A stretch of 64,000 nt of DNA from assembly GCF_030028105.1 (NCBI RefSeq), contig NC_092377.1, positions 83,172,569 through 83,236,568 of the forward strand, read 5' to 3'. How positions within the stretch are numbered: the stretch's first letter is position 1; each line of letters starts with the position of its first letter. Of the stretch, positions 1 to 64,000 are shown piece after piece. The position numbers were made by a program, and so were the translations under genes. Source of the stretch: Mobula birostris. Lineage: Eukaryota. Under the pieces are notes generated by a model, which was not told the DNA's origin, made no database searches, and was given only the letters and a program-made list of their open reading frames with translations.

Positions 1-60
1 TGGAAAAGAGTACAGTCAACGTTTCAGGCCGAGACCCTTCAGCAGGGTTGGAGAAAAAAA
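1..60 (-). mobile_element. Penelope terminal-repeat fragment with hammerhead-like core
   Basis: Minus strand reads CTGCTGA-AGGGTCTCGGCCT-GAAACGTT-GACTG; same family as 560-680. Confidence 0.6.
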
Positions 61-559
61 GATGACAAGTTGCTTTAAAAGGTTACCAAAGCTATTCTTG
101 TCCTGAAGCACTACTGGATCTTTATGAGGGAGAAAATATCTATGGACATCTGGAGACGACAGTCAACATAATATTTGTAACCTAAAGAACAGATGGAATG
201 TAGAAAGAGCACAGAAGTTCCAGGAATTACTCAATAGCAATTTTGAGCTTAGATTGTTCAGTGCTACCAAAGACATCAACAAGCCAATTTACAAAGAGGC
301 CAAAGAAACCAAGGCATAGAAGGGAGGATAGATTATCAAGGATAGGGAGCCAGGCAGCATTTTCTGGTAGAGCAATACAAAGATCTCCACAACTAAGATT
401 CTTACTCTGACAAGCATGTCCCTGGCTCTATCCCACAGCACACAATCCAATTCAATCTTTCATAGCCAAAGAAGAAGATAAGAAGGCCATTCAACAACTG
501 CAAGACAACAAGGTAGAAACAGCTGGTAAAACCCATGCTCAAGTACTGAAATATGGCAG

Positions 560-1600
560 AGAAATATTCTGGAGCTAAGCACAAATACAATATGCTGGTA
601 GAATTCAGCAGGCCAGGCAGCATCTATGGAAAAGAGCAAACAATTAATGTTTTGGGCCGAGACCCTTCATCAGGACTGGAGAAAAAGGTTGAGAAGTCAG
701 GATAAGAAGGTGGGGGAGGAGAGGAAGAAGTACAAGGTGGCAGGTGATAGGTGAAACTGGGAGAGGGGAAGGGGAGAAGTAGAAAGTTGGGAAGTTAGTT
801 GGTGAAAGAGATAAAGGGCCGGACAAGGGAAAATTTGATGGGAGAGGACAGAAGGCCAAGGAAGAAAGGGACGGGGAATAACCAGGGGGAGGTGATGGCT
901 GGTAGGGTGATAAGGTGAGAGAGGGAAATGGGAATGGGGAATGCTGAAGGAGAGAGGTGAAGCCATTACCAGAAGTTCAAGAAATTGATATTCATGCCAT
1001 CAGGTTGGAGACTACCCAGATGGAATATAAGGTGTTGCTCCTCCATTGTGAGTGTGGCCTCATTGCAGCAGTAGAAACAAAGAGCTTTGAGGCCTTCCTG
1101 ATGGGGGATGGCGGTGTAAAGGAACTAGACATCCAGAGTGAAAATAAGATGATCTGGGCCAGAGAACTTGAAATCATTGAAATGATCGGGAGCATGTGAA
1201 GTGCTGCAGATGTAGATGGGTAGAGACTGAACTAGGGGGGATAAAACTGAGTTGAGGTATGCAGATATAAGTTCAGTGGGGCAGGAACAAGCAGAAACAA
1301 TGGGTCTACCGGGACAGGCAGGTTTGTGGATCTTGGGTAGGAGGTAGAAATGGGGGGTGCTGGGTAAGGGAACTATGAGGTTGGTAGCAGGAAATGGGGG
1401 ATTCCTAGAGATGATAAGGTCAGTGATGGTGTGGGAGAAAATGGTTTGGTGCTCCTTAGTGGGTTTCTTCTCTTGGGGTAAGTAAGAGGAGGTGTCTGAC
1501 AGTCGTCACCTGGTCTCGGCATGGTAGTGGTCAGTCTGACAGATTACTACAGCACCCCATTTATCTGCGGATTTGATGATGAGGTTAGGATTTTTGCAGA
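560..1600 (-). mobile_element. Internally deleted Penelope-like element
   Basis: Terminal repeat and purine-rich spacer, then the GIY-YIG C-terminal end (960-1070) fused directly to RT pieces (FSLWMSS; NPNLIIKSADKWGAVV). Homologous to 4876-6765. Confidence 0.8.
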
Positions 1601-1830
1601 GAGAGCGGTTTCTGGAGCAAATGCAGGATTTTGTCTCCAACACCAGGGAAGAGCAGAGCAGGCTAGGGCATAAAGAAAACACAGTAATCATGACTACATT
1701 CAAGAAAGAAGACAAGTATGATCGCAGTAATTACAGAGGGGGTGATACTAGGATCCTCCTCAACTATCTCCTCCCTGTCACAATGTATATTTCATCTATT
1801 AGGAAGCACAGGAGTGGAGGTTCACCACTT
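1600..1830 (+). mobile_element. Degenerate RTE-clade LINE fragment
   Basis: TTFKKEDKYDRSNYRG resembles the pre-RT motif xFKKGDxxDCxNYRGI. Confidence 0.45.
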
Positions 1831-2399
1831 TACAAACCCAAGAAAAGTGAAAGGAGTGATTGCAACCTCTGTAAGTGGGCTTTATCAATTCCACAAAAGC
1901 ATTCAATTACCTTAATGCAAAAGGTTTGTGCAGAATACATGTCATATTTAGCTGTCCTCATAAATTTGTTATCTTTCCATGCCTGGTACATGTATAGGGA
2001 CTGTGAATGAGCCACACAGAAACTGGAGGTGAGATGTAACAGGTCTTTATTCGGTACAGGCCAATGTGCAGGAAAACTATGCATTGTAGCACACAGCTAC
2101 AAGTGAGGGCAGCTTGGAAAGAATGTTCTGCTTCTCCTCTGGAGAGAAGGTTTTATTGATGTCATTGATAAATATAGTGGGTAACTGAGTCATCAGATAT
2201 TTGAGCCTGCCATTCCAGTAGACACAGCTGCGCATAACTTCTCCTTCTAGTATTTCTGTATTAATTTCAATAACAGGAGCTTGCTCCCTTCCCACACTTA
2301 GTGTTAGTTTACAAGACTGTTCTACATTTACAAGTGAGTACAGCTTATTGCACTGCAATAGTTTGAAAGTTGCTTCTTTCTTGTATTAATGGCTACTAC

Positions 2400-3165
2400 A
2401 TCAGAATCAGAATCAGGCTTAATTTTACTGGCATATGTGCAAAGAGAGAGAAAACTACAGTGAGACAGCGGTCATAGGTTCAATGTCCATTTAGAAATCT
2501 GATGGCAGAGAGTAAGAAGCTGTTCCTGAAATGTTGAGTGCATGTCTTCAGCCTTCTGTACTGTCTTCTTGATGGTAGCAATGAGGAGAGGGTGTGTCCT
2601 GTATGATAGGAGTCCTTAATGATGGGTGCCACCTTTTTGAGGCTTCACCTTTAGAAGGTGTCCTCAACGCTAGGATGGATCTGACTAAGTTTACAGATTT
2701 CCGAAGTGTTTTCTGATCTTGTGCAGTGTCCCCTCCATGTCAGACGATGCAACCAGTTTGAATGCTCTCCACAATATATCTGTAGAAATTTGTGAGAGTC
2801 TTTGATGAAATATCAAGTCACCTCAGATTCCTAATGAAATATCATGCCTTCTTTGTAATTGCATCAATATGTTGGGCCCAGTATGTATCGATACTCAAGG
2901 ATGTTGACACCCAAGAACTGGAAAATGCCCATCCTTTCCACTGCTGATCCCTTGATAAGGACTGGTATATGTTCCCTTGGCTTTCCCTTCCTGAAGTCCG
3001 CTATCAATTCCTTGGTCTTACTGACATTGAGTGTAAGGTTGTTGTTGCCACACAACTCAGCCAGCTGCTCTACCTTGATCATGTCCGCCTCCTTGTCACC
3101 ATCTGAAATTCTGCCAACAATAGTTTTCTCATTGGCAAATCTATAGACGGCATTTGATCTGTGCC
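2400..3165 (-). mobile_element. Rex1/Babar-type LINE 3' fragment
   Basis: NNNLTLNVSKTKELIADFRK...FQFLGVNI (RT C-terminus); (ATTCTG)n tail at 2400-2416. Confidence 0.75.
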
Positions 3166-3754
3166 TAGCATATGTGATATGCGCTAATTGTGCTCATTGG
3201 GAGCCCATAGGTATGAAAGAATGTTGTGAACCTAGAGTGACTGGCCTCAACAACACACACAAAATGCTGGAGGAACTTAGCAGACCAGACAGGAACTATG
3301 GAAAAGAGTATTGCTGATGTTTCTGGCCAAAACCCTTCGGCAGGACTGAAGTCCTATCTTTTTCTCCACCACAGACCCAATCCCTGAGCAGAGAGGGGTC
3401 AACCAAAACTGTGCCATTGCATCCATCTTTTTCTCAGTCTTTCTCACAGTGATATTCCATCTGAGCTCTATGCACTTATGTATGTACATGTTTGGCAACA
3501 GACCTCCAAGCCAACGTTGATTTTTCCACTAAAGCATATGAGACTATGCGCCTCATACTAAATATCTGGAACCCAAAAAGTCCTCCACAATTTGCTTAAC
3601 GCTGTCCCTTAGCAATCAATACTGTATCCATATCTTCGGTGTAAATGATAATTTAAAAAACTGCACTTAATATTAGTCTGAGATAGAAACAGCCCACCAA
3701 GTTCACACCGATCATCAACCCCCCATTTACACCAGTAGCCTCATTTCATTCTTA

Positions 3755-4275
3755 AAGTCAACGTCAATTTATTACCTAATGGTGTAAATGTCACCCTATA
3801 CTTGAGATTTATTTTCTTGCAGCCATTTATGGGAGAATGTAATAGATTCTATGAAAAACTATACATAAACAAAATTACAAACCACCAATGTGCAAAGAAG
3901 ATAAAATATTAAAATAAAAATTAAATAAATAATACTGAGAAGATGAATTGTGAAATCTTTGAAAGTGAGTCTGTAGGTTGTGGAATCAGTTCAAAGTTGA
4001 GGTGAGTGAAGTTATCCATGCTGGTTCAGGAGTTAATGGTTGCAGAGTGATAAGTATTCCTAACCCTGGTGGTGTGGGACCCAAGTTTCCTTTACCTCTC
4101 GCACAATGGTAGTAGTGAGAAGAGAGCATGGTCTGGATGCTGAAGGTCCTTGATGATGGATGCTGTGTCCCTGTGACAGCACTCCTTGCAATTTTGCTTA
4201 ATAATGCCTGTGATGCACTGGGCTATATCAACAACTTTCAGTAAATTTTTCTGTTCTTGGGCATTGATTTGCACA
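3755..4275 (-). mobile_element. Rex1/Babar-type LINE 3' fragment
   Basis: SIIKDLQHPDHALFSLLP motif plus 3' UTR. Confidence 0.65.
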
Positions 4276-4523
4276 ATCATGGATAAGGTTTAATCCTGAT
4301 CACAGTAAAATGCTTCCTCTGGTGTACCATAGATTCTTAGTTTCTAGGCATATGATTCCTTAGCAGAATCATGGGCAAGGAATATTATCCAAATTACCGA
4401 GGAGCTGAATGACCTCCTCCATACTAGAAGGACCCAGCCTCCTGTTCTGTTGTTTTTTTAAAAACATATACATATATAGTTTCATTCCTTAGGGTTCAAT
4501 GTTACTCTCCACTGCCACTGTAC

Positions 4524-4810
4524 TTCTCTCAATCGCAGGACTCTGCAGAGAGTGGTGCAGACAGCCCAGCGCATCTGTAGATGTGAACTCCCCACTACTC
4601 AGGACATTTACAGAGACAGATGTGTAAAAAGGGCCCATAGAATCATTGGGGACCTGAGTCACACCAGCCACAAACTGTTCTGGCTGCTACCATCTGGGAA
4701 ACGGTACCACAGTATAAAAGCCAGGACGAACAGGTTCTGGGACAGTTTCTTCCACCAGGCCATCAGACTGATTAATTTACACTGATACAATTGTACTTCT
4801 ATGTTATATT
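4524..4810 (+). mobile_element. Rex1/Babar-type LINE 3' fragment
   Basis: IIGDLSHTSHKLFWLLPSGKRY...SFFHQAIRLIN; near-identical to 37380-37545. Confidence 0.75.
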
Positions 4811-4859
4811 AAGAGAGAGAAAGAATGTGTGTATATAAATAAATAACGGATCCGGTACA

Positions 4860-6765
4860 AGGGGGAGGTGGGGCATTAGCGGAAGTTAGAGAAGTCGATG
4901 TTCATGCCATCAGGTTGGAGGCTACCCAGACAGAATATAAGGTGTTGTTCTTCCAACCTGAGTGTGGCTTCATCTTTACAGTAGAGGAGGCCATGGATAG
5001 ACATATCAGAATGGGAATCGGACATGGAATTAAAATGTGTGGCCACTGGGAGATCCTGCTTTCTCTGGTGGACAGAGGTTAGGTGTTCAGCAAAATGATC
5101 TCCCAGTCTGCGTCGGGTCTCGCCAATATATAAAAGGCCACATCGGGAGCACCGGACGCAGTATATCACCCCAGCCAACTCACAGGTGAAGTATCGCCTC
5201 ACTTGGAAGGACTGTCTGAGGCCCTGAATGGTGGTAAGGGAGGAAGTGTAAGGGCATGTGTAGCACTTTTTCCACTTACAAGGATAAGTGCCAGGAGGGA
5301 GATTGGTGGGGAGGGATGGGGGGGGATGAATGGATAAGGGAGTCGCGTAGGGAGCAATCCCTGCGAAAAGCATTGGGGGGGAGGGAAAGATGTGCTTAGT
5401 GGTGGGATCCCGTTGGAGGTGGCGGAAGTTACGGAGAATAATATGTTGGACCCGGAGGCTGGTGGGGTGGTAGGTGAGGACAAGGGGGACCCTATCCCTA
5501 GTGGGGTAGCGGGAGGATGGAGTGAGTGCAGATGTGCGTGAAATGGGGGAGATGCGTTTGAGAGCAGAGTTGATGGTGGAGGGAAGGAAGCCCCTTTCTT
5601 TAAAAAAGGAGGACATCTCCCTCGTCCTGGAATGAAAAGCCTCATCCTGAGAGCAGATGTGGCAGAGACGGAGGAATTGCGAGAAGGGGATGGCATTTTT
5701 GCAAGAGACAGGGTGAGAAGAGGAATAGTCCAGATAGCTGTGAGAGTCAGTAGGCTTATAGTAGACATCAGTAGATAAGCTGTCTCCAGAGAGAGAGAGA
5801 CAGAAAGATCTAGAAAGGGGAGGGAGGCGTCGGAAATGGACCAGGTAAACTTGTGGGCAGGGTGAAAGTTGGAGGCAAAGTTAATGAAGTCAACGAGCTC
5901 AGCATGCGTGCAGGAAGCAGCGCCAATGCAGTCGTCGAGGTAGCGAAGGAAAAATGGTGGACAGATACCAGAATAGGTTTGGAACATAGATTGTTCCACA
6001 AAGCCAACAAAAAGGCAGGCATAGCTAGGACCCATATGGGTGCCCATAGCTACACCTTTACTTTGGAGGAAGTGGGAGGAGCCAAAGGAGAAATTATTAA
6101 GAGTAAGGACTAATTCCGCCAGATGGAGCAGAGTGGTGGTAGAGGGGAACTGGTTAGGTCTGGAATCCAAAAAGAAGCGGAGAGCTTTGAGACCTTCCTG
6201 ATGGGGGACGGAAGTATATAGGGACTGGACATCCATGGTGAAAATAAAGTGGTGGGGGCCAGGAGACTTAAAATCATCGAAAAGAAGTGTCACAAACATA
6301 GGTAGGAAGGGATTGAACAAGGAGAGATAAAAACGTGTCGAGGTATGCAGAAATGAGTTCGGTGGGGCAGGAGCAAGCTGAGACAATAGGTCTGCTAGGA
6401 CAGGCAGGTTTGTGGATCTTGGGTAGGAGGTAGAAACGGGAAGTGCGGGGTGTGGGAACTATAAGGTTGGTAGCAGCGGATGGGAGATCCCCTGAGCGGA
6501 TAAAGTCGGTGATGGTGTGGGAGACAATGGCCTGGTGATCCTTAGTGGGGTCACGATTGAGGGGTAAATAAGAGGAGGTATCCGCTAGTTGTCGCTGTGC
6601 CTCGCCAAGGTAGAGGTCAGTACGCCAGACTACAACAGCACCCCCCTTATTGGCGGGTTTTATAGTAAGGTTAGGATTAGTGCGGAGGGAGTGGAGAGCA
6701 GAGCGTTTGGAAGGAGTAAGGTTGGAATGGGAACAAGGTGCGGTGAAGTCGAGACGGTTGATGTA
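4860..6765 (-). mobile_element. Penelope-like retroelement (RT + GIY-YIG endonuclease), frameshifted
   Basis: ORFs 6274-6780 (IKPANKGGAVVV, FYLLPKIHK), 5199-6386 (MDVQSLYT, GVAMGT, RYLDD) and 4876-5616 (GVIYCVRCSRCGLLYIGET, PVATHF, QPDGMN). Confidence 0.93.
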
Positions 6766-7381
6766 GCTTAAATTCACCACTTCTCATTCGTTACCTCTGT
6801 TTTCTCCGTTGCTCTCTGTCAATTCTACCCCCATTCCTGTCTGAGCCAGGCACAAGCCTTTGCTCCAACACCAATCAGTTTCACCACCTCCTTGATCAAG
6901 GATGGTGGATGAGAACTAGAGTTAAATAGGTTTCAGGTGATGAGCCTGGAACAAGCAGCAGATGAATCCTTTTAGCTGGGCGGAGATTGCAAGGGGGCTA
7001 TATGTGCTGTCTGGGACGTGTCAGTGGGACCATGCCTGATAGATACCATAATGACATTTCAATCTAGGCCTGACCCATTTCATCCATCTTTGTCCCATGG
7101 CCACTTGACTATTAATTATTGCATTTCTGCCTCCATTTTCCACATCATCAATTATGGAGCATCTTATTTCTACTGAGTCAATTAAGTTGACTGAGGCATA
7201 AGATTGATTTCTCCTGACAGTCTAGACATGGACTTTACAGTTCATAGAGGCTTGATGATCATGTCTCACCACATACAGTATGTGTTTTGATTGTCTTAAG
7301 CTTGGTCTTTACTTACCTCTTGCTACTATGATAAAACCATTTTCCTCTGCCAGCTGTTGTGGCCCTGGGTGCGATTAGGGG

Positions 7382-9119
7382 TACCCAGAAGGAGATAGCA
7401 GAGGTACTTAATGAATATTTTGCTTCAGTATTCACTACGGAAAAGGATCTTGGCGATTGTAAGGATTTCTTACAGTGGACTGAAAAGCTTGAGGATGTAG
7501 ATATTAAGAAAGAGGATGTGCTGGAGCTTTTGGAAAGTATCAAGTTGGATAAGTCACCGGGACCAGACGAGATGTACCCTAGGCTACTGTGGGAGGCGAG
7601 GGAAGAGATTGCTGAGCCTCTGGCGATGATCTTTGCATCATCAATGGGGATGGGAGAGGTTCCTGAAGAGTGGAGGGCTGTGCATGTTGTTCCCTTTTTC
7701 AAGAAAGGGAGTAGAGATAGCCCAGGAAATTATAGACCAGTGAGTCTTACTTCAGTGGTTAGTAAGTTGATGGAGAAGATCCTGAGAGGCAGGATTTATG
7801 AACATTTGGAGAGGCATAATATGATTAGCAATAGCCAGCATGGCTTTGTGAAAGGCAGGTCGTGCCTTACGAGCCTGATTCAATTTTTTGAGGATGTGAC
7901 TAAACACATTGATGAAGGTAGAGCCATAGATGTAGTGTATTTGGATTTCAGGAAAGCATTTGATAAGGTACCCCATGCAAGGCTTATTGTCAAAGCAAGG
8001 AGGCATGGGATCCAAGGGGACAATGCTTTGTGGATCCAGAACTAGCTTGCCCACAGAAGGCAAAGAGTGGTTGTAGACGGGTCATAGTCTCCATGGAGGT
8101 TGGTGACCAGTGGTGTGCCTCAGGGATCTGTTCTGGGACCCTTACTCTTGGTGATTTTTATAAATGACCTGGATGAGGAAGTGGGGGGATGGTTTAGTAA
8201 ATTTGCTGATGACACAAAGGTTGGGGGTGTTGTGGATAGTATGGAGGGCTGTCAGAGTTTACAGCAGGACATTGATAGGATGCAAAACTGGACTGAGAAG
8301 TGGCAGATGGCATTCAACCCAGATAAGTGTGAAGTGGTTCATTTTGGTAGATCAAATATAATGCCAGAATATAGTATTAATGGTAAGACTCTTGGCAGTG
8401 TGGAGGATCAGAGGGATCTTGGGGTCCGAGTCCATAGGACACTCAAAGCTGCTATGCAGGTTGACTCTGTGGTTAAGAAGGCTTAGGGTGCATTGGCCTT
8501 CATCAATCATGGGATTGAGTTTAGGAGCCGCGAGGTAATATTGCATCTGTATAGGACCCTGGTCAGACCCCACTTGAGGTACTGTGTTCAGTTCTGGTTG
8601 CCGCACTACAGGAAGGATATGGAAACCATAGAAGAGGTACAGAGGAGATTTACAAGGATGTTGCCTGGATTGAGGGGCATGCCTTATGACAATAGTTTGA
8701 GTGAACTTGGCCTTTTCTCCTTGGAGCGACAGAGGATGAGAAGTGACCTGATAGAGGTGTTTAAGATGATGAGAGGCATTGATCGTGTGGATAGTCAGAA
8801 GCTTTTTCCCAGGGCTGAAATGGCTAACATGAGAGGGCACATTGTTAAGATGCTTGGAAGTAGGTAGAGAGAAGATGTGAGGGGTAGGTTTTTTTACACA
8901 GAGCGTGGTGAGTGCATGGAATGGGCTGCTGGCGACGGTGGTGGAGGCAGATATGACAGGGTCTTTTAAGAGATTCCTGAACAGATATATGGAACTTAGA
9001 AAAATAGAGGGCTATGGGTAACCCTAGGTAATTTCCAAGGTAAGGACATGTTTGGTACAGCTTTGTGGGCCAAAGGACCTGTATTGTGCTGTAGGTTTTC
9101 TACTTTTTCTATGTTTCTA
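7382..9119 (+). mobile_element. CR1 LINE, 5'-truncated, with stop codons
   Basis: KSPGPD, NYRPVSLTS, YLDFRKAFDKVPH, GVPQGSVLGP, KFADD; TTTCTATG tail at ~9100-9119. Confidence 0.95.
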
Positions 9120-9800
9120 GAGATGCCTTAGATGGACTCAACATTCCTTATCTCAAAACAAGCAGATATCTTAATTGTCCTCTGTCTTCCCATGCCAGAT
9201 TAGTTCTTCCTGTGAGTAATCAATGCTAGAGATTCGTACCTGGAATTAAGTCTTCAGAAGCCTCCTTAATGATATCTGCTTAAGCGCTCTCAGAGAACTT
9301 CATGGATCACTAAGTATCTTTGTATATGACAAAGTAACAACCTTCAAATACATTTTCAGACTGAAAACACTGTCTATTCTTCTGTCTGCATTGGATGTTT
9401 TAACCATTGACTACACCAAGCTGGCCTTCCAGGATAGCAGGCCTAGAATATTGGGCTGCCTGGAATCCTGTAAGATGTTTTGCTGAACGTTTACATTGAG
9501 CTCTATCATTTTCTGCTCTTGGGTAGGTACAAATGTAGAACAAAACATATTTTAGAATGTCAGATTATTATTCTGAAGCATAAAGTCTGATTTTCCCTCC
9601 ATAGGTGCTGTCTGACCTACTGAATATTTTCCTGAACGTTGTTACTGTTTTGGAATGCTAACAGTAAGTTAGATATTGAAACCTGATTTTAAAAAGGGGG
9701 TAAGGTGGCACCAGTGACCAACATGACTGATGGCGATGTCCTGTTGACAGCTCACAAAACTACTTCTTCTCCTTCTTCTTTTAAATATTCTTCTACTACC

Positions 9801-10095
9801 GGGGCAGCACGATAGCATAGTGGTTAGCACAATGCTTTACAGTACAGGCGACCTAGGCTCATCTCCCGCCACTGCTTGTAAGGAAATTGTATGCTCTCCC
9901 TGTGTGACCACGTAGGTCTCCTCCAGCTGCTTCAGTTTCATCCCATAATCCAAAGACATACTGGTTGGTAGGTTAAATGGTCATTGTAAATTGTCCTGTG
10001 ATTAGGCTAGGATTACATTGGGGGATGGCTGGGCGGCGCGGCTCAAAGGGCCAGAAGTACGCCATAAATAAATAAACAAACAAATAAATAAATAA
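9801..10095 (+). mobile_element. tRNA-derived SINE (V-SINE/HE1-like)
   Basis: A-box-like TAGCATAGTGG head, V-domain-like core (TCCCA..TCCAAAGAC) and (TAAA)n tail. Confidence 0.75.
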
Positions 10096-10240
10096 TGTGT
10101 GCAATTGGAGCCTATAATTTATATTTTGATAATGGGTTGACTGTACAGTTTGATGCTTAGTCTTCTGCGTGTTATTTGCTCGTTCTTTGACTCTTGCACA
10201 ATTTGTTCTTTTTTTGAGCGTTGGGTGTTTGATGTTTATT

Positions 10241-13040
10241 AGAAACATAGAAACATAGAAAATAGGTGCAGGAGTAGGCCATTCAGCCATTCGAGCCTGC
10301 ACCGTCATTCAGTATGATCATGGCTGATCATCCAACTTAGAACCCTGTACCAGCCTTCTCTCCATACCCCCGATCCCTTTAGCCACAAGGGCCATATGTA
10401 ACTCCCTCTTAAATATAGCCAATGAACTGGCCTCAACTGTTTCCTATGGCAGAGAATTCCACAGATTCACCACTCTCTGTGTGAAGAAGTTTTTCCTCAC
10501 CTCGGTCCTAGAAGGCTTCCCCTTTATCCTCAAACTGTGACCCCTCGTTCTGGACTTCCCCAATATCGGGAACAATCTTCCTGCATCTAGCCTATCCAAT
10601 CCCTTTAGGATTTTATACTTTTCAATAAGATCCCCTCTCAATCTTCTAAATTCCAACAAGTATAAGCCCAGTTCATCCAGTCTTTCTTCATATGAAAGTC
10701 CTGCCATCCCAGGAATCAATCTGGTGAACCTTCTTTGTACTCCCTCTATGGCAAGAATGTCTTTCCTCAGATTAGGGGACCAAAACTGCACACAATACTC
10801 CAGGTGTGGTCTCACCAAGGCCTTGTACCACTGCAGTAGTACCTCCCTGCTCCTGTACTCGATTCCTCTTGCTATGAATGCCAGCATACCATTTGCCTTT
10901 TTCACCGCCTGCTGTACCTGCATGCCCACTTTCAATGACTGGTGTATAATGACACCTAGGTCTCGTTGCACCTCCCCTTTTCCTAATCAGCCACCATTCA
11001 GATAATAATCTGTTTTCCTGTTTTTGCCACCAAAGTGGATAACCTCACATTTATCCACATTAAATTGCATTTGCCATGAATTTGCCCACTCACCTAACCT
11101 ATCCAAGTCACTCTGCATCCTCTTAGCATCCTCCTCACAGCTAACACTGCCACCCAGTTTCGTGTCATCCGCAAACTTGGAGATACTGCATTTAATTCCC
11201 TCGCCTAAGTCATTAATATATATTGTAAACAACTGGGGTCCCAGCACTGAGCCTTGCGGTACCCCACTAGTCACTGCCTGCCATTCTGAAAAGGTCCCAT
11301 TTATTCCCACTCTTTGCTTCCTGTCTGCTAACCAATTCTCTATCCACATCAATATCATACCCCAATACCGTGTGCTTTAAGTTTGCACACTAATCTCCTG
11401 TGTGGGACCTCATCAAAAGCCTTTTGAAAATCCAAATATACCACATCCACTGGTTCTCCCCTATCCACTCTACTAGTTACATCCTCAAAAAATTCTATGA
11501 GATTTGTCAGACATGATTTTCCTTTCACAAATCCATGCTGACTTTGTCCGATGATTTCACCGCTTTCCAAATGTGCTGTTATCACATCTTTGATAACTGA
11601 CTCCAGCATTTTCCCCACCACTGATGTTAGGCTAATCGGTCTATAATTCTCCGGTTTCTCTCTGCCTCCTTTTTTAAAAAGCAGGGTTACATTAGCCACC
11701 CTCCAATCCTCAGGAACTAGTCCAGAATCTAAAGAGTTTTGAAAAATTATCACTACTGCATCCACTATTTCTTGGGCTACTTCCTTAAGCACTCTGGGAT
11801 GCAGACCATCTGGCCCTGGGGATTTATCTGTCTTTAATCCCTTCAATTTACCTAACACCACTTCCCTACTAACATGCATTTCTCTCAGTTCCTCCATCTC
11901 TCTAGACCCTCTGTCCCCTACTATTTCCAGAAGATTATTTATGTCCTCCTTAGTGAAGACAGAACCAAAGTAGTTATTCAATTGGTCTGCCATGTCCTTA
12001 TTCCCCATAATCAATTCACCTGTTTCTGTCTGTAAGGGACCTACATTTGTCTTAACCAATCTTTTTCTTTTCACATACCTATAAAAGCTTTTACAGTCAG
12101 TTTTTATGTTCCCTGCCAGTTTTCTCTCATAATCTTTTTTCCCTTTCCTAATTAAGCCCTTTGTCCTCCTCTGCTGAACTCTGAATTTCTCCCAGTCCTC
12201 AGATGACCCACTTTTTTCGGCTAATTTGTATGTTTCTTCTTTGGAATTGATACTATCCCTAATTTCCCTTGTCAGCCATGGGTGCACTACCTTCCCTGAT
12301 TTATTCTTTTGCCAGACTGAGATGAACAATTGTTGAGGTTCATCCATGCGATCTTTAGATGCTTGCCATTGCATATCCACCGTCAACCCTTTAAGTATCA
12401 TTTGCTAGTCTATCTTAGCTAATTCACGTCTCATACCTTCAAAGTTACCCTTCTTTAAGTTCAGAACCTTTGCTTCTGAATTAACTATATCACTCTCCAT
12501 CTGAATGAAGAATTCCACCACATTATGGTCACTCTTACCCAAGGGGCCTCTCACGATAAGATTGCTAATTAACCCTTCCTCGTTGCTCAGTACCCAGTCT
12601 AGAATGGCCTGCTCTCTAGTTAGTTCCTCGACATGTTGGTTCAAAAAACCATCCCATATACATTCCAAGAAATCCTCTTCCTCAGCACCCTTACCAATTT
12701 GGTTCACCCAATCTATACGTAGATTGAAGTCACCCATTATAACTGCTGTTCTTTTATTGCACGCATCTCTAATTTCCTGTTTAATGCCATCCTCAACCTC
12801 ACTACTACTGTTAGGTGGCCTGTACACAACTCCCACCAGCGTTTTCTGCCCCTTAGTGTTATGCAGCTCTACCCATATCGATGCCACATCCTCCCGGCTA
12901 ATGTCCTTCCTTTCTATTGCGTTAATCTCCTCTCTAACCAGCAATGCTACCCCACCTCCTTTTCTTTCATGTCTATCCCTCCTGAATATCCCTCCATGAA
13001 TGTTGAGCTCCCATCCTTGGTCACCCTGGAGCCATGTCTC
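10241..13040 (-). mobile_element. CR1 LINE ORF2 (APE endonuclease + RT), disrupted
   Basis: GGGVALLV, VYRPP, MGDFN, SDHN (endonuclease); KSPGPDG, YLDFQKAFD, GVPQGSVLGP, KFADD (RT); AGAAACAT tail at 10241. Confidence 0.96.
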
Positions 13041-13619
13041 TTTGAATTGGTTCCATGGTTTTCTTTGCTTCATGGCTACCTGTGGGAAGATGAACCTCAG
13101 GATTGTATACTGCACACATACTTTGATAATAAATGTAATTTTAATCTTTTTCAAATCTTTAAATTACTGAGCAGTCTTATATTGGAAATATCCACCACGT
13201 GGCTGGACATAAGTAAGAAAAAAATGCTTAAAAAACATAGTATGTTTTAGGTTTTACTTCTGGAGGTAAATTCCAAACACAAACTTTATCTCTTACTTTA
13301 ATGTCTTCACTTCCTGAATCTTCAGGGCTCTCCCCTTGTAAGGAGTCATATTTCAGAGGTCCCAAGAACTGTTCCTTTTTATACACATTGATACTGTTTT
13401 GTGTGGTGCTCTGCAGAAGCTAGAAGGGAAAGCACAGATGTTAAAACAAAGGACATGAGAGAAATTGTGACCAACTAAGATGGCACACTGCATAATTCTT
13501 TAAATGGACTTTAGTTATTTTCCTTTGGCAAACTACATCATATTTTATGTTTAGCAAATTTAATGAATCACAACATCAATCCATTGTGTTTAAGCAATGC
13601 ACTGTGTCTTGGCAAATCA

Positions 13620-13915
13620 CGGGTGGTGTAGTGGTAGTGCAACTAGTAGAGCCACTACTTCATAGCACCAGAAAAACAGGTTCAGTCCTTTCCATGGGTG
13701 TGGAATTTGCTGCCTAAACCATGTGAGTTTCTTCTAAATGTTCCAGTCTATTCTCAAATCTCAAAGATTTGAGGGTTGGAAGTTTAAGTGGAACTGTAAA
13801 TGTCCTTATGTGTAAGTGAACTAGTACAGAATTAACATAAAATAGGTGATTAATGGTCAATGTAGACTTTGTTGCCAAAGGATCAGTTTCTATACTGTAT
13901 TTCATTTTTACTCTA
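13620..13915 (+). mobile_element. Degenerate tRNA-derived V-SINE
   Basis: GGTGGTGTAGTGGTAG head; V-core remnant GTGAGTTTCTTC..TTCCAGT..CTCAAAGA. Confidence 0.55.
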
Positions 13916-14254
13916 TGGATATCAAAAAACATATGCAGTTAGTTACCAGAGCCCTCCTGTAATAAATTTGCCAAAACTGCCTCCTTCAATCACAGCACTT
14001 TCTAGGTTTACCCAACTGCACCTTTTATTTTCCATTAATAATAGCAAAGTCTCTGGATGAACAAGCTGCAACTCCTCAGAAATAATGGTGCCAAATTCTA
14101 ATTGCCATGTATTTGCTCTGCATTGTATGCTTTGCTATAGACTACATGTGGCACTGTAATCATATATTGCTCTCAATTCGTTGTGAGTTGCCTTATGCTT
14201 CTGCAGGAGACTCTAATTAATTTGCTGCAGGATCTGAGCAACAAATAACCTGTA

Positions 14255-15155
14255 AAAAGTTCAAAGTAAATTTATTATCAAAATATGTATACATTATACA
14301 ACCTTGAAACTTGTTTCCTTACAGGCAGGCATTAAACAAGAAACCCAAATGAACCCCTAGAAAAAACCCAACAAACACTCAATGTGCAAAGAGAGAGAGA
14401 AAAAAACAAGTCGCGCAAACAATGAAAGCAGGCAACTAGCACTTAGAACAAAAGTAAGTCACTCGGATGTGAAGCCCGGAGCAGCTGGAATGGATACGCA
14501 ACCTCACCCTCAATGCAGCACGTGGCAGAGTAAGTGTTGTGGGGCCGAGAGAAGCCAGAGCAGGCCCACAGTCTCAATGCAGCCAAGGGCAGCATAAACA
14601 TCACGGAGCAGTGACCAGAACCAACCCGCCCCTCACCTCTGTTACTGACACCCTTCTTTTTCAATCCATCTAGCCTGGCGTTTAAATCATCAAAACATCA
14701 GGTAGTTGCTTACTTTAGGACCCAGGACCTGTTGCTTCGACACACTCTGGGCCTGGACCCTGCTGCCACTTTGCAGCCCGTACCTGATCGGCCTGGCACT
14801 TAGATCAATCAAACCTCACTCCCTGTTTCCTCTGCTCTGACCTTTCTCCTCTTTGCACGCCCCAACTCCATCTAGAACATGCCTTGACCTCACTCTGACT
14901 CCATGTTGAATATGCCTCACCTTGCTCTGACTCCTCCTCGAACATGCTTCGACCTCCCTCCAACTATATCTCGCATTCGCACACCTCAATCCTTGACTTA
15001 GTCTCGGCATTGCATGCCTCCTTAATGTCCATGGTGATCATTTACCATAATTTTTTTTGAGAAAAAAGAGATATTAATAAATTATTTAGTTGTATTTCGT
15101 GCATTGGAACTGCTAGTAAGTTGTCAACTGCCTTCAGCAGCGTCATCTTAAATCA
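14255..15155 (-). mobile_element. Non-coding interspersed repeat (AAGATGGCG-type 5' end, LINE-type 3' end)
   Basis: Clearly similar to 30065-30865 at both ends (GC(G/C)CATCTTAAA; TTAGTTGTA; AACCTTG..ATT..CTTACAGGCAG). Confidence 0.6.
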
Positions 15156-15774
15156 GATATGAATTGTTTAATAAAATTCCAATGACCCACATACTTCCAG
15201 TGAGATTTTGCATGCTAAGCTGCCATCAGCCTATCAACCAAAAAAAATCCCTGTGCTTTTAACGGGAGGGCCCAGGATCTGTGTAAGTTGGATAGAAGAT
15301 GAGGATCTTCTTGACCAATCAGATTGAAGAGTCATAAGCAGTCTGATGGATCAACAATTCAATGCTTCTGCCTCAAAACTTTAATCCAGATTCAAGCTAG
15401 ATGTTGAGAGATGTTCACGTAGAGTTGGCACCTTCTCTGTATGCCCAGAGAGCTTTGGCATGCAGATTCCCACATCCCAAAGATGAGCAGGCAGGCTGAT
15501 TGACCACAGTAGATTAGCCTTTGTATAGAAAAAGGGAAAAATAAAATCAAGCAGGATTTGAGGGAGTTGTGAACTAGAATAAGTTGCAGAGGTACAAGGA
15601 TATCAGGAGAGTAGCCGATAACTGAAGGGATTGTTGAGTTAAATGAAAAGGATCCAATGAGCTGAATGTCTTCGTTTTTCAATCATATATAAGGTAAGTA
15701 AACAATTTGGACCAGAACCATGTCAGAAAATCCATTAGATGTCAAACCAGTACAAAAAAAAAAGAGGATTAAAC

Positions 15775-16140
15775 ATAAACATTCGGAGTAGTAGTATCCA
15801 TTCGGCCCTATGAGACAACTTCACTACTCAATATGAGCATGGCTGATTATTCTAAATTCAGTACCTTGTTCCTACTTTATCTCCACATCTCTTGACCTCT
15901 TATAGTGATTAGTCCTATATCAAAATCATTCTTAAGGATCAAAATCATTCTTAAGCAAATTTAATGACTTGGTTTCTTCTGCGGTAGGCAAATCCACAGG
16001 TCCACTGTTCTTTGGGGGGTTGAAATCTCTCCTGATCTCATTGCTTACCTCATACCCTTTGCCTGTGACATCTGGTTCTGGACTTCCCCATCTTACCTGC
16101 ATATTGTCTTTCCAATCCCATTTAGGTTTTTCTATGTTTC
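15775..16140 (-). mobile_element. CR1 3' fragment
   Basis: Decayed copy of the 10250-10640 CR1 3' end; contains a 19-bp tandem duplication at 15919-15956. Confidence 0.6.
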
Positions 16141-16214
16141 AAAGATGTTGCCACCCAATTAAGAAAAAAATGAAAATTATTAATATTGATTTAAAGAAGT
16201 AAGAGCAAGAGCTA

Positions 16215-16915
16215 CAAAATAAAGGGGAAGTTATTTTCATTTTCTGCTGTTTCTACCATCTTTAAAGAGATTGCACTACCAGGTACTTCTTGCCCTGTCC
16301 TCCCCATACAGAAGATCTTTGGTACTCTTTCTCTTACAACTCCTTGGTCCATTTTTCCATTCCCACCAACCACTCCCCTATTGGCACTTCCCCCTTGCAA
16401 CCACAGGTGATGCAACATTTATCCTTTCATCTCTTCCCTTGCCACTATCCAGTTCTTTTCATTTGGAGTAGTGATTAATTAGCAACTCTTCCAATCTAAA
16501 GTACTGTGTTTGATGTTTGCAAAGTGGAAACCAACACAGATGGTGTGACCACTTTACAGAGCACATGTGTTCAGTCCACAGGGGTGGCCCTCAGTTTCTT
16601 TGCTATCCTGGTGCAGTGTCCCAACCCAAAACATTGATCATCCCTTTGTCTCCATGTATGCTGCTTGACCCTTGAATTTCTCTAGCAGTTTTTTTTTGCC
16701 TTAGATTCCAACATATGCAGTCTCTTGTGTCTCCTGAACTTCCAGTTGCCTGCCAGTTTAATTCTGCATCACACTCCTACTTGGATCTATTTGTGCATGG
16801 CTTCCTGTGCTGTTCGATGGGGCGCAGTGCAAACGTGAGGAACAGCATCTCATCTTCTGTCTGGGTACATTGCAGCTTTCTTGACAGAATTGAATTCCAA
16901 ATATTCATGTAACTT
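16215..16915 (+). mobile_element. Penelope GIY-YIG and terminal-repeat fragments
   Basis: ELPVACQFNSASHS...EEQHL-like segment, homologous to 4880-5300 in the opposite orientation. Confidence 0.6.
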
Positions 16916-17147
16916 GTCTGTACGATTGTCCATCTATCATATTGGTTCAATTTGACCTCTCTGCATTTTGTATCTCCAGCATTCTTTCACCTATGTTCTC
17001 GCTCTTGCTCTTGCTTTGTTCCCATTAACTTATTGACCAGATAACTTTGTTTACTCTGGCCACCCCAGCTTTACTCTATCATTGATATTCTCCATCTCCC
17101 ACCTTCACAAAATCTACCAAACTTCTTTATGTCTCCTTCCCAGCCCT

Positions 17148-17635
17148 GAGTTATAGCGAAAGGGTGAATAGGTTAGAATTTTATTCCCTGGAATGCAGGA
17201 GAATGAGGAACGGTCTTTCAGAGTGGGAGTTTCCAACCATTTTATGCCATGGACCCCTACCATTATCCACTGGGTCAGTGGACTCCAGGTTGAGAACCCC
17301 TGTTTTAGAGATATGCAAAATTCTGAGGGGTATAGATATGGTGAATGTAATGTAGGACTTTTCCCCCTTCAGGCTGGGTGAGATAAGGGGTAGATGTCAT
17401 AGGTTTAGGTGAACTATTTATTGGGGATCTGAGGAGGAAATGCTTCACTCAGAGGATGGAGTGAGCAGTCAGCTGAAGAGATAGATTTGGGTTCAATTAT
17501 AACATTTAAGAGAAGTTTGGATAGGTGAGCAGATAGAAGGTACAGGTAGACAGGGCTAGGCAGAAGACCTGTAAGGCATAGACTAGATGGGCCGAAGAGC
17601 CTGTTTCTGTATTGTAGTTCTTTATGACTCTATGA
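17148..17635 (+). mobile_element. CR1 3' fragment carrying a nested hAT MITE
   Basis: NRLEFYSLECRRMR...EICKILRGID, interrupted by a 79-bp insert; (GACTCTAT) tail. Confidence 0.7.
17224..17302. mobile_element. hAT (Charlie-like) MITE
   Basis: Imperfect 15-bp TIRs TGGGAGTTTCCAACC / GGTTGAGAACCCCTG; near-identical 8-bp flanks TTTCAGAG / TTTTAGAG. Confidence 0.7.
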
Positions 17636-18974
17636 CCTGACAGATTAACTCTGCTTATCTTCCTAGTGATGTAGTTTCACTTGCAGAGCAAATCCAGCAT
17701 TTTCTGCTTTTATTTTGCATGCATATACTTGGTGAAACCTGCTGTCTGATTTGCACGTAACGTTTAATCTCTCCACTCAGAAAAACATGTCCCTATATAC
17801 CGTAGCTCACTCTCAGCAATTTCATACCCTTCCCACAAGGTCACATTGAAAGCTCATTGCCATAATTTACCCTTCCATTGGTTACATCCGATTTGATTCT
17901 GCTCTCAGGGAAGAATTAAAGTTGTCCCACCATATGCTTTCAGTAGCGTGTGGGAAAATATATCTTTATTAATCAGAAGTTCTTGTACGTTTCAGACAAT
18001 AAACAACAGTAAAATAGTATGGAGACGCAAGAGACTGCAAACGCCATATGGTGCAGCAAATCGAAAACCTGCAGGGACTCGGCAGGTTGCGATGCCTGAC
18101 CTTCTGAATTCCTTTGGCTTTTTGTGTGTTGTATTAAAATAGTATGTGCCTGTTATGAACCTTCGGTTACTTTTTAACTATACTCTAGGTAGCTTTTAAC
18201 CAGTCATTTTATAAATAAACTATTGAACCACGACACTATATGAAGTTGTGGTTCCCAGGATACATATAGTTTTATTTTGGATGACATGGGAATAGCACGT
18301 ATTATTTCTGAGGCGCCATAGAAACACCAAAGTGTGGAATTTCACATGCTTGCCTTTGGAATGCGTGCAAACCCTAACAGCAGCAACCTTCGAAGCGATT
18401 AAATCCATTGGGGTGGGGGGGGGGAGCCCGATTTTGTTTTGAAAAAGGAACTATTAAGTTCTCCTGGTTCGAAAGCGTACTTAATATCTGTAAGTAAAAA
18501 ATAGACGTCCAATTAAAAAGTTTAAGTTCCCATTGGAGGGCCGGATGGTCTCACGAGCACAGCTGCTTTGGCTCGGTGTGATTTGAAATGTACCATTCCC
18601 ACGACCTCACTGATTAAGATCGCAGGAGAAGCGGGGATGGGGGTGAGCTTCGGGGACCGCTTCCATAAAGCTGCCTTTCCCACTCCCACGTTTACAGGAT
18701 AGGCTTTATTTTAATCCCCACAGCTAACTGCTTTACATGTTTGTGCTCTGACCTTTGCACTCATATTAACCTGGGCGCACGGTGGCTGTGTCTGCGACTA
18801 ACTTTATGCGGCTTATTCTAAATCAAGGATCACAGGATGTCAAAATGTTAAAATCAATGGACAGAAGACATCGCCCATCTGGTGGGCTGTGATGGGATAA
18901 TAGATTAAACATACTTTACTTCTACTAAGTATATCTTCACTGTTCTAAAGTTGGAATGCTAAGGATAGAGGAAT

Positions 18975-19100
18975 GTTGACTTTATAAATCCCAAGCGACT
19001 CCTTCGCCGCTTCCGCCAGATTCCTTGCTGGAACCGTGGGATAATCGCATGTAGAAATCCACGGAATATCGGGAGCGAGAGATGTGTGGAAGTATACTGC
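18975..19100 (+). promoter_or_regulatory. Candidate CD93 core promoter
   Basis: TATAAA at 18983-18988, ~200 bp upstream of the ATG, where CpG-rich sequence begins; ETS core GGAAGT at 19088. Confidence 0.4.
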
Positions 19101-19185
19101 TCCACGCTCTCGGGCCAGTTGCCTGAGGTGCCGGCGTGTTGGCCACCTGGCCACCTGTGACCCACAAGGGACTCTGCCTCAGAGG

Positions 19186-20973
19186 ATGTTCCTGCTGCTG
19201 ATGAACAGCTTGCTCTCGGCGGTCACGGCTCGCCCATCGGTGCCCTCGGACACCGTGTGCGGCAGTAATGCTTGTTACACCGCACACCTGGACAGAAAGC
19301 CCTTCCACCAGGCCCTAGAAAGGTGCAAAGCCAACGGGGGTAGCCTGGCGACGGCCAAGAACGCCGAGGAAGCGCTGCTGATCCACAAGCTGCTGGCCGG
19401 ATTCTCCGCCGGACAGCGGCCGAAGAGCAAGTTTTGGCTCGGACTCCAGCTGCCCCCGAGGCATTGCTACCAGCAGCACAAACCGCTGAGGGGCTTCATC
19501 TGGACCTCGGGAGGAGAAGAGACCACCTACTCCAACTGGGCCAGGGAGCCCCGGAGTACCTGCACCGCGCACAGATGCGTTCACATCATCTCCAGCTCCG
19601 GGAGCAGCCTCAGCGCGGCCGGAGGCAACTACAAGTGGCATGACGGCGCGTGCAGACACGGCGTGGACGGCTACCTTTGCAAGTTCAGCTTTAAAGGTAT
19701 GTGCCCTCAGATCACCCTGAGCGGCCCGGGTTCGGCCACCTACACTACCCCTTTCGACGCCGAGAGTTCCTCCTTGACCCACGTCCCGTTCGGTTCCATT
19801 GCAGTCGTGTCCTGCGAAGGGGGCTCTCCTGCAGCCGACTATATGCTGTGCAAGGAACGAGACCCGGGGCAGTATGGATGGTCGAGCGATGGACCCTTCT
19901 GCACCCCTCCATCTGGCTGCGACCTTGATAATGGGGGCTGCACACAGATTTGCGTAAGCGCCGGAGGCGGGGGAGGATTCCGGTGTCAGTGCGAACCTGG
20001 GTACCAACTGCGCGGGGATCAGCGCTCCTGCGAGCCTTGGGACTACTGCCAGGACCAGCCGTGTGAATACAGATGTGTCAGCCATTTTCAGGGTTTCGAG
20101 TGTCTGTGCCCCGTGGGCTACCAGCTCGCGGAAAACGGGAGCAGCTGCGATGACACGGACGAATGCGCGCAGAGGCCATGCGCCCAGATATGTATCAATA
20201 CGCTGGGGAGCTTTCGCTGCGATTGCACCCAGGGTTACGCGCTGATTGACAGCCAGTGCAGAGATCTGGATGAATGCTTTGGCCATCCCTGTGACCACAT
20301 CTGCCAGAACACCGTCGGCTCGTACAGGTGCTTTTGCAGAGCAGGCTACCGACTCCAAGAGACCTTCTGCGTGGACATTGACGAGTGCACAACACACCCC
20401 TGTCAGGGGACCTGCTCCAACAGCGAAGGCAGCTTCCAGTGTTCCTGCAGCCAAGGCTACGAGCTCGCGGAGGATGGAGAAAGTTGCATTCCGGCAGATG
20501 TGACCACCTTGCTCACCTCCACTGCCCAGCGCTGGGACACTACGGCGGGAGAGTGGGATCCCACTACACCGGGCGCACTGAGGGAACTCAGCTCTGATTG
20601 GGAAACGTCCTCCGTCTCATTAGTGGGTCCGTTCACCAAGATGGGTGCGGCGGCGGAGAGCACCACTGTAGACTGGACCCCCGTTCCTTCGCCTACAACA
20701 GCGCAACTCTCCGAGAAGCACGGCCCTGCCAGTCTGTCGTGGGTGCTGATGGGCGCTCTGGGCTCCGTGGCTGCGCTGCTGCTCGTCCTGTGTGTGGTGG
20801 GTTTCATCATCTGCCTTCGCAACCGGTCGCCCAAAGAGAAGGGCAGCAACGCCGGAGATTACTACAGCTGGGTGCAGTCAACGGAGCAATCCCCATTCAG
20901 GGCCTCCTATGTCAGGTGCAGCCGTTCAAGCGATAATTACATCGAGATTGAAGCCAGCCAAACCGAGGTATAA
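19186..20973 (+). CDS. CD93: CD93 (C1qRp), group XIV C-type lectin type I membrane protein, ~595 aa
   Basis: The first in-frame ATG (19186) gives a signal peptide, MFLLLMNSLLSAVTA. It is followed by a CTLD (FWLGLQL, YSNW, WHDG), a sushi-like domain (YTTPF...VPFGS), five EGF repeats (three cbEGF: DTDEC, DLDEC, DIDEC), a Ser/Thr-rich stalk and a TM helix. The tail has NAGDYYSWV, resembling the NAADSYSWV of human CD93. Adjacent to THBD. Confidence 0.93.
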   Translation: MFLLLMNSLLSAVTARPSVPSDTVCGSNACYTAHLDRKPFHQALERCKANGGSLATAKNAEEALLIHKLLAGFSAGQRPKSKFWLGLQLPPRHCYQQHKPLRGFIWTSGGEETTYSNWAREPRSTCTAHRCVHIISSSGSSLSAAGGNYKWHDGACRHGVDGYLCKFSFKGMCPQITLSGPGSATYTTPFDAESSSLTHVPFGSIAVVSCEGGSPAADYMLCKERDPGQYGWSSDGPFCTPPSGCDLDNGGCTQICVSAGGGGGFRCQCEPGYQLRGDQRSCEPWDYCQDQPCEYRCVSHFQGFECLCPVGYQLAENGSSCDDTDECAQRPCAQICINTLGSFRCDCTQGYALIDSQCRDLDECFGHPCDHICQNTVGSYRCFCRAGYRLQETFCVDIDECTTHPCQGTCSNSEGSFQCSCSQGYELAEDGESCIPADVTTLLTSTAQRWDTTAGEWDPTTPGALRELSSDWETSSVSLVGPFTKMGAAAESTTVDWTPVPSPTTAQLSEKHGPASLSWVLMGALGSVAALLLVLCVVGFIICLRNRSPKEKGSNAGDYYSWVQSTEQSPFRASYVRCSRSSDNYIEIEASQTEV

Positions 20974-21105
20974 ACACACGATATGAACAAACTATTGTGC
21001 CACGCAACTTTACAGCTGCACACGCTGTGACAAGCTTTCGCGCTCCTGTGCAACTTCAGAAAGAAATGACAAGACAAAAAAAAAACGCAGACGCAGAGAT
21101 TCTGA

Positions 21106-21111
21106 AATAAA
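21106..21111 (+). terminator. Proximal poly(A) signal candidate, CD93
   Basis: AATAAA ~130 nt after the stop codon. Confidence 0.35.
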
Positions 21112-21329
21112 GACATATGAACGGGCACGGACTTGAAATATTAACTCTGTTTATCTCTCCACGGCTGCTGCCTGTCCTGCTGAGTAGTCAGCACACTTCT
21201 GTACCATACAGGTGGTGGGCACTCGGCCCGTCAATCTGACAGCAGCAGCTCTCAGAACACATAAATTAATCCCATTCCTACATTTATCTCCCTCTAGCCT
21301 GTCTTGATGACATGCCTATCGGCTTTTTC

Positions 21330-21640
21330 ATTTCATTCGAGGGATGTGGGTTTTGCAGGCCAAGCCAGCGTTTAGTTGCCCATCTCTAGATTGCCCTTGA
21401 GCAGGTGGTGGTGAGCTGCCTTCCTGAACGCCGCAGTCCATGGGGTGTGGGTTCACTCACAATGCAGTCACGGGGGGGGGGGGGGGGGAATTCTAGGGTT
21501 GTGACCCAGCAATGATGAAAGAACTGTGATGTATCTCCAAGTCCAGCTTGGTCGCATAGCAGCTCCCAGGTGATGAAGGCTTCTGCCTTTGCTACCCTTG
21601 CCTTTCTAGCTAAGGGTTTGGAAGATGCTGTTAAAAGAGT
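21330..21640 (-). mobile_element. CR1/L2-type LINE 3' fragment downstream of CD93
   Basis: GGGATGTGGG...TTGCCCATC..TTGCCCTTGAG.AGGTGGTGGTGAGCTGCCTT matches a recalled elasmobranch LINE end; includes a poly-G run at 21472-21488. Confidence 0.55.
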
Positions 21641-22294
21641 CTTTGGAATTTTCCACTCTCTACATTGGAGCAAATTGTAGTAACTAGTTAGCCCATCAAC
21701 ACTTGTTTGAGGTGTGCAGATAAGCCGGACTTTGTCAAGAAATCCCATGAGGTCACGGGCAGAGCACGTAAACCCCACACAAATAGCACATTGCCATAAA
21801 AAAAAACATAACATGCATTACTAATGGACCTCAAATCATTTTATTTTTGAAAACTGTGAGGTGTGAGTAGTCCTGCTCCTTCTGCCCCCATCAGTCCAGC
21901 AATAATTTCTTTTGACTAGTATCAGATCATTGCATAGGTTTATATAGGCCTCCAAAGGGCAACATTTATTTTCTTGGATATTCTTTTGTTGGGCAACTGG
22001 CTTAAAACTTTATGCTCAGCTTTGGCGACACTGCCTGGCTTTTTAGCCTGCCTATAGTCTTTGACTCACTCACAAATGCAGTGCAGATATTGGAAATATT
22101 TTTTACATAACAAGGTGGTATTTCACCAAGTTCCTTAGCATTGAAACAGATATTATTGGGCATGGAACTGTTACTTCAAAGATTCTCATCAAATGTACAA
22201 ATTTAGATTTTTTTTCTGAATTGAAAATTGATTTAATATAATTTATATGATTACAATAATTTAACAATTGAATTTTTATATCTTTCCTGACTTG

Positions 22295-22640
22295 GGTGTC
22301 TCAGAAACTCTTTTACAGTTAAGTACTTTTTAAATGTGGTCACTATTGCCATTGTGAAACTTGGGTGCTAGTTTGCAGAGTGCGCCCTAACAAGTAAGAA
22401 GGTGATATGGGTGCGGTAACCTATTATGTACATTTTAATGTTGATTAAGGGATTAATAATGGCCAGAGGCAGCAGGGATAACTCTTCTTTATTGAGTAAT
22501 GTCATGGGTAATTTATTGTCCTGAGAGAAATAAACCACCTCAATTTAATGTCAAGATGGCACTTTTGAGAGTTAAATTCTCCTGTACTTGAGTTTCAACT
22601 TGGATTATTTTTCTTGCGTCTCTGGAATGGTACAAAAGCA
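22295..22640 (-). mobile_element. Ancient Deu-domain SINE (SacSINE1/AmnSINE-like)
   Basis: AAGTACTTTT..TGTGGTCACTATTG, GTTGATTAAGGGATTAATAATGGCCAG, GTCATGGG and TCTCTGGAATGG follow the recalled Deu-SINE consensus in reverse. Confidence 0.55.
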
Positions 22641-23249
22641 ACAAATCTTTTATAAATTTTTTTTGGGCTATACATAGGGTGGAGAATCACAGCCACAGGA
22701 AAGTTTAGTCTAAAACTCGAGGACATCAGTCTAAGGAGACAAGAAATATTTAAGAGGGACCTGAGGGGCTAGATGTTCACGGAGAGGGTAGTGGATACTT
22801 GAAATAAGCTGTCCAGGGTAGAGACAGATACAATTATAATATTTGGACAGGTACATTAATGGAAAGATTTAGAGGGATAATGGGTAATACACAGGGAAAA
22901 AGAATGTGTGTATATTATTCTTGTTTAGCATGGATGAGATGAACTGAAGTGTCAGTTTTTGTGCTATATAAATACAGTGTATGAATCTATATTGTGCAAG
23001 TACCATAAATGTCTATTTCATAGGCAACCTGTGTGTAATTATTCACGTTCAATGAAAGACTGGCAGAAACAAAAATGATACCTTGACAATTTAACATTTA
23101 CTATCTATCTTACATACACATTCTGGTGGATGTGAAGCAGACCAATACTTCCTGAATATCTTCTTAGATTCATACCCCCAGGAAATTTAGGCTTTTATAT
23201 ACATGTTCCCTGAGTTTTAACCCTTTTTGTATCAACACTGTTATAGATC

Positions 23250-23520
23250 AGAGCTTGGAGTTTGGAGTTAGGAGTCAAACTCCAGTGTCCTTTGTGAGGA
23301 GTTTGTATGTCCTCCTTGTGGAAAGTGTGGGTTTTCCCTGGGTGCTCCAGTTTCCTCCCACAGTCCAAAGACGTACCAGGTAGGTTACTTGGTCATTGTA
23401 AATTGTCCCGTGAGTAGGCTAGGGTTAAATTAAGTTTGTCAGGGGATTGCTGGGATGGTGTGGATCGAAGGGTCAGAAGTGCCTACTCCATGCTGTATTG
23501 CAAAAAAAAATAAATAATAG
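23250..23520 (+). mobile_element. V-SINE
   Basis: GTGTGGGTTTTCCCTGGGTGCTCCAGTTTCCTCCCACAGTCCAAAGACGT core; A-rich tail. Confidence 0.8.
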
Positions 23521-24051
23521 GATTTCCTTATTAATTCCAACTGCTTGCAGTCTGGATATACGTGTGAACAAAATTGGGCCTATTATTCCCCCCCACCCAC
23601 CCTGCATCTAATCACCAAAATGAAGCTGCAGTAAGTCATTCAGGCTTCTTATAAATCACTTCACCAAGGACAGAAAGGAAAACACTCTACATTGGTTGAA
23701 AATGTGGACCAACTTTATGAGAAATCAACAAATCTTGGAAATGCAACTATTGGAATTAAGCTCCTTTAATTGTTTGTGTCAATTGTCTGCAGTCCACTTC
23801 ACTGTGAGGTTTGTCTTGACAGGCTGCAGGCGTAACTCAGGAAAGATATCCAAGTCTATTACGTATGTCTCAGCAAATATTGCTGAAAGATTGATAAAAG
23901 CGGGAACAACATGTTGTTTATTATGCACACAGCCTGCAGGCATACTTGGGAAAAAATTAACATGCAATATTTATGAATTTTCTCAAATGGGGTTGTTGAT
24001 GACACAGGGAAAAACCATGCTGTGTAAATTGCCTTGATACATTGTTGTAAC

Positions 24052-24090
24052 TATTTATTTAATAAAAGTTGGTTAAAGCTGTATTTATTC
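24052..24090 (+). terminator. Distal poly(A) signal candidate, CD93 long 3' UTR
   Basis: TATTTATTT directly before AATAAA (24061-24066), with a U-rich downstream tract, in non-repeat sequence. Confidence 0.4.
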
Positions 24091-24499
24091 TATGTTCTAC
24101 AATGATTTCAGACACAAAATGGAAATAATAAAAACAAAAAAAAATCAATGTATGAATAATTCATAGACAAGCAAATGCAGATGTTGAGCTTGCTGGGACT
24201 TTGCAGTGTGTTTTCTTATAAAACAGTTTAATGTGAAGTTATGGATCAGACCGACAACCATGATTCCTGGTTTGTACTGAGATATTTGATCTTGACTGGC
24301 TTAGCGGCTGCAATAGCTCTCAGAAAATAGTGAATACTTGAAGAAATAGATAGAGCATGCACCCACTCATCTTGTTCATGATCGCTGTTGGGCTACTTCT
24401 ACTAAAGAGATTGATGTATTTATGCTAAGGATTGGAATAGACTCACAATGGCCCCATTTGTGACAGGGCAGCCCCATAATGAAGCGTATTTGAATGAAT

Positions 24500-24815
24500 T
24501 AGAGTTAGAGGTAAAGCACAGAAGCCTATTTAGTCCATTACAAAACCATTTAAACTGCCTACTCCCATCAACCTGCACTGGGACCATAGCCCTCTATACA
24601 CCAACTATTCATGTACCTATCGAAACACCTCCTAATCGTTGAAATCGGGGTGCTAGCAGTTCATTCCCCACTCTCAAGACCCTCTGAGTGAAAATGTTTC
24701 CCCTCATATTCCCCTTAAACTTCTCACCGTTCACTCTTAACCCATGCCCTCCGGTTGTAGTCCCACCCAACCTCAGTGGAAAAAGCCTGCTTGCATTTAC
24801 CCTATCTATATTCAT
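24500..24815 (-). mobile_element. CR1 3' fragment
   Basis: DRVNASRLFP...GHGLRV...FTQRV motif. Confidence 0.7.
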
Positions 24816-24877
24816 CAAAAAGGATCACAAGTGGTTTGAGCCAACACCTCTGTTGGTTGGGCCACATTTATGGAGGG

Positions 24878-25390
24878 ATTGAGACCCTTCAGTTAGACAG
24901 AGATATTGGATACAGCCAGAGGTGAGGGGAAGATGTGGAGCAAGAGCAGGCAGGTGATAGGTGAATCTCCATGAAGAGGAGTGATTGGCATATGGAGGAA
25001 GGAACAGTGGAAATATTCATGGAAGCTGGGAGACAATAAAGTACTGCAGATTATGGAATCTGATAGGAAGGGAAGGTGGAGCATGGAATCAAGTGAGGGA
25101 GTGGTGGGGTTGGCATATGGAAACAGTCGAGGAAGTGACCCAGTGGGAGGAGTGTGTGGGTGACAGTCAGATATTCTGGATGGAGGGGAGAAATGAAACA
25201 GGGTGATGGGAGAGGCTGGTTTGTGTGAGTATAGGCGGAACAGGAGGTGAAAGGGACAGAAGGAGTGCAGGTTATCCAGGAATTGAGAATACAATGGTTC
25301 CTGCCATTGGGTTGTAGACTACACAGGAAGACTATGATGAGCTATTCCTTTAGTTTGCATTTGGCAGGAGAGGAAGCTGAGGACAGATAG
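24878..25390 (-). mobile_element. Penelope 3'/terminal fragment
   Basis: GAGACCCTTCA start, purine-rich spacer, GIY-YIG end remnant (GCCATTGGGTTGTAGACTAC). Confidence 0.55.
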
Positions 25391-27924
25391 AACCAAAGGG
25401 GATAACTTCATTTGACCCATCATTGAAATGTTCTGCAACCTATGGTCTCACTTTCAAACACACTTCATCTCATGTTCTCGATACTTATTGCTTATTTATT
25501 TATTACTATTATTTCTTCCTTTGTGTATTTGCACATTTCATTGTCTTTCGCACGCTGGTTGAACACACAAGTTGCTGCAGTCTTTTATTGATTCTGTTAT
25601 GGTTGTTTTTCTATGAATTTATTGAGTATGCCTGGAAGAAAATGAATATCAGGGTTGCATATAGTAACATATATCTATATATCTATTTCAGTTATAAATT
25701 TACATTAAAATTTCAGTCTATCCCAGCTCTCAGAATATTTCCATCAGTCCCATTCCAACATTTATTTCCCTGTAGCATATTGTACTCGTTACATATGCCC
25801 ATTAGTAACACCCTGATTCCCTTACATTCCATCTACTTTAGGGATCATTGTGTGAATGATTAAACTCGCATAAAGTCACTCAGGTCAGGATTCAACCTGG
25901 TTTCTTGTAGCACAGAGATATTTCTTGCTACACCATTGCAAATCACAGAATACGCTAACTCTGAGAATTCCTCTCAATCCCTTCTCCCACCATTTCTCTC
26001 TCTCACTTTCCCATCAACAATATCCAAATTCTCTTATCACCATCCTTGAGGTCAGACAACCCACCAGCCAACCAACCACCACACTTCCTAAGGATATATT
26101 TATTCTTAATACCTTTACAAATCAACACAAAACCTAAAAAAAACTCACTCCTGAAGATTCAACAGCCAAAGCTACTTGAGGCAAAGATAGTTCTGGATGT
26201 CTGCTATCCTTTTTGTGAGTGGAAAAAAGTAAGTATCACAATTGCAGTCCGAAGTGTCCTGAACTGAATTCCAAGACAGTATTATGGATTTTGCCTTTGA
26301 TTTGAGTTGGAAGAACCCAGTAAGTTCCTCAAAGTTAATGTTAAACCAAAAGATCTGGTTCCTTTCTTCATTCCAAATAATTGGAGAGATATTTTTGACT
26401 CTTCCCAAAAATATACTTCATTTGTACTGTGTACAGAAAACACAACTAGCATTATCATTTTCTACATTCATAAAACTAAGAAAGTCAATACATTTCCTTA
26501 CAAAGCATCAGTTAAACTCAGGTTTGTTCCTTAGTCAATAGACTTGTCAAACATCTGAGAGGCATTCACAGTGCTCAGCCCCTCAGTCCTTAGATTGCAG
26601 TATCCTAGAGTGAGCTGCTTCCCAACAGAGCCTTTGTGTTACCCACACTGAAATTCATTGCAGCCCCTAGCACATATTCCAGCTCCCTGGAATGTGCCAG
26701 TTGATAGCATTCAGTTGTGAACATCTCTGTTCTGATTGTGAATGAGCCACATTAAGACCAAAGCTGAAGATGAGGAAGGACTTTATTTAACAATATAAGC
26801 AGACATTAATGGAGAATCTATCCCTTTCTTAGAAACATGCAGAAGAAACTCTGCAGTACAGTGAGACTTTAAACTTTTCAAACACAAACATCACTATTAG
26901 CAATTAGATATAGTTTCACTGGTTGTGATTAGAGTAATTTCCATCACTTTTAACACTAATTCCAAGGAAAGAAGGGAAAGTAAAGATGGATGGATTCATA
27001 CAGCTTAAAACACAAGAGGATCTGCAAATTTATTTCACTTTCAATAGCAAAATCATACAGTTGGTCACATTTGATTTCCTTGAAGCACAGGAAGCACAGC
27101 ACAAGAAAGTAAATCTCAAGGTTGTATCTGGTGACATATATGTAATTTGATAATAAATCTACTTTTTACTTTGCACTATGATTAATTCAAACATCCTCTC
27201 AATATGTAGCTAACAACACCACAATGGCTCAGTTATTCATTCCCTTTCTCTCCTTCTACAAATAAAAATGAACTCACAAGTTGCCACACCTCTTGAAATA
27301 TTTTAAAACACATAAACCACGCTTCATGTGTTCTTTGATACTTAGCGGTCCATTGGTTTTTGGTGCAAACAAATTTAGTTATTTGGCACTACTTTAAAAT
27401 AAAATACTAACACTTTAGTCATTGGCCATGCAATAAATCACAAAGGTATTCAGGATAATTCCTCAAATGTTGTGACTAGGAGGCCAGAACTGAAGAAGCA
27501 AAAGATGTTTGTTCAGTGCAACAAACAAGCAGTCTGGTGGATTCAGTCTGCATGCCGCACTTCAATACAAAATATTCGATTTCTTTTCTCGCTCAGATGT
27601 TGCGCCATGGACTGATTGTTCCTTTTGATGCTCCAGATTTCAGCATCTGCAGTCTCTTGTGTCTGGAGGATCCAACTCTTTTGGAGATACTTTGGAGAAA
27701 CTCTGCAGTGCCAGGTGGATTTATACTCTTTAAGCACAAAGATAAGAATAAGTGATTAAATAAGGCCTCACTGGTTACAATTATCCACCTGCACAGTTTA
27801 GGTGTAGACAGGTAACCTTGTGGGATAAAATATTTACAATGTTAGCACATCTCAACTGACAGAACTCATTCGCATATTCAAATACCAGTGGATGGTCTGA
27901 GGGGTTCTGAGCAAAGAACAGGTC

Positions 27925-28092
27925 TTAGTTTGTTCTTTATCACGTGGTAGCATCATGACGTATGTAATTCACGTAGTTTTACATATAAAACCCATAATAA
28001 ATTATGTTTGTAGTTAAACAAACAAGAATGCTTAATTAAACAATATATTTACAATATTATTCAAATATTACTTAAATATTAAGTACTCAACA
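27925..28092 (-). mobile_element. Possible LTR remnant
   Basis: Begins TGTTG on the minus strand; AT-rich body with an ACGT cluster; resembles Gypsy-type LTR starts. Confidence 0.35.
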
Positions 28093-28207
28093 GCCAGTAC
28101 ATTCCCTGTTCTCAACCTGTCTCTATCAATGAGGGGCAATTAATATAATTTTTTTTGGTCATCACAGAGTACTTACAACAATGCAACATTAGAACATCCC
28201 ATGCCAA

Positions 28208-28645
28208 ATAGTCATAGTCATAGTCATAGTCTATTGATCCCAGGGGAAATTGGTTTTCGTTACAGTTGCACCATAAATAATAAATAGTAATAGAAAAAGT
28301 AATAGTAATATTACTATTAGTAAATAGTAATAGTCATAGAAATAATAAATAGTAATAGAATAGTAGTAGAAAATAGTAATTAATAGTTAAATAGTAATAT
28401 GTAAATTATGAAATAAGTCCAGGACCAGTCTATCAGCTCAGGGTGTCTGACCCTCCAAGGGAGGAGTTGTAAAGTTTGATGGCCACAGGCAGGAATGACT
28501 TCCAGTGACACTCAGTGCTGCATCTTGGAGGAATGAGTCTCTGGCTGAATGTACTCCTGTGCCCGCTCAGTACATTATGTAGTGGATGGAAGACATTGAC
28601 CAAGATGGCATGCAACTTAGACAGCATCCTCTTCTCAGACACCAA
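28208..28645 (-). mobile_element. Rex1/Babar-type LINE 3' end with (GACTAT)n tail
   Basis: HPLHNVL...SFLPVAIKLYNSS; same family as 36900-37146; internal (TAGTAA)n expansion at 28280-28400. Confidence 0.8.
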
Positions 28646-29429
28646 TGCTGGTTTCAATGCCCTTAAAATAAAATAATTCTTTATTAAAACCAACTTTCTT
28701 TTTCTTCTCTCTCTTTGTCTATCTCCATCTCTCATTCACATGCTGGTTTCCCAATATCAGCTTTGCTTCCCTCCCCTACCGGCACAATCTGCTTGTCATC
28801 TTACACCTCTCCTCAATCCACCAATCTCCTGGGACTCCTTTATCACTGCCCCTCTTTTCATCTTTTATACCGGCCATCATGAATGTCCATGATGCAGGGG
28901 TTCAAGCAGAAATATTGACAATTCCTTCCCACTATCTCTCTTCCACTCCAATGTTGCTCAACTAGTTGAGTTCTTCCAGCATATTGTTTGTTGCTCCAGA
29001 TTTCAGTATTTGCAGTCTCTTGTGTCTCCAGGAATTTTTATTTTGAATACTGATTCCCATTTTTATCAACAAGCTCATATCCCATAACACCTAAAAGATG
29101 TCCAATTCCTGACAATCGCGAACAATCCTTAATAATCCTTACAGGGGAAGATCATTAAGTTCTGGACAGACCAAACCATGTCTTTTGCTGAATTTGTTAT
29201 TTTCCAGCACCTACTGATGTTTGTTTCAGAATATTTCCCTGGAAACAGCCCCCAGAAGGGAGTCCTTTATTATGCAGACTCTTAGGATGAACGTTAACAA
29301 AGACCATTGCATCCCTTTTCATAACTTCTTGGCCAACACACAATCTACATGTAAGCGGGGGAGGGGTGATGCTTATGATATAAGTTAATTTCTGAAAGTA
29401 GAAATATTGTGATATTCAAATACAAAAGT

Positions 29430-30060
29430 CTAATTTTTACATAGTTAATACTTTGTTTTTTCTACAAAGCTAAAAAAATGTATTCACACAAACGTACAAA
29501 ATACAAACATGATGTATTTACAAGACAGTGAACAAATTCTAATTAAAATATGATTATTACTGTCTATAAACAGTCAATTTCCTAGAGGGGGCTGAATGTT
29601 CCAGGAAATCTCCCACTGTACCCATGGTGACCGCATGCTCCCTCTTCAAGGACACCGGGGCAGGAAGGTATCCCCGAGCTAGGGGCAGGCAGTCAGCCCA
29701 GGCATTGCCCTCGACTGCCCACTGCCTGGACCTGTGAATGGCCCTCTTGGCCAGGCCTAGGAGCAATCCAGCCAGTAGATCCTCCGAGTGATCGCACCCA
29801 CCCCCGCCCGCCCCGTACTGGATGCCCGTATATCCAGAGTGTAGAGTTGAAGTGCAACCAAAACCTGAGGAGTAACCCTTTTGATATTCAAATAGGGGCT
29901 GAAACCGCTCCCATTCCATAGAAATGTAGTACAGTGACTCCTCCCTGCCACAGAATGCACATATGGACAGGGTGTCAGTGAACCAATTTAGAATTCTACC
30001 ATCCCAGGTTTCCAATGTACAGGGGAAGGACCTCTACATAAACAGATTTAAAGTGGGGAC
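29430..30060 (-). mobile_element. Tx1-type LINE 3' fragment
   Basis: Zinc-knuckle-like CAFCGREESLYY followed by LLLGLAKRAIHRSR, typical of Tx1 ORF2 C-termini. Confidence 0.7.
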
Positions 30061-30064
30061 CTCC

Positions 30065-30865
30065 CCTACTTTATTTATTATCAAAGCATGTATAATTTAT
30101 GCAACCTTGCGATTCATCTGCTCACAAGCGGCCATAAAGCAAGAAACACGCAAGAGCCTGATTTTTTAAAAAAGAACAGCTCTCAATGGACAGAAAAAGA
30201 GAAAATAACACAAATCATGCAAACAATAACAGCAAGCAACATCATTCAGAACCAAATGGAGTCCATAGACTCGGACCTGGAGCCGCTGGAGTAGGCCAGG
30301 AGTCTCAATCTCAGTTCATCTTACATGGGGAAACTTACTGTTAAAGTTAGAGATACAAAGCCTGAAGCAGTCTCAGAGCCTCAGTGCTGCAGAGAGAGGA
30401 GTAAACGCTGTGGAACAGCGAGCAGAATTAGTCTGACACCCACCTCCTGTCCCGACACCCTGCCTTATTGGTCTCTCTGGTCCGAAATTTAAATTGTCCA
30501 AACACCAGGTCGTGCCGCGCACTAGGACTTGGGCCCTGTGACAGCGATATGCTCTGGGCCTGCCCGAACTTGACGTTTCCAAATTGGCTTGACGATTAGA
30601 TCAATCCAACTTCACTCCTGGTTGAGGTGGACAGGCTCTGACTCCCTTCCGATTCACTTGCTGCCACTCCATCTGTGATTCTGTCACAAACATGCCTCAA
30701 CCTCATTCTGACTTTGCATCACAGCTGCACGCCTCTACCCTCGACTCAGCCTTGCCTTTGCAGTGATAGTTTACCACAATTTACCACAGAAAAAGTGTTA
30801 TTAATAAAGCATTTAGTTGTAATTCTTGCCTTATGAACCACCTTCAGTAGCGCCATCTTAAACCA
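30065..30865 (-). mobile_element. Non-coding interspersed repeat, second copy
   Basis: Homologous to 14255-15155; ends GCGCCATCTTAAACC. Confidence 0.6.
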
Positions 30866-31344
30866 TACGTCAATCAGAAGTTCCATCTGTTAATTGTGGC
30901 CAAATGTCTTAGTTTTTCTCTGTTGGCTTTGATATTTCTCAAAAATCACATCACATACTGCCTTTAACATTTCCCTTTACAACTCAGTGTAGATTCTTCC
31001 AGCCCACTTATTTTTATACTTCCGGAGATCTTTTAAGCTTGAAACTGCCTTTTGCATTATTTATTGACCTTTGATCTCAACAGGACTAGAGATGTTTTGC
31101 CCTTTGAAGATGCATATTATTTTACATTAAAGATATTCCACAGCTGATTTGTCCCTCTAAAACAGTTCAATCCAGTTTATTGTAGGCTATATTTGTATTT
31201 CATCAGTTTGCCCAACTGATTGGTTTGTGTTTTCCCCTGCACTCACTACTGTCAATTTTAAATGTTATTATGGTCTTTATTCAAGACTACCATGAGATTT
31301 TTCACTATTTCTGGTTCCTTACCTGTCACCAAATCAATAATCGA

Positions 31345-31592
31345 GATACAAGAGTCTTTAGATGTTGGGACCTACAGCCAAAAAAACAAGCTGCTAGAGG
31401 AGCTCAGCAGGTCAGACAGCAAATGACAGCAGTAAATGGACAGCTGCCATAGCTGTAGGAGAAATACCTTCAGTCCTGATGAGGAGTCTCAGCCCAGAAC
31501 ATCGACTGTTTACTCTTTTCCATAGATGCTGCCTGACCTGCTCAGTTCCTCCAGCAGATCGTTTGAGTTTCCAGCATCTGCAGGTTTTCTCA
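31345..31592. mobile_element. Inverted pair of Penelope terminal repeats with hammerhead-like core
   Basis: Left arm GCTGCTAGAGGAGCTCAGCAGGTCAGACAGCA pairs with right arm TGCTGCCTGACCTGCTCAGTTCCTCCAGCAG; CAGTCCTGATGA...ATCGACTG at 31471-31508. Confidence 0.7.
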
Positions 31593-32149
31593 TTTTGGAG
31601 AAATATCTTGTTTTCGAAGGAGAGGAGAGTTATAAAGAGATGAACATTGCATTGTTCCGTTATATTTCTCAATGAAATCCCAAGACTGAATTGTGATATG
31701 GTTATTCTGAGGTAACCTCTTTACAGATTCAATTGTTTCTCTCTAAGTCAGAAAAAGAAGGAAGAGCTGAATCCCTTAACTCCCTGCCAAATTGTGACTC
31801 TTGGAAGAAGGGTGTTTGAAGGGTGATTGATTAAACTCATTAATATCAATCACTGGGGAACAAAGATGATTTGCTTTTACTCAGTTTCTCTGGGTCTAAG
31901 ATGACTGATGAGGGCCACTGTGGGAACCCTGGACCTTTCTACAGATGGGGCAGGAGGTGGTAAACTGTGATCAGGATTATGGAGGAGAACTCCCTTGATA
32001 AATAGAACGGATGGCATTTGACCATTAGGTGTCAAGGTTGGGGGGAACGGGAGTTTGACAAAACCACCATATGAGAGCACCACCAAGAACTTATCATGAA
32101 GCACACACCTCTATTTTTTGCCATTTCCAAATCAGCAGCTGAGTCCGTG

Positions 32150-32810
32150 CGGTAAATCCAGAAGCTGTTTGGCTTGACGAGATTTGGTATGTCACCAAAG
32201 ACTCTTGCTACAGATGTACTAAGGAGGGGATTCTAGCTACTTCCATCACTGTCTGGAAAGGAGGCATCAGTGCACAGCATCAGAAAAAGCCACAGGATGG
32301 CATGGGATCAGCCATCCCCATCATGGGCACCGGCCTCCCCAACTAGGACGTGTTCAAAAGACAATGCCTCCAGAAGGCAGCACCCATCATTAATGATTCC
32401 CAGGAGCCTGATGACATACACTCAGCATTTTAGGAACAGCTTCTTCTCCTCAGCCATCAGATTTCAGGACAGAACATGGAACCCCTGAACTTAATTCTTC
32501 CTCTCTTTTTGTGCTGCTTATTAATTTATTATAAATATTTCCCATCTTAGCTTATAGGGTTTTTAAAATATATTGCTCTGTACTGCTACTGCAAAAGATT
32601 TCACGACATACGAGGGGTGATAGATAAGTTTGTGGCCTAAGGTAGAAGGAGATGAGTTATACAGCTCTCGTTACATGCACGTGCAGGTCAACTCTTTGAG
32701 TGATCATGCAGAAAACTTGAAGTTAATAACTCATCTCCCTCTACCTTAGGCCACAAACTTATCAATTACCCCTCCTATGTCAGTGATAATAAACCCGATT
32801 CTGATTCTGA
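32150..32810 (+). mobile_element. Rex1/Babar-type LINE 3' fragment hosting a MITE
   Basis: FRNSFFSSAIRF motif; (ATTCTG)n tail; interrupted at 32611. Confidence 0.65.
32611..32775. mobile_element. Tc1/mariner-type MITE, 165 bp
   Basis: ~50-bp TIRs (CGAGGGGTGATAGATAAGTTTGTGGCCTAAGGTAGAAGGAGATGAGTTAT and its near-perfect complement) with TA duplications at 32609-32610 and 32776-32777. Confidence 0.92.
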
Positions 32811-32943
32811 CCCCTGACCTCTGAATTTTAAGTTGTTATTTCCTCTGAGCTGAAGTGGAATTGCTTTCCTCACTGGTGTCACCGGCTAAAGCATTGATGT
32901 TCAAGACAGCAGTGTATGCTGCTGTTGAAATAAGCAGTGCTGA

Positions 32944-33845
32944 TAACTGAGGATTGGTTGCGGATTTTGAAGTTGGTTAACTCTTCTTCGATCTGTGCCA
33001 GTCACTCTTTAATTCAATTTAAAATTGTACATTGTTACTATTTGACAAAGAGAGACTGTCTAAAATGTTTTCTAATGTTGATAGTCAGTGTGATAGATGT
33101 AAAACCGAGACAGCTGCATTGACACATATGTTTTGGTCATGTTCTGTACTGAAACATTTTTGGAAATCTATTTTCTATACAATTTCTAAAGTTTTAAAAA
33201 TTAATCTACAACCTAATAAATTGACAGTTTTGTTTGGTATAATCCCTCCATATATTCATGGTATTTCTCTATCTGACCAACATGTAATTGCATTTGTTAC
33301 ATTATTGGCCAGAAGGGCTATTTTGTTGAAATGGAAAGATGCTTCTGCTCCTACTTTGATACAATGGTTCTCTCAGGTGATGCTATGTCTTAGTTTGGAG
33401 AAAATCAGAAGTCGAACTTTTGATCCTCGATTTGTTTTCGAGAAAAGGTGGGGTTCATTTGCCCGCTACTATCATTTGGTTTGTTAATTAATATGGTTTC
33501 CTTTCGATTTTTGTTTAAATGGATTTGAGTTGGCGGATTGATGTTTTTCTTTTATGGAAGCTTGTATGACGTATGGCTCCAGGGTTGTGCTCCCAATGGT
33601 TTTTTTTTTCTTTTTTTTAAGTTGGTAGGGTTTTTTTTTCTTAGTTAGTAGGGGTTCTTTTTTTTCATTCATAAAAATATCCTTAACACTTTATTTTTTC
33701 TTCTTATTATTGATATATTGCTTAGCTTTGTTAATCAGTCCTTTGCTAACTTAATTCTTCATTGTACATATTGACATATTGTCTTGATTACCTTAATGTA
33801 TTTTTGTTGATCTTTAATTATAATTAATAAAAAAAAATTTAAAAA
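32944..33845 (+). mobile_element. 5'-truncated L1-clade LINE with poly(A) and 18-bp TSD
   Basis: CDRCKTETAALTHMFWSC zinc motif, LLARRAILLKWK, T-rich 3' UTR, AATAAA plus A-tract. TSD TGAAATAAGCAGTGCTGA at 32926-32943 and 33846-33863. Confidence 0.92.
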
Positions 33846-35014
33846 TGAAATAAGCAGTGCTGAAGACTGTAACGTCAAAACAGCCAGCTGATACCTCTCT
33901 CTCCTTTGTTAGTGAGAGAGAGCCTGGGGGATGTTAAAGTGTTGGGATGGACAATGTGTTTTTTTGATGGACTCTTAGATCATGGTCTCTTTGGGGGGGC
34001 TTGCTATTGCTTGTATGGCAGGTGGTGGGGGGCTGATGTTTTTGCTTAGGTAAGTGGGGGGAGGGTGGCTTTGGGTTCTAATGATTTTCTCTCATTCAGT
34101 TTTTGGGGTTTTTCTCCTGTTTCATGGATGTCTGCAAAGAGTACAAATGTCAGGTTGTATATTGTATACATCCTCTGATACTGAAAGGAACCATTGAACC
34201 ACTGAAAAGCAAGCAGCAGATTAATGAGACTCAAAGCGTTGGTCAAAGAGACAAACTTAAAGGAATTGAGTTCCAGAACCTAGACCCGGATTGAAGTGAA
34301 GGAAGTCAGGATGTACTGGAAGCAACAGTAGGGGAAATGGGGCGATGCCAGAGCACTGGTAGAAGTCCCAGAAGCAAAGAGGAGCATGGCCACATGGACA
34401 CATTGGAGAGGCAGAGAATATAAAGTGTGGAGAACAGTGTTAGTTAGCAATCACTACGGATAATAAGAATGCTAGAGTGTTGGATGAGCTCAGGTTTGTG
34501 GACTGTCCACAGTGGGCATAGGACAGGGAATGCATTGAAGTAGTTGGAGTAGTCATCGGGCAGTAATAGTTGTTGGGAGATTTGGCTGCACTCAGACAGA
34601 TCTAATTATCAATTGTGATATTGAAGGAATAATAATTGGCTTAATCACGGAGAGAATATGAATCTGGAAGCTCAAATCACCAGCACGTTGATTTGATTTG
34701 CTGAGAGACAGTCACATTCAGATAACTGGAATGGAACTATTTCTGGGAATCAATGTGATGTTTCTGGTCATCTTCCTTACCACTGTGTCACAGACATCCA
34801 TCCTATTTAAATAATTTACACAGCTTTTAAAATGCTGATACTGCACTAATAGATCAGGGCCTTAATGTAGGATTTCTCCAGCAGCGAAGCAAAAGTGCCA
34901 AGAATAGGCTTCACCAAACCTTTGTAAACAGCATACTAAGTGGCAAGGAAGGGTGAAAGGGCCGGATCTCAAAAATGACAAGACAGAGTACAGGAAAGAG
35001 ATAGAGAGCAATCA

Positions 35015-35990
35015 AGAAAACAATCTTTCTTCAGTGTCAGCAAAACAAAAGAGCTGCTCATTGACTTCAGGAAGCAGGGCGAGTACACATCCCTGTATAT
35101 ATCAACAGTGCTGCAAGGGAGATGGTTGACAGCTTCTAATCCTAAGTGTAAATATCACTAACAACTTGTCCTCATTCAACTACATAGAGGCTATGGCCAA
35201 GAAAGCCATCCAAAGCCTCTATTTCCTGTGAAGGCTGAGGATGTTCAGCAATATTTGCAATGACCCTCACCAATTTCTACAGGTGCACCATAGAATGTCT
35301 TCATCTGGATGCCTCACAGTTTAGTATGGGAACTGCTCTGTCTAAATGCCAGAAATTGCAGAGAGTTGTGAACACAGCCCGGTCTACCAACAAACCAGCC
35401 TCCCTCTATTGACTCTGTCTACATTTCCTAATGCCTAGGAAAACAGACAACAGAATCAAGGACCCCCCCCCCCCCCCACCCCTACAACTTCAGTCATTCC
35501 CTCCTTCCTCTTTTCAGACAGAAGATACAAAAAGTCAAGCTGAAGATTTTGGTTCTTCCCCCTTCCTTTCCACTTGATGAAGTGTCTCTCTTGGCCCAAA
35601 ACAATGACTCTTTATTCCTTTCCATAGATTCTGCCTGACCAGCTGAGTTCCTCTGGCATTTTGTGTGTGTTACTCTGGAAGACATAAAAGCTTGAGCACA
35701 CACACCGTTAGTTTCAAGAGCAGCCTCTAATCTGCTGTTATAAGATTTTTGAATGCAGCTTTTGTATGATAAAGATGAACTCTTGGTCTCTCAATCTACC
35801 TGGTCATGGTCTTTGTCCTTTTCCAACTGCACTGCACTTTCTCTGTAACTGTACACTATATTTTACACTCTCTTGTTGTTTTTCCTTTTGTGCTATCTAA
35901 CTGTACTTATGTATGGAATGGCCTGAATGAATGGCATGCAACAAACACAAGTTTTCACTGCAGCACCATGTATGTAACAGCAATATGCAA
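35015..35990 (+). mobile_element. Rex1/Babar-type LINE 3' fragment interrupted by a Penelope terminal repeat (~35550-35680)
   Basis: NNLSFSVSKTKELLIDFRK-like sequence at 35018-35075; poly-C run at 35463-35477. Confidence 0.65.
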
Positions 35991-36309
35991 ATCAACATCA
36001 ATTCTCAAGGGCAGGATCCCTAGCACTTGATGTTGCCACTGAACCACAAGCCAAATTGAAGACATGGCTGAATGCCAGCACTGCATGTTCTTTTTTCTCC
36101 CCCCTCCATTTCACTAAACCCATGTGGGATTCTCTCAATAGCTCACTTCTCATTGGAACAAGATCTCATGAAACACATAATTATTACAGCTCCTAAGAGC
36201 AACTCGTACACTAAGATTCACACAGCGCACTTACTGATCTCAGCAGGAGCTTTACAAACAACCTGCATATATAGAGCTATACAATAAAGTAACAAAATGA
36301 TTTGTAGGC

Positions 36310-36492
36310 ACAAACACAAGAGATTCTGCAGATGCTGGGCAACACACACAAAATGCTGGAGAGGTTCAGCAGCACCAATATTGAGGAATACCCACTCGAC
36401 GTGTCAGACAGATGTCAAGACTTGCCTTTGATTACCCTTCCATAGATGCTGCCTGATTTGCTGAGTTCCTCCAGCATTTTTTTGCATGCTGC
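36310..36492. mobile_element. Inverted pair of Penelope terminal repeats
   Basis: AAAATGCTGGAGAGGTTCAGCAG ... TGCTGAGTTCCTCCAGCATTTT fold-back. Confidence 0.6.
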
Positions 36493-36899
36493 AAAAGATC
36501 TGAATAGATGGCATACAAAATACAGTTTCTTCCTGAACCTCAATACATGTGACAATAAAATAATTTACTAATTTTACCTGTTTTCAAAATGCAATCCTTT
36601 CAATTCCTCCAGAGATAAGTTTTGTTATTATACTTTGGTGTATTTTGGGGTAATTTTTTCTCTTTTTCAATTTTTTTTTGTTTCCTTCTCTTCACCTTTC
36701 TGCATAGACTCTTCAGCCAATAGTATTCTCAGCATTACATGGGAATATCACAGAAACACCACAAACAGCAAGAATAAGCCTCAGTCCACAGAATGTTTAA
36801 ATTCCAGGATCAACTTCATTTCCCCATCATGCGACAAATCCTATGATTTCATCAGTGCCCTAAATCATTCCATCTCAGTACTGAATATTCTTAGAGTTA

Positions 36900-37146
36900 T
36901 AGGAAGTCATTCCTGCCTGTGGCCATCAAACTTTACAACTCCTCCCATGGAGGGTCAGACACCCTGAGCCAATAGGCTGGTCCTGGACTTATTTCCTGGC
37001 ATAATTTACATATTATTATTTAACCATTTATGGTTTTATTACTATTTATTATTTCTGGTGCAACTGTAACAAAAAACAATTTCCCCCGGGATCAATAAAG
37101 TATGACTATGACTATGACTATGACTATGACTATGACTATGACTATA
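36900..37146 (+). mobile_element. LINE 3' end with (GACTAT)7 tail
   Basis: Reverse complement of 28208-28505; perfect GACTAT repeat at ~37101-37146. Confidence 0.85.
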
Positions 37147-37379
37147 GAAACCAAAAGGGTGCTGGGTGAAAACTTCTAAAGAATACAAACCTCTAAATAT
37201 GAGAAGGAGAAAAAAACTTTGCCCTAAGTAACTGATGTCTGGCTGTAAATTCTCGATTTTTTACCCAGAGCAACCATGCCATAAGGATTTTCTTTCAATG
37301 ATATCACCTCTGCATCTCTTATGGGGCAATTGCCTCATCCCAAGAATCAATGTCATGAATACTTGTTATATTGTATTTC

Positions 37380-37610
37380 CCTCAATCACAGGACTCTGCA
37401 GAGAGTGGTGCAGACAGCCCAGTGCATCTGTAGATGTGAACTTCCCACTATTCAGGACATTTACAATGGCAGGTGCGTAAAAAGGACCCAAAGGATCACT
37501 GAGGACCTGAGTCACCCTAACCACAAACTGTTCCAGCTGCTACCAATTTTTACTCCTCGTGCATGTGAAGGATGTAATAAGTAAAGTCAATTCAATTCAA
37601 TTCAGTTCAA
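37380..37610 (+). mobile_element. Rex1/Babar-type fragment with (CAATT)n tail
   Basis: Matches 4524-4690; tail family shared with 47183-47365 (-). Confidence 0.75.
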
Positions 37611-37625
37611 AATGTTTGTTATTGT

Positions 37626-37920
37626 GGGGTGGTGTAGTAGCGTAGTGGTTAGCATGCTCTACAGTACCAGTGACCCAGGTTCAATTCGTGCTGCTGTCTC
37701 TAAGGAGTTTGTATATTCTCACCATGACCATGTGCATCTCCTCCAGGTGATCCAGTTTCCTCCCTCATTCCAAAGATGTCCCAGTTGGCAGATTACTTGG
37801 TCATTGTAAATTGTCCTGTAACTAGGCTAGGATTAAGTTAGGGGTCGCTAGCCAGTGCTGCTTAAAGAGCGGAAGGGCCTATTCCCCACTGTATCTCAAT
37901 AAATAACTAAAATAAAATAC
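37626..37920 (+). mobile_element. V-SINE
   Basis: A box TAGCGTAGTGG, B box GGTTCAATTCG, V core, AATAAA tail. Confidence 0.8.
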
Positions 37921-38279
37921 ATCTCCCCTCAGGATTCTATACATCTCTTTAGTGAAACAGAAACAAACTACAAATGCTCAGTGGGCAACGCATCACCTGA
38001 GAAGGCAAAGGGATGGTGGACTGGGCATTGGGATTGAGCTGAAGAGGCCATGCACTGAGATCCACAGGCCTCAGGCACCTCAGCCAGCTGGTGCCTCTGG
38101 TATCTCCGCCTGCGATAATGGGTAGGCAGCTCCAGACACACTGCTGAGTTTTTTCCAGCAATTTCCTTTGCCCTAGTTTCCTGTTCTTGTAGTTTCATGC
38201 TTCTATACTTTTCCTCGTGGTCGAACCAAAACACACCTCATTCCAGCAATTCAGTAAGTCACAACCTCAATGATCATGC

Positions 38280-38915
38280 ATAGAACATAGAACAGGACAG
38301 TTCAGCATATGCCATTTCGCCAACGATGTTCTGGCAGTCTATATAAACCTGGTTCATAATCAATCTCAGAGTCCGCTGCGGTCGGGTGCTTCCAGTGGTG
38401 CTGCATCGGCAAGTTTGCGGCGCTTGGAGGTTCATGGCAGGGAAAGTTTCTCCCTTCTACTGTCTGTGTGAGATGATGGGGCTATCGGGACTTTGAGACT
38501 TTTTTTTAACCATGCCCATGGTCTGCTTTTTTATCAAATTACGGCATTGCTTTGCACCGTTGTAACTATATGTTATAATTATGTGGTTTTGTCTGTTTTA
38601 GTCTTGGTTTGTCCTGTGTTTTTTTTGTGATATCATTCTGGAGGAACATTGTATCATTTTTAATGCATGCATTTCTAAATGACAAACGAGGACTGAGTGT
38701 ACTCATAATCTAATCTAATCTAATTTTCCCTTCTACACAGTTTAAAACCCTCTGTTTTTCTTACATCCGTGTGGCTATCTTTTAAATTTCACTATTGTGT
38801 TAGCCTCTACTGCCCCCTCCGCCACAGTACGTTCTCTGCACACACCACTCTGTAAAAAAAAACTACCTCTGACATCTCCCCTGAACTTTCCTCCACCCAC
38901 TTTAAACAGACGTCT
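38280..38915 (-). mobile_element. CR1 3' end interrupted by a + strand element (38368-38723) with (CTAAT)n tail
   Basis: Begins with a CATAGAACATAGAAC tail and resumes after the insert; an uninterrupted homolog lies at 61255-61520. Confidence 0.7.
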
Positions 38916-39789
38916 TAAACATACACTTTCCCTGAAGCTCTCCGCTGAATGTAGCAGGTAGTAATCGACAGGAATCCCCGAACTCTCTCTGCAGCAAGTT
39001 AAAACTAACCTGCTTTCACTCTTTTCTGATTTCGAATAAGAGTCGCAGACCTGAAAAATTACCTCCTTCTATGGATACTGCCTGACTTTTAATGTTTCCG
39101 CTCCTGTTCTCTTTTTGCTTTTACTTCTGCAGATTTTTCTTTTCAGATGTCCGTTGTTATTCTGAAAACAGGCAATTTTTGCGGTCGTGACCAGAGTTGG
39201 CTTCAATCGCTTCTAACCATCTCGTAGTTGCGCAATTCGCCTTCACAGTTAACAAAACTTCATAGTTATAAACTCGCCATATCTCAAACAGAAAGATGAT
39301 TCTCTTTTTGCATCAAGAAACTATCAGAATAAAATGCGGATATAGTTTTTTTGACGGTGCTTGTGAATGTGAACTGAGGCATACAAAAAGCGAATGACCA
39401 ACTTCGCAGCTGTGTGTTTTCATGATTGGTATGCAAACATCTCTCCCGCACACGAATAACTATTTGGCTTTCTCACTCAAGCCTCTAATATAGCGGTCGG
39501 TAGCAGAGTTGGATATAGACGTGTCAGAAAATTCAGTGTCTTGGACGCACTTTCAACCAAGCAGAATGAAGTCATCTTCTTTAACATTACAATCACCTAG
39601 TTCCTGCCGACGTCTTCGCCTCCTGATCATAAGGTTAATATCGTGATCGAGTGAGAACATACATGGCGTTACAAAGTTAGAAATCACTCCGATCTTCTCC
39701 TGTGATATGTATCCCAATTCCCGAAACCTGGCTTAAAAGTTAGGCGGCTACTTTTGGCGTCCTTGCAGAGTTGACGGGGATCCCGTAAG

Positions 39790-39905
39790 CAAGGGCGTGG
39801 GGAAGTTGGCAATGGGACAGCAGCCACTCAAATCACTTGCATCACTGTTCCAGCCTTTTACGAACTTCCTTCCTTGTGGAGTCCACGCCAATATATATTT
39901 AAATC
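39790..39905 (+). promoter_or_regulatory. Candidate THBD proximal promoter
   Basis: GGGCGTGG (KLF/SP motif, 39793-39800), tandem ETS ACTTCCTTCCTT (39864-39875) and TATA-like ATATATTTAAA (~39893-39903), about 110 bp upstream of the ATG. Confidence 0.6.
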
Positions 39906-40010
39906 TGAGCTTTGGAGCTATCTGAACGACAAAGCACGGGACAGTGCAAAGGGAAAAGTTATTCCGACCAAGCAAAGTTCTTTTAGCTCAGATTCATCAG
40001 AGGGAGAAAA

Positions 40011-41639
40011 ATGTTCGTACTGTCTATCAGCCTGTGCGCCCTGGTGTCTCTGGTGTATTCGGATCCACAAGAATTCTCACCCGCTGTCTGCGTGGCTAAC
40101 GTCTGCTACAGCCTAAAAAGAGAGGCGAGGAAGTTTAACATGGCCAGAACCAGCTGCAAAAAGGCCGGGGGAGACGCGATGACCGTGAGCACCACGGTGG
40201 CCGCCGAAGCTATCGCGGTGTTGCTGCAGAGAGTGAACGCCGATCCCTCCTCGCACTTCTGGCTGGGGCTGCAGCTTCATCAGAGGACTTGCCCCAGCAA
40301 TAGCAGCCGATTGAGGGGTTATCGCTGGGTGAGCGGGGACAATGACACCGACTACACCAACTGGGGCTCGGTGTCCGAAGAGTGCGGACCGCGATGTGTG
40401 ACCGTCTCCGGCAGGGACCTATGGGTCGACCGCCCGTGCAACAAGAAGGCGAATGGCGTGCTGTGCGAGTACAGATACAACAGCAGCTGCGAACCACTAA
40501 CCCTGCACAACTCTTCCACCACCTTCGTCACTCCTTTCGGTGCCCGGAGCTCCGAGCTGACTAGACTGCCTCGGGGCACCATGGCCGAGGTCTCCCCGTC
40601 GAATATCAGCTTACAATGTAACGGCACTCTTGGCTGGGTGGGTTACGGACCAGGCCCTTGGGTCTGTCAAGTGAACAATGGGGGCTGCAAGCACACTTGC
40701 CAAGAAGGACCTCCGCCCAAGTGCAGCTGCCACGGGGGTTACAGGCTGGACAGTGATGGGTTAAGTTGCCGAGAGGTCGATCCGTGCGAGGAAGAAAAGT
40801 GCGCGCACAGCTGCCAGAACCGGGACGGGAAGGCAGTGTGTTCCTGCGACAGCGGCTACGCGCTGGACGCCGACCACAAGAGCTGCATCGATATCAATGA
40901 GTGCCTGTCCAACCCCTGCGAGCACAACTGCGCAAACACGAAGGGAAGCTTCCAGTGCATTTGCAGGAAAGGCTACGTAATGTCCCAGGATGGCAAGTGC
41001 GAGGACATCAACGAGTGCCCACAAAACGTGTGCGAACACAAGTGCAGCAACACGCTAGGGGGCTTCAAGTGCAGCTGCGAGTCCGGGTACGATATCAATC
41101 CCGATGATCCCACAAAATGCGTTTGGTACTGCGATTCCAGCTCCTGCCGGGCTCGCTGCATCGACGACGAGTGTACTTGCCCGCCTAATTTTATCTTGAA
41201 CGATTTGACTAAATTATGCGATGATATTGACGAGTGCCAATTTCAATGCCAGGGTCACACCTGCACCAACTTCCCCGGCGACTTCAAATGTGAATGCAGA
41301 GAGGGTTACGAGCATAATCAGAATGGGGTTTGCGAACCCGAGGGCTCCGGTGATAACTTTATGTCAGAAGTCCCGACGTTCAAGCCCACCGCGTACCCCA
41401 TCCCCGCCAGTGCCGGCCTGTCGCTCAGTGTTGTCCTCGGCACCATCTTTGCCATCGCCGTGCTCACTTTGATCTGCGCCGGGGTGGGACACCACCTGTT
41501 TAAGAAGAGAGGCAAGTGGCAGACCTCCACCAAGTACAAGTCGGCTAATGTGGAGGAGGACGTTAATCTCAGTCAGGTCACGACCGGCGACAACTGCCAG
41601 CACCAGTACTCCAGTGAAAAATGTAATGTGGGGACCTGA
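40011..41639 (+). CDS. THBD: Thrombomodulin, 542 aa, intronless
   Basis: Signal peptide, CTLD, sushi-like region and six EGF repeats, including the atypical short EGF5 (CDSSSCRARCIDDECTCPPNFILNDLTKLC) followed by DDIDEC. EGSG glycosaminoglycan motif, TM helix, and tail EDVNLSQV resembling human EVVLQHV. Lies between CD93 and SSTR4. Confidence 0.95.
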   Translation: MFVLSISLCALVSLVYSDPQEFSPAVCVANVCYSLKREARKFNMARTSCKKAGGDAMTVSTTVAAEAIAVLLQRVNADPSSHFWLGLQLHQRTCPSNSSRLRGYRWVSGDNDTDYTNWGSVSEECGPRCVTVSGRDLWVDRPCNKKANGVLCEYRYNSSCEPLTLHNSSTTFVTPFGARSSELTRLPRGTMAEVSPSNISLQCNGTLGWVGYGPGPWVCQVNNGGCKHTCQEGPPPKCSCHGGYRLDSDGLSCREVDPCEEEKCAHSCQNRDGKAVCSCDSGYALDADHKSCIDINECLSNPCEHNCANTKGSFQCICRKGYVMSQDGKCEDINECPQNVCEHKCSNTLGGFKCSCESGYDINPDDPTKCVWYCDSSSCRARCIDDECTCPPNFILNDLTKLCDDIDECQFQCQGHTCTNFPGDFKCECREGYEHNQNGVCEPEGSGDNFMSEVPTFKPTAYPIPASAGLSLSVVLGTIFAIAVLTLICAGVGHHLFKKRGKWQTSTKYKSANVEEDVNLSQVTTGDNCQHQYSSEKCNVGT

Positions 41640-42571
41640 AGCTCACTGGGCACAAATGCCGGACCAGAGGGAGATTTGGAACCTTTGACATGACGACACT
41701 GGGTGAGGGTGGGGGAGTCTACAATTTGAAATTGCAGTTGCTGACTCGAAGCTATATGCGTGTGAGCAGCTGTACACATTCCATCTCTGAATTTAACCAG
41801 GTTCCCACTGCATTCCGCTGGACACTATTGTTAGGCTGATGCCAAACTAATGGTCGTACTTGAACCTTGAAATGGCCCGATGGTGCTGTCGGTTCAGTTA
41901 CGCTTAAACACAGGTTTCCCACTTCCCTCCCTGAACATCTATCTTTGTTTATGGTCGGTTCAACGATTGCAGGAGAGGGGCACTTGCGAGTAATGACGCT
42001 ACCCAGGCATGCTACCCATTTTTATAGGCAACTCCTTAGTCTGGAGCAAATAATCCAGGTGGGCATACCAGTTTAGAACGATATGTCATAAAGTGCCTAA
42101 TATTTTTCTCAGTATCGTTTGTATGCAAGGTGTGACAGAAAATATGTCGTGCAAATTCCAAAGTTCAAGATGACTAAATGAGGTAATGGTTGGGTAATGT
42201 TTACCTGAGGAATTGTGAAGGGAAAGTAGTTTTTTATAGTTGGGGGGGGAACTGCGGGAGACTGGATCCGGGACCCCCTATTTTGATTGGTTTACCGCTC
42301 ATGTTTGTCCCAATGTCTGTCGGCCCGATGGCCGTTTGATGAAAAATATGGCTGCTGGTGGTCGTTGCATTTCTACAGCATTACTTCAATTATTTGTACA
42401 AATGGATTGGCCCAGAGTATATCCAGGAATTTGGGACACGGGCGATTGAGACGAGGAACCTGTGCATTTGTATTTATTATATCTTTGAAATATCTGTATA
42501 ATCACGTTTTAAACGAGTTTTATATATCTATATGAACTGTAAGGAAAACGCGACGACGCTGCATACTTTAA

Positions 42572-42577
42572 AATAAA
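42572..42577 (+). terminator. Poly(A) signal candidate, THBD
   Basis: AATAAA ~930 nt after the stop, preceded by AU-rich TATTTATTAT (42471). Confidence 0.5.
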
Positions 42578-43769
42578 AATTTGAAACTATTTCTTTAAAA
42601 AATACAAAATCTTCTGGATTTGTAGTTGCAAAAAAATCCAATATTGTGACTGGTTGATCATCAAAACTAAAGGTTGAGATGCTTATAGTTCTATGGAAGC
42701 ACCTAGCACGAGTCGGGAGTGAACCTTCATTTCGCAAAAGTAACGCCAAATGGCCATGTGAGGGGGATAAAACTTTGAGGATCATTCAATCAAGAAGAGG
42801 GCACTAATCTATTGTTACTACAAATAAGGTTAAAGTAAGATTTGTCAACCTGGCTTGATCTCAAGTGTTTTACTGATATCAGTAGTGTCCAACGCTACAG
42901 AAACAGGCCCTTCGGCCCACATTGTCAGTGTTTCCTTCGACCAGCTACACTAACTCCTCTTACCCATCTCGTTTTCCCACTTCAGCCTCTTGTACCCGCA
43001 GCTCTTATATTACCCGGTCCCTTTGCATTCTTCCTGCTTCACCCTGCACCCGATTACCACTGAGCATTCTGGGATTAGTTGCTCCTTCGCTATGCCCGTC
43101 CTTGAGGGCGTGCCAGGTCCGGTCCCCTTGAGCTCTATTCTTGCAAATCAGCCTGAGCTGCACCGTGCCCTTCAGGTCCAATGTGCTCCATTCTGCCCTC
43201 TCTCTTTCTGGTCCGCCCGAGCTTCAGCTGCCGGGTCTGCCCCCAAGTTCCCAAGTCCACTTCGGATCATCCTGCTGCTTCTGTGCTTCACCTCCTACCC
43301 CCGCCGGCGACTATCTCTATGTCCCACACTAATAAAACACCGTTAAAACGTTGTCCATGTAATATAAAAAACCTGTCAGTCAGTATATACTGTACGTAGC
43401 ATATTCAGTCATTCAATATCAAATAATCGCTTCTGGTGATAAATAATTGCCAATTCTTTGTCAGAACCACCAAGTCTTCTGCAAATAGAGCTGGCAGAAG
43501 GATGGACCCTTTGCTGCCCCCTGAAAGGTCAAACAGAGCATTACTATATCCTCTCAATGTAAAAGTGATTGCATTTCCAGTGGTGCATTGCTCACCATAT
43601 CATTCTTAGCACCATACAGTACATCTTTAGGACAAGAACTGACACTCTTGACTCACTGGGAAAGTGCCTTTTGAAAGATGACAACAAGCCATCATTTATA
43701 TCAGTGATAGGTAAAGTGAGTGTTCAGCTGTCCTTCACTGGGCTTATATTTCTGAGTCTGAAGATTGTT

Positions 43770-43960
43770 TTAGAGACACAGACCAGTTACAAGCCCCTCT
43801 GGTTCAAAGAGCCCATGCAGCCCAATTAGGCCCATGTGACCCAAAGTTCTTTGGAATATGGGACGAAACTCACGTGGGTACGGGAAGATTGTACAAACCC
43901 CTTAAAGACAGCACAAGTGGATCGAATAGTGTTATGTTAACCACTACACTACTGTGTCAC
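43770..43960 (-). mobile_element. V-SINE remnant
   Basis: TCTTTGGAATATGGGACGAAAC is the reverse of the V core. Confidence 0.5.
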
Positions 43961-44489
43961 CGTAGGTTTCTGCACCAGGAGCTATCCCAGAGGTTAAAGG
44001 TTATTTTCGATGCTGGAGCTGAGGCAGTCTGAAAGGGGGTGTTGCACTGTTGGAAGTGCCTTGTTGCCGGCAGGCCATTGAAGTTCAGTCTGCCCTTGCA
44101 GATGAATGGAAAATATCACATAGCACCATTTTAAAAATCAAAAATAAACCATGAAAATATGGGGCCTAGAAAGAGGACAGCAGGATCATACAGAAGATCT
44201 TTTCCATCTGTGAGCTTCCGAAAGAAGCCAGTTTATTTTGGATCCCATTTTATAACTAACATGTGGAACACAGTGGGAATTGCTGCTTTAAAGAAATCAG
44301 TTCCTTGCGTGGTTGGTGTCCACATATACATCTGGATGGATGGGGTCCATTTTATTTGTAAATAAAATGCCCTCATCTTCACACTCTACAGCCAGCATTG
44401 CATGTCACCGTCGGAACTAGGTGTTTTACAAGGTTTAATAGATTAAATATATTAGCGTTTGTGCATGAATGTTATCTGTATATATTCAC

Positions 44490-44930
44490 ATGCTTGCAAA
44501 ACTCCAGTAAGTTGCCTGGACTTGGGCACTGAGTTGCAAGGAGCGATTGCATAGATTAAGTCTTCATTCTTCATTAGAGATTGAGGTGTGATCTGATATA
44601 TATATAAAATTATGAGAGGCGCAGGTAGTGTGAAGACAAATAGTCTTGTTTCCCAGGGAGGAAGTGCAAAAGAGGGCATTGGTTTAAAATCAGAGGTAGG
44701 AGAATTTTTAGGGGAGTCAGGGGTACTTCTTCATGCAAATGGTGGTGCACATTTGTAATGAGCTGCCAGAAATAGTGGTTGAGAAGCATTTGCAAGCCAG
44801 TTTGTTAAGTACAGGCTTAGAGGGCCATGGGCCAAATGCAGGCAGTCGGGACGAACTCATGGAGAAACATCAGCACAGATAGGTTGGGTTGAAGGACCTA
44901 CTTCCATAATATGTCACTCTGTGACATGAA
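44490..44930 (+). mobile_element. CR1 3' fragment
   Basis: TATAAAATTATGAGAGGC...AGAGGGCATTGGTTTAA...TGGAATGAGCTGCCAG-like pattern. Confidence 0.6.
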
Positions 44931-45262
44931 AATCTTCAACAAGACTGGAACTGGGAACTGGCTATTGAGAGTGAGTGGAGAAAGAAGAGCAGACATTTAC
45001 ACTTGCCCATAGGATGCAATAAGTCTCGGGTACCTGCTAGGACATGAGTCAAATTTATGGTGGCTTCAAGATTTGGGTAATGTAATCTTTTAGTCATCTG
45101 TAAAGACAGGAAACTCACTATCCTTTTGAAGTAACAAGCAGAGTAGAAGTTTACCAGGGATGCTAATTTCACTTTCTGTTGTGTACTGCAAATCTGTAAT
45201 AGAAACACAGAATCTGAAAATCTTAATCAGATGATGTCTTAAAACAAGTGTGGGGGTGGGAG

Positions 45263-45668
45263 TAACAGAAAAATTTATCATTCACCAGATAACAGCACTA
45301 AAATAAAAGTTGACTTATATGTAAGTACTTGTCAATCTAAATTCGGATGTTAAAATAAAATGGAACTTTATTTTCCTGTAAAAGGTGAATAAAGATGTTG
45401 AAAACTGATAGTGTTGTAAATGCTATAATATTGCCATACTTGGAATATGCTAGTGAGGGAATAATAACCTGGGAGGATGTGTGGGATTAGATGCAAGGGT
45501 CAAATGGTGCTAGAGGCTCACATGAATTGTTCTAGAAAGTTGTGAATTCTAGAATTGTTCTAGAGTTTTATTTTAACATCCAAATTTAAATTGACAAGTA
45601 CTTACATATATTTTGGTGGTCAACTTTTATATTAGCGTTGTTATCCAGTGAATTATAAAATTTTTGTA
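45263..45668. repeat. Long imperfect inverted repeat (~100-bp arms, ~205-bp spacer)
   Basis: 45263-45360 aligns with the reverse complement of 45566-45668, e.g. TATATGTAAGTACTTGTCAAT..AATT.GGATGTTAAAATAAAA. Confidence 0.9.
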
Positions 45669-46479
45669 ATTAAACATAATGACAAGGCTAACCTGCTTTG
45701 TAGTTCAAAATATGGGTGCTCTAGATTCCCAGATCTCTGGAAACCTGCCAGGTGAAGTAAGCTTAGACAGGTCAAAGGATTGACAGGTGGCTTTACAGCA
45801 CTGATCAGAAAGAGCAAGAATGCTTCTTTTCAAGATCTGCCTCCCAAGCATTGCATCATGCCTAGTCGTACAAAGGCCATTGGATCTGACATCTCTCACT
45901 GCTCTACATGTTGTGATTTAAACCATCTGGGTGAGGGGACTGGACCCTTATACATACTTGACCCCAGTCCAACCAATCTAAGTGTCAGTGTGCCATAATT
46001 GTAGGATTAGAATCCAGAACAGTCATCTATATCATCCAATGCAAACTCTCCTCCTCACCCTCCTTGTACAACCACCCTTTAATGGTGTCCTGGATTGGAC
46101 AAACCTGGTCTTGTAGCCTGCTCTGTAGCGCACAGGGAATCAGCAGGTCAAAGACATACAAAGCTCTACAATAGTTGAGGGAATTTTGAGCCTTGCTCAA
46201 AACTCTGTCTCCCCTGCTGGCACAACGCAGGACCCAAACCATAATATCACAGCGCTCACTTTACGTACAAACCAGATCATGTTCTCATTTTGATAAAGAG
46301 AGATAACTCATTATATTCTCTAGGAAATGCACTTATGATTTTGGTGATCTCACAGATAATTAGATTAATCGCTCTGGATATTGTTCCTATTAATGGTAAA
46401 CCATATGGAGGCTAAACACTCCAAATGTATTTTAAAATTTTATAAAACTTATAGATTTAGAATTATATCCAGATGATTG

Positions 46480-47030
46480 AAAATCAAGCTGAAGTCAAGT
46501 TTATTATCATCACACAAGTACATGTCTGGACAGGTGCAATGAAGCAGAATCAGAGCCACGTTTCATCATGTAAGCAGGACCCACAAGAAAAGAATAAATT
46601 TAACCTAAATTATACACAATTTTTAAAGAAAACACAATTAAAACAAAGAAAAGTCACTTTTGTGCAAGGTGGGCGGTGTTGATGGTGATCAGGGCTTTTC
46701 CAGTTGGTTCAGGAATTGAATGGTTGAAGGGAAGTAGCTGGTTTTGAACCTGGTGGTGTGGGACTTCAGGCTTCTGTATGGTGAAGATCTTTGATAAATG
46801 GTGTTGCCTTTTTTGAGGCGATACCTTCTGTAGATGCAACTGATGTTGTTAATGAGAGTGCCTCTGATGTATTGGGTAGAGTCCACTACTTTTGACAGCT
46901 TCTTACTGTGGATTTGAAATGCTGTACCAAATCATGATCACCATACTTTCAAAAGTACATCTGTAGAAGTTTGTCGTTCAATGACAAGCTGAACTTTCTT
47001 AATCTCCTTGGAAGGTTTCTATATGATTGC
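46480..47030 (-). mobile_element. Rex1/Babar-type LINE 3' fragment
   Basis: YRSLKSHTTRFKTSYFPSTIQFLN; homologous to 59870-60420. Confidence 0.7.
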
Positions 47031-49266
47031 ATGAAAAAAGAATAAAATTATAATAGAACAAAAGAAATTAACAAATCATACATGATGACATTTTTGTTCA
47101 AACAGAGAATTACATTATGACACTGCAATAACGCTTACTTATAAGTGGCTTTATTAAGAAATGCAACTTGCATGACCTTATCAAATCGAATTGAATTGAC
47201 TTTATTACTTACATCCTTCATATACATTGAGGAGTAAAAATATTTACGTTATGTCTCCGTCTAATATGCAAAGTGCAATTATAGTAATTTATAATAAATA
47301 TTATGTACAACAGGATAGTCAATATAACATAGAAATACAGTTGCGTCCGCATGAATTAAGCATATTGGAAAGGAATTAAGTGCCTTTTAAATATGGTATA
47401 CTGCATTGTGATTCTCACAGGTGTAGAATATAATTTTGCTTATATTCCTGTTATATTATATACCTGTCATTAGCAATTCTTTGGAGGTTTGCTGAGAACA
47501 AGAAACAATAGTTAGTTTTCCACATGATGAACAAATAATGTCAGTTGTTTTATCCTGGGGGTTAGGGGGAGGTCTAAACAGGAAAAAGGCAATGCCAGGT
47601 TCTTGTTTTTACAAACCATATATGCATCAAATCAAAATATGTTTTTGAAATTAAAACTTTCTCTAACACCTGCATTCAATCATTTCTTGCAGGACTTGCT
47701 AGATAGTGCAGAGAATAAAAAAACATGATGTAGTTTGTCCAACCTTACCAAAGCCAACGGCCGAAAACTCTGCACCTTCAAAGGTCACCAATGTGTTTAC
47801 AATCAGGTTTTCCTGGTAGTAGCTTAGACTCACAATAAACATCATTCAAATGAATAGTTAATAATAAAATAACATACAAATAGTTAATATTAAAACATCA
47901 TCCATGCAAAATTTGATGTGCAGAACAGATTTCAGTTATCTAGCTCACATGGTTAACCTGTTGTCAGTTCATCTTTACAACAGGAATATAAATGAATAAG
48001 ATTGTGTTTTGTTTTGTTTATCTGATTCTAGCCATGAATTGATCCGGCTATAATCTAGCCAATTTCATCTAAGCAGGGGAGGATGTGTGGGATAGGTGTA
48101 GAAATTATGTGTGAGACTCTTCATCGAAATTGCACAAAAATATCCCACTCACTTTCCAGTGAAATTATATGTATGGTAAATGAATGGCTTTATAATTCCA
48201 AGCCAAGGTTACAATATTACACTGCTGTGACCATGCAATAGAATCACAAATGTTTTACGGAGGTGGTGTATAAAATTATTTTTGCTTCATTGTACATCTT
48301 GTTTTTAACTCTTCAGTTTCAACATTTTGAAGAGTAGATTGAGATTTTTTTCTTGCTTTAGATGACCGGTAACAAGAGGATTAGATTTATCTCATTTCAT
48401 ATAGGAGTATAGTGATGAGGTGTTGACATCTTTGTGTAATTTGATTAACAATGCATTGATTTACCAGTTTTCTGACCTTTGCTAGCAAATAGTCTCCTCA
48501 GCAAGTTAATAGTTAATACATTTTAAATCATAATTAGGAAACAATACTACTGAAGTTCATCTCTGAATTGAATGTTAAGGCGCATCAAATACTAATTAGA
48601 CCAGGTCTGGAATATACCTTAAATAGTGAAAGTGAACATTTTAACTTGAAATAGCAACAGTAATTGAAATTGTTTTCTAAAAGTTAATTCAGTGTATGAA
48701 AGTTCAGTTAATATTTTATTGTACTGCATAAATTCTAAAAAGCTCATAAAAAATCTTCAAAATTCATGCCAGTTCTCTCCCTGGATTCCTTGGCTTGTGA
48801 GAGAGCCATTAGCTTGTCACTAGGTGTATTTCCATGGCAATAGCTGACCTTATACAAATTGTAATATTCTTATACAAGAGTATTGTTGAACTTCTCAACC
48901 AGGCTCTGTTACAGGAGAGCTTGTAAATAATTGTTTGACTTGGAAAGTTTAATTGATTTTTAAACTAAATTTTCAAAGTTTCTTCATTAAATTACATACA
49001 ATGGTAGGTTTTTGGTGTGATGTTAAAATATCACAATCGGAATCAGTTTTAATGTCGCTGACGTATATCGTAAAGTTTGCTTTTTAAATGTCAATAGGAA
49101 AAATACGGATTATCATCACAGTGAGTGTTACAATAATATTCTCAACTACATTCGATGATCCATGCACAGAACTGGACAGGTTCACCATTTACTTAAGTAG
49201 AATCTAAGTTAGTGCTCTTAAATTTTATTGACAGAATATATATTAACTACATTATTTTTCTGTATT

Positions 49267-52100
49267 AGAAACATAGAAACATAGAAAACCTACAGCACAA
49301 TACAAGCCCTTTGGCCCACAAAGCTATGCCGAACGTGTCCTTACCTTAGAAATTACCTTGGATTACTCATAGCCCTCTATTTTTCTAAGCTCCATGTACC
49401 TATCCAGGAGTCTCTTAAAAGACCCTATCTATCGTATCCGCCACCACAACCGTCACAAGCAGCCCATTCCATGCACTCACCAGTCTCTGCGTAAAAAACT
49501 GACATCTCCTCTGTACCTACTTCCAAGTACCTTAAAACTGTGCCCTCTCACGTTAGCCATTTCAGCCCTGGGAAAGAGCCTCTGACTATCCACACAATCA
49601 ATGCCTCTCATCAACTTATACACCTCTATCAGGTCACCTTTCATCCTCTGTCGCTCCAAGTAGAAAAGGCTGAGTTCACTTAACCTATTCTCATAAAGCA
49701 TGCTGCCCAATCCAGGCAACATCCTTGTAAATCTCCTCTGCACCCTTTTTATGGTTTCCACATATTTCCTGTAGTGAGGCGACCAGAACTGAGCACAGTA
49801 CTCTAAGTGGGGTCTGAACAGAGTCCTATATAGCTGCAACATTACCTCTCGGCTCCTAAGCTCAATCCCACGATTGAAGAAGGCCAATGCACCGTATGCC
49901 TTCTTAACCACAGAGACAATCTGCACAGCAGATTTGGGTGTCCTATGGACTCAGACCCCAAGATCCCTCTGATCCTCCACACTGCAAGAGTCTTACCATT
50001 AACACTATATTCTGCCATCATACTTCACCTACCAAAATGAACCACCTCACACTTATTGCCACTTCTCAGCCTAGGTTTGCATCCTAACAATGTCTCGCTG
50101 TAACCTCTGACAGCCCTCCACACCATCCACAACACCCCCAACCTTTGTGTCATCAGCAAATTTACCAACCATCCCTCCACTTCCTCATCCAGGTAATTTA
50201 TAAAAATCACGAAGAGTAGGGGTCCCAGACAGATCCCTGAGGCACCGACCTCTATGGAGAGTATAACTCATCTATAACCACTCTTTGCCTTCTGTGGGCA
50301 AGCCATTTCTGGATCCACAAAGTAATGTCCCCTTGGATCCCATGCCTCCTTACCTTCTCAATAAGCCTTGCATGGGGTACCTTATCAAATGCCTTGCTGA
50401 AATTCATATAACTGTACACTACATCTACAATTCTACCTTAATCAATATGTTTAGTCACAGCCTCAAAAAATTCAATCATAAGGCTCGACCTGCCTTTGAC
50501 AAAGCCATACTGACTATTCCTAATCATATTATGCCTCTCCAAATGTTCATAAATCCTCCCTCACAGGATTTTCTCCATCAACTTACCAACCACTGAAGTA
50601 AGACTCACTGGTCTATAATTTCCTGGGCTATCTCTACTCCCTTTCTTGAATAAGGGAACAAAATATGCACCCTCCAAACCTCCAGAACCTCTCCCGTCTC
50701 CATTGATGATGCAAAGATCATCACCAGAGGCTCAACAATCTCCTCCCTCGCCTCCCACAGTAGCCTGGTGTACATCTCATCCAGTTCCAGTGACTTGATG
50801 GTTGATGCTTTCCAAAATCTCCAGCACATCCTCTTTCTTAATATCTACGTGCTCAAGCTTTTCAGTCCACTGCAAGTCATCCTTACAATTGCCAAGATAC
50901 TTTTCCATAGTGAATACTGAAGCAAAGTATCCATTAAGTACTTCTGCTATCTCCTCCGGTTCCATACACACTTTTCCACTGTCACACTTGATTGTTCCTA
51001 TTCTCTCACAACTAATCCTCTTGCTTGTCACATACTTGTAGAATGCCATGGGGTTTTCCTTAATCCTGTCTGCAAAGACCTTCTCATGGCCCCTTCTGGC
51101 TCTCCTAATTTCATTCTTAGGTTCCTTTTTGCTATCCTTATAATCTTCCAGGCCTCTATCTTCACCTAGTTTTTTGAACCTTTCATAAGCGCTTCTTTAC
51201 TTCTTGATTTACGCCAGCCTTTGTACACCACGGTTCCTATACCCTACCATCCTTCCACTGTCTCACTGGAACGTACCTATGCAGAACTCCACACAAATAT
51301 CCCCTGAACATTTGCCACATTTCTTCCATACATTTCCCTGAGAAACATCTGTTTCCAATTTAGGCTTCCAAGTTCCTGCCTGATAGCCTCATATTTACCC
51401 TTACTGCAATTAAACACTTTCCTAACTTGTCTGTTCCTATCCCTTTCTAATGTTATGGTAAAGGAGATAGAGTTGTGAGCACTATCTCCAAAATGCTCTC
51501 CCACTGAGAGATCTGACACATGACCAGGTTCATTTCCCAATATCAGATCAAGTACAGCCTCTTCTCTTGTAGGCTTATCTACATATTGTGTCAAGAAACC
51601 TTCCTGAACACACTAACAAACTCCACCCCATGTAAACCCCTTGCTCTAGGGAGATGCCAATTGATATTTGGGAAATTAAAATCTCCCACCACGACAATCC
51701 TGTTATTATTACACCTTTCCAGAATTTGTCTCCCTATCTGCTCTTCGATGTCCCTGTTACTGTTGGGTGGTCTATAAAAAACACAGAGTTATTCACTCCT
51801 TCCTCTTCCTAACTTCCACTTGCAGTTACTCAGTAGACAATCCCTCCATTACTTCCTCCTATTCCGCAGCCATGACACTATCTCTGATCAACAGTGCCAT
51901 GCCCCACCTCTTTTGCCTCCCTCCCTTTCCTTTCTGAAACATCTGAAACCTGGCACTCTAAGTAACTATTCCTGCCCCTGAGCCATCCAAGTCTCTGTAA
52001 TGGCCACAACATCATAGCTCCAAGTACTGATCCACGCTCTAAGCTCATCCGCTTTGTTCATAATACTCCTTGCATTAAAATAGACACATCTCAAACCATT
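49267..52100 (-). mobile_element. CR1 LINE ORF2, heavily disrupted, same subfamily as 7382-9119
   Basis: AGAAACAT tail; RPHLEYCAQFWSP, PTREEAVLDLILGN, YFNARSIMNKADELR, VAITETW. Confidence 0.95.
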
Positions 52101-52529
52101 GAGCATGTAGATAGTGTAAATTTCACTGATTATATTATAACCATTACTGTCACAATTTTTATATGGTCCCTGTTGATGACATGGAAACCACTGACATTTG
52201 TTGCTGCAATAAGAAGTTCTCCAAAACGAAGAAGGATTGGACAATACTTCTAGTTGCAAAGAATGCAAGCTGAACCTCAAGAGCTTACACGGCACTTCCT
52301 ATATTGGATTCAAATGACAAACATGATCACAAATGACCAAGCAAAGTTACAAAAAATGGCAACTGATGTTATTTTGCTGCAAAAATGAAATGTGTGTGAT
52401 TAGGAATGATTTTTTTTCAGAATAAGGAAAGGCTACTGACAAAATGATAACTAATGATTTATTTACTTGGATTAATCACCTATAGCAAATGTACAAGATT
52501 CGCAGGGATTAAACAGGTTTAGGGAGTGA

Positions 52530-53155
52530 AAAGCAACACACACAAAATGCTAGAGGAACGCAGCAGGTCGTTAATAGTCGTCATTTTGGGCTGAACCCCT
52601 TTGTCCAGACTGAAATGGAAGGGGGAAGACACCAGAATAAAAAGGTGGGGGGAGGGGAAGGAGGCTATCTGGAAGGTGATAGGTGAAGCCAAGTGGATGA
52701 GAAAAGTAAAGAGCTAGAGAAGAAGAAATCTGATAGGAGAGGAGAGTGGATCATAGAAGAAAGGGAAGGGGGGGATAGGGGGAGGTGATAGGCAGGTGAG
52801 AAGTGGGAAAAGGGCAGAGTGGGGAATTGAAGAATAGAGGGAGGGAAATTTTTTTACTGGAAGAAGAAATTGATGTTCATGTCATCAGGCTGGAGGCTAC
52901 CCAGATGTATTATAAGGTATTGTTCCTCCACCCTGAGGATGGCTTCATCTTGGTACATGAGGAGGCCATGGCTGGACATGCTAGAACAGAAATGAGAATT
53001 GGAATTAAAATATTCAGGAAGTTCTGCTTTTGATGGATGGAGCGGAGGCGCAGTCCCCCAATTTACATCGGGTCTCACCAATGTAGAAGAGGCTGCATCA
53101 GGAGCACTGGACACAGTAGACAACCCCAGCAGATTCACAGGTGAAATATTGCTTC
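52530..53155 (-). mobile_element. Penelope 3' fragment with terminal repeat
   Basis: RVEEQYLIIHLGSLQPDDMNI (GIY-YIG end), purine-rich spacer and terminal repeat. Confidence 0.8.
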
Positions 53156-56100
53156 TCCAGGAATGAAAAATAATTATGGCAATGTCCTAGACAAAGCAAT
53201 TGATGGAAGATCAACTATTAATTGTAATAAAAGGTCTGTTGCTATTCTAAGAAATAAATAACCTCTTGCCTTTATTTGGGGATGGAGTTAGGAAAGAATA
53301 ATTCTATCAACACTTGCAAAAGGTTTTAAAAAAATAGGTTAACATTTGTGGTATAGTCTTTCATCATAACTTGTGCTCTGAAGTAAATTAATTAAAGTAA
53401 GGTTTTAATGAGTTTTGGGAGGCCATCTTTTGGTGAAGTGCAATAGATTGGATGGATTTGTGATTTAGATTTCCTTGTGTTATTTATGAAATGTAACAAA
53501 GGTTGATAGGTTGTAAGTGTTTAATGCATTGCAGGCTCTTTCAGACACCTCTGAAATGAGTGACCAGTTGTTTATTCATTGGTGAATAATGGTAAAAACA
53601 GCGAGTGCATGCCAGTGCTTGTTAAGTAATGCAATGAATTTTTTTCTGGACTATTAGAACTAAGGGAGACATTTTTCATTCCCCTTTAAGTGGGCATTGA
53701 AGGCAGGTAGCAGTGTTGTATATAATATGTCTGATGGTCCTTTTTGTTGAGGTTAACAGTAAAGAAAATGGGGTAAAAAATCAGTGAATGGTGGGTGATT
53801 TTGCACCCCAGCCAAAGGTGACTCTTTTTCCCCACCCAAGTGCCAGTCAAAGCATGGCATTTCTTGATAGCCCAGCACTTACCGGCAGGATTGTGGTATC
53901 AGAAGAAGATAAATACCAAATTTCTGATGGTAACACCACATCCACAAATGACCTAATGACTAGAGTTTTAACAAATGGTCAAATGAATGTTTCAAAAACC
54001 TCCACTGGAACTCAACAAGTTTGTAGTATTTCTCGGCTTAGGTGTCGACAACTAATCAAAATATATTTGAAAATAATGCAAAACCCATCAAAATAACTTC
54101 TTCATAAAACACCAGGTTTTGCCAACTTAATTGTATAAAGTGCTCTTATTTTTCTTCATTGTTAAACACCATTACTAAATATAGAATGCAATATTTATAG
54201 CCAGGAAAGAAGAGACATTGGCACTGTTTCTGCATTCATCTTTTATTATTTATGACGATGTAAAGTAGAAATAATTATATTAATGTATACAACTTCCTTT
54301 GCAGGATCTTTGATAACATAGTTCAAAATAAATAATATCTAAATCTAATTCAAATCACATGAATTTGTCTACCAAATAAAAAAGCAAAAAGAAAATCTGC
54401 CTGCATTTTTATATTAATTTGTTTAAACTATTTAAGTTTCACCAACATATTATGAACTACATACACTATTGGAGCCACACAAATGCATAATATTTTACAA
54501 ATTCTGAAATTAAAAGGCAATTTTAAACCTTTCGAAGTTTTCAATTTCTTCAAGTGCAACAAGATAATGAAAAAAATTGAGTCAACATGAACAATTTGAT
54601 ACACATGTAAGTAGACACATTTGGCTTGTGCGAGGATAATATTTTAAATATCTGGTAGATGTACAAAAAAAGATAAGGAAATTTTCAGTATCAGATGAAT
54701 GCTGTATTCAATGCTGGTATAATGTTTATTTTGTTTTATTTCCCGATCTCCCAGTGGTGAAACTTGAAACTTAAAAGTCTGCTTCATTGACTAAATTATT
54801 GTAGTGCACATATTTATATATCTTTTAACCTGCATTTCTGCACATCTTTATTAATCTGATTATAAGTGAATGGAAATATTCAGTTCTTTCTTCTAAATTT
54901 ATCATAGTCATAACAGTCTTAAGGAAATTTTGATGCCCGAAAGAATCTATTTTACACAATTTGATGCTTCATTAGTAGCAGAGATAAATGACACCTAGTG
55001 ATTATACACTTGTTTCTAGGTTACAAGGACAACTTGCTTCTTGGCAAGATATACTTCAGAGAGAGGGCTCAGAATTGCCGCAATCTGAGGTGATGATTTT
55101 TTTTTGTTGATGAGACATTAAACCAAAGCTCTCATAGTTGATGCAAAAGATTCTGTGCACCATTTGATATGGATCAGGGGATTTCTTCCAGATAAAATGG
55201 CTATTAATTTGTTTACTACTGCAGAATCTTGTATAAATTTTAACTCTAACACAGTCAATACTGTACAAGCAGTTCATACTTTAATATGTCACTCACCACT
55301 GAGTTCACATTTGGATATTGGGAGAACAGTTTATTCTAAGGTTACCATGATTGTCTTTAGGATTTGTAATAAGTTAAGTGCATAGATTTCGTTTATGACA
55401 GAGGGGAGTTCAGCCAAACCAGCCTTTTATCTTTTCAATTCAAGTAATCTTTAGGAGCGAAAAGACAACAGTAAAATCTAATGAAAACTAATCTTTTCCT
55501 TCTATTTTGGCATATTTTGTGTCACATCTGATGCTGCTTTTGTTCATTAACTTCAAACTGCCTGATTGTAATTGCCTAATTATGCATCATTCTGAAAACT
55601 GCATGCACATAATTTTTGAACGCCAAATGCTGATAAGGTGCTGACAGTGAAAAGCTTTCTGTTACTCCCAAGCAACAGCTTTCTGTCTGAAAGGTGATCC
55701 TTTAACATGATCTCAATCTGTTAGCTGTCTGAATTATTCAGGCACTTCTGCAAACTGAATATTACAAGATTACTGAAGGATAGTGTCTGAATAACTTTAT
55801 GATTATAATGTCTGAAAACAAGTGAATTCCATATGTGAGATAAAAGCTGTCCATTATACTCTAACTTTGCACATTATTATTCGTGTCGAATGAGATTGTT
55901 GTTGATTCATTCAGCCTCTGTCCTTTTTTGTACGGCAAAGGTTCCACATAATCAAAGGAAAAATCCGTATTTTCCCCTTTCCTCTTGAAACAAATTTAGC
56001 GCGCTTTATGATAAAATTAACTTAAACTGTCACAGTATAATTGGCAAGCTACTATTAGAATAAATAAAATTCTTGCCGTGTGCAGGAAATACCGCTGACC

Positions 56101-56413
56101 CTGTTTCAAAAGAACAGTACATTTTTCGCTTCAGTAACCTTAATCAATAGGTTACCGCTATAACACAACTACTCCTCAGCAGAAGCATTTAGTGATTATG
56201 GCTTGAGACAAAAACGTTACCGGTTTGGTGATTGACTTCTATGGTTTAATATTGCGCACCAGAACGCAACAGCAGCTAACTGGAAATCTTAATTAGACTT
56301 GAAAGAGACATATACTGGACTCTTTAACAACAGGAGAACAATCTGTCGATAGATCCTAAGAATATAGTCAATAGTCGGAGCGAGTCGGGCACACAGTGAA
56401 AAGAGAGGGTGGG

Positions 56414-56553
56414 NNNNNNNNNNNNNNNNNNNNNNNNNNNNNNNNNNNNNNNNNNNNNNNNNNNNNNNNNNNNNNNNNNNNNNNNNNNNNNNNNNNNNNN
56501 NNNNNNNNNNNNNNNNNNNNNNNNNNNNNNNNNNNNNNNNNNNNNNNNNNNNN
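56414..56553. other. Assembly gap (140 N), probably a GA-type microsatellite, downstream of SSTR4
   Basis: Run of N flanked by GAGAG sequence. Confidence 0.9.
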
Positions 56554-56772
56554 GAGAGAGACCGACTGTGCCCATTTGGGAGAGCAATATTAGAGACACA
56601 CGCAATTTTCCACATCGCATTCTCGCCGAGACCAAACTGCACAATCCAGACGCTTACACTGACAATAATAATGATAACACAACGACAACAGACAAATCTT
56701 TAGTAAAATATATTTAACCCGTTTGTTAAAAAAATGGCTGTCAAGAGTTATTAGGACAAAACTTCAATACAT

Positions 56773-57918
56773 TCACAAGGTGGTTGTTCTTGAGGTGCAA
56801 GTACCATTCCTGTACACGGGGTCAGAAGCGGCGTTACCCGGCTGAAATTCTAGGGGACTACACACTCTGCTCTTTAGCGCAGTGGCGTAATAATCTACTG
56901 GCTCCTCGGTGCCGTTCTCCAGCCAACGGAAGCACAGAATCCTCTGGAAGGATCTCTTAAAATTGTCAGAGAGAAAGCCATAAAGGATCGGGTTCGCGCA
57001 GCTGTTGGCGTAGCTGAGGATAAGGCACAATTGGGTGACCGTGGTGTTGAGGGAGAGGAAGATGTTGGCCAACTGTAGAACGTAGAAAGGCATCCAGCAG
57101 ATAACGAAGACAGTCACCACCATCAACACCATGCGGGTGATCTTTTTCTCGGACCGTCGGCGTTGCTGCCAGCCAGCCTTCAAAGCAACCACTCTCATCT
57201 TCACGATGATCAGGATGTAGCAGAGGCAGATGGCAATGACGGGGATCAGGAAACCCAGCAGGAAAGTGTAGATAACAAAAGCCACTGACCAGGAAGGCTG
57301 GGGCCAAAGAAAGTTACAGTGCACGCCACCGTCCTCGCTGGGCGTAGTTCCCGCGAATATGATGATGGGCAAGATCACAATGAGCGAGAAGATCCAAACG
57401 CAGATGTTGATGATCTTGGCAATTGTGGGTCTCCTGTACCTTGCCGCTTTGATGGGATGGACAACTGCCACGTACCTGTCCACGCTGAGCACGGTCAGGC
57501 AGAACACGCTGGTGAACTGGTTGATGCCATCCACGCTGAGGACGGTGCGGCACATGAGCGAACCGAAGGGCCAGCGTTGTAAGGCAGCCGAAGCGGAGAG
57601 GAACGGGACGCTCAGCATAAAGAGCTCGTCCGCTATCGCCAGGTTCAGAATGTAGATGTTGGTGGCCGTTTTCATCTTGGCGTATCTCAGGATGACGAAA
57701 ATAACCATGGAGTTCCCGATGAGTCCCACCAAACACACGATGGCATAAATGAATTGGATAACCACCATCCGAGCATCCCTTTCTTCCTGGTAAGCGTCGA
57801 ACGAGTAGTTGGAGGGGATATCCGTAACAACATCCAAATGCTCGCTGGACCCATTCCAGAAACCCACCTGGACTGTGGTGTCCCGGTCGGAAAGCAACTG
57901 AAAACTACGCGTACTCAT
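56773..57918 (-). CDS. SSTR4: Somatostatin receptor type 4, class A GPCR, 381 aa, intronless
   Basis: Seven TM helices with GN, LAxAD, DRY, CWMPFY and NPILY, plus the SSTR signature [15 protein letters not shown]4-like segments: [53 protein letters not shown]. Synteny with THBD-CD93 favours SSTR4 over SSTR1. Confidence 0.88.
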
Positions 57919-58099
57919 CTTCTACTGGTACCCCTTCCACTTACCCCTCCCTCAACCCTCTGACGTCTTTCCAAAAAAAAATATTCCCTGCCGCTCTTCT
58001 TTTCTCTCCTCTGGCTCTTTCCATCTCTCTGACTTTAACAAGCCATGATTCCGGCCATCGGTCTCTATCAGACTGAGAGTACCGCTATAGCGAGGACTT

Positions 58100-58200
58100 G
58101 CGACTCTGTGTGTGTGTGATGTGTGATGTGTGTGTGTGTGCATGTGTGCAGTGCGGCTGCTTTCGTTGGTCGCTTCTGCCGCTCCTTAAATATAAGACCT
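58100..58200 (-). promoter_or_regulatory. Candidate SSTR4 core promoter and 5' leader with (CA)n tract
   Basis: Minus-strand TATATTTAA at ~58186-58194; interrupted (GT)n microsatellite at 58107-58149; CRE-like TGACGTCT at 57961. Confidence 0.35.
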
Positions 58201-58454
58201 GATGAATGAATAAGTCAGCGATTTACCTACAGATCTGCGTCATCCACTCAACGGTATGCTGTCTTGAATCTTTAAAACTTAAACTATCTACACAGCGGAT
58301 AAATATACAACATTTTCATTTCATTTTGTTTTAAGTGTTAAACAGATCTGCTGGAGTACAAAAGGGAGGTTTTTAACCAATTTGGATAGAGACGTTTTAA
58401 AAACATTATTTTGTTTCCTTACCGTGACTATTACTATTCCTACTGCTTAAGAAC

Positions 58455-59095
58455 AGGTGTATGTAACGCGACAGACAATCTGCTGGAGGAACCCAGCCGG
58501 TCCAGCAGTATGTATATGGTGAACGGATGGGCTGCAGCGTTGGGTGGAAACCCTACATCATATCCTGATGCTCCTCGACCTCCCGAATTCCGCCAACAGA
58601 TGCTATAGCTTGTTGCTCCGGATTCCGGACCCTACAGACTCCTATGTCTTCAGGTGTATTGAAATACACGCCTGCATTCAAACTTCTGATAGCAAAATAC
58701 ATTCAATTCAGTGTGCAAATAAATGCCAGCAGTCGGAACGGAATCCAAGGAATATGAAGAATTCCTTCGCCTCCGATTGATCCCTTCTCACCTTAATCAA
58801 CAGTGTTACGTGCACAGGTGTTGTACGATTCCCTTCCAAGAAACTTCGCGCTGGCTTGCGTTTAACTTCAGAGTACAGAGGAATCCAAAAAGATCTCGAC
58901 ACAAAACGTCGACTGTCCATTTTCGTCTGAGTTATTTCAGCATCTGTAGTCGATCAAAGTACCCGCATCTGCAGTCTCTTACGCCTCTACTGGGGATTTT
59001 TGATGAAAGGACATCGACCTCAAAGGTTGATTTTCCGATTCCCTCTCCACAAATGCTGCCCGACCTGCTGAGTATTTCCAGCAGATCTTGACCTA
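58455..59095. mobile_element. Cluster of Penelope terminal-repeat remnants upstream of SSTR4
   Basis: CTGCTGGAGGAACCCAGC; AAACGTCGACTG (58904-58915); TGATGAAAGGAC...TGCTGCCCGACCTGCTGAGTATTTCCAGCA. Confidence 0.6.
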
Positions 59096-59154
59096 TCCCG
59101 GAAATTGCTTCGCCGCTCCTTTTTCTTTTTTTGCTTTTGCAATCGGTTCCAAGC

Positions 59155-59480
59155 ATAGATACATAGATAGATACTTTATTGATCCCAAAGGAAATTACAG
59201 CGACACAGCAGCATTGCAAGTGCACAGATATACAAGTATACAAATATTAGAAGAGAAGTAAGAAATAATAAAAAAAATAAGTTACTTCAAACAGTCTAAT
59301 AGGAGGGGGTCATCACTTCTCCGGCTATAGGTTGATTTATTATGGAGCCTAATGGCCGAGGGTAAGAATGACCTCCAATAGCACTCTTTGAGGCAGCCCA
59401 ATTGTCTTATTCCATTGCTAAAAGTGCTCCTCTGTTCAGCCAAGGTAGCATGCAGGGCATGCAGAGGGAGAGAAACATAG
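59155..59480 (-). mobile_element. LINE 3' end with (CTAT)n tail
   Basis: ATAGATAGATACTTTATTGATCCC start, analogous to the end at 28208. Confidence 0.6.
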
Positions 59481-59869
59481 ACCCTAGGAATTTAATGTGG
59501 TGGGACTCTCCCTATTGCACATCTGCAGTCAGTGTCTCTCTCTCTGTATATATATATATATAATAACATGTAAAGAGTACGGTACTTGGGACAGTTTCAT
59601 CTGTAGAATTAAGGGGAGGAGAAGAGGGGAGCCAGAATGGGGAATGGAAAAAAAGAAAAGGGGAAGGGGAGAAATTAATGGAATTTGGAGAAATAATTGT
59701 TCATGCCATTAGTTTGGAGGCTACCGCAATGGAATATGACATGTTGCTCCTCCAACCTGAGAGTGTTTGATGTATTATTTATCAGTCCTTCTTGGGTAAG
59801 CGTATGACATCGAGCTGTAGTGCTGTTAAGTGCGGATGACTGATAAGCTCAGTTTGGACTTTAAAGTCC

Positions 59870-60422
59870 ACATTGTTGAAGGTATCCTGACTAATTGCAT
59901 CATTGTATAGTAGAGCATTCTGAATATGCAGAAAGGTAAGAAGCTGAAGAGAATAATGGACTCAGCCCAATACATCATAAACATATCCCTTTCCACTATT
60001 TGTAGTATCTACGGGAGGTGCTGTCTCAGGAAGGCAACATCCATCGTCAAAGGTCCTCACCATCCAGGCCATGCCATCTTCCCGCAACTACCATCATGCT
60101 GGAGGTACAGAAGCTTGAAGTCACACACCGCAAGGTTCATGAACAATACTTCCTTTCAACCATTCAGTTCTTGAACCATCTGACACAGCCCTAATCATTG
60201 CAGATTAGTGACAGCATGACAAATTTCATCACTTTGCATTAAAATTTACCTTGTTTTTCTTTAGTTTGTGCTCTTTCTTGTAAAAATTATAACTAATTTA
60301 TGTTTTTTCTTGTGCATATTTGACACTACGTTCTTGTGGTGCTGTTGCAAGGTAATTTTTCATTGCACCTGTTGATACATGTACATGTTCATACAGCAAT
60401 AAACTTGACTTTGACTTTGACA
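59870..60422 (+). mobile_element. Rex1/Babar-type LINE 3' fragment with (CTTTGA)n tail
   Basis: SIVKGPHHPGHAIFPQLPS..YRSLKSHTARF. Confidence 0.75.
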
Positions 60423-60429
60423 AAGGTGT

Positions 60430-60720
60430 AGAGATGCTACAGAGCCAATCATTCTTGATTGTTGAGAATCCGTTTTCCTCTTTGTTTCCTCCATGATAAC
60501 TCCCTCACTTGATTAAGCACTGGTTTATATGTGGGTACACCAAATAGGATGATCCAATGCTTGTTGTTCCAGATGATATGGGTCAGCAATGTTATAAGGG
60601 AGTTTTTGAACCTCTTTTTCTGCCCACTACATCTGTCTTTTTCCTCAATCATCTCTCCATAAACTAACTCCATTGGTAGGTGCATTATATGGTGTTTTGA
60701 ATATGCCATCATTAGAATAG
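60430..60720 (-). mobile_element. RTE LINE 3' fragment
   Basis: LVYGEM...GQKKRFKNSL motif; related fragments at 31870-32150 and 61960-62260. Confidence 0.6.
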
Positions 60721-61254
60721 TTTGGTTGTCACCTAGAAGAGTTGCCCAGGTATTAAGTTAAATACATTCATTGTCATATTCCTCAGACCCTGGCTACTAA
60801 AGTTATGAGCCCAACCCCTGCTACATATAGGGCTATCCATAGAATAAAATAAATCCAACATTCTTTCTTTTTCCTGAACATTTATGCAAAACAAAATTAT
60901 TTTCGGACATACACTGCCTTCTATTTTGTTTTCATTTGATAAGCTAACGTGTCCTGATATTTGCACTTCTCATCATTCTTGACCAGTCAAATCACAATCC
61001 ATAAATACAATGAAAATGATTCTGTTAGAGCAACAAAAACTAACTGAAACACCCGTATTTGCTCTAACTCCGAATGTTGACCACTCAGCATTGGAAATAC
61101 TGGACAGGTGAGGAAATAAAGAACAATAAATAGGGTAATTGGTAATGAAGGTTGTGAGAACATTGGACAATGGAGCTGGAAGGCTTTTGTTTGTGGAGCG
61201 TAATGTCTGAATGATATAGATATATGTTGAATAAATCTATCTCCCATGACTATT

Positions 61255-61520
61255 AAACATAGAACATAGAACGGTAAAGCACAGTATAATTCCATTGGCC
61301 CACAATTTTGTGCCAACATTTAAACCAACTCAAAGATCAATCTAACCCTTCTTACCCACATAGCTCTCCATTTTCCTTTCATCCATGTACTTATCAAAGA
61401 ATCTTGTAATTGTTACTAATGTACCTACCATACCACCAGCCCTGGCAACATGTTCCAAGCATCCACCATTCACTGTGTAAAAAAAAACCTACCTCTGATA
61501 CCCCCTCTATACTTTTTCCA
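61255..61520 (-). mobile_element. CR1 3' end
   Basis: ACATAGAACATAGAAC tail; homologous to 49267-49520. Confidence 0.7.
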
Positions 61521-63214
61521 AAACAGATTATTAAACACTTTAATATCCACAATGGGTATTATTAATGCTGATTTTTATTAGTTAGCCAATATACGGCTTG
61601 GTATACTTACTTTATTTGCAGTTGTCTTTGACCTGAAATGTTAATTTTGTTTCACTTTCCAGGAATGCCATCTGAGCTGTTGAGTGCTTCTCACAAGATC
61701 TGTTTTTATTTCTGAATTCCCATATCTGCAGTATTATTTTTAAAATTACATTAAAGCCTCTAAACTGAAGGCATCTTGCACTGTTGGAATGGTCTTATCT
61801 TGAATGAGTTGATAAATCAAGGAAGCCAAATAGCTTGCTTAGGCACATGCAAAAGGATTGGTGGCACTAGTGAGAAAAGCAGTAGATCTTTCATTGTGCT
61901 CACTAATATTTTTTTCTTCCCTTCTTGGGCCATTCCTCTGGATTGAGAAGGATTTACTTTCACTCTGTTTTTGTTTATTCTGAGGTGGCCATTGACACCA
62001 ACATGGGACACATAGGTTCTTCTACTGATGGAGCAGGAGCAGTCTGATAGCAAAGGTGTGTGGATAGTTTGGATAATGGTACATTTGCTGGGGTTCTGTA
62101 TCCTCCACGTCCATTGACTAGATGTTTCCAGTACCATTGCTAAAGCACTCCCAACACTTTAAATTTTTGTGGGCCATAAATTACCAGGAATCAAGGCAAA
62201 TTGAGACATGTCCTTGAACCTTTTCCTCCATCAGCCCAGTAATCTCCTCCCATGACATGGGAAATGGTTGAAATTCTCCCCACCATTGCCTCAAGTAGAC
62301 AGCATTAATCATCAAGGAGCATATCAGCCAGGACATATTTACTTCTCATTGCTGCTATCAGGCAGGAGACACAGAAGTTCAAAATCCAACACCACAGATT
62401 CAAGAACAATTACTTTCCTACAGCCATCAGGATCTTCAATCAACCTGCACAATCCTCACCCTATCTCGGCAATGGAAAACTAAGCACCGCTTTTTGTGCG
62501 AGCATAGACATGTCTCTGTGTTTTCTGTTGAACTGATGTCTTCTTTTGTACAGTCTTGTTTTCCTCACTACCTCATGTGATTTGTGTATAAATTCTGTAT
62601 AACTTAAATTTTGCTCATTGCTGTTTGAGCCTATGTGTCCATGATGCTGCTCCAAATAAGCTTTTCATTGTACTTGGTCCTTGCTGTAATTGTGCATATG
62701 ATAATAAATTTGATTTGATTCAACTTGACTTGAAGGAAGCTTCTAGGATCATGCCTCTATCCAAACAACATTACAGTTGTTGTTATTTGTTGCTAAAGTA
62801 TAGCTATTTGATCTTTCTTCCTCATAGTCCCTTGGGATTGAAGTTGAATTGCTTCCACTGTGGTTTTGAGGTGAGTGGTGTGGTCAATGTCAGATAGGTG
62901 GTGTTTAAATGGGTTATAGCCTTTTCTTTTGCTGGGTCTCTGCGCGCTCCTGTCAGACGCATCCCATGTGCCCTTTGTGGTATTTATGTTCGAACGACTG
63001 CCGCACATTCAATATCACAGCGATGTCTATTATTCAGAAGCACCTCATTAACAGTAAAGTGCTTTGTGACTACCAGGAACTAGATAGAAGTAATGAAGTG
63101 AAAAAAAAGAACAGCAATAAGCATTTATTTTTAGAGAAAGATCAAGAACTTGTGCGCATATATTTCAGATGATTGGTCAAAATAATGGGGAAACATACTG
63201 AAAACATTGAAAAG

Positions 63215-63790
63215 ATCAAAAATCATCATCAATCACCGTATACATTTACATGTATTAGGAATTTGCTGTGTGGTGTGTTGGTGTGACATGCAATAAAAAT
63301 GACAACATTCAACAATTATAAAGAATAAGGAATTATATAAAATAAATTTAGAAGTACGGATCTGGAATGAAACGTGAATAAACACAATTTACAATCTAAA
63401 CAGAATTATAAAAAGTGGCTTAAAGTGCTTGGAGTGCAGTGTAGCGACTGGTGTAACAGATAGAGAAGTAGGAGGTGGTCTAAACAGAGTGGTTGATCAT
63501 ATTAACTGCCTGGGGGAAGAAACTTTTAAGGTGGTGTGAAATTTTATTTTGATAGCCTTACAACACTTTCCAGAAGGGAGCTTTTGGAACAGGCGATTTG
63601 CAGAGTGAGTAGAATCTGCAATGATTCTTTCTGCTGGCTTCATTTTCCCGGACACGTACAAGTCCTGGAGTGATGGTAGACCTTTTCTGCTATCCTGAGA
63701 GTTCACTGTAGTTTTAGGTTTTGTATATTGTGAGAGGATGCTGTACCAAACAAGACAGTGATGACTGACGTGAGGATGCTCTCTGTGATG
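63215..63790 (-). mobile_element. Rex1/Babar-type LINE 3' fragment
   Basis: LPSLQDLY...IIADSTHSANRLFQKLPSGK motif. Confidence 0.7.
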
Positions 63791-64000
63791 GCAGAGTAGA
63801 ATTGCACCCGTATGGTCTAGGGAAGATGGAACTTTACCAACTGCAACAAGAAGTACTGTACATCCTCTGCTGAACATTTTTGTTAATCCTCATTTTTTGT
63901 GAGGGGGAACCAGATTCAGCCAGTGTTTTCAAAAGAGAATTGCAATAAAACTGATAATCCACCACAGGTTGCTGTGATTTTTCAGTGCTTAGACATTTGC

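Follow-up and report, generated by a model that had tools for sequence, protein, structure and literature searches.

The window analysed here, a 64,000-nt stretch of the Mobula birostris genome, contains single-exon host ORFs at 19045-20973(+), 39987-41639(+) and 56773-57921(-), which we take to be related to CD93, thrombomodulin and a somatostatin receptor (SSTR), presumably in the same neighbourhood as in other vertebrates. Fragments at 7335-8045, 10444-13163 and 49477-49950 we assume, from their reverse transcriptase (RT) motifs, to be CR1-like LINEs. The window also carries many copies of a short repeated motif. The first-pass annotation had listed eight sites of this motif and had read their consensus as a minimal type I hammerhead ribozyme. 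All eight are indeed related sequence, with coordinates that were exact or at most 2 nt off; seven are clear in nhmmer (E 1e-31 to 5e-8), and the remaining one, listed at 58885-58915, is a weak partial match at 58893..58921(+) with a marginal E of 0.58. The motif forms the 5′ portion of a repeat of ~110-150 nt with a conserved 3′ tail. An initial profile built from five copies and their 3′ flank detected ~15 copies in the window and the refined profile 17, versus 0 in the reversed sequence.

The copy at 641..678(-) is a decayed minimal hammerhead motif in a Penelope-like terminal repeat (pLTR), with the changes G12A and G16.2A and a broken stem I (core residues follow the hammerhead numbering convention). 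It is flanked by the conserved pLTR 3′ tail (581..640, -) and by an upstream Penelope-like remnant (679..1608, -) comprising a pyrimidine-rich 3′ UTR, a GIY-YIG C-terminus (972-1073) and, after an internal deletion, an RT fragment (1073-1608). The element 3′ end at 52530..53166(-) has the same order, with GIY-YIG at 52866-53166, the 3′ UTR, a decayed motif at 52575-52612 and a tail with a deletion. Both 581-1608 and 52530-53166 are 3′ remnants of Penelope-like elements encoding RT and GIY-YIG. The motif had been said to abut GIY-YIG 3′ ends at these two copies; GIY-YIG ends 290-300 nt upstream of them, so that "abuts" has to be read as across the pyrimidine-rich 3′ UTR.

Among the other listed copies, that at 13..50(-) carries A6C, and its tail extends beyond the window edge; A6C is also found in the short pLTR copy at 3247..3350(-), whose motif occupies 3312-3350 and which begins a few nucleotides before the core. 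At 31471..31583(+), a short pLTR copy has lost the G12/A13 order and G16.2 and is accompanied by an inverted tail fragment (31388-31436), and the decayed motif of the pLTR copy at 35555..35679(+) carries a 4-nt insertion in loop II. The copy at 59000..59086(+) belongs to an old subfamily and has a longer stem II. The motifs listed at 35570, 52575, 58885 and 59000 have decayed further than those at 13, 641, 3312 and 31471. Old copies absent from the earlier list lie at 16603..16690(+), which is of the A9C type, 21119..21185(+), 28888..28986(+) and 58476..58560(-). Two further features lack the motif: a head-to-head pair of tail fragments at 36321..36480, and a young, frameshifted ORF fragment of the same Penelope-like element at 4812..6764(-), which runs from RT to GIY-YIG with 93% DNA identity to locus L230 and whose motif-bearing pLTR is missing. 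The earlier statement that no copy in the window is fully intact holds, as all eight listed sites are broken. The core CUGANGA...GAAA...UH, which is the majority in randomly sampled copies, occurs in none of the window copies, and an Rfam scan of the window, in which a canonical hammerhead with a stable stem III would score above threshold, gave no hammerhead match at E≤5.

The motif and its predicted folding

The consensus proposed earlier is the majority sequence of 144 mid-age copies and is found letter for letter at locus L026. Its layout agrees position by position with the published consensus of minimal type I hammerheads (PMC4209133), and the genome-wide majority likewise retains CUGANGA and GAAA. 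Pairing in stem II is present as had been described, but the stem is corrected from GGG/CCC to the 4 bp GGGU/GCCC with a CUCG loop, position 10.1 being G and 11.1 either C or U. The base inserted between A9 and 10.1 is A in 129 of 138 copies. Stem III is, as noted before, reduced to the palindrome ACGU (15.1-16.1) in the young and mid majorities. Across stems I and II, 87% of cells are paired versus 15-42% in slid registers. The same core and stem pairing recur in the old, mid and young majorities, which vary in the linker 3′ of the motif; in an old group of 7 copies, U-A replaces C-G at 2.1-1.1 and also U-G in stem II. Stem I covariation at the level of individual copies was absent from the random sample (Fisher p 0.64); in 14 hand-picked rows, 3 pairs had changed on both sides, a number reached by 181 of 500 shuffles. 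Stem covariation is weak, neither test being significant, and the folding z-score of an intact copy is only -1.6; both count against the hammerhead reading. Taken together, the sequence evidence supports derivation of the repeat from a minimal type I hammerhead, which makes it a candidate self-cleaving RNA.

Folding predictions suggest that the monomer would be a poor ribozyme. Intact monomers are predicted to adopt a rod (-12.7 kcal/mol versus -10.5 kcal/mol for stems I and II alone) where G5-G8 are paired to the CGUC cleavage region. This fits the lack of reported monomer activity for this class (PMC4209133). With position 0 defined as C3 of CUGA and the scissile bond lying before +28, a 6-bp palindrome, GUCGAC, spans the scissile bond (+25..+30); its dimer is predicted at -10.5 kcal/mol versus -3.7 kcal/mol for ACGU. 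According to these energies, the GUCGAC dimer would be stronger than the ACGU dimer; it would be inactive and could act as a competitor. The palindrome reads GUCGAC in young copies and GUUAAC in old ones.

Carrier element, copy number and decay

The proposed link to Penelope-like terminal repeats is confirmed by locus L223, where the motif is found in pLTRs at both ends of an ORF for RT and GIY-YIG. L223 is a natural single insertion that consists of the motif (cut at +6), the tail, the 1016-aa ORF and a second motif, within a 14-bp target duplication. The first ATG of the ORF lies ~115 nt after the scissile bond. The encoded protein displays YIDD in RT, the CX4CxxC linker CKRNKCYTC and then VIYC..C..CGLLYIGET; it has 101 homologues, the best named one being a shark protein with 69% identity. 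Pfam matches to RVT_1 (E 6e-5) and GIY-YIG (E 8e-3) both stay below the Pfam cut-offs in L223, while GIY-YIG is at its cut-off in L049 and the search was empty for two L043 fragments. A GIY-YIG endonuclease C-terminus is also encoded upstream of long copies. The Neptune/Nematis type is recognised by a CX2-5CxxC linker that precedes a C-terminal GIY-YIG (PMC8557442). Judged from its encoded protein, the carrier is a Neptune/Nematis-type EN+ Penelope-like element, the clade being set by the linker motif alone. It shares with such elements the order of RT and, at the C terminus, GIY-YIG with internal cysteines, the linker, 5′ truncation, inverted truncated partners and an optional tail (PMC8557442).

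In the 4.01-Gb assembly, the exact 28-nt intact core occurs 40,428 times (9,257 with C11.1 and 31,171 with U11.1), versus no match genome-wide for the reversed pattern. Among young forms, the most frequent carries a G10.1-U11.1 pair. The mirror CpG change, G12A, is present in only 2,373 copies genome-wide, although CpG decay yields both changes about equally. This disparity argues that U11.1 was inherited from source elements in which the G-U pair was kept. Similar G-U pairs are included among the published minimal hammerhead motifs (PMC4209133).

To cover copies of all ages, we used a random sample of 95 position-picked 10-kb stretches (950 kb), which contains 189 copies, or ~200 per Mb. Extrapolation gives a genome total of ~8e5 copies, mostly decayed, and at this number it is plausible that the repeat is among the commonest of the genome, as the first-pass annotation had suggested. 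Of the 110 sampled copies spanning the entire core, 38 retain the core letters, and in 13 the core is preserved together with both stems and the strict palindrome. Losses do concentrate at CpG sites, as had been observed in the window: conservation in the random sample is 58-69% at the five CpG core columns, versus 84-96% at the other core columns. One copy elsewhere in the genome lies beside what we take to be an exon of a GDF5/6/7-like gene (L052:2124-3032).

5′ ends and altered cores of the dispersed copies

We mapped the 5′ ends of young copies using the first 100 of 63,155 genome-wide matches to a young-tail pattern, all from one chromosome end, of which 98 are distinct after removal of overlaps. 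Between -5 and 0, 18 of 79 copies at risk end (3.8% per nt), followed by 11/90 at +1..+9 (1.4% per nt); the rate is 0.2% per nt both around the scissile bond (+26..+30, 1/96) and upstream over -140..-12 (12/58). None of the 98 tail-anchored young copies ends exactly at +28, and of 30 ORF-joined copies one has its end at the scissile bond. The 5′ ends therefore concentrate in the 5′ strand of stem I, at the motif's front edge and not at the cutting site. Genome-wide start patterns, which require three mismatched bases before the start and are rough because they differ in length and CpG content, gave 1,588 matches for -4, 1,481 for -3, 452 for +28, 214 for +32 and 179 for -14. Among the first 100 "-4" matches, 14 represent an untruncated older subfamily. 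The +28 count is about twice that of the +32 control, many of its matches being due to microhomology or an 8-nt deletion; a small fraction of cleaved RNA may be compatible with this excess. With its pile-up at -5..0 and few ends at +28, the end map suggests a template that mostly ran uninterrupted through the scissile bond. In vitro, uncut RNA is the main template of an anole element, and cleavage occurs only with the protein (PMC11167929).

The short copies are insertions in their own right, with their own target duplications: in 12 short solo copies these measure 8-15 nt, and in most the 5′ joint shows microhomology of 1-4 nt. An inverted partner accompanies 22 of 42 short copies, a known insertion pattern (PMC8557442, PMC3846280). 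Since the partners lie on opposite strands, they cannot form a double hammerhead in one RNA. Head-to-head pairs joined inside the motif (L004/L005, L102/L103 and L166) are short genomic hairpins, the transcripts of which would be double-stranded. As a cause of the stop at the front edge, a cDNA hairpin was rejected, its predicted stability of -2 to -3 kcal/mol being too weak; a protein-bound pyrimidine tract or a splice acceptor is possible.

Some copies depart from the canonical core. C6 is present in 10 of 129 random copies, versus an A-to-C frequency of 0.8% elsewhere (p 1e-7), and is tied to one short linker type (8/12 versus 2/117 in others, p 1.4e-8). Besides the window copies at 13-50 and 3312-3350, examples are L135:9425-9511 and L324:4527-4608. 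The A6C group has a mean distance of 9.7% from its own majority, compared with 8.8% for the young family, and its 10 copies in 950 kb extrapolate to ~40,000 genome-wide. In terms of sequence, it is likely that one fairly young subfamily has spread with an altered catalytic base. In other hammerheads, A6C is reported to reduce Mg2+-dependent cleavage by orders of magnitude while sparing activity with Mn2+ (PMC7151607). The natural A6C hammerhead of phage Bcep176 has the same core, CUGC instead of CUGA, but is a full ribozyme, whereas here a putative minimal motif sits in an amplified vertebrate subfamily (PMC7151607). C9 is found in 9 of 132 random copies, in an older and more decayed group; older A9C copies (CUGAUGCA) at 16603-16690 and 28888-28986 of the window and at L128:6786-6873 are 28% from their own majority.

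Possible role of the hammerhead in copying

The motif is of the minimal hammerhead kind already described in metazoan Penelope-like pLTRs, and its arrangement is published (Cervera and de la Peña 2014, PMC4209133). Shared features are CUGANGA with an extra base, a G-led stem II, GAAA-C-G-U-H without loop III, a short stem I, a U-rich 5′ flank, presence in both terminal repeats and a predominance of solo copies, while the 4-bp stem II is short here. With the ray, the class described in 2014 gains a lineage and a very large copy number: at least 40,428 intact copies compared with ~4,000 in coelacanth and ~9,000 in Xenopus, numbers that come from different search methods, and a word search of the supplement of PMC4209133 and a portion of its alignment yielded no cartilaginous fish. 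What goes beyond the known motif is the position of 5′ ends at its front edge, the A6C subfamily and the common G10.1-U11.1 young form. Because of their number, the copies constitute a data set on what hammerheads do for Penelope-like elements, a role called unclear in PMC8557442.

Several explanations compete for the 5′ ends. The pile-up could reflect a transcription start, with an initiator-like sequence near A-4, or else a 3′ splice site made of the pyrimidine tract and the AG at -4/-3, rather than a stop on the template. An AG at this position after a pyrimidine tract is common to the young and mid subfamilies, and an intron of D. virilis ends at helix I (PMC4209133); the 1-4 nt microhomology at the joints is also in its favour. 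However, 30 of 133 copies run on into the ORF start, of which 14 extend to +12 and 7 of the 14 go on beyond -25, so that many templates began further upstream. Moreover, there is no G excess before A-4 that would indicate a cap (~33 G, 27 A and 40 C in the first 100 matches, counted by eye), and no spliced first exon is shared upstream of the 30 loci viewed. We consider this explanation a genuine possibility, though one we lean against. Far less probable, to the point of being nearly dismissible, is an independent non-autonomous element, a retrozyme or SINE, built on the motif. Most copies are short, and animal retrozymes derive from pLTRs (bioRxiv 10.64898/2026.07.22.740005), but the 5′ ends are ragged, ~46 of 98 young copies extend into the 3′ UTR beyond -140, inverted partners accompany half of the short copies, and the loci viewed contain no head-to-tail arrays, whereas non-LTR retrozymes are defined as tandem arrays of ORF-less hammerhead units (same preprint).

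Other explanations concern cleavage itself. The ribozyme might cut and the unit RNA be religated into a circular template, as proposed for Penelope-like elements (PMC4209133), in which case the scissile bond would leave no mark; this is consistent with copies that read through the scissile site, and cut and religated RNA would leave the same DNA record as uncut RNA. Yet it leaves the pile-up at -5..0 unexplained, and the anole RNA-seq described in PMC11167929 has no reads starting or ending at the site, which makes circles improbable in our view. A rather better, but still doubtful, case can be made for a vestige, a former hammerhead whose cleavage is no longer needed and which is kept as a part of the pLTR required by a protein or promoter. 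The A6C group, linked to one linker type and similar in age to the main young family, with a base change that is crippling in Mg2+ elsewhere (PMC7151607), and the older A9C group would fit such a vestige, and so would the lack of effect of hammerhead mutations on insertion of the anole element in vitro (PMC11167929) and the success of other Penelope-like clades that have no hammerheads (PMC8557442). Against it, the 3′ linker differs among the old, mid and young majorities but their core and stem pairing are constant, and changes in the source lineage keep pairing (31,171 G10.1-U11.1 versus 2,373 G12A); A6C copies, for their part, could stem from copying in trans or from a canonical parent one round away.

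The reading we favour, in which we have high confidence, is that the motif represents a minimal type I hammerhead sequence in a Neptune/Nematis-type pLTR, that the window copies are decayed, 5′-truncated insertions of this terminal repeat, and that most copying was likely from RNA not left cut. The element's protein would prime reverse transcription within the tail that lies 3′ of the motif; synthesis would run through the motif and often stop or jump shortly beyond it, with solo and head-to-head stumps as the result. RNA of source elements would cleave after GUC as an ACGU dimer or with help from the protein, and only weakly, given that the rod predicted for the monomer would block the core. 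The copies scattered through the genome are probably inert. Both the junction map and the A6C subfamily suggest that copying can do without cleavage in each round, in agreement with the single in vitro study. A bolder version, which we offer tentatively and think unlikely as a whole, is that the hundreds of thousands of junctions in this genome are a fossil record of uncut RNA being copied as far as a fixed stop signal at the ribozyme's front edge, that a subfamily crippled in Mg2+ by A6C, and possibly preferring Mn2+, was amplified to tens of thousands of copies, and that the hammerhead serves as a boundary or brake instead of a required processing step.

A literature search found no paper that treats the motif in sharks or rays, nor one on 5′ ends located at it, topics that subscription papers, Repbase or Dfam entries and some supplements of PMC4209133 and of the preprint may cover; the 2026 preprint on tandem retrozymes (bioRxiv 10.64898/2026.07.22.740005) includes one chondrichthyan. 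The closest studied system is the hammerhead of the anole Poseidon element PAc (Frangieh et al. 2024, PMC11167929), which also lies at the pLTR-ORF junction, with priming in the 3′ tail and an uncut RNA template that fits the end map obtained here. PAc belongs to a different clade, and its ORF starts within the ribozyme, whereas here the first ATG follows well past the scissile bond. In young copies of the ray element (e.g. L225-L233), the 3′ ends are found at two positions ~35-40 nt apart, resembling the optional tail of Penelope-like elements.
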